Assembly (NCBI GenBank): GCA_034780895.1
Contig: JAUZTB010008443.1
Location: 62,001-124,625 of the forward strand
Reading direction: 5' to 3'
Length of the DNA stretch: 62,625 nucleotides
From: Rhynchobatus australiae
Lineage: Eukaryota
Part shown: positions 1-62,625 of the stretch, piece by piece
How positions within the stretch are numbered: position 1 is the first letter of the stretch
Layout of the letters: each line of letters starts with the position of its first letter
The notes under the pieces: model-generated
What the model saw: the letters and a program-made list of their open reading frames with translations, nothing else
Database searches by the model: none
Told to the model about the DNA's origin: nothing
Made by a program: the position numbers and the translations under genes

Positions 1-289
1 CTTTTCAAGGTAAATTACGTGGATTAGTTTCACGATAAACTTTAACTTCTTTTAATTGATCTTCTTTTAAGCCTTTGGGCCCGTATTTAAATCCGTTTTC
101 AGTTAATACCAAAGTTCCTTGAAAAGGACCATAAGTAGTGTCGTATTTCATGAGATACAATAAATTTTCAGCGTTGGTTAAATCATTAACAGCAACGACT
201 TCCAATTCATCAAAATAATTTTCGGCAATCGTTCTTAAAGTTAAGCGACCGATACGACCAAAACCATTGATAGCTATTTTTTTAGACAT
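1..289 (-). CDS. gap: Glyceraldehyde-3-phosphate dehydrogenase, 5' part (runs off the window)
   Basis: MSKKIAINGFGRIGR Rossmann motif, VAVNDL, YLMKYDT; SD AAGGAG upstream; the 'stop' at 5-7 is TGA (Trp in LPW). Confidence 0.97.
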
Positions 290-463
290 ATTTCTCCTTA
301 AAGTAAAATTTGTAAATATAAAAGCAATATAACTTAATTATATTCCAATTTTGCTGCTTAAAAATTTAAATATCTTTATTTCCGGTAAGAATTATAAGTA
401 TTTATTTATTGTATAAATATGAAAAAAATAATTATGAAAAAAATTTAAATATTAGTATAAATT

Positions 464-1333
464 TTATTTGATTGTGATTCTTTTCTTATCTGCGAATTGA
501 TAATCCGTTAAATAAATAATTTTTTGCTCTTTACAAAATAGTTTGATTAAGGCTGGATGTTTATGAAACTGAGAATCAATTTTATCAAGTTTATCAACAG
601 CAAAAAAAACTTTTAATCTTTTTTCTTGATAATAAGTAAAAGCACCAGGATTAGGATTGTAAGCTTTAATGTGATTAATTAATTTATCAGCTTCTCAATT
701 TTGACTTTCAAAAAAAGCGTCTTCTTTTTTAAGTTTGGGACTTAAAGTTTTTAGTTGATGATTTTGTTCTTGGGGAATTAATTTTTTTTGATCTAAATTT
801 ATTAGTCAATCTTTAATGTTTATTACAGCTAATTGAGAAAGTTTTTTAAAAAGTGTTGCTGAAGTGTCTGCTTCTTCAACACTTAGAGAACTTTGTGCCA
901 CTACAGCGCCTGCATCCATTTCTTTAACCATTACCATTAAAGAAATGCCTGCTTCTTTATCGCCATTTAAAATTGTGTATTGAATCGGTGCTGCGCCTCG
1001 GTATTTTGGTAATAATGAGCCATGCACATTTAAAGGATATTTTTTAGCTAAATTGAGAATTTTGCTCGGTACAAACTGCCCATAAGATGCGCAGACAATA
1101 TAATCAAAATCAAGCTTTTTTAACTCATCATAAATAGTTGCTATTTTTTCTGGTTCATAAATTTTTATGTTCTTTTCTAAGGCCCAAGTTTTAACTACTC
1201 CTTGGTTAATTTTTTGACCACGATTTTGTGGTTTATCTGGTTGCGTAACTAGTCCACTAATCTCAAAATTATTAAATACTTCTTGAAATATGGGAAGCGC
1301 AAAGTCTCCTGTTCCTAATAATAAAATTTTCAT
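464..1333 (-). CDS. fmt: Methionyl-tRNA formyltransferase
   Basis: GTGDFA, VTQPDKP, NVHGSLLPKYRGAAPIQ, MDAG; reads through TGA at 806-808 to TAA at 464-466. Confidence 0.95.
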
Positions 1334-3316
1334 TTAATTGGCCTCTAGTTCTAAGATTAAATCTCTTAATTCCGCCGCTCTTTCGTATTGCATTTTCTTA
1401 GCGGCATCATACATTTGTTTTCGTAAATTATTAATTGTTTCAGCTTTTGAAAGTTGATTTTTAGAATCGCGCTTTGATTGTTTTAAAAAGGCGTTGACGC
1501 TATTGGCAATGACACTACCTTGAATTGGCTCCGAAATAGCTTTGATAATAGTTTGCGGATTAATTTTATACTTTTGATTATGCTCAATTTGCAAAGCTCT
1601 TTTTTCTAAATTATCATCGATTGCTAATTGCATACTTTTACTAATTTTATCAGCATAAAAAATGACCCTTCCTTTATTGTTTCGTGCTGCGCGTCCGGTA
1701 ATTTGAATTAAACTGCGAGCATTACGAAAAAACGATTCATGATCTGCATCTAAGACAATTACTAAACTAACTTCGGGTAAATCAATGCCTTCGCGTAAAA
1801 GGTTAATACCAATCACAAGATCGTAAACCCCTTTTCGCAATTTGCGTAAGATTTCGTTTCTTTCAAAAGTTTTGTGTTCGCTATGAAGATAAGCTACTTT
1901 GAGATTGTGTTTTTGAAAATAGCGTGTTAACTCTTCAGCAAAGCGTTTTGTAGTCGTTAAAATTAAAGTTCTTTCTTTTTTGGCAATTTGCTTTTTAAGT
2001 TCATCATAAATGTTTTCAATTTGATTCGTTTTTTGTCTAATTTCGATTTTAGGATCTAATAAACCCGTTGGACGCACGATTAATTTAGTAATTTCGTTTT
2101 GTGATTTTTCAATTTCATAAGGCGCTGGTGTTGCCGAAATATAAATTTTTTGAAACTCATAAGCTTCTCATTCTTGAAATTTTAAAGGGCGATTATCAAG
2201 CGCAGAAGGAAGACGAAAACCGTATTCCACCAAAGTTAACTTACGTGAGCGATCGCCTTTATACATAGCATTAAGCTGCGGAATCATCATATGACTTTCA
2301 TCAATAAAAATGAGCGCATCCTTATTTAAAAAATCAAAAATGGTGTAAGGTTTTTCACCTTTTTTGCGTCCTTCAAGATGACGCGAATAATTTTCAATGC
2401 CTTTAGTAAAACCAAACTCTTCAAGATTATCAATGTCTTCTTTAATGCGTTGCTCAAGTCTTTGTAATTCTAATAACTTATTACGCTCTTGAAAATATTT
2501 TTTGCGATCAGCAAATTCTTTTTTAATTTTTACTAATGCCTTTTTTAAAGCTTGTGCTTGAGTAATGTACATAGAGGCAGGATAGATGGTAAATTGTTGG
2601 TATCTTTTTTTTAAAGTTTTGTGTAAAGGATCAATCTCTGCAATGCCTTCAATTTCATCACCAAAAAATTCCACACGAATGTAATGTTCGCTGTTTCAAG
2701 CTGGGGCAATTTCAATGATTTCGCCGCGGCTGATAAAAGTTCCAGGTTTTAAATCGATTTGGTTACGAACGTACTGACGTATAATTAATTGATGAAAAAA
2801 ATCTTTTCGTTTAATTTTAAGACCAACGCGTAAATCAAAAAAAGCTTGAGCGTATTTATCTGGAGCAAAAGTTCCGTAAATAGAAGCTACTGAAGCGACA
2901 ACGATGGTATCGTTATTAGTTATTAAGGAATTTAAAGAACTTAATCTTAAAGCTTCCAATTCAATATTAGTTAAACTCGTTTTGTCAATAAAAGTATCGC
3001 TGCTCGGAATATAAGCTTCAGGGCGATAATAATCAAAATAAGAAATAAAATATTCAACGCGATTATGAGGGAAAAATTCTTTAAGTTCAACATAAAGTTG
3101 TGACGCTAAAGTTTTGTTGTGAGAAATAACTAAAACTTGACGTTGCAGTTGCGCAATGACATTGGCAACTGTGAAGGTTTTTCCTGAGCCAGTAACCCCT
3201 AAAAGAACTTGGTCTTTTAGACCTTTTTTAATGCCAGCTACTAATTGCTTAATGGCCTTAGGTTGATCACCAGCTGGTTGGTATTTAGAAAAGAGTTGAA
3301 AAGGCTTGTTTTCCAT
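1334..3316 (-). CDS. uvrB: Excinuclease ABC subunit B
   Basis: [47 protein letters not shown] and C-terminal [12 protein letters not shown]; three ORF-track pieces share one frame. Confidence 0.97.
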
Positions 3317-3407
3317 ACTCAAAATTATATAAAGATATTTTAAAAGCTTTCTAATTTTGCAGTGCTCTTTCTTTGATATTAAAATTCTTTTCTTTATAAT
3401 TTTTTTA

Positions 3408-3863
3408 ATGAAGAAAAAAATTGCTATTTTTCCTGGTTCTTTCAACCCTTTTCATCAAGGACATTTAGATATCTTAAAAAAAGCGCTCAAACTTTTTGAT
3501 TTAGTTTATGTATGTATAACGATCAATCCTGATAAAAAAGACAATTATGATTTCGAAAAACGAAAAGCAAAAATTATTAAAGTTACCCATATTTTCAAAA
3601 ACGTCAAAGTGATTATTAATAAAGATAAATTTACTGCTAATTTAGCTCGCGATTTAGGTATCAATTATTTAATTCGCAGCGCTCGTGATAATGTTGATTT
3701 TGTTTATGAAATGGAACTTGCACACGGTAATAAATCAATCTATCAAGACTTAGAAACAATTTTATTTTTCCCAGAACAAACTCACATTAAATACAACTCT
3801 ACATTGTTTAGACACCGAGAATTTTTTAAAAAAGTTGCCGCTCAAAACCCTAAAAAAAGTTAA
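3408..3863 (+). CDS. coaD: Pantetheine-phosphate adenylyltransferase
   Basis: [18 protein letters not shown] (HxGH), INPDKK, LIRSAR, LETI; TATAAT 7 nt before the ATG at 3408. Confidence 0.92.
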
Positions 3864-6436
3864 ACACTTTTTTTATTAATTTCTAAATTGTTTTCAATTT
3901 GAAAAACTAGTTCAGTGATTTTGTTTTTGAATTCACTTTTTTGCTCGTCATTAAAATTCATCAAGATCTGCTTTTGATCATCATTGAGCGAGTTTAAATC
4001 ATTAGCTAATAAGTTTTTTAGTTCTTCAAGAGTGAAATTTGAATTACTAAAAAAATCTTCCAGTTTGTCAATAATTGGTGGATGATAAATGGCATTTTGG
4101 TTATTAAAAAGACGTTCAATGGCATTTATAGCAATATTTAAAGTTAAAGTTTCAAACAGTTTAGTACCTTCATCAGTATAAATTTGGTAAGGATTTTTTT
4201 GTGCGTATTGCACTAAATTAGTGTTGGAACGTAATTTATCCATAGCGTTAATGTGCTCTTGTCAAAGATGATCAAAAGTTTGTAATAATTTTGCTCTTTC
4301 ATCGACTAAAACATAATCTTCACCGTAGTTTTTAGCAATATTAAGTCTTAAATGAACGTATTCATTGTAAAGACCATCAGCGATATACAAAGCTAATTCT
4401 TCATTATGAATGCGTGCAAATTCCGTTTCGTCAAATTTAAAATTGACGAGCTTTAAAAATTGTGAGTTTACGTATTGGCAAATTTTAGAGTAGTTTAAAC
4501 TACCGTTTTTTAAGGCAAAGATAGGCATTTTAATAATGTGTTTAGCAACCGCATCAATCATGCTCTCAATTAGTTCTAATAAATTATCAGCATTTAAAAT
4601 AATATCTCTTTGCGTGTAAACAAGATCGCGTTGTTGACGAATTACATCATCATAATTTAAAACTGTTTTTCTAGAATCATAATTAAAGCCTTCAATTTTT
4701 TTTTGCGCTCTAGAAATAATGCTAATTAAAGCTTTATCTTCAATACGATTTTCACCAAATTTTTTGAAGGCTTCTTTTCATTTATCTTGGACTGAAAAAC
4801 GCAAAATTAACTGATCGTCTAAAGACAAAAAAAAGCGCGAATAACCAACGTCTCCTTGGCGACCGCTGCGCCCTCGTAACTGATTATCAATGCGTCTTGA
4901 TTCAGCTTTTTCGGTTCCTAAAACATAAAGACCGCCTAATTCTAGAGCTTTAGCTGAAGGCTTAATATCGGTTCCTCTTCCGGCCATATTAGTAGCTATG
5001 GTAACGGAACCAACTTGACCAGCTTGAGCGATAATATCGGCTTCATTTTTATTTTGTTTAGCATTTAAAACGGTATGTCTAATGCCTGCCTTAGTTAAAA
5101 GACGGTGCAACATTTCTGATTGTTCTATTTGTTGTGTGCCAATTAGTAAAGGTTGACCGCGCTTATGGGTGCTTCTTACTTCTTCAACGATGGCTTTATT
5201 TTTAGCATGCATGCTCAGATAAACAACATCAGCATCATCTTTACGAACGATTGGTAAATTAGTGGGAATTACATTGACGCGCATATTATAAATATCGATA
5301 AACTCTTGTTCTTCAGTTTTAGCAGTTCCAGTCATTCCTGAAAGCTTGTTAAATAAGCGGAAAAAATTTTGGTAAGTAATTGTGGCTAAAGTTTTAGTTT
5401 CATCTTCAATTTCTAAATTTTCCTTAGCCTGAATCGCTTGTTGAAGCCCTTCAGAATAAGCCCTTCCTTCCATAACGCGACCGGTAAATGAATCAATCAG
5501 TTCAATTTTTTGATCTTTAACGATATACTCAACATCAATACTCATAATTTTATTAGCACGCAAGGCGTTTTGAACGCGGTGTACTAATTCCGAATTTTTA
5601 ATGTCGTATAAATTATTAATTTTAAAAAAACGATTAGCTTTATCAATGCCTTGATCTGTTAGCTTAATGCTTTTACTTTCATGATCAATTTCAAAGTCTT
5701 CTTCAGAAATAGTTTTTGCGAATAAATCAGCCTGCTCGTACAAACGTGAATTGTCTTGTGAGCCACCAGAAATAATTAAAGGTGTTTTTGCTTCATCGAT
5801 TAAAATTGAATCTACTTCATCTAAGAGAACATAATTAAGTCCACGCTGCACTTTGCGATCTTGATCTTGGACCATATTATCACGTAGATAGTCAAAACCT
5901 AATTCAGAGTGAATTGAATAAGTAATATCGCAAGCGTAAGCTTCCCTTTTTTGAGCAGCAGCTAATTGTGGTTTATTAACACAAACTGTCAAACCTAAAA
6001 ATTCATGTACCGGTCTTAATTCATTAGCATCACGTTCTGCTAAATATTCATTAACAGTTGAAACTATGACACCTTTTTTACTGAGTGCATTAAGATAAAC
6101 CGGAGCAATTGAAGTAATGGTTTTACCTTCACCAGTTTTCATTTCTGCAACACTGCCTAAATCAAGAATAACACCACCTAGCATTTGCACATCAAAAGGT
6201 TCTTTTTTTAAAATACGATAAGTCGCTTCTCGAGCCGTTGCAAAAACTTCGGCACGGATATCTTCGAGTCGCTTGCCTTCTTCAAGCAGTTTTAAAAATT
6301 TATTAGTTTGGGCTTTTAATTCTTGATCACTCATCGCCTTCATAGTGGGACGCAAAGCCTTAATTCTAGCTAAAGAAGCTTCAGCAATACGCATTTCTGC
6401 AGATTTAAAATTAAATAATTTTTTAAATTTTGACAT
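3860..6436 (-). CDS. secA: Preprotein translocase ATPase SecA
   Basis: EMKTGEGKT, LDEVDSILIDEA, ATNMAGRGTDI, RRIDNQLRGRSGRQGD; single frame, 858 aa. Confidence 0.98.
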
Positions 6437-6588
6437 ATGGTAATTTTACAAAAGTTTAGAAAGAGCAACCTTTAAAAGCGAGAAATAATTTTTATTAATT
6501 ATCAGACAATATTATTAATTTTTTATAATTATGGCAATTAAGGTTCTTTAAATTTTAATTTAAAGATTTTCTTTCAATAACAATTAAT

Positions 6589-6930
6589 TTAGTTTATTTT
6601 AAAGTTCTGCCACCTAAATCTTTGTGTCTTTTCAGTAAGCGCGTGCGTATTCACTATTTTATCTTCTTTATAAAATCAGTTTTGTTTTTTTATTAATTTG
6701 ATTTTGCAAAAAATAAAGTTATTAACTAATTTTTGAACTAGCTTAAAAGCTTCTTTTTGTCAAGACTTAAAATTGTAAATTAATTTTTCTTTATTTATTT
6801 TGATAGATTTTTGTCAAAATGATAAATTTAATTTTTCTTTTCAAAAATTTTTTAATTTTCTTATTAAAAATATCGCTTTTTTTATTTCTTTTTTTCTAGT
6901 TAATTTTTGTACTAAGTCTTTATTGCTCAT
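6589..6930 (-). CDS. Hypothetical basic, Lys/Trp-rich 113-aa protein (not in the ORF track)
   Basis: Open only in code 4 (4 TGA codons): MSNKDLVQKLTRKKEIKKAIFLIRKLKNFWKEK...RFRWQNFKIN; SD AAAGGAG 9 nt upstream of the ATG. Confidence 0.6.
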
Positions 6931-7138
6931 TTTTAGTAACTCCTTTGATTACAGTTATTTTTGTAAAGCTTTTGTTATTGCTTTAATAACCAATTTACTA
7001 GAAAAAAGCTCGCAAGCTTAAAAATTAGGAAAAAATTAGGAAAACGAAAGCATTTTTGCTGATACATTAATTTTTTTAGATTAAAGAAAAATTTTTTTGT
7101 CACTAAAGATTAAAAAAGAACACCCATTTTTGCAAAAT

Positions 7139-7175
7139 AAAAAAACAACTTCTAATAATTAGGAAGTTGTTTTTT
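7139..7175 (-). terminator. Intrinsic terminator downstream of tig
   Basis: AAAAACAACTTCTAAT...ATTAGGAAGTTGTTTTT inverted repeat with A/T tails, 17 nt past the tig stop. Confidence 0.75.
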
Positions 7176-7191
7176 ACAAAAAGATTTTAAA

Positions 7192-8694
7192 TTATTTGCT
7201 AGTTTCTTTAAGTTCTAAGTTTTTTTTTGATTTTTTAGTAATTACGTTTTTTTGTGGAGCACTTTTTTTAGTTGAAAGCTTTTTTTGATTAGATTTTAGA
7301 TCTTTAGTTTCATTTGCATCTTTATTTTCAAGAGTTTCTTCTTTAAAAGTAAAACCTTGCAAGCTTTTTGTTTTTCAGTCGATTAGTTCTTGATAACTTT
7401 TAGGGTCATTATATTTAAGAAAAATTTCTAACAAAATTTTTTGACTAATAATTGGTCTTAGATTTTCTTTAGGTAAACTTTTTTTAAGAGCCTCGATTGA
7501 CATTTTCACTTTTTGTGACATCATGAAGTAATACTCTTCATAATTACGCTCTTGGACACTAATATTTTCACGGCGCATAATTTCTACCATTAAAAAAGTT
7601 TTAGCTAAAGCTTTTTCTGCTTCATGATGAATTTCTTCACCTAATTTTGCATCATCGTATTTCGTTAGCTTTTTGTACTCATTAAGACTAATGCCTTGTT
7701 GTTCTAAAGTTTCCAAAAAGTTTTTACGAATTTTACTCATTTCCTTTAAAAGTAGTGCGCGCGGAAAATTTATTTTTGAGTTCTTAATAATTTTAGAAAA
7801 AGCTTTATTTTGCAACACTTCACTATTACGTTCTAAATTTTGTTCTGTTAAAGTTTTTTCAAAATAAGGAACTAAATCTTTTTCAGTTTTTACTCCCGGC
7901 AGCGCAATTTTGGCTAAGTTAGCTTCTGAGAGTAAAAATGCTTCAGCTTTTTTAACAGAATGAATTTTAATTTTAAAAATAGCTTCTTTTTGAGCGTAAG
8001 TGCTAATGTAATAATCATCAGGAAAAGTTACTTTGATTTCGCCTTCATCATTTTTTTTCATGCCCAGCATTTGTTCTTCAAAACCTGGAATAAAAGTTTG
8101 TGAACCAATTCTTAAAGTGTGTTTTTCAAACGATCCACCATCAAACAATTCGCCATCAATGCGTCCTTCAAAATCAAAAGTAACTTCATCATTTTCTTCG
8201 ATAGCTTCATCACTTTCTTTTCAAGAACCATGACTAGAAGCAAATTTTTTAATTTCTGCTTTGATTTCTTTGGAGCTGGCCTTAAAAGGTTTTAACTTAA
8301 GGTCAAGGTTTTTATAATCCAAAGAATCAATTGTAGGTAAGAGTGGAAAAATAAAAGTAATTTCCAATTCTTCAAGACTATATTTATTAACTTGATAAGT
8401 AGGACTATCGACAATTAGATCTTCAGGCGTTAATAATTGCGCTGCTTTGATTTGATATTTACTTAAAAGTTTATTATCAATGGCTCGATTTCAAATCGTG
8501 CTATTAGAAATCAAGAAACGGGCTTGTTTTAAAAAAGCTTCATTTTTTATATTACCAGCACGAAAACCTTTAATTTTTTGTTTTGCAGCTAAAGCTAAAA
8601 AAGCTTTATTTTGCAGTTCTTTTCATTCTTGAGGATCAACTTCAACATTAATTAGTAATTCAGTTTTTTCTTTATTAATTGAACGAGTCGCCAT
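7192..8694 (-). CDS. tig: Trigger factor with a Lys-rich C-terminal tail
   Basis: KGFRAG ribosome-binding loop, FKBP domain FDFEGRIDGELFDGG...IGSQTFIPGFEEQM...VTFPDDY; SD AAGGAG. Confidence 0.95.
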
Positions 8695-8770
8695 AAATCT
8701 CCTTGAGCATAATTGGATTGAGAATATTTGAGAATATTTATTTTAAAGTATACAACATTTTCAGATCTTC

Positions 8771-8813
8771 TAAAAAGAGAAAGTTATTGCAAAAAAAGTT
8801 TCTCTTTTTTTAG
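8771..8813 (-). terminator. Probable terminator after the 8814-9437 ORF
   Basis: AAAAAGAGAAA...TTTCTCTTTTT inverted repeat right after the stop; large loop. Confidence 0.4.
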
Positions 8814-9437
8814 TTACTTTATGATCTTCTTCGTTTTTTCTAAAGTTTCCTGAAAAGAATTAATTAAAATTTGTGCTAGTTCTTTTTGCAGTTGCTGGTT
8901 TAAAAAAAGTTCTAATCCTAAGTTTTGGTATTTTAAATAAATAAAATTTAGAAAGATTTTTTGCTTTTCGTTTTTATTATCAGCTTTTTCTAAAAAGTGA
9001 TTAATTTTTTTAAAAAACTCGCTTTCACTAAAAGGTTTTAAATTTTGACAATTATAAATTTTTTTGTGATAAAGAAAAAGATATTCAATTTTGTGTTTTG
9101 TAAAAAAATTAATAATGTGAAATTGAAATCAAGGCGAAGCTTGCTTAAAGATTTTATCCAAAAGTTCTCATTCACTACTAATTTTAGGATCGATGCCATT
9201 AATTATTTCTAATAAAAAAGTTTGCGGATAGTTTGCGTAGTTTTTTAAAATTTCTTTAGTACTAAGATCATACTTATTAGTCGCAACAATCTTATTTTTT
9301 TTGAGCGCAGCTTCAATTAGCTCCCAAGCTTTTTTACTCACAAAATTATTTTTTAAAGCTTTAAGCTTGGCTTCTTTTCAATCTCGCCCGTGCGAACTCT
9401 CTAAAATTTCCATAATTGCTAGTTCTAATTCCGTCAT
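8814..9437 (-). CDS. Hypothetical protein, 207 aa (not in the ORF track)
   Basis: Open in code 4: MTELELAIMEILESSHGRDWKEAKLKALKNNF...EKTKKIIK; no recognised motif. Confidence 0.7.
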
Positions 9438-9473
9438 AATTTTAAAATATTCACTTATAAAGCATTAAAAAAA

Positions 9474-9550
9474 TGGCGATCACGAGAGGATTCGAACCTC
9501 TGACCACAAGCTTAGAAGGCTCGTGCTCTATCCTGCTGAGCTACGCGACC
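9474..9550 (-). tRNA. tRNA-Arg(UCU)
   Basis: GGTCGCGTAGCTCAGCAGGATAGAGCACGAGCCTTCTAAGCTTGTGGTCAGAGGTTCGAATCCTCTCGTGATCGCCA: cloverleaf, TCT anticodon, TTCGAA T-loop, encoded CCA. Confidence 0.97.
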
Positions 9551-9614
9551 ACGCTTTATAATTTTAGCTTAAATTTTATTATCAGCTATTTTTTTTCATG
9601 AGTCTACACAAAAT

Positions 9615-9697
9615 TAAACCTACAGACATGTCACTTCTCAATTTGGCTGCTTCATTTCTGCCCTGACCAGGTTATGAGGTTTACATTCTATAGGCCT
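9615..9697 (-). ncRNA. ffs: Signal recognition particle RNA (4.5S/scRNA)
   Basis: Domain IV-like GGTCAGGGCAGAAATGAAGCAGCC; ends pair (AGGCCTATAGA/TCTGTAGGTTT); extended -10 TGTTATAAT at 9702-9710. Confidence 0.9.
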
Positions 9698-9739
9698 ATC
9701 AATTATAACAATAACTTTAAGATAAAGTAAAATAATAAC

Positions 9740-10087
9740 ATGATACATAAAAAAAATGAACTTGTGATAATCAAAATTAATCAAATAATTAATTTTTATA
9801 TTAGTGGTAACACTTTTGATGGTAAAAAAATTCTCGTTCCTAAAGAAGAAATTATTGATACCAAAACTAATTTACAAACTAGCAAAATTTTAGAACAGTT
9901 GAAAATAGGACAAAAAATTAAAGTGCAACTGCTTGAATACGATAGTCAAAACGATTTATGATTAGGCTCTTTAAAAGCTTTAAGACCTAATCTTTTGAGT
10001 CCCAAATTAGCAGCTTGGGACCGTAAAGCAACTAGTGATTTTACTAAATTAAAATTACACATTGAAAAGATTTTAAATAAAAAATAA
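9740..10087 (+). CDS. S1 RNA-binding domain protein (GSP13/YugI-like)
   Basis: OB/S1-like pattern ...LKIGQKIKVQLLEYD...WLGSLKAL, ending FTKLKLHI; reads through TGA at 9959-9961. Confidence 0.65.
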
Positions 10088-10100
10088 ATTTTTTTAAACT

Positions 10101-10940
10101 TTAAAGCTTGTTTTCCTTTTCAAAAAGGAAAAAAAAATCTTTAAAAATGTTTGCCTCTGCGATTTTGGGGTAAATTTTATTGTTTAAATACGTTTTCATT
10201 TGTACTAAAGCAAGAGGTGTTAGTAAAATAATGATCATTTCTCGTTTTATTAATTTACTTATTAAAATAAAAAAATCAGCATTAAAAAACCAAATTGCTA
10301 ATTTTGAAACAATAAAATTATCAATAATTAATACTTCAGTTTTATCAATTTCTTCATAAACACGCTCGCTCTTTTGCTTAAAAGCAATTTCTGAAAAGCC
10401 ACGTTGAATTTCTTTCATTCATTTAAAAATGTCTAAAACCATCACTTTTTTATGGCTTTTTAAGAGCTTATGAACCATTTCATTAACGCTCGCTTCGCGT
10501 TTATAAAAAGGGTTTTCTCCTTGGCTAGTATTATCAAAGGCGCGATAGCATTTAGCTTCGGCATTTTTTAAATTTGCTGTTACTTTTTGATAAAGAGTAA
10601 AATCAGGATTTAAATTAAGATCTGAATTATTTATTAAGTTTAAATAAAACTCTTCTTGAAAGCCTTTTCAGTTGTGGGCAAAAACTAAATTACTATAAAG
10701 TTTTTTTTGGTAAAAATAAAACTCGATAGTATAAGCATCGTTAGTTTCATTTTGCGTTTGTAAATGTTTTTTTCACAAACTCGGTGTTTCTAGTTCAATT
10801 TCAGTTTCTCACTCTTTTTGGCTCAGTCCTAATTTAAAAGCATGTGCTTTTAAATTCTGAAATCAAATTTCTGCTTGTAGCGTTTTTGATAATTTATTTT
10901 TTAGCAGTTCTGGATTTTTTTTATGCATAAAGATCACCAT
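10101..10940 (-). CDS. DnaI-like helicase loader homologue, degenerate (start 10940 or 10928)
   Basis: Lies directly after the dnaB-like gene in the Firmicutes coaE-dnaB-dnaI order; Walker-B-like EVLIIDNF...IWF; no Walker A. Confidence 0.5.
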
Positions 10941-10944
10941 TATT

Positions 10945-11808
10945 TTAGTTACTATAAAGATTTTCGTATTTAGAAGTTTTGTTTTCAAAATTAGCTAAGT
11001 GTTTAGCAGTTTTCATGATTTTTTGAAAATGGGCTTCCACTTTTTCGATGCTAATAATTTTTTTAGTAACTAAATCAGTAGCGATTTTTTGTAAAAAAGC
11101 GTAAGGCACTTCTTTTAGTTTCCAAAAAGTGTAATTAATTATTAAATTTAAACTGACAAAACTAAAGTGTTTAATGAACTGTTGTTTTCAGTTACTTAAA
11201 TATTGCGGCGCCACAGCTTGACAAAGATAAGCATAAAATTTTTCAGGACTTAACTGCTCAGTCGCTGCAGTGAGCGATAAGTTCTTAATTGCCTCATTAC
11301 TTAATAAATTTAGTTTTGTGCCTGGCACATTGCTATTTTCTAATTCTTTTTTATAAACACTAAATATAGATTGAGACACTTCAGCATAATCATTACTCAA
11401 AGGCGCTTTGATTTGGCCTCAAGTTGCAATTAGTTGCTGAAAATTGTTGTTCCCTAAACTATTTTTTAAGAGTTTCACTAAGAGCGGATTGGCAAAAAAA
11501 TTTTTAAAATCATAAGGCAAAGCGAGTTGCAAAACAACGTGTTGGGCTTTTGTGGAAGTAAAAGTTTTAATCAGTCCACAAGCTTCTAGTCGGTGTAAGG
11601 CTGCTTTAATTTCTGGCTTTGGCAATTTTAAAAAAAGGGAAACTTCAGCAAAACTAAAGTTTTGCACATTATTGCTATGAAAGAGTAAATAAGTATAAAA
11701 AGCGAAGCCCGAAGTTTTAATTAGGGGCAGATAAAATCTGTTGACATTTTTAATACTTTCAATTGTAAAAGTACCTAATTTGGCGCAAGAAAAATACTCA
11801 AACAGCAT
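10945..11808 (-). CDS. dnaB: DnaB/DnaD-family replication initiation and membrane attachment protein
   Basis: FYLPLIK..GFAFYTYL, ALHRLEACGLIKTF, LPYDFKNFFANPLL resemble the Firmicutes DnaB N-terminus; synteny after coaE; SD AAAGAGGG. Confidence 0.7.
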
Positions 11809-11858
11809 ATTACCCTCTTTTTAAAAACAAATCCGCAATGTATTAAAATTATTATCTT

Positions 11859-12404
11859 TTAGTTGAGATGGTTTTTAACAAATGAATTTAAAAAATTTGC
11901 TTTTTGGCGCTCTTCGTAGCTAATGTTAACATCATAATGAGCTTTAGAAGTGTTATTAATAACGGCATATAGGAGTTTGCTCGATTTGTTTACATTGCGA
12001 CTGTTAAGAAAATGTATGCGTTGTTCTTCTGGGGTTGATAAGTAAATTACCTTCTTAAAAAGGGAGCGAAAATCGCATGCGCTCGAGTCGATTTTGGCAA
12101 TTTCAACGATTTCATAATTGCCATTGCTAATTTTTGTAAAGACAAGCTCATGCACTAAAGCTTCTAAAATTTTTAAATTTTGCGGCTTTAATCATAGTCA
12201 TTGTTTGAGCGCTTCTTTATTAACTTCTTTTGCATTAACAAAATTTTTTCCTAAGTGTTTTTTGATTCTTTGATAGCCTTGATTAGGAGCTTGATACAAA
12301 AAATTAACGTACTGATCGCAATCAAAAGTTTTATATCCTAAATTTTGTAGTTGTTTTAGTAAAAAAGATTTACCCGAACCACTTTTACCGATGATTGCGA
12401 TCAT
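11859..12404 (-). CDS. coaE: Dephospho-CoA kinase
   Basis: MIAIIGKSGSGKS P-loop, FDCDQYV, LEALVH, IVEI; two ORF pieces joined through TGA. Confidence 0.85.
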
Positions 12405-13254
12405 GTAAACGTTCCATTTCTTGAGCTACGTATTTAAGTTTTAAATTTTTACAAAGTGCCATTGTTTTTTCATTTTTTTCGATTTTTAAAACTCAGTCCT
12501 GAATTTTCAAAGGCAGCTCGAGCTTTAAATTTAAAGCGGCTAAACGCTTAGAAAAAAAAGCGTTATCTTTATCTTTTTGTAATTTTTTTTTGAGGCTGGG
12601 GCTAATTTTATCACTTTCTAGATTTTCATAAATTGCTTCCAAACTCTGAAATTGATTTAATAATTTTTTAGCGCCTACTTTGCCAATGCCACTTACGCCT
12701 GGTAAATTATCGCTACTGTCGCCAGCTAAAGCTTTATAATCAGTTAGTTGCAAAGGTTGAAAGCCTTGGCTGGCATAAAAATTATCTATAGTGATATATT
12801 TATCAAAGTTCGTATCCATTAAAATTGATGTATCTTCATTTACTAGTTGTAATAAATCTTGGTCTTTAGAAAAAATAAAAATGTTTTCAAAATGTTTTTG
12901 ATACTGATGCGCGGCCGAAGCGATAATATCATCAGCTTCGTGTCCTTTCATGCCAAATTGGCAAATTTGAAAAGCATCAAGTAAAGCCTTAATATTTTGC
13001 ATATCAATAAAGAGCTCTTCTGGAGTCGGTTTACGATGAGCTTTATAGTCTGGGTAAAGTTGGTGTCTTCACGTTTTTCCTTTTAAATCAAAAGCAACTA
13101 GTAAATGGCTCGGTTTTAAATTTTTAATTAACTTAATGATGCTCAGAAAAAAAAGATGTGGCGTGGAAAGTTGCTTATGCGCCGCGAGCGCCGCATAATA
13201 AGAACGAAAAAGTAAATAAGTGCCATCAATTAAGAGTAATTTTTTTTTAATCAT
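12385..13254 (-). CDS. Stand-alone 5'-3' exonuclease/flap endonuclease (PolA N-terminal type)
   Basis: LLLIDG, AFD, YPDYKAHR, HEADDII, KDQDLLQL, LAGDSSDNLPGVSGIG (H3TH); no polymerase domain. Confidence 0.92.
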
Positions 13255-16192
13255 AAGATACGCCGATAATTTCTAGAATTTTAAATACGTTTTGGTTTTT
13301 TTTAGAATTAACTTTTTCAATTAAAACGCGGTATTGTTTTTTTTCTTCAAGCTCTTCATAAAGGTATTCATTATTAGTATTGATTCACATTATTCCTTCA
13401 CTTTCATTATCACTAAATTCGATCAAGCGTAAATCAGATCGCTGTGGTAAAACTTTTTTTCTTTTAATCTTAATTTTTAGTTCTGCTTGTTGTGCAACTT
13501 TTAGTTGCGCAAGCTTAGCTTGCGTTTTTTGTGGCTCAAAATTATAAATGTTTCCTAAATAATATTTTTCCCAACGCATTGCCTCTTCATAATTAAAAGC
13601 AATTTCTTCGTAAATAATTTTGGGAATTTCCACGGCTTCAGGGTTTTTGGCTTTTTTTAGTGCCGCAAAATACGATTTATATTGTAAAAGAAGATCATTA
13701 AGATTGTACAAAAGTGAGCTGGTATTTCCAAAATTACGAAAAACGCTCGCTTTGACTAAAGTAATTAAAGTGGCATCGCTTAAACCTGCTTGGCGCAGCC
13801 GCAAAATAGCTTCAGCAAAATCACTAAAAGGACCGTGCTTTTGATAAGCCTCTAAAAGTTTTTGATAAGAAACTTGACCAAAACTATTGATCATTAAAAA
13901 CGGTAAATAAATAGTGTCTTGATTTTTTTGATCTTGATCTGGATGATTAATTTCTGGACTTTCAATTTTTAAGTTTAATTTTTTAGCTTCTTGCGCTAAA
14001 TGATAAATTTTGTTTTTATCTTGGGTTGCAGAATTAATTAGAGTTTTATAAAAAATAAAAGGATAATGAGCTTTATAATATGCTGTTTTGTAAACGATAA
14101 AGGCGTAAGCAACGGCGTGGCTTTTGTTGAAACCATAAGCCGCAAAACTAGCGATATTAGCATAAATTGATTTAATCGTCGCTGCTTTATAACCTTTTTC
14201 TTTTGCCCCTTCAAAGAAGCGAATTTTTAATTTCTGTAAAGGTTTATGATCTTTTTTACTAATGGCTCGTCTTAAAGTGTCGGCTTCGGCTAAACTTAAG
14301 CCAGCAACTTTTTGCACGATTTCCATAATTTGCTCTTGATAAATTAAAATGCCGTGGGTATTTTTAACAATTTCATTGTATTCAGCAGAAACATCTTTAA
14401 TTAGATGTGGCTTAGTTTTATTCACTAAATACTCATTTATGTGATCTTTAGGTCCGGGACGATACAAAGAGATAAGATCGTAAATGTCTTTAAATTCACT
14501 AACTTTAGCGCTAGCAAAATAATTTGTCATGTTTGTAGATTCAATTTGAAAAATGCCTAAAGTTAACTTTTGGTTAAATAAATTAATCATTTGGGCATCA
14601 TTTTTTAAATTTTCTGGATCTAAATTAGTATCAAAATTGTTATCTTGCTCTAAAATTTGTGTTTCAATTTTTTGAATAATTGTCAGATTAATAAGTCCTA
14701 ATAAATCGAGTTTGATAAAACCTAAAGCTTCTAAATAAGTTTTATCAAACTGAATTTGTAAAGTTTTATTGTTTAAAAAAATGGGAAGATATTTACTTAA
14801 AGGTGCGCTTGCGATAATTAATCCAGCTGCATGGGTACCGATTTGGCGCGGTAAATTTTCCAGCCCTCTAGCTAAACGAAGTAAATTTTCAATTTTAGCT
14901 CAATCTTGATGATAACGTAATTTTTGTAAACTTTGATTATTAGTCATTTTCAAATTTTGCGCAATTGTAAAATTAGCTAGTAAAGCTTTACTAACTTGAT
15001 CGACTAAACTATCATCAACTTTATTAAGATCATTAGTTGTTTTTAAATAACGAGCTACATCGCGCGTAGCGCTGCGCGCACCTAATTGTGAGTAAGTACT
15101 AATCGTTGCTACTTTTTCATAACCATAAAAATTACGAAGATAATTAATGATCTCTTCACGGCGATCGTCTTGAATATCAATATCAATATCGGGTAAAGTT
15201 TGGCGCTCAGGGTTTAAAAAACGTTCAAAGTAAAGTCCGTATTTGAGCGGGTTAATTTTGGTAATTTTTAGTAAATAAGCGACTAAAGAGCCAGCTGCAC
15301 TACCTCTTCCAGGACCTATTAAAATCTTCGCTTTTTTAGCGTAATTAACGATTTCATAAAAAATTAAAAAATATTCAGCAAAGCCAAAATCGGCAATTAC
15401 TTTTAGTTCAAATTCTAATCTTTGCATAGCTTTTTGTCAATCACTAAATTCAGTTTGTGCTTGATTTAAAGCTTGTAGTGTTAACTTTTTTAAAACTTGA
15501 TTCGCTTCTGAGCTTTTTTCCAAGGCACTAGGAAAAAGTTTTAGAGGTTTTTTAAAACTAAAAGCACAATCTTTAAGAAGTTCAAAAATGCGCTCTTTCA
15601 TCTTTTCATCGACTTCATAAGAAGCTTCTAAAGGCTCACCTAAATAGTCATAATTATCATTATTTTTACCATTAAAATTCAAAATTTTTAAAATTTGACT
15701 GTCTTCTTGCTTTAAGATTTTGATTTCTTTAATAAAAAGAGAACGGGGATTATTAATATCATTATCGCTTAAATAATAGTTTTTAATGCCCGCCATTTCA
15801 AAATCAAAAACGCTATTTTGAAAACGCTTACGCGGATGATTAATAATTAAAAGTTCGTTTTCAAAAGCGGCTAGTCTTTTTAAAGCGATCTTTTGTTTTT
15901 CTAAAACTTCAAAAGAGAGCTTTACTAGCGCTTCATAACCTTGATAATTTTTGGCAATGAGCACGACTCTTTTAGCTTTTTCTAAATCTAGCTCAAGACC
16001 AATAATAGCTTTTATGCCTAATTTTTTAGCTTCCATTACAAAAGTTGCTAAACCGTGTAAAGCGTTACGATCGGTCAAAACTAAATATTCTTTTTGGTGT
16101 TTTTGTGCTCATTCAAAAAGTTCTTTAAGTTTAATTGTTGAGTCTAAAAATGAATATTCACTATTAGTATGTAAATGGATAAGATCTTGCAT
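13247..16192 (-). CDS. dnaE: DNA polymerase III alpha subunit (DnaE)
   Basis: HLHTNSEYSFLDS PHP domain, GPGRGSAAGSLVAY, PDIDID, THAAG, IFQIES, LYRPGP, YGFNKSHA; 981 aa in one frame. Confidence 0.96.
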
Positions 16193-16267
16193 AAAAAAAT
16201 TATAAAGCTAAATGCAATAATCTTTTCATCAATTATCTTTTTTCAAGTTTATCAATATTTTGTCTTT

Positions 16268-17398
16268 TTAGTATCAAACTAGTTCTGCTTGAGCAACAAT
16301 TTCATCTTCAAATTTAGTGATTTCATCAAGTTCTTTTTCAAGTTTTTGGGCTACTTTTATGGAAGGCTTAATGACTGGGTTTTCCGGGGCAAAAAGTTCA
16401 CAACTTTCCGAAGCTTTAATAATACAAATTTGGTGGGTATGATACTTTGTTGCTAAGTTTAAAATGTCATTTTTATTAAAGGTCGTTAATGGTCTTAAAA
16501 CTAACATTTTGGTAACCGCGGCAATGGTTTCTAAAGACTCCAAAGTTTGTGAGGAAACTTGTGAAAGATTTTCGCCAGTACTTAAAGCTTGAAAGCCAAA
16601 TTTTTGTGCTAGTCTTTGCGCAATGCGATAAAAACTGCGACGCATTAAAACGACTTTATAACTTTGATTAGAAACTAAAGAAAGATAATTCATTAAATCG
16701 CTATAGTTAATTAAAATCATGGAAGCATGACCTTGGACCTTTTTAAAAACGCTTTGTAAAGCGATCAGTTTATCGATTGTAGTTTGATCGGTATGTGGAG
16801 GCGTAATAAAGGCGATATTACTAATGTGCGCGCCGCGCTTCATTAACTCAATAGCAGCGACAGGGCTATCAAAACCGCCAGAAAGTAAATTAAGAATTTT
16901 GCCCGCTGTATTAGCGGGAATGCCATTCATGCCTTGGTAAGTATCTTTCATTAAAAAGACTAAGTCCTTACGCACTTCGATGATTAAATTAATTTCTGGA
17001 TTTTTAAGATCGATTGCGGTTTTGTAAACTTTTTGAATTTGTGATCCGATTTTAATGTTTAAGGTTTGTGAGTTAAGAGCAAAACTTTTATCATTACGAC
17101 GCGCTGAGATGCGAAATGTTTTAGTTTCATTATTAAAAAAGCTAAGCGCTGCTTTTTCAATATTATCATAAGTTTTAGGCGTTTCTAAATAAGGCGAAAA
17201 TGAACTAATACCAGGGATAAATTTTAGTTTTTCTAAATAAGCTTCTTGGTATTGAATAAACATGCGATCATAAGCACGCGCCACTTTAGTTTGCAAAATG
17301 GTTTCAATATTTTTTTTTAATTTATTAGTAAAAAAAATACGGTTTTTACCTTTCAAAACGAGTTCGCCATAACGAATTAAAATTCCTTGATATTGCAT
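16268..17398 (-). CDS. thiI: tRNA 4-thiouridine synthase ThiI
   Basis: LIRYGELVLKGKNR, THUMP domain, LLSGGFDSPVA PP-loop, TGENLSQVSSQT. Confidence 0.95.
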
Positions 17399-19086
17399 TA
17401 GTTTTCTCTCCTTTTGTAATAGTTAATAATTTTTTGGCACGCTTTTGCGTAGTTCTTTTCGCTAAATAATTGCTTAGCTTCTTTTAAAATTACGAAAGCG
17501 TTTTTTGACTCTTTAATAATATCAACACTAAGTTTTGACTCAAGCAATTTATACGTATTAATTAGTTCAATTTGTGGTCATACTAATAAGAAAAAACGGT
17601 TTACTAAATTGTCTAATTCTAAAGATTTTTTAATTTCTGATTCTTGTAATCATTGCTTTTGATGATGAGGCTCTCAATTTAATTTTAAAATTGCTGCTTT
17701 CAATTTTGTTTCTTTTTCATTTAGTACGTAATCATACCTGATTAATCCCGAAATGATTGATTCAAAAAAGTTATAACTATTAAAAAAACGTAATTTTGCA
17801 GAATGCCTTTTTTCTACTAAAGCAAAAGCTTCGTTTTCAATGTTTTTTAATTTATTAATAAGTTTATAAATTAGGGAAATAAAAGGGCTAATGAGATGAA
17901 AATTTTTGAGTAAAAAATCTTTATCATAAGTAATTAAAGATTTACTAAAAGGAGTGCTTTTTTGTGATGAATAAGAGTGCTCATCAAGGATCTTTAAATG
18001 CAGCAGTTTTTTTTCAAAATGACTTTTGATTTCTAAAAGTTTTTGTTGCAATTTTTCTTTTTCTTCTTTACGTAAAAGTTGCGCTTGATCATGAATGTCA
18101 AATTGGCCGCCAAGATGAAAAATGAAGTTATTAAAATTGTAAATTTCTGCTTTAATAATTGGCATTTTAGTGACTAAAAAATTGTTACGAATTTCTTGGT
18201 TAAAAGCGTTTGATAAAGACAAAGTGTAGCAATGAAAAAAATTGTCAATGCATGAGTTAATATAAGTTAAATCGGGCTTTTTTTTGTTTAAATTTTTGAG
18301 TGCTTCTTGATGATAAAAATTCATTTGTTGAAAATTAATTTTAATTTCGCTAATAGCAAAATGTTTTTGCTCAAGTTCGTTAATAACATTATTAATTTTA
18401 TCGATATACTCTTGCGCTACCTTAGTTAAAAAAACGTCTAAAAAAGCAATTTGTTTTAAATTAATCGCTAAGTTGTTTAATAATTCACGTAAGTTTTGAC
18501 TTTCAAAACCGAATTGCTTCATTTTGCGAAATCCATTTTCTAGCTTTGTGTTAATTGCTGTATTAATGTTTTCAATTTCTTTTGCAAGTCTTTTATGAGT
18601 GCTTAAAAAATATTTTTGATTGTTTTTAAATCAATATTTAATGTGATCATAACTGTCATAAATTTCGTTTTTAATCTCGTTTGTAAATTCTCTTTTTTGC
18701 GCAATTTCAGCATACACTTGGTTTCAAATTTTGGCTTTTTGCAAAAGTTTTTTTTTGCGTTTTTTGAATTTTAAAAGCCTTTTGATAAATTTAATGTCTC
18801 AGAAAAAAATGTGCTGATTGTAAATCTGGCCATAATCATAAACGTATTTAATAAACTCATCATACAAATAGTTTAAGTTTTCTTTTAGACTCTCAGTAAT
18901 ATTCATTTCTAAGCCTTTTTCGGAAAAGCCATAAATAATATCGTAATGATAATTAGCGTTTTTAACAAAAGCACGAACGTAAACTAAATCTTTTTTAATT
19001 AAAAATTTTAAAAACACTAAAAGAGGAAAGTAAAGCAAGTTGATAACTAAAAAAAGAAGTGCTACTACGGTTGCTCAAATATTCAC
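17398..19086 (-). CDS. N-terminally membrane-anchored helical protein, 562 aa, candidate EzrA homologue
   Basis: GTG start with SD AAGGTGG; TM segment IWATVVALLFLVINLLYFPLLVFL then long helical sequence; TAATG-coupled to thiI; divergent from rpsD. Confidence 0.6.
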
Positions 19087-19205
19087 TTTACCACCTTTAA
19101 AATGCAGTGCTAATTTAAATAATAATTCTTAAAAAAGAATTTTGTAGAATTAATTAATATATACTAAAATTATATAAGCAATCAGCACTTAAAAAGAATA
19201 TTAAA

Positions 19206-19274
19206 ATTTTTGACTTCAGAATTTGATTTATGAGTACGTAGCGGCTGACTATGAAAAGTATTTAAGTCAAAAAA
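19206..19274 (+). promoter_or_regulatory. Putative S4 (rpsD) leader RNA structure
   Basis: TTTTTGACTT...AAGTCAAAAA closing stem around the GC-richer core ACGTAGCGGCTG, about 80 nt upstream of rpsD. Confidence 0.5.
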
Positions 19275-19351
19275 TTAATAAAAACTTTTAAGACTTTTTG
19301 CTTATTCAAAATTATTATTAATATTTATCAAAAATATTTATCGGAGAAAAA

Positions 19352-19951
19352 ATGTCTCGAGAACGTGGTTCGGTTTTTAAAAAATCCCGTCGTTACGGTT
19401 TTTCCATTTTAGGAACTGGCAAAGAATTTAGTAAGGGCAAAAAACGTAATTATGGCCCAGGTCAACACGGCCAAAGACGTCGCAAATTAAGTGATTATGG
19501 TAAGCATTTGTACGAAAAGCAAAAAGTGCGCTTTTTTTACGGTATTAGTGAAAAGCAATTTAAAAGAAGCTTTGAAAAAGCGGCCAAGCGTCCTGGCATA
19601 ACCGGAACTAATTTTTTACAATATTTAGAACAAAGACTGGACAATTTAGTTTATCGCGCTGGCTGAGCAGAAACGCGCCGCCAAGCGCGCCAGTTTGTCA
19701 ATCATGGTCACATTTTAGTTAATGGTAAAAAAGCAACTATTCCTTCACAACAAATTGCTGTTGGTTCCGCCCTTTCTTTAAAAGCTTCGCTGCAAGACAA
19801 TTTGCAAATTAAACAAGCTTTAGAGAGAATGACTACTGCAGGCTGAATGGACACCAAAGACAACCAAAGCATTTTTGCAAGATTACCCGAACGTAAAGAG
19901 TTTATGAAAGAAGTTGATGAGTCTTTAATTGTTGAGTATTACTCAAAATAA
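19352..19951 (+). CDS. rpsD: 30S ribosomal protein S4
   Basis: [53 protein letters not shown]; SD GGAG. Confidence 0.98.
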
Positions 19952-19969
19952 ACTTTTTTTCAAGAGTAT

Positions 19970-19999
19970 AAAACCACGAACTTTGTTTGTGGTTTTTTT
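19970..19999. terminator. Terminator between convergent rpsD and gyrB
   Basis: AAAACCACGAAC TTT GTTTGTGGTTTT hairpin with A/T tails. Confidence 0.8.
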
Positions 20000-20027
20000 A
20001 AGCTTTATCAAAAAACAATTAAGTTTT

Positions 20028-21965
20028 TTAAGTGTCAATATTTTTAACATACCGCGCGTTTTCTTCAATAAATTCTTTACGCGGAGCTACTTCGCTACCC
20101 ATTAAAGTGGAAAAAACGTTGTGAGCCGTAGCCACATCTTCAATTTGCACTTGTAACATATTGCGTGTTTCTGGGTTCATTGTTGTTTCTCAGAGTTGAT
20201 CTGGATTCATCTCGCCTAGCCCTTTGTATCTTTGTAAAGAATATTTGGTGTTTTCTTTTAAAGTCTTTAAAAAATTGTCTTTTTCTTGATCGGAATAAAC
20301 GTATTGAATGTTTTTTCCGTACTGAATTTTGTAAAGTGGTGGCTGGGCAATATAAACAAAGCCATAATAAAATAAAGGACTAAAGTGTTTAAAAAGAAAA
20401 GTTAAAAGTAAAGTTTTAATGTGGGCACCATCAACATCAGCATCAGTCATAATAATGATTTTGTGATAACGTAATTTTTTAATATCAAACTCTTCTCTAA
20501 TACCAGTTCCTAGAGCTTGAATAATGGTGCCAATTTCTTCGTTTTGTAAAACTTTTTGTAAAGGGTTTTTTTCTGAGTTAATGACTTTACCACGCAGTGG
20601 TAAAATCGCTTGTGTTTCGCGATTACGTCCCATTTTGGCGCTACCACCAGCTGAGTTTCCTTCGACAATATAAAGCTCTGAAAGCTCAGGATTTTTAGTC
20701 GTACAATCGGCTAATTTTCCAGGTAAAGATGAAGAGCTAAAAAGGCTTTTTTTGCGTTCGATATTTCCCGCTTCAAGCGCTTTTAAACGGGCGTTTTTAG
20801 CAGTGATAACGTTTTTAATAATTAATTCTGCTTGCCCAGGATGTTCATCTAAAAAGCGTATTAAATTTTCACTTAAAACATTATTAACGGCTTGTCTTGC
20901 GTCTTTATTACCTAATTTACTTTTGGTTTGTCCTTCAAAAATAGGATTAGTATGCTTAATTGCAATAATTGCTGTAAGTCCTTCGCGAACATCATCACGG
21001 TTAAATTTATCTTCTGCGCGGTTTTTAATAAAGCCTTTTTCTGTTGCGTATTTATTAATTATTCTTAAGAGTGAATCATTAAAACCAAACTCATGAGTGC
21101 CGCCTTCATGAGTATTAATAGAATTAGCATAAGATCAGATGCTATTACTTGAATTAAACATCGTGTATTGCATTGCTACTTCAACTGAAATTTCGTGCTC
21201 GTTTTCTTTAGAACTAGTAACTCCGGAAGCAAAAATAATGTCTTCGTGTAAAGCTTTTTTGGAACGGTTTAACTCTTTAACATAATCAACTAAACCACCA
21301 CTAAAGTGGAAGCTTTCTTTTTTATTGATGCGATTATCGACTAAGTTTAAAGTTAAGGTACTATTTAAATAAGCTCATTGTTTGAGACGATCGCGAATGT
21401 CGCCATAATTAAAAGAATTTTTGTCCATGATTGTATAATCGGGTTGAAAAGAAATAGTAGTACCACTTTTTTTTCCTTCATAAGTACCAATCACTCTAAG
21501 TGCTTCTTTACGCTTACCACCATTTTCAAATTCAATAAAATAAATTTTATTATTTCGATAAACAGTAGCTTTGAGATGCTTACTCAGAGCATTAACAACC
21601 GAAGCACCAACTCCGTGTAAACCCCCTGAAACTTTATAAGCCTGACTGTCAAATTTACCACCAGCATGTAATTTGGTTAAAACTGTTTCCACAGCCGAAA
21701 CTTCAGTTTCAGGGTGTAAATCAACAGGAATACCACGTCCATTATCACTAATTGTAGCTCAGTTATCTTCATCTAAAACAACATCAACCTGAGTGGCATA
21801 TCCAGCCACACCTTCATCAATGGCATTATCGACAATTTCTCAGATCATATGGTGTAAACCACGTGAGTTTGTTGTCCCAATGTACATTCCTGGAGTTTGG
21901 CGAACAGGATCAAGACCTTTTAAATAGACAATGTTAGATGAATTATATTCATTCGTTTGTGACAT
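20028..21965 (-). CDS. gyrB: DNA gyrase subunit B
   Basis: [67 protein letters not shown]-terminal NIDT. Confidence 0.95.
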
Positions 21966-22226
21966 AATTTTCCTCTTTTTTTTGGCCTTTATAAGCCATT
22001 CCAGTTTTTTGATTGATGCTCATAAATTTTATAAAGTTTGCAACTTTATTTTGTTTAAATTATAAATCAAAGGTCATAAAAATTCTTAATATAGCTTGCT
22101 TAGTTTTATTAATAAAACTTTTATTAATTTTTTCTCAGTTTCGATAAATTTTATGATGACTTTTAGGAACTGAGAAGTTCTTAAAGAACTTAACTTTTGT
22201 TGTCCTGAAAATGCTAAAATTCTTGC

Positions 22227-22970
22227 ATGGTGAAAGAAAAAATGAAGTTTGGTTACACTAATGAATCTTACAAAGAAGACGGTAAATTCGTGCAATATAA
22301 GCGTTTTAACCCTTTTAATCACAAAATTGATTATCAAGTCCTTAATGTTTTTGATTATGTTCCTAACTTACTTTTTAATAGTCACGAAAAAATTGTTTGG
22401 GAGTTCATTGAAGGCCAAATTCCTTTAATGAATGAAGCTAATTTACAAACGATAGCGCAATATTTAGCGCAGTTACACAATACTAAAATTAAATTTCCTA
22501 ATTTTAATTTGCGTCATCGTTTGCAATATTATCGCAAAGTAATTCATGATAAAAATTTAAAAATTGACACTTTGGATAAGTACTATCGCAAAATTAATAA
22601 AATTTTAAAAATGATGGATAAAAACACACCGATTCATTGTGATCTTTTTGGTTTTAATTTTATTTTGGATAAAAATGAAAAAATTTGAATCGTTGATTGA
22701 GAATACGCCACTATGGGTGATAAACATTTCGATTTAGCTTATTTTGTTGAAGGCAATAAACTTAATGAAGAGCAAGAAAACGTCTTTTTAGAAGCTTATG
22801 GTGATTATGATTATGTAAAATTTTTAAACCAAAAAATTTTAGTTAATTATTATGTCATTTGTTGGGTAAATTCCCAAAAGGAAAAATATTTTGATGATTT
22901 CATTTACAGACAAAGGGTAGCTGAATTAGAAAAAATTTTGCATCAGTATAAACTAAAATGAAAATTGTAA
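22227..22970 (+). CDS. licA: Choline/ethanolamine kinase-family phosphotransferase (LicA-like)
   Basis: GYTN N-lobe, WEFIEG, Brenner motif IHCDL..FN, IVDWEYATMGDKHFDLA. Confidence 0.8.
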
Positions 22971-22976
22971 AGTTTT

Positions 22977-25028
22977 TTAAAAAAGATATTTTCTTAAAGC
23001 ATCACGCGTTGCCTTTAATAAACAATTGACAATACTGAGTTTTTCATAATCTTTAAGATTGTTTAAAAAACTTAAATAAAGTTGGTGTAAATAGTGTGGA
23101 TTGTTTAAAGAGACAAAAAAACGAATTAAGTTTCTTTCGAGTGTTATTTTGGTATTTTTGTGTAAACTAGCTAGCTTAATGAGGGCGTAAATTTCTTTAC
23201 TAATAAGACCAATTAGAACATCACGATGCGGTGAGTGAAAAGAAGCTTCGAAAAACGTTTTCATTAACTTTTTATGAATTTGTTGATTACGTTCAACTAG
23301 TTTAATAAACATTTGGCGAATGTTGCCAGCGTCTAAATAATCATTAGGAAACGCAAAAATATCGGCACTAACTTTTTCTAAATAGTCATTAATTTCGTTT
23401 TTAGCAATTAACTCTTGGAGCAGTTCTAAAACTGCATGTTTTGTAATTGTGCTTTTACGTTTAAACAAAATGCGGTTTACAAAAAAGGCGTTAAGCTCTT
23501 TTTTCTTTAATAAAAGCGCTATTAATTTTAAAAGTTGTTGACCTAAAAAAAGTGGATATTTTTGCGTTAATAAAATTAAACTTTTTAATAAATCTAAGTA
23601 ATTATTTCTATCATAAAAGTGTTTTTCAGCAATTTTTAAAATTTTGTGTAGATCAAAAACAAAACCTAAAATTTTAGTGTCTTGATCGTCTTCTCTTTGA
23701 ATTTTAACAATCATTTTTTGTAAAAAATAACTATTTACAAAGTAACTATATAAATCTTCAAGTAACTGTCCTTTTTGATAATCCTTAAAGTCTTTAAAAA
23801 GAGTGTTTAGTTGAGAATCAAAAAAGGTATGATTTTCTAAGTATTGACTAACGATATTAAGAAAGCGTTTTTTTCAAGAAAAAAGCAAAAATGTCGTTTT
23901 TTGAAGGTAATTATGGTACTGAAAATAGTCTAAATAATAGTTGATGCGTTTTTCTTGATTGATAAGCCTTTGCGTATAATTTTGGTTCTTAATTCATCAA
24001 TTATAAAGTTCTTCTTTAGTGAAATTAATTAATTTTTGTGAAGAGCTATTTTTATTAGTTTCATCATTGTATCAGTTGTTTAAATTACGCTTTGAAATTT
24101 TATTGTTAAGGCTTTTTACTGGAGCTAAAATATTAGTCGTTTCGATCAGTAAATTAAAAGCTATTTTTTTATGTCCTAATGCACTTGGGTGAATATCAAA
24201 GATGTTTTTGGCAAAATGATGTCCTTGTCAAATTCATTCGTTTTTTTGGTAAATGTTTATAAATTTACCTAAGCCGTTTTTCACTACTGTATCTTTAATC
24301 AAATTGTTTAGTGAACTAATTAAAACATTACTTAAAGAGTAATCATTGGCAGCACTTTGGTTTTGAAATAAATTTAATAAATCCGGCAACTCTAAATATT
24401 CAAAATTATTAAAAAATTTTTTTGCTAACTGATCGATTGCCATGGAAAGACGCAAAAGGGGCAAAGGATAATCTAGATAATAAACTTTCGCTTTTTGATT
24501 TTCTTTTTTTAATAATTGCGAAAAAATAACTAAATTTTGAGCTATTTCTTGATACGTTTTTTTTATTAAAACTTTTAGTTTTGCAAAAAAATCACTATAC
24601 GATTTTTTCGAAGCTAAAAATATTTGCGGTAAAAATTCAAAAAAGGCTTCTAGATAATCATTGGCTCCTAATGAAACAGTAATGATATTAGCACTTTTTA
24701 GAGCAACTAAGAAATTTTGTAAATGGCTTTCAAATTGACTATTTCACTGACTTTTAAAAAAAGCGCTCTGCTTTGTTTTTAGTAATGCAATTCAATCACT
24801 AAGCTTTGATCCTGAAAGAGCAAAATTATCAAAAGTAGTTATAATTTGTTGATTAATTTCTTGCACAAAATGGACAAAAAAAGCAGGATAAGAAACGCCC
24901 GATAAATAATTAAGTTGGGGTACAGTTTCATCAAAATATTTGCCTTTTAAATCTTTTGCTAATTTAATATTAAAACCAGCCGCTAAAGAATCGCCGAGCG
25001 CTAAATAACGCAATTTAGTTTTCTCCAT
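22977..25028 (-). CDS. SGNH/GDSL-family lipase/esterase, 683 aa, no signal peptide
   Basis: YLALGDSLAAGF (block I), NFALSG (II), SLGAND (III), FDIHPS (V); helical C-terminal extension. Confidence 0.85.
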
Positions 25029-25062
25029 TGTATCTTTTCATTAGTAATAAGTAGCAAAATTA

Positions 25063-25098
25063 TAAATAAAAAAGTGTTAATTAACACTTTTTTATTTA
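25063..25098. terminator. Perfect palindrome/terminator between the two lipase genes
   Basis: TAAATAAAAAAGTGTTAA|TTAACACTTTTTTATTTA. Confidence 0.75.
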
Positions 25099-25107
25099 TT
25101 TTAAAAC

Positions 25108-28100
25108 TTAATTATAATCGTATTCGCGACGTGCTTTTTTAGCGTATCCTTTTTTGAGTCAGTTCATTATATTATTAACAAGATCACTCTGTTTTACGCC
25201 TTTAGTATAAGCTCTTTCTTCTTCAGCAACGTAAAAGATAGTAATTAAAGGGTTATTATTATGGTAATTAGCTACCGATCTGTCGAATCAATATCAAGGA
25301 TTAGTAATTGGTTTTCCTACTAAAAAGTCACTAAAAGTTTTATGAGTTTTAATGTTTCATGTTTGTTTAATTTCAGGATTAGCATCATAAAATTCTTGTG
25401 CTGCATTTAAAACGCCTTCAGCTCATCAAGGAGAAATTTTGAAAAAGGCTCCTCATAAATATCCTGATCCAATGTTTTGACGGAAAAATAGTTGCATCAA
25501 GATATTAAATCTAAACATTCCTTTATAAGCTTGAGAATATTCAATTTTAGTTTCTGGGTGCCTTTTTACTTCAGCTAAAATAGCTTTCATAAAGCTATCA
25601 GCAAAAGCTTTAGATAAATTTTTAATGAAATGGTAAACATTGGCAAAAGCGCCTGAGAAAATAGCATCGTGCACATCAACACTTACACTCGTTGCACTAT
25701 TAGCGTTTGGAGCTTCACTTTGATTGTTTTTTAGCGCTTCAGGTAGAGCATAAGCTGGTAATAAATTGTGATAAATAATTTTGTAAATACCGTCTTTTCT
25801 TTGAAAATCACTTTTATCAAAAAGTAGATTAATAAAATCAGCCAAGGCTTTACCAAAACCTTCTGCTTGCGTAAAAGTTTGAATTTCAGGTAAAAGATTA
25901 ATTATTTTGGAAAGTTGAATTTGGTTGTAATTGTTAAAGGCTAAACTTTTTAAAGTGTCTAAAATAGTATTTAAAAGTTTTTGCGAAGCTTCTTGATTGA
26001 GCGCATCAATTGTACGTAAGCCATTTAAAACGCCGTCTACTAAAGTGTCGAAAATTTTGGTAGCTGAAGGTAATTGGCGTAAAACAATAGCAAAAAACGG
26101 CGCATAGCGCGAAGCATCTGCTTCTGTAATGCCTAAATTAGTGTTTTTTAGTAATGGCGTTGTGATCATCTTAATGAGTGTTTCAAAATCGGCACTGTCT
26201 TGTTTTAAAACGAATTTCATTAAGTTTTTTAAAGCGTTGCGAAAACGATTGTTATTTTGATCGGCTAATTGATGTAAAGCTTTTAACAATAAATCATCAA
26301 AACTAGTGCTACGAGCAATTAAGGCACGATTTTTATTTACAATAAATAAATCAAAAATGGTAATAAAAAGTTCATGCGCTTCATTAGAATCAGCAATAAT
26401 ATCAGTTACCGATCTTAAAGCATCAACGTTAATCTCTTCAGTTTCTAAAGCTAGTTTTAAAACCGAAGCTAAGAAATGACTATCTTTAATAGTAACGCGA
26501 ATTAAGTCTCAAAGTTTTTCTTTAAACTGATTTATAAAATTTTGATTGTTTAATAAATTAGAACTGCTAATCGCTTTAACGAGTTCTAAAAGACCTTCTT
26601 TAGAACTAATGACACTAAAAATTTGATCAAAACTAAAACCTTTAATGGTGCTTTGGCTTTCGCTTTGATTATTAATATTATTATGAACTAAAGTGATAAT
26701 ACTACTAATATAGTTTGATTGTGAAATGATTCTAAAAAAACTAGGCAAGATCGCTTTAGCTTTTTTAATCATTTCTTGACTTAAAACGATGTTTTTACTG
26801 TTTAAATAAAGACTTAGTTGTGTTAAGCTAAAATCAATTAAAAATTTATTATTTGAAGAAGAAGCAATAGTGGCAAAAAGGTGTTTGGCAAAAGTATTAA
26901 TAATAGCTTTATTTTCAAATAAAATTTTTCTAAAAAGACTGTTAAGATTATTAATTTGCGAAAAGTCGATTTGCGTTTCAACAACACTATTTACAAGTCT
27001 ATTTACAAAATCGCTAAAATAATTTTGTGAAGTAACTTCAGTAACTAAATTATTAAACTGTCTTTTGTCTTCGCTATTAGCTAAAAAATTATTATCAAGT
27101 GCTGAGCTTAAAAGCGGACTAATTATTGCACCCTTACTTATCGTTTTAATGATGCCTTTTAGGGCTAATTTAGTCGCTTGTTTATCTTCAGTATTTAAAC
27201 TTTGAAAAGTTGCTAAAGTTGCTTTAATTAAATTAAAAGGATCAAGATTTTGACTAAAAGTGCTTAGCAATTGTTGTTGATTTAAATTTTCGTTTTGCGC
27301 TAAAGGTTCTAAATAAGCAGCTACTAAATCGATAATTGCTTCTAAGACTTTTTGGTTATTAATTTTTGATGCTAAAACGGTTAAGTTTTGTGCTAAACTA
27401 TCAACTTCACTTTGCGCTAAAGTAACTTCTATTTTGCTTAATAAAAGGGGAATCGTTTTTTTCACTAAACTTAATAAATGAGTATTTGTAAAAAGGTTAC
27501 TTTCAGTGAGGGTCGTTTTAATTAAAGCAGCGACTTTAGTTTTAGAACTTTTAATAAAGTTAACTAAAGCAGCAAAAATTGATTGCGCGTCTACTTCATT
27601 TTGACTTTGCACAAACTCTTTAAAAATGCTAATTATTTGTGGAAAGTCTAAATCGTTTAAAACAGTTTTTAAAAGTTCTTTAAAATCAGAATCTAAGTTG
27701 CTAAATTCTGCACCTAAAGTAAAATTATTTAAAACTAAATTTTGTAGACTAGGAGCTTTTGCCAAAGTGCCTATGACAAGACTTAAATTGTCCAAAAAGT
27801 CTTGATTATTTAAAAGTCGATTTATGCCTGGATCATTAATAAAACTGTTAATTAAATGTCAAATAATAGCAATTTCGGAATTGGCTTCAATTTTTAAAAC
27901 TTTTTTAATTTGTGATAAAGACAAAGCCTCGATATCTAAAAGATGATCCATTGCTAAGTGGATTATTTTTTCTAAAAAAGGACTTGAATTTAAAGTTTTA
28001 GCAAAATCATGAATTAAGGCTTTAGTGGCCTTTTTAAACTTAGCGCTAGCTTCATCGTTTAAATCTAAATCTTTTAAAAAGTTGGCCACAAAAAGATTCG

Positions 28101-31100
28101 TTAAAGGATCTAAAATAGTTGTTAATTGGTTATTATTACTAATTTCTTGGATTAAGTTAATGATCGTTGCTTTGGAAGCTTTGAAGAGCGTTTTAATTAA
28201 TGCAGGAAAGTTTTGAGCTTCTTTTAGAGTATCAAAATTAAGATCAAAAGCATCAATAATTTGCTTTATAAAAGTGTTTAAATTAGGAAGATTAAAAATG
28301 AAATCAACAATTTTATTAAGATCAGAAGCGAGCGAAGAATCAGCCACAATTAAGTTTCTTAAAGCGTCTTTAAGAAACTTTTGAGCGCTTTGATCATGAA
28401 AAAGTTTTTCTACAACTTTGGCAACAATTTTTAATAGTTTGTTTCTCTTTTGGGGATTGTTTAAAAGTTGAGAATCATTTAAAAGACTGTGTAAGAGACT
28501 AAAAATATCTTCACTATTTAAATTAATATTAATGACATTTAAATTAGTAAAATCAAGATTAGTTACTAAATCACTAATGATTTTTTGGAAGCTCTTTTGA
28601 GTGCTTAAAGTTCTTAAACTTTCATGTACAAACTGCTTAACTAAAGCGTTTTCTTCTAAACTTAATTGTAAGTTTAACTTACTAAAAATAAAAGGTATAA
28701 AACGATTCAAAGCAGCTTCGAAGCGAGCATTTTGACTTAAGCTTAAACTTTGAAAAAGAGTTTCAACAAAGCTTACAATTGCTTCTTGATTATTAATTAA
28801 AAGCGTTTTGAGAAAAAGCTGGAAAGAATCTTTTTCTAAGTAAAGTTCCTTATTACTAAAAAGATTACTAATGATACTATCAACTAAGTTAGCACTTTGT
28901 AAAGAACTGAAAATGGAAGCGAATATTTCAGGCAACGCTGAAGCTTTAAGATCTTGGGCTTCTAGAGGAAGAGCCTGAGCTACTAGTTCACCAATCAAAT
29001 CAGATCTTAAAAGTGCTTTGATAACTATTTTAAAATCGTTTTCATTTTTTTCTGTAATTAAATTGTTTAATAAAGGTTTTACAAAAAGATAAATACTATC
29101 GAGCTGCTCAGCAAAGGGTGCCTCGGAATTATAATTAGGCACTAGAGCTTTTAAAATTTCTTGAAGTAATTCTTGGAAATTAAAACTTTGATGAGCTTCT
29201 AAATAGTCTAAAGAAGTATTGATGATTTTGTCAAGATTAGCTTCACTTAAAAGCATTTGTGAATTATTAAAAACTAAGTTTAGAGCTGAACTAAAAAATT
29301 GGGGATCAAAACTTTGAGTTAAATTAGTGTTTTCTAAGAAAGCCTTAAGAATTAATTTAAAGTCTTCTTTATTTTCCTTTTTAAATAAAGTTAGAACTAA
29401 GTTTTTGAGAAAAGCGCCAAGAGGTTCTTTAGTTTCAATAACTAATTTTTGTAAGGCTTGTATAACGTTTGGCGCTTCTAAAATTAAATCTAATTTATCA
29501 ATTAGTTTAAAACTGAAACTTTTTAAATTTTCTACAAGTTGTGATTCATTAACTAAAGCTCTTAATAAGCTTTGTAATTTTTGATTAAGCTCTTCATTAA
29601 AACTAGCAATTTCTAAATTATTAATTAAGCCATTAAGCGAATTAGTGCTCAAAAGATCGTTAATTATGATTTTTAAATTATTAATGGTTGCTTCTTCTTT
29701 TAGAAAGTTTTTAAGAGCAGGATTTTTTAATAATTCAAAAAATTTGTTTAATGAAGCTAGACCTTGCTCTTCAAATTTTTGAGCACTAGGTAAACCTAAA
29801 AGTTGACTTACAAGATTTTGCTCAGAATCGATATTAGCCAAATTAACTAAGAATAAATCATAAACTTGGTCAATAAAGGAATCATCAGTTAGTACAGAAA
29901 CTAAGCCTTGAATAAGTTTTTGTAGTGCTTTTTGACTTTGAGGACTAAAGTTTTGCACTAAAGGCATCAGTTTTAAACTTATTTGTTGACTAATAATTTT
30001 GAGAATTGTGCTGTGCGCTGGATCATCGTTTAATTTTTTAAATAAGTATTTTAAATATGTAACTATTACTTCTTTAGAATTAGTTAAAACTGTGACTAAA
30101 AGTTGATTAGCACTTTTGGTTTCACTAATGGCATTTAAATTATTGAAAAAAATGTCAATCATGTTACTGACGAAAAGACTAGTTTCTTCAGTGCTTGTTA
30201 AACTTTGAATAAAATTTGCTAAATTTTCTTGATCTTGTTCATCAAGATTTAATTTTAAAGTGCGATTTAAAAGATTTGTAGCCCAAGCACCAATTTCATT
30301 ATTGCTTAGAATAATTTGAATCGTTTTTTTTAATAAATTTTTGTAATTTTCTTTTTTTTCTTGATCTTGAAAATAGGAATGAGAACTAAAATATTTTAAA
30401 AGCGGCAATAAATCGTCTTTTAAAAAACGATTTATAAAAAGATTAATATTGAAACTATTAATTAAAGTTTCTGAATTAGCTTCTGGCTCTAACGTTTTTA
30501 ATAAAGTTTTTAAAACACGATTAATTACTTTAGCGTCATTAAAAATTTTTAAGTTTTCTAAAACGAAACTTTTTAAGGTAGCAATTTGCTCTTCGTTTAA
30601 TGACAAATTGTATTTTTGATTTAAAACTTTAATTCCCGAAATTAAAACTTTTTTAACTTGCGGTTCTTGATTTTTTAAAAGATCGGAAAAGATGTCACTA
30701 AGAAGTTCTGAAATAATTTCTTGATTATTTTTTAAAAAGGCAGTAAGTAGTGAACTTAAAGAATCAATTTGTAAATAATTTTCACGGTTTTTAACTAAAT
30801 CATCAAAAAGAGCACCGACAAATTTACCTACTTTTGAAGTTAAATTGTATTTTTCGATAATTTCACTAAGGTTTTTGGCAAGTTCTTCGCTTGGCCCTGA
30901 ACCTGCAAAAATTGGTGTAATTAAAGAGCGTAAAGCTTCATTATTAATTAAGCTTTCCACTAAAGGTACAAAAACAGCTTTTAATTCTTTTGCTTTTTCT
31001 TTATTTTTAATAAACTCAGAATTTAAAAACGCTTTCAATAAAGGAATGTAACGATCGTAATTTGATAAAGCTTTTTTTAATGAGCCTAAAAGTAAGTCTT

Positions 31101-32700
31101 TAGAAATTGGCGTTTTTTTGTCTAAAGTAGTAGCATCTACTTCTTTTTGAACATCGTTTATTAAATCAACAAAGAAATCACTTTCAACGATTGGATTAAT
31201 TAATAAAGTTAAATTTTGAGCATCATCTTTTAAAAGAAAATCAACGAAATTACGCATTTCATCGGAACTTGAAAAAGTTTCGTTATTTTTCAAAAATTCA
31301 AGCCCAAAACGTAAGTAAGTTTTATTAATAAGAGCGTTTAAAACACGTCTGCTAAAGTGATTAACATTAAAAAGGTGACTATATTTTTGAATGCGAGCTT
31401 CAGCTAATAAATCACGATTGTGATCAAGACCTAAAATTTGATTAGTAATGCTATTTTCTTCTACATCTTCAAAAACAATTTTCTTTTTCGCAGATAAAAA
31501 ATCGCTTGCTGTAAAGGCTTTGTCCCAATCACTATTTAATTTTTCTAGTTCTTGGCTATTGTAATTAGTTCGATTAATAGTGAGCTTCAGAAAAACTTCT
31601 TGAGCCATTTTTTTATAACCGTGTTCACTAGGGTGAATGTCAAAAATGGCATCACTTAAATAGTTAGCGTCTTCGCCTCAAGTACGTTTATTGAAAACGT
31701 TAATGTATTGCATATTATCATCAGAAGTCATTAACGATTTAGCAATTCCGTTTAAACTATCTAATAAAAATTCGCTTAGCGTTCCTGTTCCTAAACTTAA
31801 ATTTGCCGTTAAATTATCAATTAAGTTTTTCAGTCTTAGTAAAGGCATTGGATAAGAAACAAAATTGATTGTTACTTTTGGGTTTACTTTACGAATATTT
31901 TTAATTAATTTTTGATAACGTTTATTTATTTCGCTAGAAATATTTGAGAGTAAAGAGCTAGCAAATTCGATGAGCTCACGGGTACTATTTTCTGGGGCGT
32001 TTAATTTCTTAATTAATTCATTAAAATCGAAGCCATTTAAAAGTAGTTCAATAAAATCATTAGCACCTAAAGAAATAGTTAAAAGATTAGCATCAGCTAA
32101 TCTAGCTAAAAAGTCTTTTCGTTTAGCTTCATAATCGTCTTTTCAAAAAATTCTTAAGCCTGCTTCGTTACTATTTTCAAAAAGCTGATTTCACTGTTTC
32201 GTAGTTGAGCTAGTAATTCCAAAATTCTTATAAGCAGCTAAACGATTAGCTTCAATTTCGTTAATAAACTGGGCAATAAAGGAAGGATAAGAAAGGCCAG
32301 TAATGGTTTTTTGATCATTATCTACAGTTAACTCTCCAGGATAATCTTTTGCTAATTTAGAATTAAAACCAGCTACGATTGAATCGCCAAAGGCTAAATA
32401 TTTAATATCGTCTGTAATTAATGTTTCATCAATTGATTTATCAATTGGTACTTCATTATCGTTTTGATTAGTATTTTGGTTATTGCTATTATTAGTATTA
32501 TTGTTATTTGCAGAAGCATCTTGCCCAGAATTATTATTTGCTGCGGCATTTTCATCTGTACTCGCATTAGGCGTATCAACTGATTTTACGCGTCTGTTAC
32601 TATCGGTATTAGCAACATAAATGCCAACACCGACTGCTGCCGAAGTTGTAACAACGCCAGCAGTACCGAGTAAAATCTTTAATTTTTTACTAATTTTCAT
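25108..32700 (-). CDS. Giant surface SGNH/GDSL lipase with a helical repeat region, 2530 aa
   Basis: N-terminal signal/anchor without a lipobox Cys, Asn-rich linker, YLAFGDSIVAGF, SLGAND, FDIHPSEHGY; four ORF-track pieces share one frame. Confidence 0.85.
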
Positions 32701-32870
32701 AATTACCTGCTTTAGTTACTTTGTTAATAATATTATTAAATTGCGAAGTAGTGCTTCTTGATTCATGAGAACGGAAATTATTATAATTAATAATAAAAAA
32801 TCTTGCTAATAATTTTTGGGTTTTGCTTTTTTTATTGCAAAAGTCCTAATTAGTTTTTTTTATTAGATTT

Positions 32871-33209
32871 TTAATCTTGTGCAAGGGCACATTGGCAATA
32901 AAGATCGCGATAATCGTTAATTTCTAAAATTGAATCAAGTAAATGTGAATACGTTTGGCGTACAAAGGGAGCAATTTCGTAATGACGGTTACGATTTTCT
33001 TTGGAAAAAGAAACAATCCCACTGCGACGCAAAGACATTAAATGTTTACTAATATTGCTTTGCGTTGCCATTTGTTGTGCTACTAAAAAATTGACGTTGC
33101 ATTTACCACAAATGCAACTGTAAAGATGAATAATTAAATTCAACTTTTTTTCTGAAGCGAGCGCTTTTAGAAAAACTTCTAAAGAAACGACCTTACCATC
33201 CATATTCAT
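32871..33209 (-). CDS. ArsR/SmtB-family transcriptional regulator (likely start 33203)
   Basis: FLKALASEKKLNLI, TQSNISKHLMSLRRSGIV, RHYEI winged HTH; CICGKC and CQC clusters. Confidence 0.85.
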   Translation of the reverse strand: MNMDGKVVSLEVFLKALASEKKLNLIIHLYSCICGKCNVNFLVAQQMATQSNISKHLMSLRRSGIVSFSKENRNRHYEIAPFVRQTYSHLLDSILEINDYRDLYCQCALAQD

Positions 33210-33340
33210 ATTATATAGTTTAAATATTTATTCCTTAAATAAGAAAAGTGTTCGATTTTTAGCTTTTAAATTTAATTTTTTCAAAAATGTGAAAATAAAT
33301 AAAAAAATCACTTTTTTATTAAAGTTAATTTTTTTAAGTT

Positions 33341-36280
33341 TTAAGCACTTTGTTCATTAGCAACTAATTCTTTAGCATCTTCTAATTTAAGCGTGAAAAA
33401 AGAGGAAACGCCTCGTTTTTGCATGGTTACGCCAATTAGCTGATCAACGCGGCTCATTGTCCCATGACGGTGGGTAATTATTAAAAATTGCGTTTTATTT
33501 TTTAACTCTTGTAAGTATTCAGCATAACGAATGACATTAGTTTCATCCAAAGCGGCTTCCACTTCATCAAGTATACACAAAGCTAGAGGACGTGCTTTTA
33601 AAATAGCAAAGAGTAAAGAAATAGCAATGAGACTTTTTTCGCCGCCAGAAAAAAGTTTTAAGTTCTTAACGGTTTTACCTGGGGGCTGAGCCAAAATTTC
33701 GACTCCTGAATTTAAAATATCATTTTCATCAATGAATTTAGTCGTGGCAGCACCGCCACCAAACATCTTTTTAAAAACTAAATTGAATTCATGACTAATT
33801 TCTTCCATGATTTTACTCATGCGTTCAATAATATTTTTATCAAGTGCCATAATTGCGCTTTCAAATTTTAGTTTTGTTTCAGTAATTTCGGCTTCGGTTT
33901 CTTTGTATTCATTATAACGTTCAGAAATTTCTTCAAAACTTTGAATCGCTTCGAGATCAATATTACCGAGTTTTTTGATTTCGTTACTAAGTTCTGAAAC
34001 AATTGCTTCTGCTTCTTCTTCAGGCAGCTTCAGTTTGTAAGTTTCAGAAGCTAACTCTAAAGTCATATGGTAAAACTCGCTTAAGCGTTTGTGATTATTT
34101 TCAATGATGAAATGGGCGCGATCACGATCACGAATTACTTTGGCAAAGGCGTTATTTAAATTTCTCAATGATTTTTCAAGTTCTAATTTCTCATTACTTA
34201 AACGGTTGTAATCAAGGTTTAAATTTGCAACTCTTTCAGCTTTTGCGCGCTTATCAACACTTAAAAAAATTTGTTTTGCTTCTAAGTTATTTTTTTGTGT
34301 TACTAAGCTTTGATCTTCGTCTTTTAAAGTTAAATCAAGCTTAGAAATAGTTTCAAATTCAGCGCTTAGTTTCTGGAAACTGATTTCATCATTTTCGCAA
34401 TTAGTAGCTATTTTGGTTTTTTCAATAGTGAGCTCAGAAATAGCAGAAATTAAATTTTGTCGTTGTGCTTCTTTAACTAAAATTTGGTTGTTAAGACGTT
34501 GTCGATTTTCTTCTAAAGTAGGAATAATAGTTTGCAGTTTTTGAATTTGTTTTTCAAGGCCAATAAAGTTAGTCACAACTTGTGAGGTGCCACCAGTAAT
34601 AACGCCACCTGCTTTAATGATATCGCCATCTAAAGTAGCAATGACATATCGGTGTTTTAAGAAGCTATCAAGAGTTTTGGCAACGTCTATATCTTCGACT
34701 ACTAAAATATTTCCTAAAAGTGCCTTTTTAAAGATTTCAAATTTTGGTTCAACCGAAACTAGATCAGCAGCAATCCCTACTAATCCAGGATGACCCGAGA
34801 TTGCAATTTGATGTTCTTTTGGTATGCTTCGAGGACGGATTGATTGTAAGGGAATGAAAGTGGCGCGACCACCGTTATTTTGCTTCAAAAATTTAATGGC
34901 TTTAGTCGCAACTGATGAATTATCAACGACTATGTGTTGTAAAGCGTTTGCTAAAATAGTCTCAATGGCTACTGCATATTCCTCAGCAATAGTTAAAATA
35001 TCGAGCACTAAACCGTGCACCCCTTTAAATAAAGATTTATGGTCTAATATTGTTTTTACACCTTTAAAAACGTTAGTACGATTTTCAAGATGATCTTTTA
35101 AAATGGAGATCTTTGTACTAGTTTGATTAATTCTTTTAGTTTCTTTATTAGCTTCAATTCTTAACTCATTAATAGCTTTTTCTAAAACACTAATTTGTGA
35201 ACGCGTTAAGTTTAGTTTTGCTTCAAAAGATTGGTTTTGTTCTTGGTAAAAATTAATACGTGTTTTAAGAGCGTGTAACTGCGCTTTGACTGCTTCTTTT
35301 TTTTCTTCTGTAGAAGCTTTTAGTTCACCGCTAATAATTAATTCGCGTCTTTGTTCTTCGCGACTTACAATATTTTTTAAATTAATTAAGTCCTTATTAA
35401 TTAAATCTAATTCTTGATTAATTTTTAAGATTTGATTTTCATTTTGAAGACGTTCATGAATAGTATTTTTGATTTCATTTTCAGTTTTAAAAATATTTTC
35501 TTCTAAACTTTCTTTAGTTTCTTGAACGCCTTCTAATTTTGCTTCTAAATTAACTAGTTCTTCTTTAAAGAAAGTTAATTTATAAACTAAAAGACCAATT
35601 TCTATTTCCTTTAATTGTTTACTTTTACTAAGGTAAATTTTGGCTTTTTCAGCCTTCTTTTTTAAAGGTTCCAATTGCTTTTCTAGCTCTTTAATAACGA
35701 TGCGAATTTGTTCTAAATAAGTTTGTGTGTTTTCTAATTTTCTTTGAGTATCAATTTTACGGAATTTGTATTTACTAACTCCAGCCGCTTCTTCAAAAAT
35801 TAATCGTCTTGATTCAGGTGATGCTTGAGCAATATCAGAAATTGTCCCTTGAGAAATAATGGCTAAGGACGATTTGGAAATTCCGGATTCAAAAACAAGC
35901 GCTTTGATATCTTTAAAACGCACGATTTGATCGTTAATATAATAATTATTTTTGGCCCCACCGCGAAATAATTCGCGCGTAATTTTGATTGTATCTTGAG
36001 GAATAGAAACGCTGCGATCGCGATTATCAAAAGTTAAAGTGACAATCGCTTTATTTAAAGGCTTAACGTTTTTAGATCCTGAAAAAATAACATCCTCCAT
36101 AGAATCACCGCGTAAAGATTTGCTTGATTGTTCGCCTAAAACCCATTTAATAGCATCATTAATATTACTTTTACCAGAACCATTAGGACCGACAACACCG
36201 ACAAGTTCACCGCTAAAATGTAAATGCACTGGATCGGCAAAAGATTTAAAACCATGGGCAAAAATTTTTGTTAATTTCAA
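33341..36280 (-). CDS. smc: Chromosome segregation protein SMC (P115-like)
   Basis: GFKSF, GPNGSGKSN, hinge GRATFIPL, SGGEK signature, ILDEVEAALD, ITHR; TTG start with SD GTAGGA. Confidence 0.96.
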   Translation of the reverse strand: MKLTKIFAHGFKSFADPVHLHFSGELVGVVGPNGSGKSNINDAIKWVLGEQSSKSLRGDSMEDVIFSGSKNVKPLNKAIVTLTFDNRDRSVSIPQDTIKITRELFRGGAKNNYYINDQIVRFKDIKALVFESGISKSSLAIISQGTISDIAQASPESRRLIFEEAAGVSKYKFRKIDTQRKLENTQTYLEQIRIVIKELEKQLEPLKKKAEKAKIYLSKSKQLKEIEIGLLVYKLTFFKEELVNLEAKLEGVQETKESLEENIFKTENEIKNTIHERLQNENQILKINQELDLINKDLINLKNIVSREEQRRELIISGELKASTEEKKEAVKAQLHALKTRINFYQEQNQSFEAKLNLTRSQISVLEKAINELRIEANKETKRINQTSTKISILKDHLENRTNVFKGVKTILDHKSLFKGVHGLVLDILTIAEEYAVAIETILANALQHIVVDNSSVATKAIKFLKQNNGGRATFIPLQSIRPRSIPKEHQIAISGHPGLVGIAADLVSVEPKFEIFKKALLGNILVVEDIDVAKTLDSFLKHRYVIATLDGDIIKAGGVITGGTSQVVTNFIGLEKQIQKLQTIIPTLEENRQRLNNQILVKEAQRQNLISAISELTIEKTKIATNCENDEISFQKLSAEFETISKLDLTLKDEDQSLVTQKNNLEAKQIFLSVDKRAKAERVANLNLDYNRLSNEKLELEKSLRNLNNAFAKVIRDRDRAHFIIENNHKRLSEFYHMTLELASETYKLKLPEEEAEAIVSELSNEIKKLGNIDLEAIQSFEEISERYNEYKETEAEITETKLKFESAIMALDKNIIERMSKIMEEISHEFNLVFKKMFGGGAATTKFIDENDILNSGVEILAQPPGKTVKNLKLFSGGEKSLIAISLLFAILKARPLALCILDEVEAALDETNVIRYAEYLQELKNKTQFLIITHRHGTMSRVDQLIGVTMQKRGVSSFFTLKLEDAKELVANEQSA

Positions 36281-36538
36281 AATTTCCTACTTTCAGTAAA
36301 CGTTACTCTGCTTTAATAAATAATACTTGATTATCAACTAATAAACGTTTTTATTACAAAATTAAGTGTTTGAGTTTAGATAAAGCGCATTTTATATAGT
36401 GCTTTTTTAGTTCTCATTACTTACCATTTTAAATTGCTGATCAATAAAGATAAAAAACAAAAGTGAAATTTAGAAACAATTTCAAAAAGAATGAACAAGC
36501 TTAAGAAAGGAAGAGCAATAATTTAATATAATCAAGCT

Positions 36539-37798
36539 ATGTATAAAGAAATTGAACTAAACGATAAAGAAATTGCTAAGGCAATTAATAGTGAACTAAA
36601 AAGACAACAACTCCATATTGAACTTATCGCTTCGGAAAATTACGTTTCCGAAGACGTATTAAAAGCAACAGGATCAGTTTTAACTAATAAATACGGTGAA
36701 GGCTATCCTAAAAGACGTTATTATGGCTCTTGTGAAAACGTTGATCGTGTTGAATCTTTAGCTATTGCTCGAGCCCAAGAGCTTTTCAAAGTTAATTATG
36801 TTAATGTTCAACCGTATTCTGGTTCGGTCGCTAATGCAGCTGCATTAGCGACTTTAGCTCCTTTAGGAGGAAAGGTTTTTGGTTTGGAACTCTCTTCAGG
36901 AGGTCATTTAACCCATGGTTTTAAAATTAGTTTCAGCGGAATTTTTTATGATGCGCACACTTATACAGTAGCTGAAAATGGTTTTTTAGACTATCAAAAA
37001 ATTTTAGAAGCAGCGCAACGCATTAAACCTGATGTAATTATCGCTGGTTATACAGCTTATTCAAGAGTCGTTGATTTTCAAAAGTTTCGCGCTATTGCTG
37101 ATAGCGTTGGCGCAAAACTGTTAGCAGATATTTCTCATATTTCTGGCTTTGTCATTACTGGCCTACACCCAAGTCCTATTCCTTATGCGCACTTAACTAT
37201 GACTACGACTCATAAAACTTTAAGAGGTGCTCGTGGTGCTATTTTAATGACTAATGATAGCGAAATTGCTAAAAAGATGAACCGCTGGGTTTTTCCTGGT
37301 TATCAAGGCGGTCCTTTATTTCACAGTATTGCCGGGAAAGCGGTAGCTTTTTTAGAAGCACAACAACCTTTTTATCATCAATACATTGCTCAAGTACAAA
37401 AAAATGCCCAAGCTTTTGCCCAAGCTTTCTTAGATAAAAAAGTTGAAATTGTTACTGGGGGTACCGATAATCATTTATTTACTATCAATGTGAAAAATTC
37501 GTATCAAATTACTGGTAAAAAAGCTGAAGAAACTTTGGAAAAAGTTAATATCACAACTAATAAAAATACTGTTCCTTTTGATACTGAATCGCCTTTTATT
37601 GGCTCAGGTTTACGTTTGGGCAGCCCAGCCATGACTTCGCGTAATTTAAAAGTTAAAGATTTTCAAAAAATTGCAGATTTTATCGATCGCGCTTTAAAAA
37701 ATCATGACTCAGAAATTTATTTAGCAAATTTAAAAAATGAAGTTTTAGCGTTTGTTAAACAATTTCCCATTATTAAAAATTTTTATTTAGGTCAATAA
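36539..37798 (+). CDS. glyA: Serine hydroxymethyltransferase
   Basis: [35 protein letters not shown] (PLP Lys), GLRLGSPA. Confidence 0.98.
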
Positions 37799-37801
37799 AA
37801 A

Positions 37802-38401
37802 CTAATTATTATTTTTTTGGGAAAGTACTTTTTCTAAATTTTGATTCATCATTTTTAACTCTTTTAAGATTAACTCTTCAGTAGATTCAGTAGAAGCTAA
37901 AGGTTTAGAAACAAGCAACTCACCTTGACGCAAAAGTTTTTTGCGTCTTTTAATTTCTTTCAAAAAATTAATGCTTACAAAAGTAATAATTAAGAAAAGA
38001 AATGAAAGCATGATAATTACTAAAAAAGAAATTAAATTTGCTAGAAAAATGCCATATTCAATTCCGCTACTACTTTTAAGTTCTTCAATACTACTTAAAT
38101 TTAAAGTCTTAGCTACTGAGGCTAAAATCACGTTTTTTGATAGTGAAGAAACTACAGCACCAAAAGTAGTTCCGATTACCACGCCAATTGCCAAAATAAA
38201 GATATTACCTTTTTTTAATAAAGCTTTAGTATCTTTTCAAGCCGGCTTTCAAATTCTTTTTTTGTGGCTTTGGCGATCTCAAGAAGTTTCTTTGATAATA
38301 TTCAGAGTTGTTTTAATTTGGTTTTTTGATTTAGCTAAAACTTCGACGATATTATCGATATTATCTTCTAAGTTAGGCTTTTTCTTATCGTCTTTTTTCA
38401 T
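37802..38401 (-). CDS. mscL: Large-conductance mechanosensitive channel with a long N-terminal extension
   Basis: KKGNIFILAIGVVIGTTFGAVVSSL (TM1), YGIFLANLISFLVI (TM2), EELILKEL tail; in-frame ATG at 38401 follows a -10 box. Confidence 0.85.
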
Positions 38402-38582
38402 TAGTTAATTATAAAAGAGAAGCTTTTTGAAAAGCTTAATTAGCTAAATTATTTCATTATTTTTTAGACATTTTTATAGCGTAATTAATTTTCTTTTTTT
38501 ATTAACTTAAAGTAAAATTAAAGCGATTATTAATTTAAAAATGATTCGCTAACTACTTAATGAATAATAAGGAATTTAATTT

Positions 38583-39698
38583 ATGGACTTAAAAAGCCGT
38601 TTTCAAATTCAAGAATTTAAGCACTTTAAAGAAGCTCATCTTCACAATTTAAGTCTTGAATTAGAAAAATACGTTGCCGAAAAAGCGCGCGCTATTCCCA
38701 AATCGATGCGCTTCTTTTTGAACAAAATTTATTTACTTTCAGCTTTTACCTTAAGCTTTATTGCATTTGTTTTGTTTATAGTTTTTACCCGTATTAACGC
38801 TTTTGAAGACGAAAATGATCATTTGATTAGCTACATTATTTTAGGAATTTCATTATTGATTTTTGCTATTTCAGTATTAATGCTTTTAATTATTTCCCCA
38901 GTTAGAGCCCGTGCTAATAAAATACTTGATGCTCTTTTAGATCGTGAAGAAATTTATCATCTGATTTTTTCTTTTTTTCCTGCTTATAATTATCAAAAGG
39001 CTTCCAAGGAAACAAATTCTGAATTAGCAAATTATTATGATCATGGTTATCCTAATATTGGTTCTAATGCTGAATTGTGAAAAAGCAGCCCGCTTTTTCA
39101 TTTTGCTTATAATGATCATCAAATTGAATACCAAACGCAATCATGAAAATGAACTGATCCTAATTTTCAAAATGATAAAAACTTTTATTATGCTAATGTT
39201 GGTATTTTAACTTATGCTTTAAATCCTGAAGAAATTGCATCTTTAGGCGAATTTAAGTTTAGTTTAGTACGCCGCATCGTTTTGGATCCCGATCTTAAAG
39301 TTATTAATAATAACAATTTAAAATTTATGAAACGTTATCATTTAAGAAGTAATAACGCCTGATTAGCACAAAAACTTTTCACAAATGAAACAATTGAACA
39401 ATTATTAGAACTTTGAAAATTATCAATTTCTCATAATTATCAAATTCAATATTTGAATGAAAAAATTGTTATTAAATTTATTCCTGAAGCGCCTAAAATT
39501 ATGAAAGTAGCTTTTTATTATCATGAAAATTCAAAAAATGAAATTGAAGTTTTTTGTAAAAACTTAGTTCATGATTTTTATCAATTACAACTTTTATTAT
39601 GAATCATTGAATCTATATGTTTTCATTTTTTAAATGAAGATAGTGATATTGATGATGATTTTTTTGAAGAAAAAGAAATTTTAAACACTAATTCTTAA
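38583..39698 (+). CDS. Two-TM membrane protein, 371 aa (possibly DUF3137-like), acidic tail
   Basis: Two hydrophobic helices near the N-terminus, then a soluble domain; SD AAGGA; open through several TGA to TAA at 39696-39698. Confidence 0.7.
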
Positions 39699-39746
39699 AA
39701 TTAAAATTTGAAAATTAAGGAACAGAAAAATTAGAAAGGAAGGATA

Positions 39747-41648
39747 TTGAAAAAGAAACACGTTTTAAAAATTTTGCTTATTAGTTTACCTTTTATTGCC
39801 TTGGCAACGACAATGGCTGTAGCTTTAAAGATCACTAAAGACAATCAAAGTCAAGAGCTTAATCTTAAATTTGCACTTAAAGAAAATGTTATTGAAGGAG
39901 ATATTAAATATTTAGCTTTTGGTGATTCACTAAGCGCTGGTTTTAATTCGCAATTGGATAAAGACTACCCTGGTAAGCTCGAAGCAGACGGTACTATTTC
40001 GGGCCTTTCTTTTCCAGCTTATATCGCTCAATATTTACAAACTTTAAGCACTAAACGTTTTACTAGTTTTGATAATTTAGCACGATCAGGAAGCACGCTC
40101 AGTGAGTGGAACAGTCTTTTTTCTTTAGCCCTTCCTTCGTGGCAAAAACACTTTCCTAATTCAGAAGCTATCGCAGCTTTTCAAAAGCTTTTTTTAGAGA
40201 AGTTAAAAAATGCTAATTTAGTAACTATTTCTTTAGGCGCTAATGATTTGCTTGCGTCTGTTTTAAAAGAATCTACTTTGTTGAAACTAATTCAGGGTAA
40301 TTTCGGTGATACTGATTTTTTACAAAAACAATTTAACTTTATAAGGCAAGATTTAAGCAATAAAATTCGTGCCTTAGTAAATAACATTTTATCCATTAAT
40401 AAAGATGTTAGAATTAACTTTATTTCTTATCCACCACCATTTTTGCGTTTGCAAAACGCCTTCAGTGATCTCCTTTCAATGAACGGAGAGAGAAAGATAA
40501 ATCCTATCAATACGCTATTATCGTTACTAAATCGGACCCTAAAAAGCGCAAGTGATAGTTTTAAATCTAACTATGTTAATTACATTAATGCTTATGATAA
40601 ACGTTGATGAGAAAATAATTCTGCCTTTGCTAGCAAAGCCCTTTTTGATATTCATCCAACTGAGCATGGTTATAAAAAAATGGCTCAAGACATTATTTTA
40701 AAATTAATTACAAATAAGCAAATGGAAAATTTTTCTTTAGATACTTTACGTTCTATAAACGGCAATTTAACTTGAGATGATAATTATTTTAAAAGCGATT
40801 TATTTTCTGTGGGACAGCAAATTAAAATTGCAGAAAACGATTCATTAAATGAGCAATATCGCAGTGTTCTAAACGTTGCAAATAGTAATGCGCCAAACAT
40901 TTTAGTTCGTGAAAAAAGAATCCGCTTTTATGAAGATAAATTTAATTTTAATAATCTTCAAAAAAGATTCTTTGATAATAATTCTGATTCTAATTTTGAA
41001 CGTTTTATCGGTGGCTTCTTTTTATCACAAATTGAAAAATTTTTAGAGGCTAATTTAAATAATTCCGCAAAGCTTACCATTCCTAATCAAGATCTTCTTT
41101 TAAAAGCAATTTTAAAACACAAACTAATACCTAGCCTTTTAGTTAAAATTCAAAATCTAGTCGATCAAAAATATACTCATGAATTAAATAAACAAATAAG
41201 TTTAACTAATTTAAAATCAGCATTTCGCAATGCGCTTCTTGATAAAAAGATTTTATTTAAATTTATGCAAAGCTTTTTTAGCGATAATCGCACTTTTATT
41301 GATCCTCTTTTTAGAACTAAGTTGGCTCAAGCCTTAAGTAATTTTATTATTTCCAATTTATCAACTTTGGAAACATCCTTAGAGTTTCGTGAAGAGCAAT
41401 TAGGACAAAAGTTTATGATGCTTAAAAAGTTTCTTAAAAAACTCCCCCAAGCTAAGGCAGCGCTTGTTAAGTTCATTGAATTTCTTTTAGTTAATATTTC
41501 TAGTTATGTGATCGAAAGTAGTGATTTATACGATATTTTAATCCGTTTTTTTTCTGATTCTTTAACACTAAATAAATTTTTAGAAAGTGTTTTAGCAAAT
41601 CAAAGTGAGACTCTAAAAAAAGAATTTCGTGCATTATTTCTTAATTAG
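39747..41648 (+). CDS. Membrane-anchored SGNH/GDSL lipase, 633 aa
   Basis: Signal/TM segment, YLAFGDSLSAGFNSQLDKDYPG, NLARSG, SLGAND, FDIHPTEHGY; paralogue of 25108-32700; TTG start with SD AGGAAGG. Confidence 0.88.
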
Positions 41649-41734
41649 GATAAAATAATGCTATTAGAATAGAAAATTTTTAAAACACATAATTGCAATT
41701 TTTAAAATCGTTATTATCGAAAAATAGGGAGATC

Positions 41735-42844
41735 ATGATTTATAAAGATTCAACAAAAAAAGCTGTTGCACCATCTAAAAAAGTGGTGCACAAAAGTCAA
41801 GCTACACCTAATCTCAAAGAGAGTTTAAACCATAATCGTACACGTCAAAATTTTATTGATAACAATATTAATCTTGTCCAAAAAATGATAGCACCGACGG
41901 TTAAAAAAAATTATAGTAATATTCCTCAACTTTGAAGAATCATTGCTAGTCGTTATTTCTTCTTTTTTATTTTAGCTCAATTAGTTTTAGCAAGCATTTT
42001 TATTCTTGTTGATATTATTGCACTAGCAAATTCTAATAGCTCATTTATATGGTCAACTATTTTCGGTTTAATTATCGTTTTTTCTGCTTATTTAGAGTTT
42101 TTAATTCGCGAATTTTACAAAAAAAGAATTTCGCTCTACTTTGTTAATTCTTTAGACTTAAAAGACTTTAACGCTCGTTTGTTTAATAACTTTGCGCAAT
42201 TACAATATTTAGGAGCAACGCCAAGTCATTTTGAAGAACTTAATAAATTAGTGCGTGCTGGTAAAGATTTCACCATTCCTAAAAACGCTAAAATTAATTC
42301 GCGCACTAAAACACAACATTTAGCTTATAAAGGTAATCGCATTACTTATCAAGTCCAAGGTTATAAATGAAGAGCTGGTGATGAGCACGTTTCTAATAAA
42401 CACGTTGGTTTAATTAATATTAAAATTTCTAATTCTCGCTTTAGTGATGCCAATAATGCTTTCGCTTTAGCTTTTCGCGCTAAAAACCCGCCCTTTTCAA
42501 AATTACCATTGCTAACAACTGAAGAAGCTTATTTCAATCGTTTTTATCAGCCACGTTCAAATCAAAAAAAATTAGTAACTAGAATTTTAACGCCGCGCGT
42601 TATTAAGCGTTTAGTTAATTTAGCTAAACACGGTCTTAAAACTAAAAATTTCACTTTCGAAAAAAACCGTGATGCTATAAACATTAAATTTACTTTAATG
42701 CCTTTATTTTTTAATTATGTTCCTTATTTTAAAGTTAAAAATAAATATGATTATCTCGGCTTGCAAGTTTCTAGCATGATTTTGCAACAAACTTTTGAAA
42801 TTTACCAAATCATTAGATTAGCAATTGATTCTACTTTAATTTAA
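41735..42844 (+). CDS. Two-TM membrane protein, 369 aa, probable paralogue of 38583-39698
   Basis: SD GGGAG; two TM helices; ITYQVQGYKW...HVGLI aligns with IEYQTQSWKW...NVGIL. Confidence 0.7.
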
Positions 42845-42855
42845 ATTTTAGTGCT

Positions 42856-43224
42856 TTATTTTGAAGTTTCATGATCGACTCTAAAAAAGCGAATATTACT
42901 TTTTAAATTACTATTTTTGGAAATAATTTGGTATCAAATTGTTAATGAATTATTATTTGAACTAGGGCTTACTTTTAAGATTTTAACTTCTGTTTTATCA
43001 GCATTTTTATTAATTACCAAATTTTTTCATTCACTAGTTGAGGTAAACTTACGAAATTCTTGAAGGTTTTTTTGAATTACTTTAGCAGTATCAAAAGTAA
43101 TTTGCGACTTTTCTAAATCTGCTTTTGTTTCAACACTAGTACTATTACAAGCCACTAAAAGCAAAGGACTAAGCGGAATTGCTAAAAGCCAAAATTTGTG
43201 AACTAGTTTTAATTTTCGAAACAT
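42856..43224 (-). CDS. Small lipoprotein, 122 aa
   Basis: Basic N-terminus, hydrophobic core and lipobox LLLVA-C. Confidence 0.8.
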
Positions 43225-43374
43225 AAAAAACCTTATAAATTCGATAAAGATAATATACTTTGAAATTATACATGAGCCGTGGCATTTTTCTGAAACTTTA
43301 AATGTTTAGCATTTTTTGATTTAATTAATTATTAATAATTGTTAAAAAAAATTTATATAGCTATACTTTAAAAC

Positions 43375-44343
43375 ATGAATTTAATCCCATGAAACGGCGG
43401 GAATTTGGCATTTGGTGATCTTCACGCCTCCACAATCTTAATGTCATTTGGCCTTTTAGGCATTGTCATTTTAGTATTTTTATCTTTTTTTAGTAATCAA
43501 ATACGTTCTCGCTATTCTCTTTTTTTAGAATTACCTGCGCATCGTTTAAAAATGCGTTTGCTTGCTATGAGCTGAGCTTTAACACTATCCTTAATGTTTA
43601 TTGTACGTCTTGTTATTTTTGCAAGACCAGCTTCTGATGCCAAGACTATCTATCCGTATCTTTGAGAACTAATCCCCTTGCATTTCACGCGTTTATCATT
43701 AGTAATTAATATTGTCATCCTTTTCTTACCTTTTAAACTTCAAAAACGAGCCATTCTTTATTATGGATTTTTTTCTTTAATAACAGGAGCTTTAGCATTT
43801 TTTAGCCCCGATCTTAATGGTGGTCTTGAGCGCTATCGAACTAGCGTTAATTGAGGTTATGACTCTTTTGTTTACTGAGATTATATTTCCGTGCATTTTT
43901 CTAATATTGTAATTCCTTGATTAATTTTTATTCTTTATCGCCCCTTATACACTTTTAAAAAATTAATGGTTTCTATTAGCATAATCGTTGTTTACATGTT
44001 TTTAGTTTTTTTTCTAAATTTAGCTCTAGACAAAGTTAACTCTACTTTTTGAAGAGCTAATTGAGGTTATTTAGCTTCTGATCAAGCTAATCCTTATTTG
44101 AAGAATTTAGTTCCACCTTTTACCAAATTTCCTCAACACGTTTTCGTTTTCTCAATTGCTTTTTCCTTAGTACAAATGTTTTCCACAATAGTTTATATTT
44201 ACTCTGAGTCCTTAACTTTAGAAATGCATCACTGACGTTTACAACTAGTTCGTCACAAAAGCAAAATGTGTACTTATTTTGTTCATAGCATTCCTGAACG
44301 AATTAAAAATTTACTTTTAAAATTTTCTTTTCGTAAAAAATAA
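43375..44343 (+). CDS. YwaF/TMEM164-like polytopic membrane protein, 322 aa (not in the ORF track)
   Basis: Multiple TM segments; WELIPLHFTRL, FVYWDYISVH, ANWGYL motifs; many in-frame TGA. Confidence 0.75.
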
Positions 44344-44370
44344 TTTTGATTTTGCTAATTTACAAAAAGC

Positions 44371-44402
44371 AAAAAATAAGGAAAGTTTTTTCCTTATTTT
44401 TT
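44371..44402. terminator. Bidirectional terminator between the YwaF-like gene and rluD
   Basis: AAAAAATAAGGAAA GTTT TTTCCTTATTTTTT. Confidence 0.8.
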
Positions 44403-44418
44403 ATTTTGAGCAAAAAGT

Positions 44419-45339
44419 TTAATTTACCGTTTTTAAATATTGGGCTTTTGCATCCACTAATAATTTTTTTATTGAGGGATCTAAAGGTAATTCAAAATGC
44501 ATCATTTCTGAAGTGAATGGATCGACAAATTGAAGTTGATAAGCTTGTAAATATTGACCTGTACCATCTATTTCTTTTCCATAAACTTGGTCATTATAGA
44601 CTGGATGTTTTAAATACGCTAAATGAACTCTTATTTGGTGCGTGCGCCCTGTTTCTAATTGGCACCTAACTAAAGATAGAGCTTTTTTGTCTAAATTTAA
44701 AAGTTCTAAAAGTTCAACTTTAGTTATTGCTTCTTTGCTATTAAAATTAGTAACTGTGATTTTTTTACGATCGTTTAAATTACGTCCTAGTGGCAAATTA
44801 ATAGTATAATTTTTATTTCTTAAGTGCCCATCTAAAACTGCTAAATAAGTGCGTTTAATTAACCTTTTTTGTAATGCCTCAGATAATAATTGGTGGGCCT
44901 CATTAGTTTTAGCGACGATTAAAAGTCCCGAAGTGTCTTTATCGAGGCGATGGATTATTCCTGGACGCAATAATCCGTTTTCATTTGAAAGTTTTTTAAT
45001 GTGAAAGAGTAAGGCGTTAACTAAAGTTCCAGAATGATGTCCTGGAGCAGGATGGGACACCATTCCCTTAGCTTTATTAACAATTAAGTAATTATCGTTT
45101 TCATAAATTATTTCTAAGGGCAAATTTTGGGCTTCTAAATGATCCATTTTTTTTAAAATTTCACTAATAATAATTTCTTGCTTTTCTTTTAATAAAAACT
45201 TGCTTTTACGTACAATTATGCCATTCACAGTCACGACTCTAGCCTTAATTAAAGCACTTGCTTCAGAGCGCGAAAGGTGGCTGTTTTGAGCAATATATTT
45301 ATCAATTCGTTCTACGTATTTAACTACTAAAGTGAGCAT
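44419..45339 (-). CDS. rluD: RluA/RluD-family pseudouridine synthase with an S4 domain
   Basis: RIDKY S4 domain, VNKAKGMVSHP, IIHRLDKDTSG (catalytic Asp), LETGRTHQIRVH. Confidence 0.93.
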   Translation of the reverse strand: MLTLVVKYVERIDKYIAQNSHLSRSEASALIKARVVTVNGIIVRKSKFLLKEKQEIIISEILKKMDHLEAQNLPLEIIYENDNYLIVNKAKGMVSHPAPGHHSGTLVNALLFHIKKLSNENGLLRPGIIHRLDKDTSGLLIVAKTNEAHQLLSEALQKRLIKRTYLAVLDGHLRNKNYTINLPLGRNLNDRKKITVTNFNSKEAITKVELLELLNLDKKALSLVRCQLETGRTHQIRVHLAYLKHPVYNDQVYGKEIDGTGQYLQAYQLQFVDPFTSEMMHFELPLDPSIKKLLVDAKAQYLKTVN

Positions 45340-45404
45340 AAGACAATTATAAAGAAAAGCTTTGCAGTTGGTGCTTTCTTTTCTTTACTGCTTAAGCACT
45401 AACT

Positions 45405-46916
45405 TTAGGCCACGCCTAAATAAATGAAAAGCAAAATTGTAACACTATAAAAAATTGCTGTAGCAATACCATCAGTTAAAGTCGTTAATAGAGGCGTTGA
45501 TAAAACGGTTGGATCTTTTTTTAATTTAATTGCTAAGAGTGGAATTAAAGCTCCTATTAGTTTTGCTCAAATAATTACTAACCATAGTGAAAAACTAGAA
45601 CCAAGAATTAAAATGTAAACATTAGCGCTCTTTGCAGAAGCTAAAGAACCATCAAGAGCATAATAAATTAATAAACGCAGCGTATTGATAACAAATAAAA
45701 TAAGGCCAATAAAAAAGGCAACACTAATTTCACGAAAAATAATTTTCTTAAAAGGATAATTTTCAAATTCACCTAAGGCGGCAGCTCTTATGATTGTTGA
45801 AGAAGACTGTGAGCCAGCATTTCCGGCGGCACCGGAAATGACTGGTACTAAAGTCGTTAAGAGTAAAACATTAATAAAAGTTTGAATATTTTTATCTGCT
45901 AAAGTAGTAAAACTTTGGATAATGATCTGACTAATGGTTGAACCAATTAACAAAAAAACTAACCAAAATAGTCTACTTTTTACTAATTTTTGTACCGGCG
46001 TTTGCGTATATGCTGTAGTATCTTTTTTTTGAATCCCGGCTGCTTTATAAAAATCTTCCGTAGCTTCTTCATTAATAATATCAATAACTTGATCGGTAGT
46101 AATAATGCCAGCTAGTTCTTGATTATGATTTATCACTGGCAAAACTGAAAGATCTTGTTTGGCAAATAAATTAATTGCTTTTTGAGCATCATCATCAGTT
46201 TTAATAGCTTCTAAAGAAAACATGATTTCTTTAATTTTAAGTTCAGCTTGATTAAAAGCAATGTCTTCTAAACGTGTTGCACCTTTAAAGATGCCACGAT
46301 CATCGGATACAAAAAAGTAATGTGTTAATAAGGAATTTTCTTCTCAGTCTTGACTAATTGTTTTTAAGGCTTGGGCCAAAGTTGAATTTTCATTTAAGGT
46401 GCCAAAATCAGGACTCATGAAACTACCTATTTGATTATCATCAAAAGTTAATAAATAACGAATCTCAGAATTACGTTTTTGATCTTTAATTAAAGATAAA
46501 AACTCTTCTTGTTCTTGACTATTTCAATGACAAATGAGCTTTTTAATTTCACTACTCATAAGATTGTTAGCAATTTCAAATTTTAAATCTTGAGTTAAAT
46601 AATCTAGTAAATAATTTTGTTGCCCAAGCTCTAAAGTAGCAAAAAATTCAGAATTAATTTCATTATCTAAATATCTTAAAATTTGCACTTGTTGATTAAT
46701 TTTCAAATTATTAAAAATGTTTTTTAATGTAATTAAAGAAAGCTTTTGAGCCAGTTTTTGTAGCATTCAATAATTATTAGTCTTAAGATAATTTTTAATT
46801 TCTACAGTTCAATAAATTTCTTGTTCTTTTTCATCAGAACGATCATCAAAATATCGATTTTGATAATCTGCTTGTGAAAGCTTGTGATAGTTTTTTGCTT
46901 CTTTTTGTGGCATCAT
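45405..46916 (-). CDS. mgtE: Magnesium transporter MgtE, copy 2 (503 aa)
   Basis: N domain and CBS pair (DLSVLPVINHNQELAGIITTD), EEATEDF, GNAGSQSS, KDPTVLSTPLLTTLTD; SD AAAGGG. Confidence 0.9.
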
Positions 46917-46926
46917 AATCCCTTTC

Positions 46927-48438
46927 TTATTGAACTCCTAAGACTCTAAAAACACCTATGGCGATTGCAAAAAAAATCATTATCGAAAGGGCATCTAATA
47001 ATGTGGTTAGTAATGAAGCCGATAAAACAGCAGGATCTTTTTTTAATTTATAAGCTCATAAAGGAATAATTATTCCTAAAATTTTTGATAAAGTAATTGT
47101 TATTCATAAAGCTAAGGAAGAAGCAAAAATTAAAATTATGATGTTTTGTGGATTTACAATTAAAGATTGTTCAATGGAAAAATAAATTATTAAGCGTAAA
47201 AAATTAACAAAAAACAAAATCATTCCTAAAATTAATCCGGTGTACATTTCCTTGCGAATAAACTTGGCAAATTTTTGTTGGTTAAATTCGCCTAAGGCGG
47301 CAGCTCTAATGACAGCCGAGCTTGATTGGCCGCCAGCATTACCGGCAGCATCGGAAAGAACCGGAATTAAAGTCGAAAGAATCGAAGTTGAAATAAAAGT
47401 AGAAATTGTTTGGCTGGCCACATTAGTTAAAGTTTGCAAGGCAATTTGTGAAAAAGTGGCGCTAATTAAAAGTAAAAAAAGCCACACTAAACGGCTGCGA
47501 ATTAATTGTAAAATCGGTGTTTTGGTGTAAGCTTGTAAATTATTAGTAGTAATTGCGACTTGGCGATAAATGTCTTCGGTAACTTCTTCATGAATTAAAT
47601 CAACCATGTCTTCAGCAGTAACAATGCCAGCTAAATAGTTACTATGATTGATCACTGGTAAAACCGAAATGTCTTGTTTGGCAAAAATTTGTGCCGCATA
47701 CTGAAGATCATCATAAGTTTTTACAGCACTAACTTGGAAAGCAATCTCAGAAACTTTTTTAGTTGGGTCATTAAAAATAATGTCTTCAAAAGAAATAGCA
47801 CCTTCAAAAACACCTTCTTGATTAGTAACAAAAAAGTAGTGGTTTAAACTAATTTTTTCTTTTCAGTCGTTTTTAATGCGTGCCTTTGCATCAGCTAAAG
47901 TTCAGTTACTTATTACCGAAGAAAAATCAACACGCATTAAACTGCCAATTTGATTTTCATCAAATTTTAAAAGGGCATTAATTGCTCTTCTTTTTTTAGG
48001 ATCCTTAATTTTTTTTAATAAAGGATGCATCACTTCGGTTGGCATTTCATCAATTAAGTCTTTAATTTCATCACTTTTTAGTGATTTTATAATTTTGGTA
48101 CTTAAATCATCACTAAAAGAAGTTAATAATTCGGCTTTTTCTTGGGCATCTAAATCATTAAAAAAGATCGCAGCTTGCGATTTAGTTAAGAGACGAAAAA
48201 ATAAAATTTTTTCAAAATTACTTAAATGAATAAATTGTTCTAATAAAATCGTTTTTGGATAATCTTTAATAATTTTTTGTAATTGTGAAAAATTACTATT
48301 TTTAATGTTAATTTTAATTGCCTTTAAAACTTCCGGGTGTTGCGTCGGCATTATTGTTTTGAAACTATAAAAACGTTGCCAAAATTTTTTTTTAGCTCCT
48401 TTTGGCATATCGAAAAGAGAATTATTATTATTTTCCAT
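46927..48438 (-). CDS. mgtE: Magnesium transporter MgtE, copy 1 (503 aa)
   Basis: N domain and CBS pair (DISVLPVINHSNYLAGIVTAED), EEVTEDI, GNAGGQSS, KDPAVLSASLLTTLLD. Confidence 0.9.
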
Positions 48439-48482
48439 AGTTGCTCTTTTCTCTTTTTAAAAGTGTTGATAATCTTTATATT

Positions 48483-49061
48483 TTACTCTTTTAATAACAT
48501 AACTAATGATTCTTGGAAATTATCAGTTTCAACTTTAGTTAAAATTCCGTTTTTGGTAATTGAAATGCCACCAGTTTCCTCAGAAATAACGATCGTGACG
48601 GCGTCACTAACTTCACTAATTCCCATTGCAGCGCGGTGGCGCGCGCCAAAGCGATTGTCTAAAGACTTGCGCGAAATTTTGTAATAAGTTGCTGCATAAA
48701 CTATTTTGTTATCACGAATCACAATCGCGCCATCGTGTAAAGGACTGTTTTTATTGAAAAGGGAAATAATTAAAGAAGAAGAAATATTTGCGTCTAAGAT
48801 AACGCCATCAGTTCGTAAATTATCGATTAAGTCGTGGTTTTCAATTGTAATAATGGCTCCCACTTGGGCTTTTGATAAATTAAAAACAGCTTCGCGAACT
48901 TGGTGAACTAAACGAATTTTACTTGAATTACCTAATTTTGAATATTGCGATTTTGTAAATAAATATCTTCATAGACTATGAACGTAAGGAGCAAGAGCGA
49001 TAATAAAAATTAAAATAATAAAAACTAAAGAAAAAATCGCGACGATTTCAGTTCAAGGCAT
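48483..49061 (-). CDS. cdaM: Diadenylate cyclase (c-di-AMP synthase), single TM, CdaM-like
   Basis: One N-terminal TM; DAC motifs GAIITIE, SPLHDGAIVI, GARHRAAMGISE, ISEETG. Confidence 0.92.
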
Positions 49062-49065
49062 AAGT

Positions 49066-50631
49066 TTACATTATTCCATTAACAACAGCCATCGCTAAAA
49101 CAACAAAAAAGACAACTATCGAAATTGCAAAAAGGGCTTTTGCAGTAATTACTCAAGCATCAAGGGAAAGTCCTAAAACTTTTTTGTTTTTAGTAGTTGT
49201 AATTGGCAGTTCTTCATTTTTTGTTGCTAAAAGCGCTTCAGTATTAGTTTTGGTTTCATTTTCAAAACTAATTGTAGGTGTTTGGGACTCATCAAGATCG
49301 ACTAGCTCTAAATTTTCTTTAGGTTCTAAAATATCTTCAGGAATTTTTTCGCTTTTGGCTTCAACTTTTCTTAAATCTTCTTCTAAAATAGTTTCTGTTT
49401 TGGCTTCGGTATCAGTTTCTAAAAGTTGATTAATTTCTTCAGTTTTTATTTCTTGGCCATCATTAAAAATTTGTGCTTCTAGTTCTAATTCATTAGTTTC
49501 ATAAACTTGTGGCATATAAGCAAAATTAACTGCTCCTTCTTTTTGCTTTTGGGGATTTAGTGCTTTAAGTTTATTTAAAGTAATTATTTGTGTTTGTTGC
49601 ATTTCTTCAAAAAGACGTTGCGCTGCTAAACGTGTTTTTTGCTCTTCTTTGAAATTAGCATCTAATTGGCGATTTTCAGTTTCTAAAATTTCTAATTCAT
49701 TTTCTAATTTTTGTGAAATGCGTTTATATTCGTCTAAAGTTTGTTGCATTTTGCCAATTTCTTGCGTTTGCAAAAGTTCATTAGTAGCTTTTAAATTTTC
49801 AATTTCTTTATTAATGCGTGCTTGTGCTTCTTCAGAAGCTTGGAGCTTTTTGTTTAACTCTTGCACTAAAGCTTGACCAATTTCTAATTGGCTAATTTTT
49901 GATTCTGCATTTTGCCGTTTTGCTCTTTCCGTTTGTAATTTTTTTTCTGTATCAATGTGTTTAAATTCTAAAAAACGGGTTTGCTCTTCGTATTCACGAA
50001 TTTGTTTTTTTAAACGATTTACCGTTTCTGCTTTTTTAATTAAGCGTGCTAATTTTTTAGGGTCATTGTATTCTTCTAAAGACGTTGCAGTTGTCGTTTT
50101 TGCTTGCCCTTCTTTTGTTTCAGCAGCAATTTTTAAATTAGTGTTTTCAGTAGTTTCTGAGTTAGTTTGATCTTGGCTTGTAATAGTAATTTGATTTTCA
50201 GTTTTGCTTTTAATTTCTTTTTTAGCTTTATTAGCACTTTCTGCTTTAACATCTTTTTTTGTTTGCGGAACAGTTGCTTCTGGAGCTGTATTTTCTTTAG
50301 CTTTTAAAGGCGTTTCTTTAGTTACTAAAGCTTCATCATTTTTAGTTTCAAGCTTAGTAATTGTGCCTTTGCTCTCGGCTTTAGTTTGCGCAATTGTGGT
50401 TTTAAACTTTCCGTCTTCACGCACTCAAAGACGGGCATTAATATTTAAATTTTGAAAATGTTTTAGTGCATCTTCATAATTTAAAAAAACTTTATCGGTT
50501 TTATTTTTAGCCTTTTTTAGATGTCATTTTTTTGTAATTTTACCTGTAGCACTAGTGTGTGTTTTCATTGATAAATATCATTTTTGGATTTTTTTAGGAT
50601 TCATATTAGTACTTCTTTCTGAAATGGCCAT
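49066..50631 (-). CDS. Tail-anchored coiled-coil protein, about 521 aa (start 50631 or 50604)
   Basis: Small Trp-containing N-terminal domain, K/E/T-rich linker, heptad-like coiled coil, acidic region, C-terminal TM ALFAISIVVFFVVLAMAVV; stop 4 nt before the cdaM ATG. Confidence 0.75.
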
Positions 50632-50918
50632 GCTAAACAAATTATAATGAATTGAACGTAGAGATTATTAATTTGATTATAATTTAAATTTAATATTTTC
50701 CTTAATATTTGCTTTAAAGGAAGCTAATAAAATCACGAATTTTTACTTTTTAGTGTCTTTTTGACAATTATTAATTTGAAATTACTACTTCAAGACTAAT
50801 TTCTTCTTTTTAGTTAGCAAATCTTTGGAAATAATTAATAATTTTCAGAAAAAATAAAAAACTAATAAGATAATAATAAGTATTAAGTAGCTTTTGTTTA
50901 AAGAAATTATTATAAGGA

Positions 50919-51824
50919 ATGAATATGGCGCTGGAAAAGCATAAAATTTATATTGATTTTGAAGCCATCACCCATCCATTTTTACGAAAGTTACGTTGGA
51001 AAAACGAAAGCAAAGTGGCTTTGCGCAATATCCCCTTTGCATATTGCATCGGAACTTTTAAAAATCAAAAATTTTATAAAAGAACGCGCATAGTCGAGTT
51101 TCACAATATCGACTCACAAGCGCTTTTTTTCAATCATTTACGTCTTTTAATTTGAGAAGACATTCAAAAATTAAATCCCTTAATCGAAAATATTAGTGAA
51201 GTTAAATTTTTTGGCTTTGCGGCAAATTTAGAAAAAGCTATTTTAAAACAACTTTTTAGTCATGCTGAAGTTGAAAGTTTATACGGCATGACTAAAGTTT
51301 CATTACAAAAATTAACTTTTGACATTGGTTTAGTCAATTATTTTCCTTATTTACAGTCTTTAGTAATGCAAAAATTTAGTCAAGAAAAAATTAATAAAAT
51401 GCATCTTTTGCACTCCGGAGTTTTAGCGAGCTTAACGGGAATGTTATTTTTTTGCGAAAACAAAAGCATTCGTACTAAATATTATAGTGATTTTAATTTC
51501 GCCCTTTTAAGAAAAGAATTAGTTACTTATTTGAGTGATGATGTTTTACGTTTAGCTTATATGGTAGCTAATAAAGACAAAATTAAAAAGCGTTACAATT
51601 ACATTATTGAGCAACGCAAAATTTTAAATAAATATCGTGATCAGCAAAAACAATTGCAATACATTAAACGAAAAATTGAAGAAGATAATTTTGATAAAAA
51701 GATGACAGTGGGCGAACTTTTAGAAATTACACGACAAAAAATTAATGAACTAAACAACTTAATTGATGAACAAAAAAATAAAGAAAAAATTGAAAAAATA
51801 TTAACTAATAAAGAAATGGTTTAA
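50919..51824 (+). CDS. DUF2779-like (RNase H-fold) protein with a C-terminal coiled coil
   Basis: IYIDFEAI...IPFAYCIG...ELVTYLSDDV pattern of DnaQ/RNaseH-like DUF2779 proteins; pieces joined through TGA. Confidence 0.6.
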
Positions 51825-51845
51825 TCTTTTTTAAAAGTTAAGAAA

Positions 51846-52928
51846 CTAACGAAAACGTCCGATCACATAACTAATATTTTGCGCGCTAATTCAAATTGAA
51901 GAGTCATAACGGCGTAAGTCTTTAGTAATAATTTTAGCTTCAAAAATTAAGCATACCGTTTCGATGCGATACGTTTTTTTGCCCGTATAAGCGCTATAAC
52001 CTTCAAAGATGGTATATCCTCTTCAATAACTTATTTTTTTAAAATAATCAATTACAATTTTAGGCTTATTTGTGGAAATAGCAACTTTCACTTTTTTATA
52101 ATTAGGAAATAAAAAGTTAATTGTAAGTGCCGAGATGCTAATGAACAATATGGTCGCAAAAAACTGGATTAAAAACAAAGAACGAGCCTTAAAAAGGACT
52201 TGTGCATTTAAGACCAGATTTCAACGAAAAGCAATGTAAATTAAATAATAAAAAAGGGCACTAATTAAATTTAGTTTACGCGAAATGCCAGCAACATTCT
52301 TTTTGTATTTGTTCGAATAATATTTAACAAAAATATCAGTTCCGCCAGAACTAGCTTCAGCTTGTCAGAGCATTGCTCCACTGGAACCAACAACGACTCC
52401 AGCAATAAAAGCAAAGACGATAATTGGTCAGCCTTCACTAACATTGCTAATTCTTTGTAATGATCAACCAGGCACAAAACTAGTAATTTTAGTAATTACA
52501 AAATTAACTACGGGGATATTAAAAATGCTATTAATAAAAGTTGCAAACAATAAATAAAAAGCCGTAAGGATATTAAAAATATTAGAATTTTTTTTCCAGT
52601 AAAACAATAAAATAGGGGCGTTTAAAACTAAATAAATAACTCCAAAATAAGCTTTTAGTTGCGGCACTAAAAAGACTATAACAGCACCAACACCACTCAG
52701 TCCGGTAGGAATGGTTTCTGCTGGCGTTAAAAAAAAGGCAATTCCAAAATTAAAAATAATGGCCGCAATAAAAATTCTAAAAACGTTCATTTTTTTTAAA
52801 GCTAAAATGCGATACCAAGGCAATTTTTCAATTTCGGCATGCGTTAAGGAATCATTATAAATATAACTTTGTTCATCTTCAAGACGTAAACCGATGCGCA
52901 TTCTTTGTCTTTGTGTGATCTTTTTCAT
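51846..52928 (-). CDS. YitT-family membrane protein
   Basis: IPTGLSG, YLVLNAPI, ASSGGTD, C-terminal YTIFEGYSAYTGK (DUF2179-like) domain. Confidence 0.85.
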
Positions 52929-53053
52929 TTTTGATTTATTTTTTGATCTTTCTCAACTCTTATCTTAATTCGTAAATAATATGCTAATTAGAACTTTTTT
53001 GATAAAAAAGTTAGTTAATTTTTTTTAATTTTTTTTCAAAATTTTGAAAAAAT

Positions 53054-53083
53054 AAAAAAACATCTTTTTGAAGATGTTTTTTT
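53054..53083 (-). terminator. Intrinsic terminator of tuf
   Basis: AAAAAAACATCTT TTTG AAGATGTTTTTTT, 20 nt past the stop. Confidence 0.85.
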
Positions 53084-53103
53084 GCTCATTTCTTGATTAG
53101 AAA

Positions 53104-54294
53104 TTAAGAAAGAATTTTGGTTACTGAACCAGCACCAACAGTTCTTCCCCCTTCGCGTAAAGAAAATTTGGTGCCTTCTTCAACAGCGATTGGTGAGATC
53201 AAAGTTACGACTAAGTCAACATTATCACCAGGAACAACCATTTCACGACCGTCTTTAAATTCTAGTCCTCCAGTAACATCGGTAGTTCTAAAATAAAATT
53301 GTGGTTTGTAGTTTTTGAAAAATGGTGTATGACGTCCACCTTCATCTTTTTTGAGAGCGTAAATAGTAGCTTCAAATTTGGTATGGGGAATAATGGAACC
53401 AGGTTTAGCTAAAACTTGCCCTCTTTCAATTTGATCACGATCAATTCCTCTTAGTAAAAGCCCAGCATTATCTCCTGCCATCGCTTGTTTTAAAAGTTTA
53501 CGGAACATTTCAATTCCGGTAACAGTCGTTTTTAAAGGTTTTTTAGTAAAGCCAACGATTTCTACTTCTTCATTAAGATTTAAAGTTCCACGTTCTACTT
53601 TGCCAGTTGCTACCGTTCCACGTCCAGTGATAGTGAAAACATCTTCCACAGCTAAAAGAAAAGGTTTGTCTAAATCTTTAATTGGTTCTTTAATTCACTG
53701 ATCAACAGCGTCCATTAATTCTAAAATATTTTTTTCGTATTTAGCATCACCTTCAAGCGCTTTGAGCGCTGAGCCTTTAATAATCGGTGTATTTTCACCG
53801 TCAAAATCGTATTTTGCGAGTAAATCGCGAATTTCGAATTCGACTAATTCGATCATTTCTTCTTCGCCTTCGAGCATGTCGATTTTATTAAGGAAAACGA
53901 CTAAACGCGGTACGCCTACTTGTTTTGATAATAAAATGTGTTCTCGAGTTTGTGGCATCGGTCCATCAGTCGCTGAAACGACTAAAATGCCACCGTCCAT
54001 TTGTGCTGCTCCAGTAATCATGTTTTTAATATAATCGGCATGTCCAGGACAATCAACATGAGCATAATGTCTTGGTTCCGTTTCGTATTCAATGTGGGCC
54101 GTATTAATGGTGATGCCACGAGCTCTTTCTTCAGGTGCATTATCAATTGATGCATAATCTTGTTTTTGAGCAAGTCCTTTTTTAGAAAGCACAGTTGCAA
54201 TAGCGGCTGTTAAGGTAGTTTTGCCATGATCAACATGACCGATAGTTCCAATGTTAACGTGAATTTTATCACGATTAAATTCAGCTTTAGCCAT
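53104..54294 (-). CDS. tuf: Elongation factor Tu
   Basis: [35 protein letters not shown]; SD AAAGGA. Confidence 0.99.
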
Positions 54295-54517
54295 ACTATA
54301 AATTCCTTTCAAACGTTTTTGCGAACGTAATCTTCTTAGTAAATAATTTTTTAAGCGCTAAATCCACCATTGCATAGTCTTTCATCTATGTCCTATCCTT
54401 AAAATATGAAACGCTTAGTAAAACATGTTTTTTATAATAAAATTTTAGCAAATTTTTTTAAAAAAAGGCATTTTGCTTTTGATATTGATACTGTAATTTT
54501 ACATCTTTTTTAGAAGC

Positions 54518-55093
54518 TTAGTAATTGTTTTTAACTAAATCATGGTACATATTATTTTCTAATACTTTTAAGGCTTGGGGATCCTTAATACTAACACAAA
54601 AAAATTGTTGTTCTGTAAAATCAAAAGTTTGTGCTCATTTTTGCAAATAGTATTTTTGACTTTGATTTAATTTATCGTATTTAGTTGCTACTAAAGTGAT
54701 TTTATAAGGAAAAGCTTTTAATCAATTTAAAATTTCATTTTCTCGCTTCGTTCAGCCCCTTCTTGCATCAAAAAGAAAATAAAGATTAACTAGATTTTTA
54801 CGAGTTTGTAAATAAGTTTCAACCATTTTTAACATCTTATGTTTTTGACTTTGCGCCATTTGCGCATAGCCATAGCCTGGCAGATCAACAATTACTTGTT
54901 GTTTTTGGTTAATAAAAAAATTAATTAGTTGCGTTCTTCCTGGGGTATTGGAAGTTCGGCAAATTTTACTTTTCGTTAAGGCGTTAATTAAACTCGATTT
55001 ACCGACATTTGAAGGACCGATAAAAGCGATTTCATGATTTTGATGCTGAAAATAATTTTCTGGTGCAGTGGCACTTTTTGCTAATTTCCACAT
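54518..55093 (-). CDS. engB: Ribosome biogenesis GTPase YihA/YsxC
   Basis: GPSNVGKSSLIN, TPGRT, DLPGYGYA, DARRG, TKYDK. Confidence 0.95.
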
Positions 55094-55259
55094 AATTATA
55101 TTTTAGTGTTTATTTAGATTTAGTCACCGAAGTTCTTAATTAGCTTTGAGTTTTTAAAAATAACTTAATTTCTAGAAAGTGCTTTTTTAAAAACAGTTAA
55201 AATTAATAAAACAAAAAATTACTATTTTGTAACTAAAAATAGAGAAATTAGGTCTTTTT

Positions 55260-56288
55260 ATGAATTTTAAAAAATCCCTTACTGATGAAGCTTATTTTAT
55301 TAGTACTAAAAAATCAAAAAACCGTGCGGTGATGTTGCCTATGGCTACTAGTTCTGCTCAGGCGCACAGCGGCTTAGTTAATGATTATCATTTAATGCAC
55401 TATGGCGTGCGCGCCTTAAATGGCATTGGCACGATTATTGTTGAAGCTACTGCGGTTGATCCTCAAGGCATCATTTCTAAATACGACTTAGGTCTTTATG
55501 AAGACAAACAAATTGCCGCTTTTCAACGTTTAACTAATTTTGTTCATAGTTTCGGAACTGTCATTGGTGTACAACTTAATCACGCCGGGGCAAAAGCAGG
55601 AGCTAAAACGCGTAGAGGTGTCAAAATGCGCGATCATTATAATACCCCTTTTAAATATTTTAGTGTTGAGGATCTAAAAGGTGAAATAAGCAATAAATTT
55701 TTTAGAGCGGCTCAAAGAGCGGCGCAGGCTGGTTTTGATTTTATCGAAATTCATGCTGCTCATGGATATTTATGAAGCACTTTTTTACATCCAGAAACTA
55801 ATGAAGTTTTAAAAACTGATGATTTAATAGAACGCGCGCAAATCTTTATCGATTTAATTAAAAAAATTAAAAAAGAAATCAAACTTCCTTTAGGCATTCG
55901 CGTCTCTTTTGTTGATAATAACGAAAGTGGAATTATGACTTCTTATTATCAACCTTTAATTAAGATTTTGGATCAATATCTTGATTATTGGAACGTTTCT
56001 AGTGGTGGTGTAATTGACCAAGATGCAAAGATTAATATTGAAAAACGCTTTCAAAGCGCATGCACTTTAAAAACCTTTTCAGAAAAAAATATTTTAGTTT
56101 CAGGACGACTAAAAGAGACAAAAGATATTAACAAAGTTTTTGCCGCTGATTTAGATTTTGCCGGCTTTGCAAGTAGCATATTAGAAAATGATAATTTTAT
56201 AAAAAGCAAGTTACTAAAAGAAGATTTTTTTAGCTCGCAAAAATATCCTTGACGTTATAAAGAATACTTTTTAAAAAATGAAAATTAA
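55260..56288 (+). CDS. NADH:flavin oxidoreductase (Old Yellow Enzyme, YqjM/NamA-like)
   Basis: KNRAVMLPM, IIVEATAV, VQLNHAG, AGFDFIEIHAAHGYL, LGIRVS, VSSGG. Confidence 0.9.
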
Positions 56289-56297
56289 GGTTAAAAA

Positions 56298-57122
56298 ATG
56301 AAAATAAAGGAATTTAAACTAAGCACATTTATTTTAACAAATGCTACTAAATATAAAAAGCTTCATGTTTTACAAGACTTAGCTTTGCATGGCATTATTT
56401 TAGATTTAAAAGAAGGACTTTTTGAAAATCAAAAAGAGCTTCTTAGAAAAGAGTTATACGAATATTTAACTAATCTGGATCATCAAAATTTTGTTCCTAC
56501 TTTAGGCTTAAGAATTAACCCTTTAAACACTAAAATCGGCTTTGCCGATTTTTATCAATATTTGGAAAGTAGTTTTAATTTAGACTTTTTAGTTTTAAGC
56601 AATATTAAAGATGGTAACATTATCAATTTTGTTACTAAACTCTTACAAGCTTATCGTAAAAGTACTTTACTAATTTTAAGTATTGATGGCCCAGAAGCTA
56701 TTAGTAATTTAAAAACAACTTTAAATCAAGCAAATCTTGATTTCGTTTATGGACTCGTTATTGCTAATGATACTTTCGTTTTAAAAAGCCAAATTTCCTT
56801 GGATAGTAGTTTATTAAAATATGCCAAAATGGAATTACTTACTGAAGCTAAAAAACACCAACTTCTAGTTTTAGAAGGACCTAGTTTTGAAACTAATAAT
56901 TTAGAGCTTTTATTAAACTCAACGCTTAGTTCTAAAAGTGATGGCTTTAATGGTCGTTTAGTGAATCATCCGCGTCATCTTGCCATTATTAATCAAGTTT
57001 ATTGCGATCATCAAAAAGAGATTAAATTAGCGCAAGCTTTGGAGCCAGAAGCGATTCAGAAACACCAGCCTTTTAGTCTTACTTTAAGACGCTTGCAAAA
57101 GATCTTTAAAGTTAGTCAATAG
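56298..57122 (+). CDS. HpcH/HpaI aldolase / citrate lyase beta (CitE)-family protein, divergent
   Basis: IILDLKEG, LRINPLNT, GFNGRLVNHPRHLAIINQVY resemble CitE DLED / RVN / GF.GK..IHP.Q. Confidence 0.75.
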   Translation: MKIKEFKLSTFILTNATKYKKLHVLQDLALHGIILDLKEGLFENQKELLRKELYEYLTNLDHQNFVPTLGLRINPLNTKIGFADFYQYLESSFNLDFLVLSNIKDGNIINFVTKLLQAYRKSTLLILSIDGPEAISNLKTTLNQANLDFVYGLVIANDTFVLKSQISLDSSLLKYAKMELLTEAKKHQLLVLEGPSFETNNLELLLNSTLSSKSDGFNGRLVNHPRHLAIINQVYCDHQKEIKLAQALEPEAIQKHQPFSLTLRRLQKIFKVSQ

Positions 57123-57144
57123 TTATTAAAAGAAAGAATTGATA

Positions 57145-58290
57145 ATGAATATTGTCTCAACAATAAAAGCGCTTATGGATAAAAAGCAAACTTTAAAATG
57201 AGCTTTTTTAGGTGATAGTATTACTCACGGGTTAGTCCACACTCATAATAAAAATTCTTATAGCGAATACTTTGAATGTTTCATCAAAACCAATCTTAAA
57301 AGAACAAATGATACTATCGTTAATTTTGGAGTTTCAGGAGAAACTACAAAATGGTTAAATCTTTATCTAGATGAAATTAGTGACCATTTTGATATTTATT
57401 TTATTGCATTTGGAATGAATGATGCCGCATCATTTTCTGGCCTAAGTGCTGATGCTTTTTATGCTAATTTAGCGCAAGCCATTCGTAAATTAAAAGCAGT
57501 TAATAAAATCATTATTTTACAAAGTGTGAATCAACTTTGTCAAAGTTACGGCATTGATCCTTGAAGACAAGATCTTAATAAGTATTATCAAAAAATTAAA
57601 CTTTTAGCTAAAGAAGAAAATCTTTTTTATTTTGATTTAGAAGCGCAAATTAGTAATAAATATTTACGAACTTACCAAGTTGAAGAACTTTTTGCTGATA
57701 CTATTCATCCTAATGAAAAAATGCATCTGTTATGATTTTTAGATCTTGTTATTTTTCTTTTTGGTAACTCTTATAGGAATTTATTAATTGAGCAAAAAAG
57801 GTCTCCAGTTTGTGAAAACAACTTAGTATATTTACGTTCTGATAAAGACTTAAAAAAGATTAAAGATTTAAAGACCCCTTTTTATTTTTTCTTTTGAAAT
57901 TTTGATTTTTGTGAAATTGATAAATTACATTATCAAAGAAATTTTCTCTATCATTTTAAAGAGCTTTTTCATAGTCAATTATCTTTTGAAATAAAAAATT
58001 TATTAAAATATTTTATCAGTCTTAAATCATTAAATAACCCTTTTAAAAAACTTCTTAATAATAATTATTTAGAGTTTTATCTTTTTGAAAATGAGAACCA
58101 TTTAAAGACTTTTCAAAAAGACGAAATTACTAATAAGCATAAAGTTTATATTTTTAAAAAAGGACTTTTTGAAAAGATTAGTTCTGATCTTTTGAAAAGC
58201 GATTTTGCCAATTTATTAATTTTTGAAAAGAAAATAAATTGGAGCAATTCAAGAAATTCGGCTCAACAGTTATTAAGACTTTTTCACTAA
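57145..58290 (+). CDS. Cytoplasmic SGNH/GDSL esterase, 381 aa (not in the ORF track)
   Basis: WAFLGDSITHG, NFGVSG, FGMND, DTIHPN; additional C-terminal domain of about 170 aa. Confidence 0.85.
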
Positions 58291-58550
58291 GTAATTAATA
58301 GTTATGATTTTTTGATCTTCAATTTAGCGTATTCTTATTTTTTTTAGAATAACTTGATTTTATTATCAAGAATCAAAACAAAAGAAGTTTTTTTAAAAAA
58401 GGTCTTAAGCTTAGTAAAAAAAGCTTCAATATACTTAGACATATTATTTTGAGAGACGTAATTTAATTTAAATTAAATTGAATGTACTAACTTAATTTAA
58501 ATTAATCAAAAAAAGATATCAAATTGATTCAAAAAAAAATTTTATTTTTT

Positions 58551-58579
58551 TTGAATTGATAATAATTTTATGCTATTAT
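58551..58579 (+). promoter_or_regulatory. Sigma70-type promoter
   Basis: TTGAAT-N17-TATTAT with extended -10 TG at 58571-58572. Confidence 0.6.
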
Positions 58580-58584
58580 TTGGG

Positions 58585-58790
58585 CAACTAGTTATTAGAA
58601 AAATAAATTCTATTATAACTCGTCATCATCCACTGGATGATACATCTGGAGCCAAAAGTGCTATTTCCTCTAATCATCATCGAAATTCATTTTGAATTCG
58701 ATTTTGTACTAAGGCATAGCTTCTTTGCCCTTAGGTACAATTTACCATCCTAATTTATAAGAGTGTAACTTTTAAGTTGCACTTTTATTG
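58585..58790 (+). ncRNA. Candidate unannotated structured small RNA (about 200 nt)
   Basis: Locally GC-richer; five consecutive hairpins between a promoter and a terminator; no ORF starts plausibly inside the transcript. Confidence 0.55.
58757..58790 (+). terminator. Intrinsic terminator of the candidate sRNA
   Basis: AAGAGTGTAACT TTTA AGTTGCACTTTT; two G-U pairs form only on the + strand. Confidence 0.7.
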
Positions 58791-59193
58791 TTTACGCTTT
58801 GTAGTTATTCGTTTTTTAAATTTATTAGTTAAAAATTAAATATAAATTACTTATCAGTAAAAAAAGTCATTTTTATTTAATCGAGAAGTTTAGTTTAAAG
58901 AATTAATTTTTATTTTTATTTAAAAATATTATTGTTTAAAGATTGATAATTTTTTTGCTTATTTTTATCAAAAAATAATTATGAAAAAAATGTAAACATT
59001 TTACTTAATTTTTCAATTTATTAAAATTAGATTTGTTTATTTTTCATAGAATGAAAGTTTATTATGATTGTTAAAAAGATTTTAAATATTAAGTTTTAAA
59101 AATTGTTTTAGAGCTTACAATAAAAAAGTAAAACGTTATCTTAATTTATTTTTCAAAAATACGTTTTATAAATCAATAAATTAAAGGAAAATT

Positions 59194-59385
59194 GTGGTAC
59201 TAGATAAAGATATTGAATATTTTTTTAAAAAATACAATGTGGCAGAGGACGCTGAAGAAATAGACGCTGAAGAGTTTGAAAAATATTTAGATCCTAAAAA
59301 ATATCGCATAGTAAAGTCTATATATTCAAAAGAAGGAAATATCCAATTTTTCAAATTTACTGTTGAAAAAATTGTTAAAAATTAA
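59194..59385 (+). CDS. Small hypothetical protein, 63 aa
   Basis: GTG start with SD AAAGGA; acidic centre AEDAEEIDAEEFE; coding-like composition. Confidence 0.6.
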   Translation: MVLDKDIEYFFKKYNVAEDAEEIDAEEFEKYLDPKKYRIVKSIYSKEGNIQFFKFTVEKIVKN

Positions 59386-59947
59386 GTTTTTGAGCTTGAT
59401 ATCAATAAATAACTAATAAATCATTATTATTAATCAAAAACTCGGAAAATCATCAAGATTTAAAAAATATTTATTTAAAATGGTGCATTTATTATTGAAT
59501 CAGTATTTTTATTAATAAAGCTTTTGAGAAAACAATTATTAACTTTTAATTTATAAATCTTATTTTAAGGAATCAAAAAAAGTCTTTTTATAACTAGGCT
59601 TTTTTGTTAACCTTTTAGTTTAAAGACTTATTTATTTAAATCTCTTCTAAAAGTCCTAATAACAATAAACATTATTAATTTTTTTAAGTGTTTAAAAATA
59701 ATCAAGAAAACATTTTTAAAAATTTTTAAAAATTTTTATTACAAAATTATTAAAACTTGAGAATTTGCATTTTTAAATTTCAAAATTAAAAAAAATTATT
59801 TTCATCTTTCAAATACATAAAAAAAGAAAATTTTTTAAATGGTAGCCATACTCTTTAAGCTTTTATTTTCGATAATTTTAAGGAAGCATAAAAATACAAA
59901 AATTTTTAATTTTTTTAAAAGTTTTCTTTAATAAAAAAAATTTGGAC

Positions 59948-59982
59948 GAAAAAAAACCTTAACATTTATTAAGGTTTTTTTC
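59948..59982 (-). terminator. Intrinsic terminator of tyrS
   Basis: GAAAAAAAACCTTAA CATTTA TTAAGGTTTTTTTC. Confidence 0.85.
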
Positions 59983-59987
59983 ATAGT

Positions 59988-61220
59988 TTATCGGGAAATA
60001 TAAAAGAAACGTTTGCCTAGTTTTACTAATAAAATATCTTTATAGTAGTTTCAGTTAATGTCTTGATTTTCATCGAGGAATTTTTGATGATTAATCTCTA
60101 AAGCTTGATCTTCAAAAAATTCTTTTAATTCACGTTTAGATTTAACTATTTGGGCTTCGATTAAAGTTTCACTTAAAGAATTTTGAAAATTAAATCCTGG
60201 TACTAAGGTTTTGAGAATTTCTAATTCTTTAATTGTCAACTTACGTTGTTTTTCATTCTCTTTACTGAAAAGTAAATTACTAATTTTGAGAGCTGATAAA
60301 TAGTCTTGAGGACTATGAATATCACTAACTAATGAAGCTGCTAGTTGTTGTTGGGCAATCCGTAACTGAGGATTAGCACGATGTTTTTCCATGATTTTTT
60401 CAATTTCAGAAATTTCTAAAAAAGTCATTCATTTTAAATACGCCTCAACAAACTGATCAGGTTGATTAATTAAAAATTGGTATAAATGGTAAGGTGAAGT
60501 CATTTTCTTATCGAGTCATAAAGCGCCTCCGCCTTTTGACTTTCCAAATTTATCACCATTAGCATCAGTTAACAATTTAGCGGTCATTCCTCATGCTAAG
60601 TGTTCTTTACCAACGTTTTTTTCAATTAGTTGAATTCCCGTAACAATGTTTCCTCACTGATCTGAACCACCTATTTGTAAATAAACTTTATGATTTTTGT
60701 ATAAGTAAAAAAAATCATAACCTTGTAAAAGTGCATAACTGAATTCGGTAAATGAAAGTCCACTTTGAATGCGTGAGGCCACAGATTCTTTTGCTAACAT
60801 AGTAGCTAAATTAATTTGTTTACCAACATCACGTAAAAATGCTAAAACATTCATTTTTTTGTAAAAATCGTAATTGTCTAAAGTTTCGAGTCCAAAAGAC
60901 TCAAGTTGTCTTTTAATTTTTGCTTTATTTTGTTTTAAGATTTTGGCATCAATAAATTTACGTTCGCTTTTTTTAAAGGAAGGGTCGCCAACCATTCCTG
61001 TAGCTCCTCCTAAGATAGCTATAGCTCTAATTCCAGCTTTTTTAAATCTTTTCAAAATACAAATTTGCGTATAGTTACCCAAATGTAAAGACTTTGCAGT
61101 AGGGTCAAAACCAATATAAACGGCAGCGTCTTGAGGCATTTTTAAGGCTTTAACTTCGCTTGTAATTTGTTTGATTATTCCGCGCTCATTGAGATCGCTT
61201 AACACTTTTTTCATAAACAT
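59988..61220 (-). CDS. tyrS: Tyrosine--tRNA ligase (start 61220 or 61214)
   Basis: YIGFDPTAKSLHLGN (HIGH), GDPS, EFSYALLQGYDF, QIGGSDQWGNI, KFGKS (KMSKS). Confidence 0.97.
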
Positions 61221-61333
61221 ATTATCTATTAAAAAGTTCAATTTTATGAAAATAATTAACTCAAAAATTAGCCTTTTAAGGTTTTTAAAAGTTAAATTAA
61301 GAAGTATTAAAAAACTTACTTTATAATCAAATT

Positions 61334-61798
61334 GTGAAAAATTCGCCGATTTCTTGAGATACCTATTTTATGACTTTAGCTAAAGTCAGCGCCTTGCGTA
61401 GTAAAGACCCTATTACTAAAGTTGGTGCTTGTTTAGTCAATGAAGATAAACGCGTTGTTGCTTTAGGTTATAATGGTATGCCTAAAGGTAATGATGATGC
61501 TTTTCCTTGAGGCAAAGAAGGTCTTTATGATCATGATCGTAAATACGCCTATGTTATTCATGCCGAACTCAACGCGATTCTCAATGCCACCGTTCCTTTA
61601 AAAGAAATAAAGCTTTATACAACTTTATTTCCTTGTTCCAATTGTTCCAAAACAATTGCCCAAACGGGAATTAAGGAAATTATTTTTGAAGAATCAGCTA
61701 AGATGCAATCTGAAGATTTTATGATTGCCAAAAAGATTTTAGATCAGAGTAAAATCACTTATCGCCAAGTTACTAAAATTAAATTAAGTGTCGAATAA
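61334..61798 (+). CDS. dctD: dCMP deaminase (not in the ORF track)
   Basis: ISWDTYFM...RSKDP.TKVGAC, GYNG, HAELNAI, PCSNC zinc motifs; GTG start. Confidence 0.93.
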
Positions 61799-61841
61799 TT
61801 TTTCTATTTTAAATTAAGTTACTAAATAAAAAGGAGATTGC

Positions 61842-62546
61842 ATGACCCCACACATTAGTGCTAAAAAAAACGAAATTGCTGATTTTGTTTTGATGCCTGG
61901 TGATCCTAAAAGAGCGCAAACAATGGCTCATCGTTATTTAGAAAATGTAAAATTAGTTTCTTCTGTTCGTAATACTTGAATGTTTACAGGAACTTATAAA
62001 AATCGTCCTATCAGCATTTGCGCGAGCGGCATGGGGATGGCTTCAATAGGCATCTATGCTTATGAACTTTTTAAGTATTATGATGTTAAAACGATTATTC
62101 GCGTCGGCACAGCTGGTTCTTATAAAAAAGACTTAAAAGTTTATGATCTTGTTTTAGCAAATAGTGCCTTTAGTGAGAATAGCCAAATCGCAGGCATTTT
62201 ACAAGAAAAGGCCAGCAATTTAGCTTATCCTGATTTAGCCTTAAGCGCCAAAATTGTTGCCACAGCCAAAAACCTTAATTACCCTTTGCAAGAGGGCCAA
62301 ATTTACACTACTGATCTTTTGTATGATAATCGTACTTTAGAAGAAATTGAAAAAATTACTAATGGTGCTATCGCGGTCGAAATGGAAGCTTTTAGTTTGT
62401 TCACTGTCGCTAAAGCATTAAATAAAGCAGCCGCTACTTTATTAACTATTAGTGATAATATCGTTACCAAAATATTAACTACCTCAGAAGAGCGTCAAAA
62501 CAGTTTTGACAAAATGATTATTTTAGCGCTTGAAACTAGTTTATAA
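61842..62546 (+). CDS. deoD: Purine nucleoside phosphorylase
   Basis: MTPHISA, LMPGDPKRA, SGMGMASIGIY, IIRVGTAG, VEMEA; SD AGGAG. Confidence 0.96.
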
Positions 62547-62625
62547 TCTTTAGTTGATAATGTTTAATTTACTAGAAATAATAGATAAAAAAGCTTTAAA
62601 TCAAGAGTTGACTGAAGCTGAAATT

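Follow-up and report, generated by a model that had tools for sequence, protein, structure and literature searches.

A 2530-residue mycoplasma protein likely related to MilA, with eight diverged repeats between a lipase-family domain and a conserved cap

We analyzed a 62,625-nucleotide window of DNA and, within it, a mycoplasma gene at positions 25108..32700 of the minus strand, a MilA-type SGNH/GDSL lipase gene by its single intact open reading frame and its Pfam content. Under translation table 4, the gene is one frame of 2530 amino acids with 12 TGA codons read as Trp and zero in-frame TAA or TAG codons, in agreement with the initial annotation, which had taken the gene to be unsplit. From the N terminus, the product carries a hydrophobic anchor, the lipase-family (SGNH/GDSL) domain (residues 101–369), eight strongly diverged repeats (543–2243) and, at its end, a conserved cap rich in Trp and Tyr. 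The N-terminal hydrophobic segment (residues 9–27; 32620..32676, minus strand) is the only hydropathy peak above 1.5 and likely a signal or membrane anchor; Cys is absent from all 2530 residues, and the protein thus has no lipobox. An Asn-rich low-complexity linker is seen in the sequence at about residues 45–83 (32452..32568, minus strand), and a helical connector, predicted by the model and conserved in the family alignment, leads from the lipase to the first repeat (residues 370–542; 31075..31593, minus strand). Just 3′ of the stop codon lies a 17-pair hairpin (25062..25099), likely a terminator, with a folding energy of −15.8 kcal/mol (z −5.3) matched by 0 of 200 shuffles. A promoter scan of 32600–33400 gave no signal (6 sites vs. 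4.1 expected), and NCBIfam assigned no family to the protein.

The window also holds shorter paralogues. The adjacent one, of 683 residues (22977..25028, minus strand), has an SGNH domain by Pfam and one weak repeat unit by HMM, without the N-terminal anchor and without the cap; its single unit scored 27 bits and only 4.5 bits by an independent HMM. The other, of 633 residues (39747..41648, plus strand), shows a hydrophobic N terminus, an SGNH domain and the connector by Pfam and alignment, with no full unit or cap detected, and is 33% identical to the 2530-residue protein over 504 residues. A fusion of the short paralogues to an acyltransferase was considered and rejected, no such extra Pfam domain being found in 10 proteins.

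The SGNH/GDSL hydrolase domain (31594..32400, minus strand) was recognized by Pfam, fold match and alignment columns. PF00657 matched residues 101–369 with an E-value of 2.7e-12 and 47.7 bits (cut-off 23.6), and SGNH enzymes took up the match lists when the N-terminal model was compared with known folds, the domain model matching 7e16 with Z 19.4 and rmsd 3.2 over 206 aligned residues. Besides the SGNH fold, the domain has S107 in the G-D-S of block I, N214 in block III and D354 and H356 in block V; S107, N214 and H356 were invariant in 27 of 27 aligned family sequences and D354 was present in 26. The oxyanion-hole Gly of block II is absent and Ser164 stands in its place (Gly in 20 and Ser in 2 of the 27 aligned), which reads as a substitution inside an otherwise complete SGNH domain. 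The catalytic Asp lies two, not three, residues ahead of the His, a D-x-H-P spacing shared by 92 of 110 family clusters, with D-x-x-H-P in 0 of 110. Given the block II Ser and the Asp–His spacing, lipase activity of this copy is putative.

Profile HMMs placed eight repeat units on the minus strand: unit 1 at residues 543–754 (30439..31074), unit 2 at 756–969 (29794..30435), unit 3, the weakest, at 975–1179 (29164..29778), unit 4 at 1195–1397 (28510..29118), unit 5, with a weak DUF445 match, at 1391–1602 (27895..28530), unit 6 at 1605–1812 (27265..27888), unit 7 at 1813–2028 (26617..27264) and unit 8 at 2029–2243 (25972..26616). The initial annotation had described a degenerate motif recurring after the lipase domain; all eight quoted copies were found, their ends spaced by 216, 215, 214, 205, 210, 211 and 210 residues. 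The eighth copy had been quoted shorter than the others. No repeat had been thought evident at the DNA level, and tandem- and direct-repeat searches indeed yielded none at the unit period: all 12 tandem rows had periods of 13 or less, and the direct repeats (20 of 38 families listed) were all 49 nt or shorter, none at ~630-nt spacing.

Pairwise identity among the eight units averages 17% (12–25%), and what is conserved among them is the hydrophobic pattern, not specific residues. Self-BLASTP of the protein gave zero off-diagonal matches and lag 216 ranked merely third among the autocorrelation peaks, both methods being too weak for so diverged a repeat. With leave-one-out HMMs, the units scored 14.3–72.3 bits, every unit above all its 200 shuffles, while the top shuffle reached 8.1 and the top reversed unit 6.6. 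We also used an independent HMM built from 242 of 277 homologue units, excluding the protein itself and its three closest relatives, with unit borders originally seeded from the 2530-residue query. It placed exactly 8 full-length tiles on the protein at 12.6–44.4 bits, compared with 4.3 on the reversed protein; among 593 control ORFs, 5 exceeded 10 bits, all fragments of family genes, and the next scored 8.9. The proposed self-similarity at an offset of ~210 residues is thus significant by profile tests, though invisible to self-BLASTP, and the presence of eight ~211-residue repeats at residues 543–2243 is confirmed. Sixty of the 211 unit-profile columns are >75% hydrophobic, with i/i+3/i+4 spacing, and Ile, Leu, Val and Phe make up 37% of the repeat region vs. 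29% of the globular lipase domain. Together with the AlphaFold models, the spacing supports the predicted helical, amphipathic nature of the repeats that had been suggested from the letters.

Confident models of residues 95–985 (pLDDT 81.7, pTM 0.71) and 1605–2530 (pLDDT 75.7, pTM 0.59) predict the repeats to be all-helical and packed against a folded lipase, with 12 predicted helices in unit 1. Searches with the 926-residue model of repeats and cap returned nothing above background: the best Foldseek E-value was 0.073, the best match in a wide VIA search was a 2S albumin (Z 6.4 over 59 residues) and a second VIA look reached Z 4.9. No lipid-transfer fold was matched in these fold searches. 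Run against PDB sequences, the unit profile had 11 matches with E-values up to 1, the best two being designed helical proteins and read as generic, and P116 was absent from the matches listed in the fold and sequence searches. The lack of a clear PDB match for the predicted repeat and cap structure does not prove a new fold.

Each ~211-residue unit appears to be built of two ~105-residue halves. In unit 1, the similar halves aligned at 91–93% by HHalign vs. 29–35% for a reversed half, but such scores are partly generic, since a unit aligned to its reversed self still gives 76%. A ~312-residue period of three half-units was found in three of the four proteins examined for period. At the C terminus, the conserved helical cap (residues 2244–2530; 25111..25971, minus strand) was delimited by model, composition and family profile. 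As originally noted, it is rich in aromatic residues, with 2.4% Trp and 5.6% Tyr vs. 0.2% and 1.2% in the repeats, and 7 of the protein's 14 Trp fall within the last 115 residues. Of 144 long family entries, 47 went undetected by the cap profile.

The family is widespread and the gene unremarkable within it: clustering at 80% identity gave 110 clusters with the lipase-repeat design, from Mycoplasmopsis, Metamycoplasma, Mesomycoplasma and Ureaplasma. Copy number across relatives, which had been put forward for checking, ranged from 1 to 17 unit-profile matches per protein among the 66 cap-bearing clusters, with lipase and cap fixed at opposite ends. No lipid gene was a conserved neighbor across 39 loci, and a conserved neighborhood including the nearby choline-kinase-like gene was rejected, as none was kept beyond close clades. 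The M. adleri protein was also considered for an additional lipase domain, which was rejected, the part examined holding only a stray motif.

The protein is likely related to MilA (MBOVPG45_0710, ADR24994.1), a surface protein of the cattle pathogen M. bovis for which surface exposure and lipase activity are reported in the literature. A review describes MilA as 2670 residues long with a transmembrane segment at 7–29, a lipase and several DUF445 copies (PMC9630594), and a GDSL motif is said to be common to milA homologues in many mycoplasmas (PMC7954426). By these accounts, the 2530-residue protein resembles MilA in size class, in the anchor without a lipobox and in the N-terminal GDSL lipase motif, and its eight helical repeats after the lipase may correspond to the multiple DUF445 copies of MilA. 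MilA is further described as processed into 226 and 50 kDa pieces, with ATPase activity and heparin binding. MilA itself was not among the homologue matches and no protein named M. bovis was among those listed, so membership in the MilA family is argued from architecture and from the M. primatum homologue. The M. primatum lineage is closest to M. bovis. This homologue (P0124, 2743 residues) has lipase, repeats and cap, is only 27% identical to our protein over 758 residues, and shows an out-of-step block pattern as in the ~312-residue class, unlike the eight regular two-half units here. The initial annotation had pointed instead to lipases of the p65 type. The p65 lipoprotein of Mesomycoplasma hyopneumoniae is also described as a surface lipolytic enzyme, but our protein lacks Cys and a lipobox and has eight repeats and a cap; the assignment was not borne out and MilA is the closer model, which means that the lipase and repeats design was already described. 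The short paralogues in the window presumably resemble p65 in size class.

DUF445 (PF04286) weakly matched 17 of 58 family units at raw E up to 0.1 (best 3.1e-5), any other family matching at most 3, and one of five window units scanned; the whole protein had no match at E up to 0.1, and PF04286 was precomputed on 7 of 95 homologues. The top three matches of an Atlas feature search with a one-unit homologue were DUF445 clusters (0.87–0.88), taken as leads only, and a search with units 1–4 was uninformative (best 0.81). Among unit-profile matches that did not look mycoplasmal, P0169 and P0180 above the cut-off and P0188 and P0196 below it carried DUF445. The repeats are thus alike to the DUF445/GerD-core-like kinked amphipathic helix proteins by weak, recurring profile matches, but DUF445 spans just part of the unit.

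Mycoplasmas depend on the host for lipids, and to our knowledge the uptake route is structurally known for P116 alone. With moderate confidence, we read this lipase-family protein, with its eight diverged repeats and conserved cap, as a likely membrane-anchored surface protein of the MilA family and a likely scavenger of host lipid. In this reading, the cap, aromatic and farthest from the anchor, would touch host membranes or lipoproteins; lipid would be kept in the predicted amphipathic helical repeats and handed inward along them to the lipase domain beside the anchor, which would cleave or trans-acylate it for the mycoplasma's membrane. By analogy, the repeats likely bind host lipid, as MilA is reported to bind ANS, lipids and heparin (PMC9630594) and its fragments, per reviews, ANS and lipids (PMC9630594, PMC9051441); they may also deliver it to the membrane of the mycoplasma. 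About 70 residues separate the lipase from the anchor, and the repeats lie beyond the lipase; with the lipase at the anchored end and a conserved cap at the far end, lipid would run from cap to lipase. The earlier suggestion that the repeats bind or channel lipid released by the lipase is therefore plausible for binding, given the MilA precedent, but probably wrong in direction, as repeats lying beyond the lipase would feed it or the membrane. Lipid binding by the repeats of this protein, a continuous lipid path through them and this direction are points that we only infer. P116 of Mycoplasma pneumoniae captures lipid with amphipathic helices lining a large cavity (PMC10023570) and would likely do the same job, but it is a non-repetitive dimer with a β-sheet palm, whereas our protein is repetitive.

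A doubtful alternative is that the repeats are a variable-length helical spacer between the cell surface and an adhesive or membrane-binding cap, lipid binding being incidental to amphipathic helices. The 1–17 range in unit number, the absence of a lipid-transfer fold among the matches, and the heparin binding of MilA fragments and the adhesin role discussed for it (PMC9630594) agree with such a stalk. Low-identity units keeping only the hydrophobic pattern are equally explained by a plain stalk. A surface stalk, however, does not need a lipase at its base, and the lipid binding of MilA regions in reviews and the hydrophobic excess of the repeats over the lipase domain also count against it. 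That the C-terminal part uses ATP to drive self-export or transport, with the repeats as its passenger, we consider very improbable: for MilA, ATP binding and hydrolysis are reported and self-transport is suggested in a review (PMC9630594), but our protein lacks a Walker A pattern, which was found within the C-terminal 450 residues in just 4 of 144 long entries, and the cap is modeled as helices with no match to a nucleotide-binding fold.

We judge it improbable that each unit is, as in the insect MA domain (Bla g 1, PF06757; PDB 4JRB, 6XRX), a closed capsule of two halves, with the string of beads storing lipid for the lipase. The insect domain has tandem ~200-residue units of two ~100-residue amphipathic helical halves and binds lipid, as is likely by analogy for the mycoplasma repeats; the outline of two six-helix repeats around a 3758 Å³ lipid cavity (PMC6893020) agrees with the 12 predicted helices and similar halves of unit 1, and two insect PF06757 arrays were among 123 unit-profile matches (E 4.2e-23 and 1.3e-18). 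These E-values sum near-identical copies, however, no single copy exceeding 15.8 bits, and that over some 80–100 residues, part of a unit; PF06757 matched 1 of 58 family units (E 0.004), and with an HHalign profile–profile probability of 7% we reduced MA-domain homology to a lead. The partly generic half-to-half scores also weaken the resemblance, and strict pairing is broken by the three-half periods of the mycoplasma family. The MA-domain entries are GFP/MBP fusions, 4JRB being one to GFP, and might escape comparison with a 926-residue model; neither was listed in searches with that model, 4JRB not being among the 50 matches listed per search.

Literature searches, with the primary MilA paper outside their scope and possibly containing part of this, returned no structural account of MilA and no description of the two-half unit, the three-half period or the layout with lipase at the anchor and cap at the far end; relative to the literature searched, these features and the lack of a clear PDB match for the predicted structure are new. 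MilA is a diagnostic antigen and appears essential in M. bovis (PMC9051441). With the exact unit, its half-unit build, the fixed lipase and cap ends and foldable borders, the choice among tube, capsule and stalk becomes directly testable. More tentatively than for lipid scavenging itself, MilA-family proteins might form an all-helical bacterial lipid bridge of new fold, with ~105-residue halves stacked as one adjustable hydrophobic tube, an aromatic cap drawing host lipid and a basal lipase editing it; if true, the family would be the P116 counterpart in these mycoplasma lineages. The ~312-residue period fits such a continuous stack, and three-half periods in one lineage favor it over closed capsules.

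The mycoplasma gene at window positions 25108–32700 (minus strand) is a single ORF of 2,530 aa under translation table 4, uninterrupted by stops, in which 12 TGA codons encode Trp. The only strong hydrophobic segment of the protein is at aa 9–27 and Cys is absent, and the N-terminal anchor is therefore, judging from the sequence, likely a signal or transmembrane helix and not a lipobox. An Asn-rich linker leads from this segment to a GDSL lipase domain (aa 101–369, Pfam), in which the catalytic residues S107, N214, D354, and H356 are conserved and the block II Gly is replaced by Ser. A helical connector precedes eight diverged units of ~211 aa, and the C-terminal 287 aa form a Trp/Tyr-rich cap holding half of the protein's Trp. 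The unbroken gene, the SGNH lipase domain, and the Trp-rich end had all been read correctly in the initial annotation. A hairpin of 17 pairs lies 3′ of the stop codon.

The same annotation had proposed about eight cryptic helical repeats with no trace in the DNA. Its eight quoted motifs were all located, 205–216 residues apart, and DNA repeat searches indeed found none at the unit period. Self-BLASTP of the protein gave no repeat signal, but profile methods recovered the repeats to which it was blind. With leave-one-out HMMs, the units scored 14.3–72.3 bits, each above all 200 of its own shuffles. An independent HMM, built from 242 of 277 homologue units after leaving out the protein and its three closest relatives, though with unit borders originally seeded from the protein itself, tiled the sequence with exactly eight matches (12.6–44.4 bits). 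The reversed protein reached 4.3 bits and the best unrelated ORF 8.9 bits among 593 control ORFs, five of which were family fragments. The units span aa 543–754, 756–969, 975–1179, 1195–1397, 1391–1602, 1605–1812, 1813–2028, and 2029–2243 and share 17% identity. The repeats are thus real, and the design is of a known kind.

AlphaFold models of aa 95–985 (pLDDT 81.7, pTM 0.71; 27 sequences) and aa 1605–2530 (pLDDT 75.7, pTM 0.59; 37 sequences) were confident and predicted the repeats to be entirely helical, as had been proposed; unit 1 comprises 12 helices. The lipase model resembles solved GDSL esterases (7e16, Z 19.4); fold searches with repeats and cap modelled together returned no matches above background. 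The two halves of a unit (~105 aa each) are alike, with HHalign probabilities of 91–93% at three cuts against 29–35% for a reversed half, although the whole unit reaches 76% against its own reverse and the likeness calls for caution. In the mid-arrays of Mycoplasma iners, M. columbina, and M. maculosa, profile positions ~1–150 and ~50–205 alternate with a period of ~312 aa, equal to three halves, in three of the four proteins examined; in the remaining one, a Ureaplasma protein, the units are whole and lie ~290 aa apart. The three-half arrays give independent support for a half-unit build and, because they tolerate odd numbers of halves, would be easier to reconcile with a continuous stack than with a chain of closed pairs.

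These features recall MilA, the giant surface lipase of Mycoplasma bovis. A review (PMC9630594) gives its size as 2,670 aa in a table and 3,670 in the text, and describes a transmembrane segment at 7–29, multiple DUF445 copies, and lipase activity. According to the same source, MilA binds heparin as well as ANS and lipids, hydrolyzes ATP, and is processed into 226- and 50-kDa pieces. Elsewhere it is described as apparently essential (PMC9051441), and milA homologues are known across many mycoplasmas (PMC7954426). DUF445 gave no match on the whole 2,530-aa protein and was the sole Pfam family recurring on units, matching 17 of 58 (best E 3.1e-5). The lipase, repeats, and cap all recur in a 2,743-aa protein of M. 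primatum. On these grounds, the likeness being drawn through the review descriptions and the M. primatum protein, our protein is very probably a member of the MilA family and, by analogy, likely works as MilA does. The literature searched gave no account of how a unit is defined, its build from halves, the range of copy numbers, or the missing fold match; the primary MilA paper (PMC7240078) may contain some of these.

We lean slightly toward the protein being a surface lipid scavenger. Since the anchor would hold the lipase domain near the membrane of the mycoplasma, the repeats would reach beyond it and the aromatic cap would be distal, unless the chain folds back. The cap might then engage host lipid, which the repeats would hold and move inward; at the base, the lipase would cut or trans-acylate it. 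That the repeats form a continuous lipid tube with a new fold is doubtful, and it is similarly doubtful that they serve as a plain stalk or adhesin. Two insect PF06757 (Bla g 1 type MA domain) arrays among 123 unit-profile matches could suggest that the units are capsules of that kind; at no more than 15.8 bits per copy and a profile-profile probability of 7%, the resemblance is reduced to analogy, and such capsules are unlikely. An ATP-driven exporter is highly improbable, with a Walker A pattern in only 4 of 144 long entries.

Relatives of the scavenger candidate were found in Mycoplasmopsis, Metamycoplasma, Mesomycoplasma, Ureaplasma, and related mycoplasmas. One relative search gave 57 loci, of which the 38 from mycoplasmas and ureaplasmas were used and 19 short lipase-only matches left out; the nearest among the relatives compared were M. 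testudineum (27% identity over 1,180 aa) and M. agassizii (26% over 1,567 aa). The 218 lipase-bearing entries formed 110 clusters at 80%. The cap terminates 66 of these, and copy number across them, a check the annotation had suggested, varies from 1 to 17 unit-profile matches, a count exceeding the true unit number in the ~312-aa three-half class. Counting duplicates, the cap profile matched 97 of 144 long entries; the forms from Mesomycoplasma and Ureaplasma, and some from Metamycoplasma, escape it. Gene neighbors showed no conservation across 39 loci.

Several family members are irregular. The gene is present as two ORFs, split inside the repeat array, in M. alligatoris (L015 9998–14707 and 15594–19181) and U. 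miroungigenitalium (L031 10001–16027 and 16014–20051), which may reflect assembly error or a real break. A ~70-residue stretch exactly duplicated within the translated M. hyopharyngis cap (L034 7099–15234) may be an assembly artefact. Paralogues of ~1,100 aa (L003 9971–13213; L012 and L013 9953–13285) have lipase and cap without anchor or detectable units, and 176–197 additional residues C-terminal to the cap. Eight non-lipase proteins (P0169, P0180, P0188, P0190, P0191, P0194, P0196, and P0197) matched the repeat profile at no more than 40 bits per stretch; one of them combines a DUF445-like region with S-layer homology domains.

Three further SGNH/GDSL genes lie within the 62 kb: a 683-aa paralogue without anchor or cap directly downstream of the large gene (22977–25028, minus), a 633-aa paralogue (39747–41648, plus), and a more ordinary 383-aa type (57139–58290, plus; PF13472 E 6.4e-22). 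A choline/ethanolamine-kinase-like gene (22227–22970, plus) is convergent with the 683-aa paralogue and a TMEM164-family membrane protein gene (43375–44343, plus) is near the 633-aa one; neither recurs beside the lipase in the 39-locus comparison. The ~1.7 kb at 58290–59990 (19% G+C) contains no 100-aa ORF and no Rfam match. The window also carries a tandem pair of 503-aa MgtE magnesium transporter genes (45405–48438, minus), a tRNA (9477–9550, minus), and a small SRP RNA (9609–9701, minus).

Follow-up and report, generated by a model that had tools for sequence, protein, structure and literature searches.

Genomic context of the element

The region described here belongs to a window of 62,625 nt (the whole stretch of DNA that was analyzed), which makes up the final part of contig C8443 (124,625 bp) within a 2.2-Gb animal assembly. 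The contig carries tuf, engB, tyrS, dCMP deaminase, and deoD-like genes and is read with genetic code 4; it is assigned to a mycoplasma on the strength of this code and this gene set. The best relatives of its TyrS are 47-56% identical and are named mostly Mycoplasma or Mycoplasmopsis, and the top EF-Tu matches among 179 family genomes (G434, G433, G256, and G157) reach 86-88%. With identities of at most 56% for TyrS and 88% for EF-Tu, there is no close relative in the collections, and every comparative test reported below is therefore limited. The lineage is an uncultured mycoplasma. A contig from one sequencing run, which may be the source sample, matches the region with zero differences. 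AT-rich gaps are unusually long and common in this genome, reaching up to 3.4 kb.

Between engB and tyrS, on the plus strand, lies a cluster encoding a flavin oxidoreductase, a CitE-like lyase, and a GDSL-like hydrolase (window positions 55260-58290). Relatives often have tyrS and tuf as neighbors, with varying genes between them; the cluster was absent from all 20 matching tyrS-tuf regions, and homologs of the CitE-like protein were found in 15 of 298 genomes at 16-27% identity. The cluster has possibly been acquired. The GDSL-like gene is followed by a gap of 903 bp (58291-59193), bounded downstream by a 63-codon ORF, in which a first-pass annotation had described a GC-richer island within about 900 bp of gene-free, AT-rich DNA. 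This description holds, and the features in and around the island are as follows.

58551-58579, plus strand: predicted sigma-70 promoter (TTGAAT, 17 nt, extended -10 TG-C-TATTAT), from the sequence and a motif scan
58570-58719, plus strand: 49-codon ORF (code 4) overlapping the element, put forward by its GC phase as a rival reading
58586-58792, plus strand: predicted transcript of ~205 nt, from fold z score and GC island, with a putative start 6-7 nt past the -10
58590-58620, plus strand: predicted hairpin H1, pair probabilities 0.8-0.99
58625-58641, plus strand: predicted hairpin H2, a perfect 7-bp stem beginning in the first TCATCATC, pair probabilities 0.89-0.98
58655-58726, plus strand: predicted rod that dominates, bubbled internally and capped by H3, z -4.0 alone, ~70% of the ensemble, burying TTTCCTCT
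58679-58702, plus strand: predicted hairpin H3, pair probabilities mostly >0.9, capping the rod
58704-58740, plus strand: alternative predicted hairpin H4, -11.1 kcal/mol alone, ~25% of the ensemble, mutually exclusive with the rod
58741-58756, plus strand: C-rich segment with a ACCATCCT core before the terminator, unpaired in the H4 state, a candidate seed
58757-58792, plus strand: hairpin resembling an intrinsic terminator, its stem holding two G-U pairs and its tail rich in U, from folding energies

The GC content of the island rises to 0.36, against an intergenic mean of 0.18. In the contig's 1,043 ORF-free windows of 150 nt, four islands reach a GC of 0.27 or more, namely tRNA-His with 0.39, the element with 0.36, a weak island with 0.28, and the 63-codon ORF with 0.27, and the element is the sole unexplained island at or above 0.30. 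Comparable GC islands are formed by tRNA-His on the same contig and by the RNase P RNA on contig C27986, which we assign to the same organism from its code and GC content. Two more islands on C27986, at 1041-1250 and 11111-11500, are likewise free of ORFs, rich in GC (0.39-0.41), and unmatched in Rfam; the second is flanked by two similar upp-like genes. The element itself occurs once in its own assembly, and no paralog was found in 152 kb.

Predicted transcript and its fold

The letters of the proposed promoter, TTGAAT and TATTAT separated by 17 nt and with the extended TG, are present at 58551-58579. Intergenic DNA (41,194 nt) holds just 20 instances of the motif TGnTAnnAT, and one lies at the 5' edge of the island, a placement with p ~0.007 for a 15-nt placement window that was picked after the fact. 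A TGC-TA-type motif likewise lies upstream of tuf. A looser promoter scan performed at the level of chance, with 11 sites found versus 14.5 expected. At the other end, the terminator hairpin folds with -14.9 kcal/mol on the plus strand versus -6.9 kcal/mol on the minus strand, which points to a plus-strand polarity, as previously proposed from its G-U pairs. In the full RNA the terminator forms with a pair probability of 0.9999 and no competing fold; a simple terminator scan returned zero sites in the region, and the same scan also misses a clear hairpin after tyrS.

Measured against 200 shuffles, the predicted RNA (58586-58790) has a fold z score of -5.8, which becomes -4.5 when the terminator is left out. 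Among 184 background tiles, shuffled 12 times each so that their z values are rough, only two scored -4 or lower, the lowest being -4.37 (170 nt, plus strand), and both values for the island lie beyond all 184. Against shuffles of codon order, the fold retains a z score of -2.5, with 6 of 500 shuffles folding as well. The five stems of the first-pass annotation are recovered in part: H1, H2, H3, and the terminator form where they had been placed, but H4 is a minority fold, its pairs having probabilities of ~0.2. Constrained ensemble energies of -55.50 kcal/mol for the rod and -54.85 kcal/mol for H4, compared with -55.71 kcal/mol for the free ensemble, give the shares of ~70 and ~25%, respectively. 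The anti-Shine-Dalgarno-like TTTCCTCT is found at 58664-58671 as described, but it is predicted to be mostly paired, because the rod buries the segment; the unpaired probabilities of its core (58667-58669) are 0.24, 0.09, and 0.17, i.e. it is paired at 76-91%. In the modeled ensemble, five hairpins with an exposed anti-Shine-Dalgarno seed are not the dominant fold. Both reported copies of TCATCATC, at 58623 and 58674, are present, and the string occurs three further times elsewhere in the window. The two copies are alike over 8 nt only, and a repeat finder returned no family in the island, which speaks against a tandem-repeat antitoxin.

Taken together, the GC island, the rare extended -10, the strong fold, the strand-specific terminator, and the lack of an Rfam match (see below) make a discrete plus-strand transcript the best reading of the island, and such a transcript is probably produced. 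To this extent the stand-alone RNA proposed earlier survives, shorn of its exposed seed. That the predicted transcript is non-coding is a more finely balanced matter, to which we give about even odds.

Comparison with known RNA families

A search of Rfam 15 gave no match for the element at gathering score and nothing worth keeping at E <= 10, the best overlaps being with sR23 (12.8 bits) and SurA (12.1 bits), for which the cut-offs are 45 and 100. This agrees with the earlier view that the element is not a tRNA, SRP RNA, tmRNA, RNase P RNA, or standard riboswitch, and the individual comparisons point the same way. For example, there is no RF00011 or RF00169 match at the element; the SRP RNA is encoded at 9609-9701 of the window, and a class B RNase P RNA is encoded on C27986. 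ARAGORN reported no tmRNA at the element, and local alignment with the tmRNAs of three relatives remained at the level of shuffled sequence; the organism's own tmRNA was looked for and was not located. A riboswitch or attenuator leader would be expected to show an antiterminator fold, and none is predicted; the terminator forms in every state (probability 0.9999), so that the element is not an attenuator of the next gene, and the next ORF starts 400 nt further on with its own Shine-Dalgarno-like site. A T-box-like string on the minus strand (58743-58756) lacks the closing helix and sits downstream of tyrS. A type I toxin-antitoxin system is not indicated either. The 49-codon frame, a 38-codon frame inside the predicted transcript, and a 50-codon antisense frame had no NCBIfam or PHROGs match, and the latter two show non-native codon use, the 38-codon frame having a codon adaptation below that of all 762 chunks of real genes.

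The comparison with mollicute tracrRNA is closer. The tracrRNA resembles the element in a GC content of ~33%, several hairpins, and a terminator, and the letters TTGTAC, AAGGC, and GTACAAT, similar to the mycoplasma repeat/anti-repeat motif (PMC6882279), are all present in H4. On the other hand, the element holds both motif halves in one hairpin, with 1 nt only between TTGTAC and AAGGC, so that the lower-stem segment of the anti-repeat is missing, and it does not have the layout of a canonical tracrRNA (PMC6882279). Neither a cas9 gene nor a CRISPR array lies near the element; cas9 had no match in the assembly (a search that sets a floor only), and no array was found in 152 kb.

Homologs were found in none of the family, order, class, phage, plasmid, and metagenome sets. 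BLASTn against 399 of 401 order genomes gave only matches of 18-50 nt (best per-genome E 6e-5), and the 8 of 30 loci examined looked coding-like or unrelated. Two covariance models were built from the single sequence, R1 for the rod and R2 for the five hairpins, and were run on overlapping samples of 150 genomes each. They gave weak matches only, one in the family (19.5 bits), two in the order (one within an 843-codon ORF and the other to the terminator only), and one in the class (antisense within an ORF). The best E value in the four closest genomes was 1.4. A search of 1.225 Mb from G433 peaked at 15.7 bits, with a hit that lies antisense to a permease-like ORF, and 12 tyrS-tuf intervals searched with filters off reached at most 14.9 bits. 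Phage and plasmid records gave best E values of 0.2-0.3. Pattern searches of viral sequences returned 0, 0, and 3 loci, with no homolog among them, and a metagenome pattern returned 112 loci, of which 100 were scored by R1 (best 13.5 bits); nhmmer on all 115 pattern loci reached a best E value of 0.11. Because a single-sequence model is weak in power, these negatives show that the element is not broadly conserved and not that it has no function.

A proposed lineage-private small RNA and its alternatives

Our tentatively favored reading, in which we place slightly less than even confidence, is that the element is a stand-alone, lineage-private small RNA with a putative function. Most conserved regulatory RNAs have disappeared from the Mollicutes (PMC4779614), and the mining of GC-rich gaps is an established route to mycoplasma small RNA candidates (PMC8632094). 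In the Mesomycoplasma group, one report (PMC5088518) describes species-private small RNAs of similar size and GC excess, which, like the element, are intergenic and GC-richer than the genome, measure 60-400 nt, and have no homologs in related species, and for which pairing with mRNAs was proposed. This likeness is one of description; for the element, target pairing through the seed put forward in the first-pass annotation finds no support in a target scan. The parts of PMC7745072 and bioRxiv 2025.10.23.681674 that were accessible name no comparable RNA, and a literature search found nothing on the RNA of the element or on the tuf leader motif described below. Species-private, GC-richer intergenic small RNA candidates are already known in mycoplasmas, and the element is a credible, although unproven, addition to them. 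A caution is that the ncRNAs of Mycoplasma pneumoniae are described as mostly non-essential and put down to transcriptional noise (PMC12494982).

The alternative that survives best, although we consider it rather unlikely, is that the island encodes a small protein. The 49-codon ORF would then be read from its ATG on a leaderless or Shine-Dalgarno-less mRNA, with the terminator coming after a short 3' UTR. The ORF had been dismissed on the ground that it starts inside the -10 element, but this argument rests on a single promoter guess, and the GC-phase bias of the frame is significant. GC falls at codon positions 1, 2, and 3 in 20, 21, and 6 of the 49 codons, respectively (chi-square p 0.0014), i.e. 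a low GC3 with high GC1 and GC2, and the periodicity remains after masking of repeats (p 0.002) and is absent in the RNase P RNA, the SRP RNA, and two tRNAs used as controls. The codon adaptation of the frame (0.586) lies at the 12th percentile of the 762 real-gene chunks, an obvious Shine-Dalgarno sequence is missing from many genes of this organism, and a GATAAT at 58558-58563, 6 nt before the ATG, would permit a leaderless message. The exact antisense frame is likewise open. There is also a precedent of a kind. The MP200 RNA of M. pneumoniae is itself ~200 nt long. It is a short transcript overlapping a 29-aa ORF (mp200; PMC12494982); it differs in that the ORF of the element has 49 codons and an ATG that overlaps the best promoter motif, and the likeness is one of layout. 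Several observations weigh against a protein. The codon log-odds of the frame rank at the 1st percentile among chunks of real genes and do not improve on those of shuffles (405 of 1000), its GC2 is 0.43 versus 0.30 in real genes, the fold of the island beats that of all but a few codon-order shuffles, and no homolog was found in the 179 family genomes, a protein collection, Pfam, NCBIfam, or PHROGs.

It is also unlikely, to a marginally greater degree, that the island represents the structured 3' end of the transcript of the oxidoreductase/CitE-like/GDSL-like operon, or a remnant of DNA that was acquired and is now decaying, in which case the hairpins would only stabilize or end the upstream mRNA and there would be no separate functional RNA. 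No strong hairpin follows the stop codon of the GDSL-like gene (z -1.4), and the terminator of the island may therefore belong to that operon. Ordinary tiles also reach z scores of -4 or lower (the two of 184 given above), long gaps are common in the genome, the 20 tyrS-tuf regions of relatives lack all three upstream genes, and the triplet periodicity would suit a gene relic. However, the 290 nt from the GDSL-like stop to the island have a GC content of 14-24%, which climbs directly after the rare extended -10, and the frame, read through its stops as X, matched no NCBIfam family.

A highly diverged protein-binding or housekeeping RNA, such as a 6S-like decoy that would present its bubbled rod, at 58655-58726, to RNA polymerase as if it were an open promoter, is very improbable: the element resembles 6S RNA (RF00013) in its size of ~200 nt, its own predicted promoter and terminator, and a dominant fold that is a rod with a two-sided bubble, and the role appears vacant in the group since 6S RNA was found in 0 of 101 family genomes, but there is no RF00013 match even at E <= 10, the rod measures just 72 nt, the 5' and 3' ends form no single long end-to-end duplex with a central bubble, and a housekeeping RNA should show in the closest genomes, where none did.

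Possible mode of action

If the element is a stand-alone small RNA, transcription would begin at about 58586 and end constitutively at about 58792. The two 5' hairpins would be fixed, and the center may switch between the rod and H4, which are predicted to lie 0.65 kcal/mol apart. With H4 formed, the C-rich segment at 58741-58756, a better candidate seed than TTTCCTCT, would become free and might then pair over Shine-Dalgarno-like sites of mRNAs and block the start of translation. Pairing over ribosome-binding regions would be the most likely action of such an RNA, although we regard it as doubtful. In a scan of 97 translation-start regions taken from 152 kb, the linker containing TTTCCTCT (58642-58678) showed no enrichment, 27 and 42 of 100 shuffles being as good. 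For the segment at 58738-58756, a weak result for one of two segments tested, 2 of 100 shuffles equaled or exceeded the mean of the top five duplexes, and 12 of 100 did so for the best duplex.

A more elaborate version, to which we assign a very small probability, is a bistable and possibly dual-function RNA that would alternate between the bubbled rod and a form exposing a ribosome-site-like seed, with the 49-codon frame expressed from an alternative leaderless start. If true, this would be a new RNA class in a fish-associated mycoplasma lineage, within a group that has almost no known regulators. In more general terms, if a stand-alone RNA with such structure were under selection, it would mean that a new RNA regulator can be gained even by a minimal genome.

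Neighboring loci

The 5' leader of tuf (54343-54403 of the window, minus strand) contains a conserved motif of ~55 nt, made of a 5-bp stem and an 8-nt loop followed by TGGTGGWTTTAGCGCT. This motif has no Rfam match. Of 179 family genomes, 12 contain a 16-mer from it, each in a single copy that lies 50-125 nt before tuf, and a reversed control gave zero occurrences. In a six-sequence alignment, double compensatory changes affect two of the five base pairs in the first stem; both are found in the copy from the window. On sequence comparison, the motif is likely an undescribed cis-regulatory leader of EF-Tu, and its comparative support is better than that of the small RNA element.

The 63-codon ORF that bounds the gap (59194-59385, plus strand) encodes an acidic product and has a Shine-Dalgarno-like site and a clearly coding-like base pattern; no convincing homolog was found, and from these features it probably encodes a real orphan small protein. 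The deoD-like gene (61842-62546, plus strand) has two or three diverged extra copies on contigs at the sequencing depth of the organism. Three large surface-type proteins of 683, 2530, and 633 aa are encoded at 22977-32700 (minus strand) and 39747-41648 (plus strand), and they share, by eye, a GDSL-like motif at their start, forming an expanded lipase-like family.
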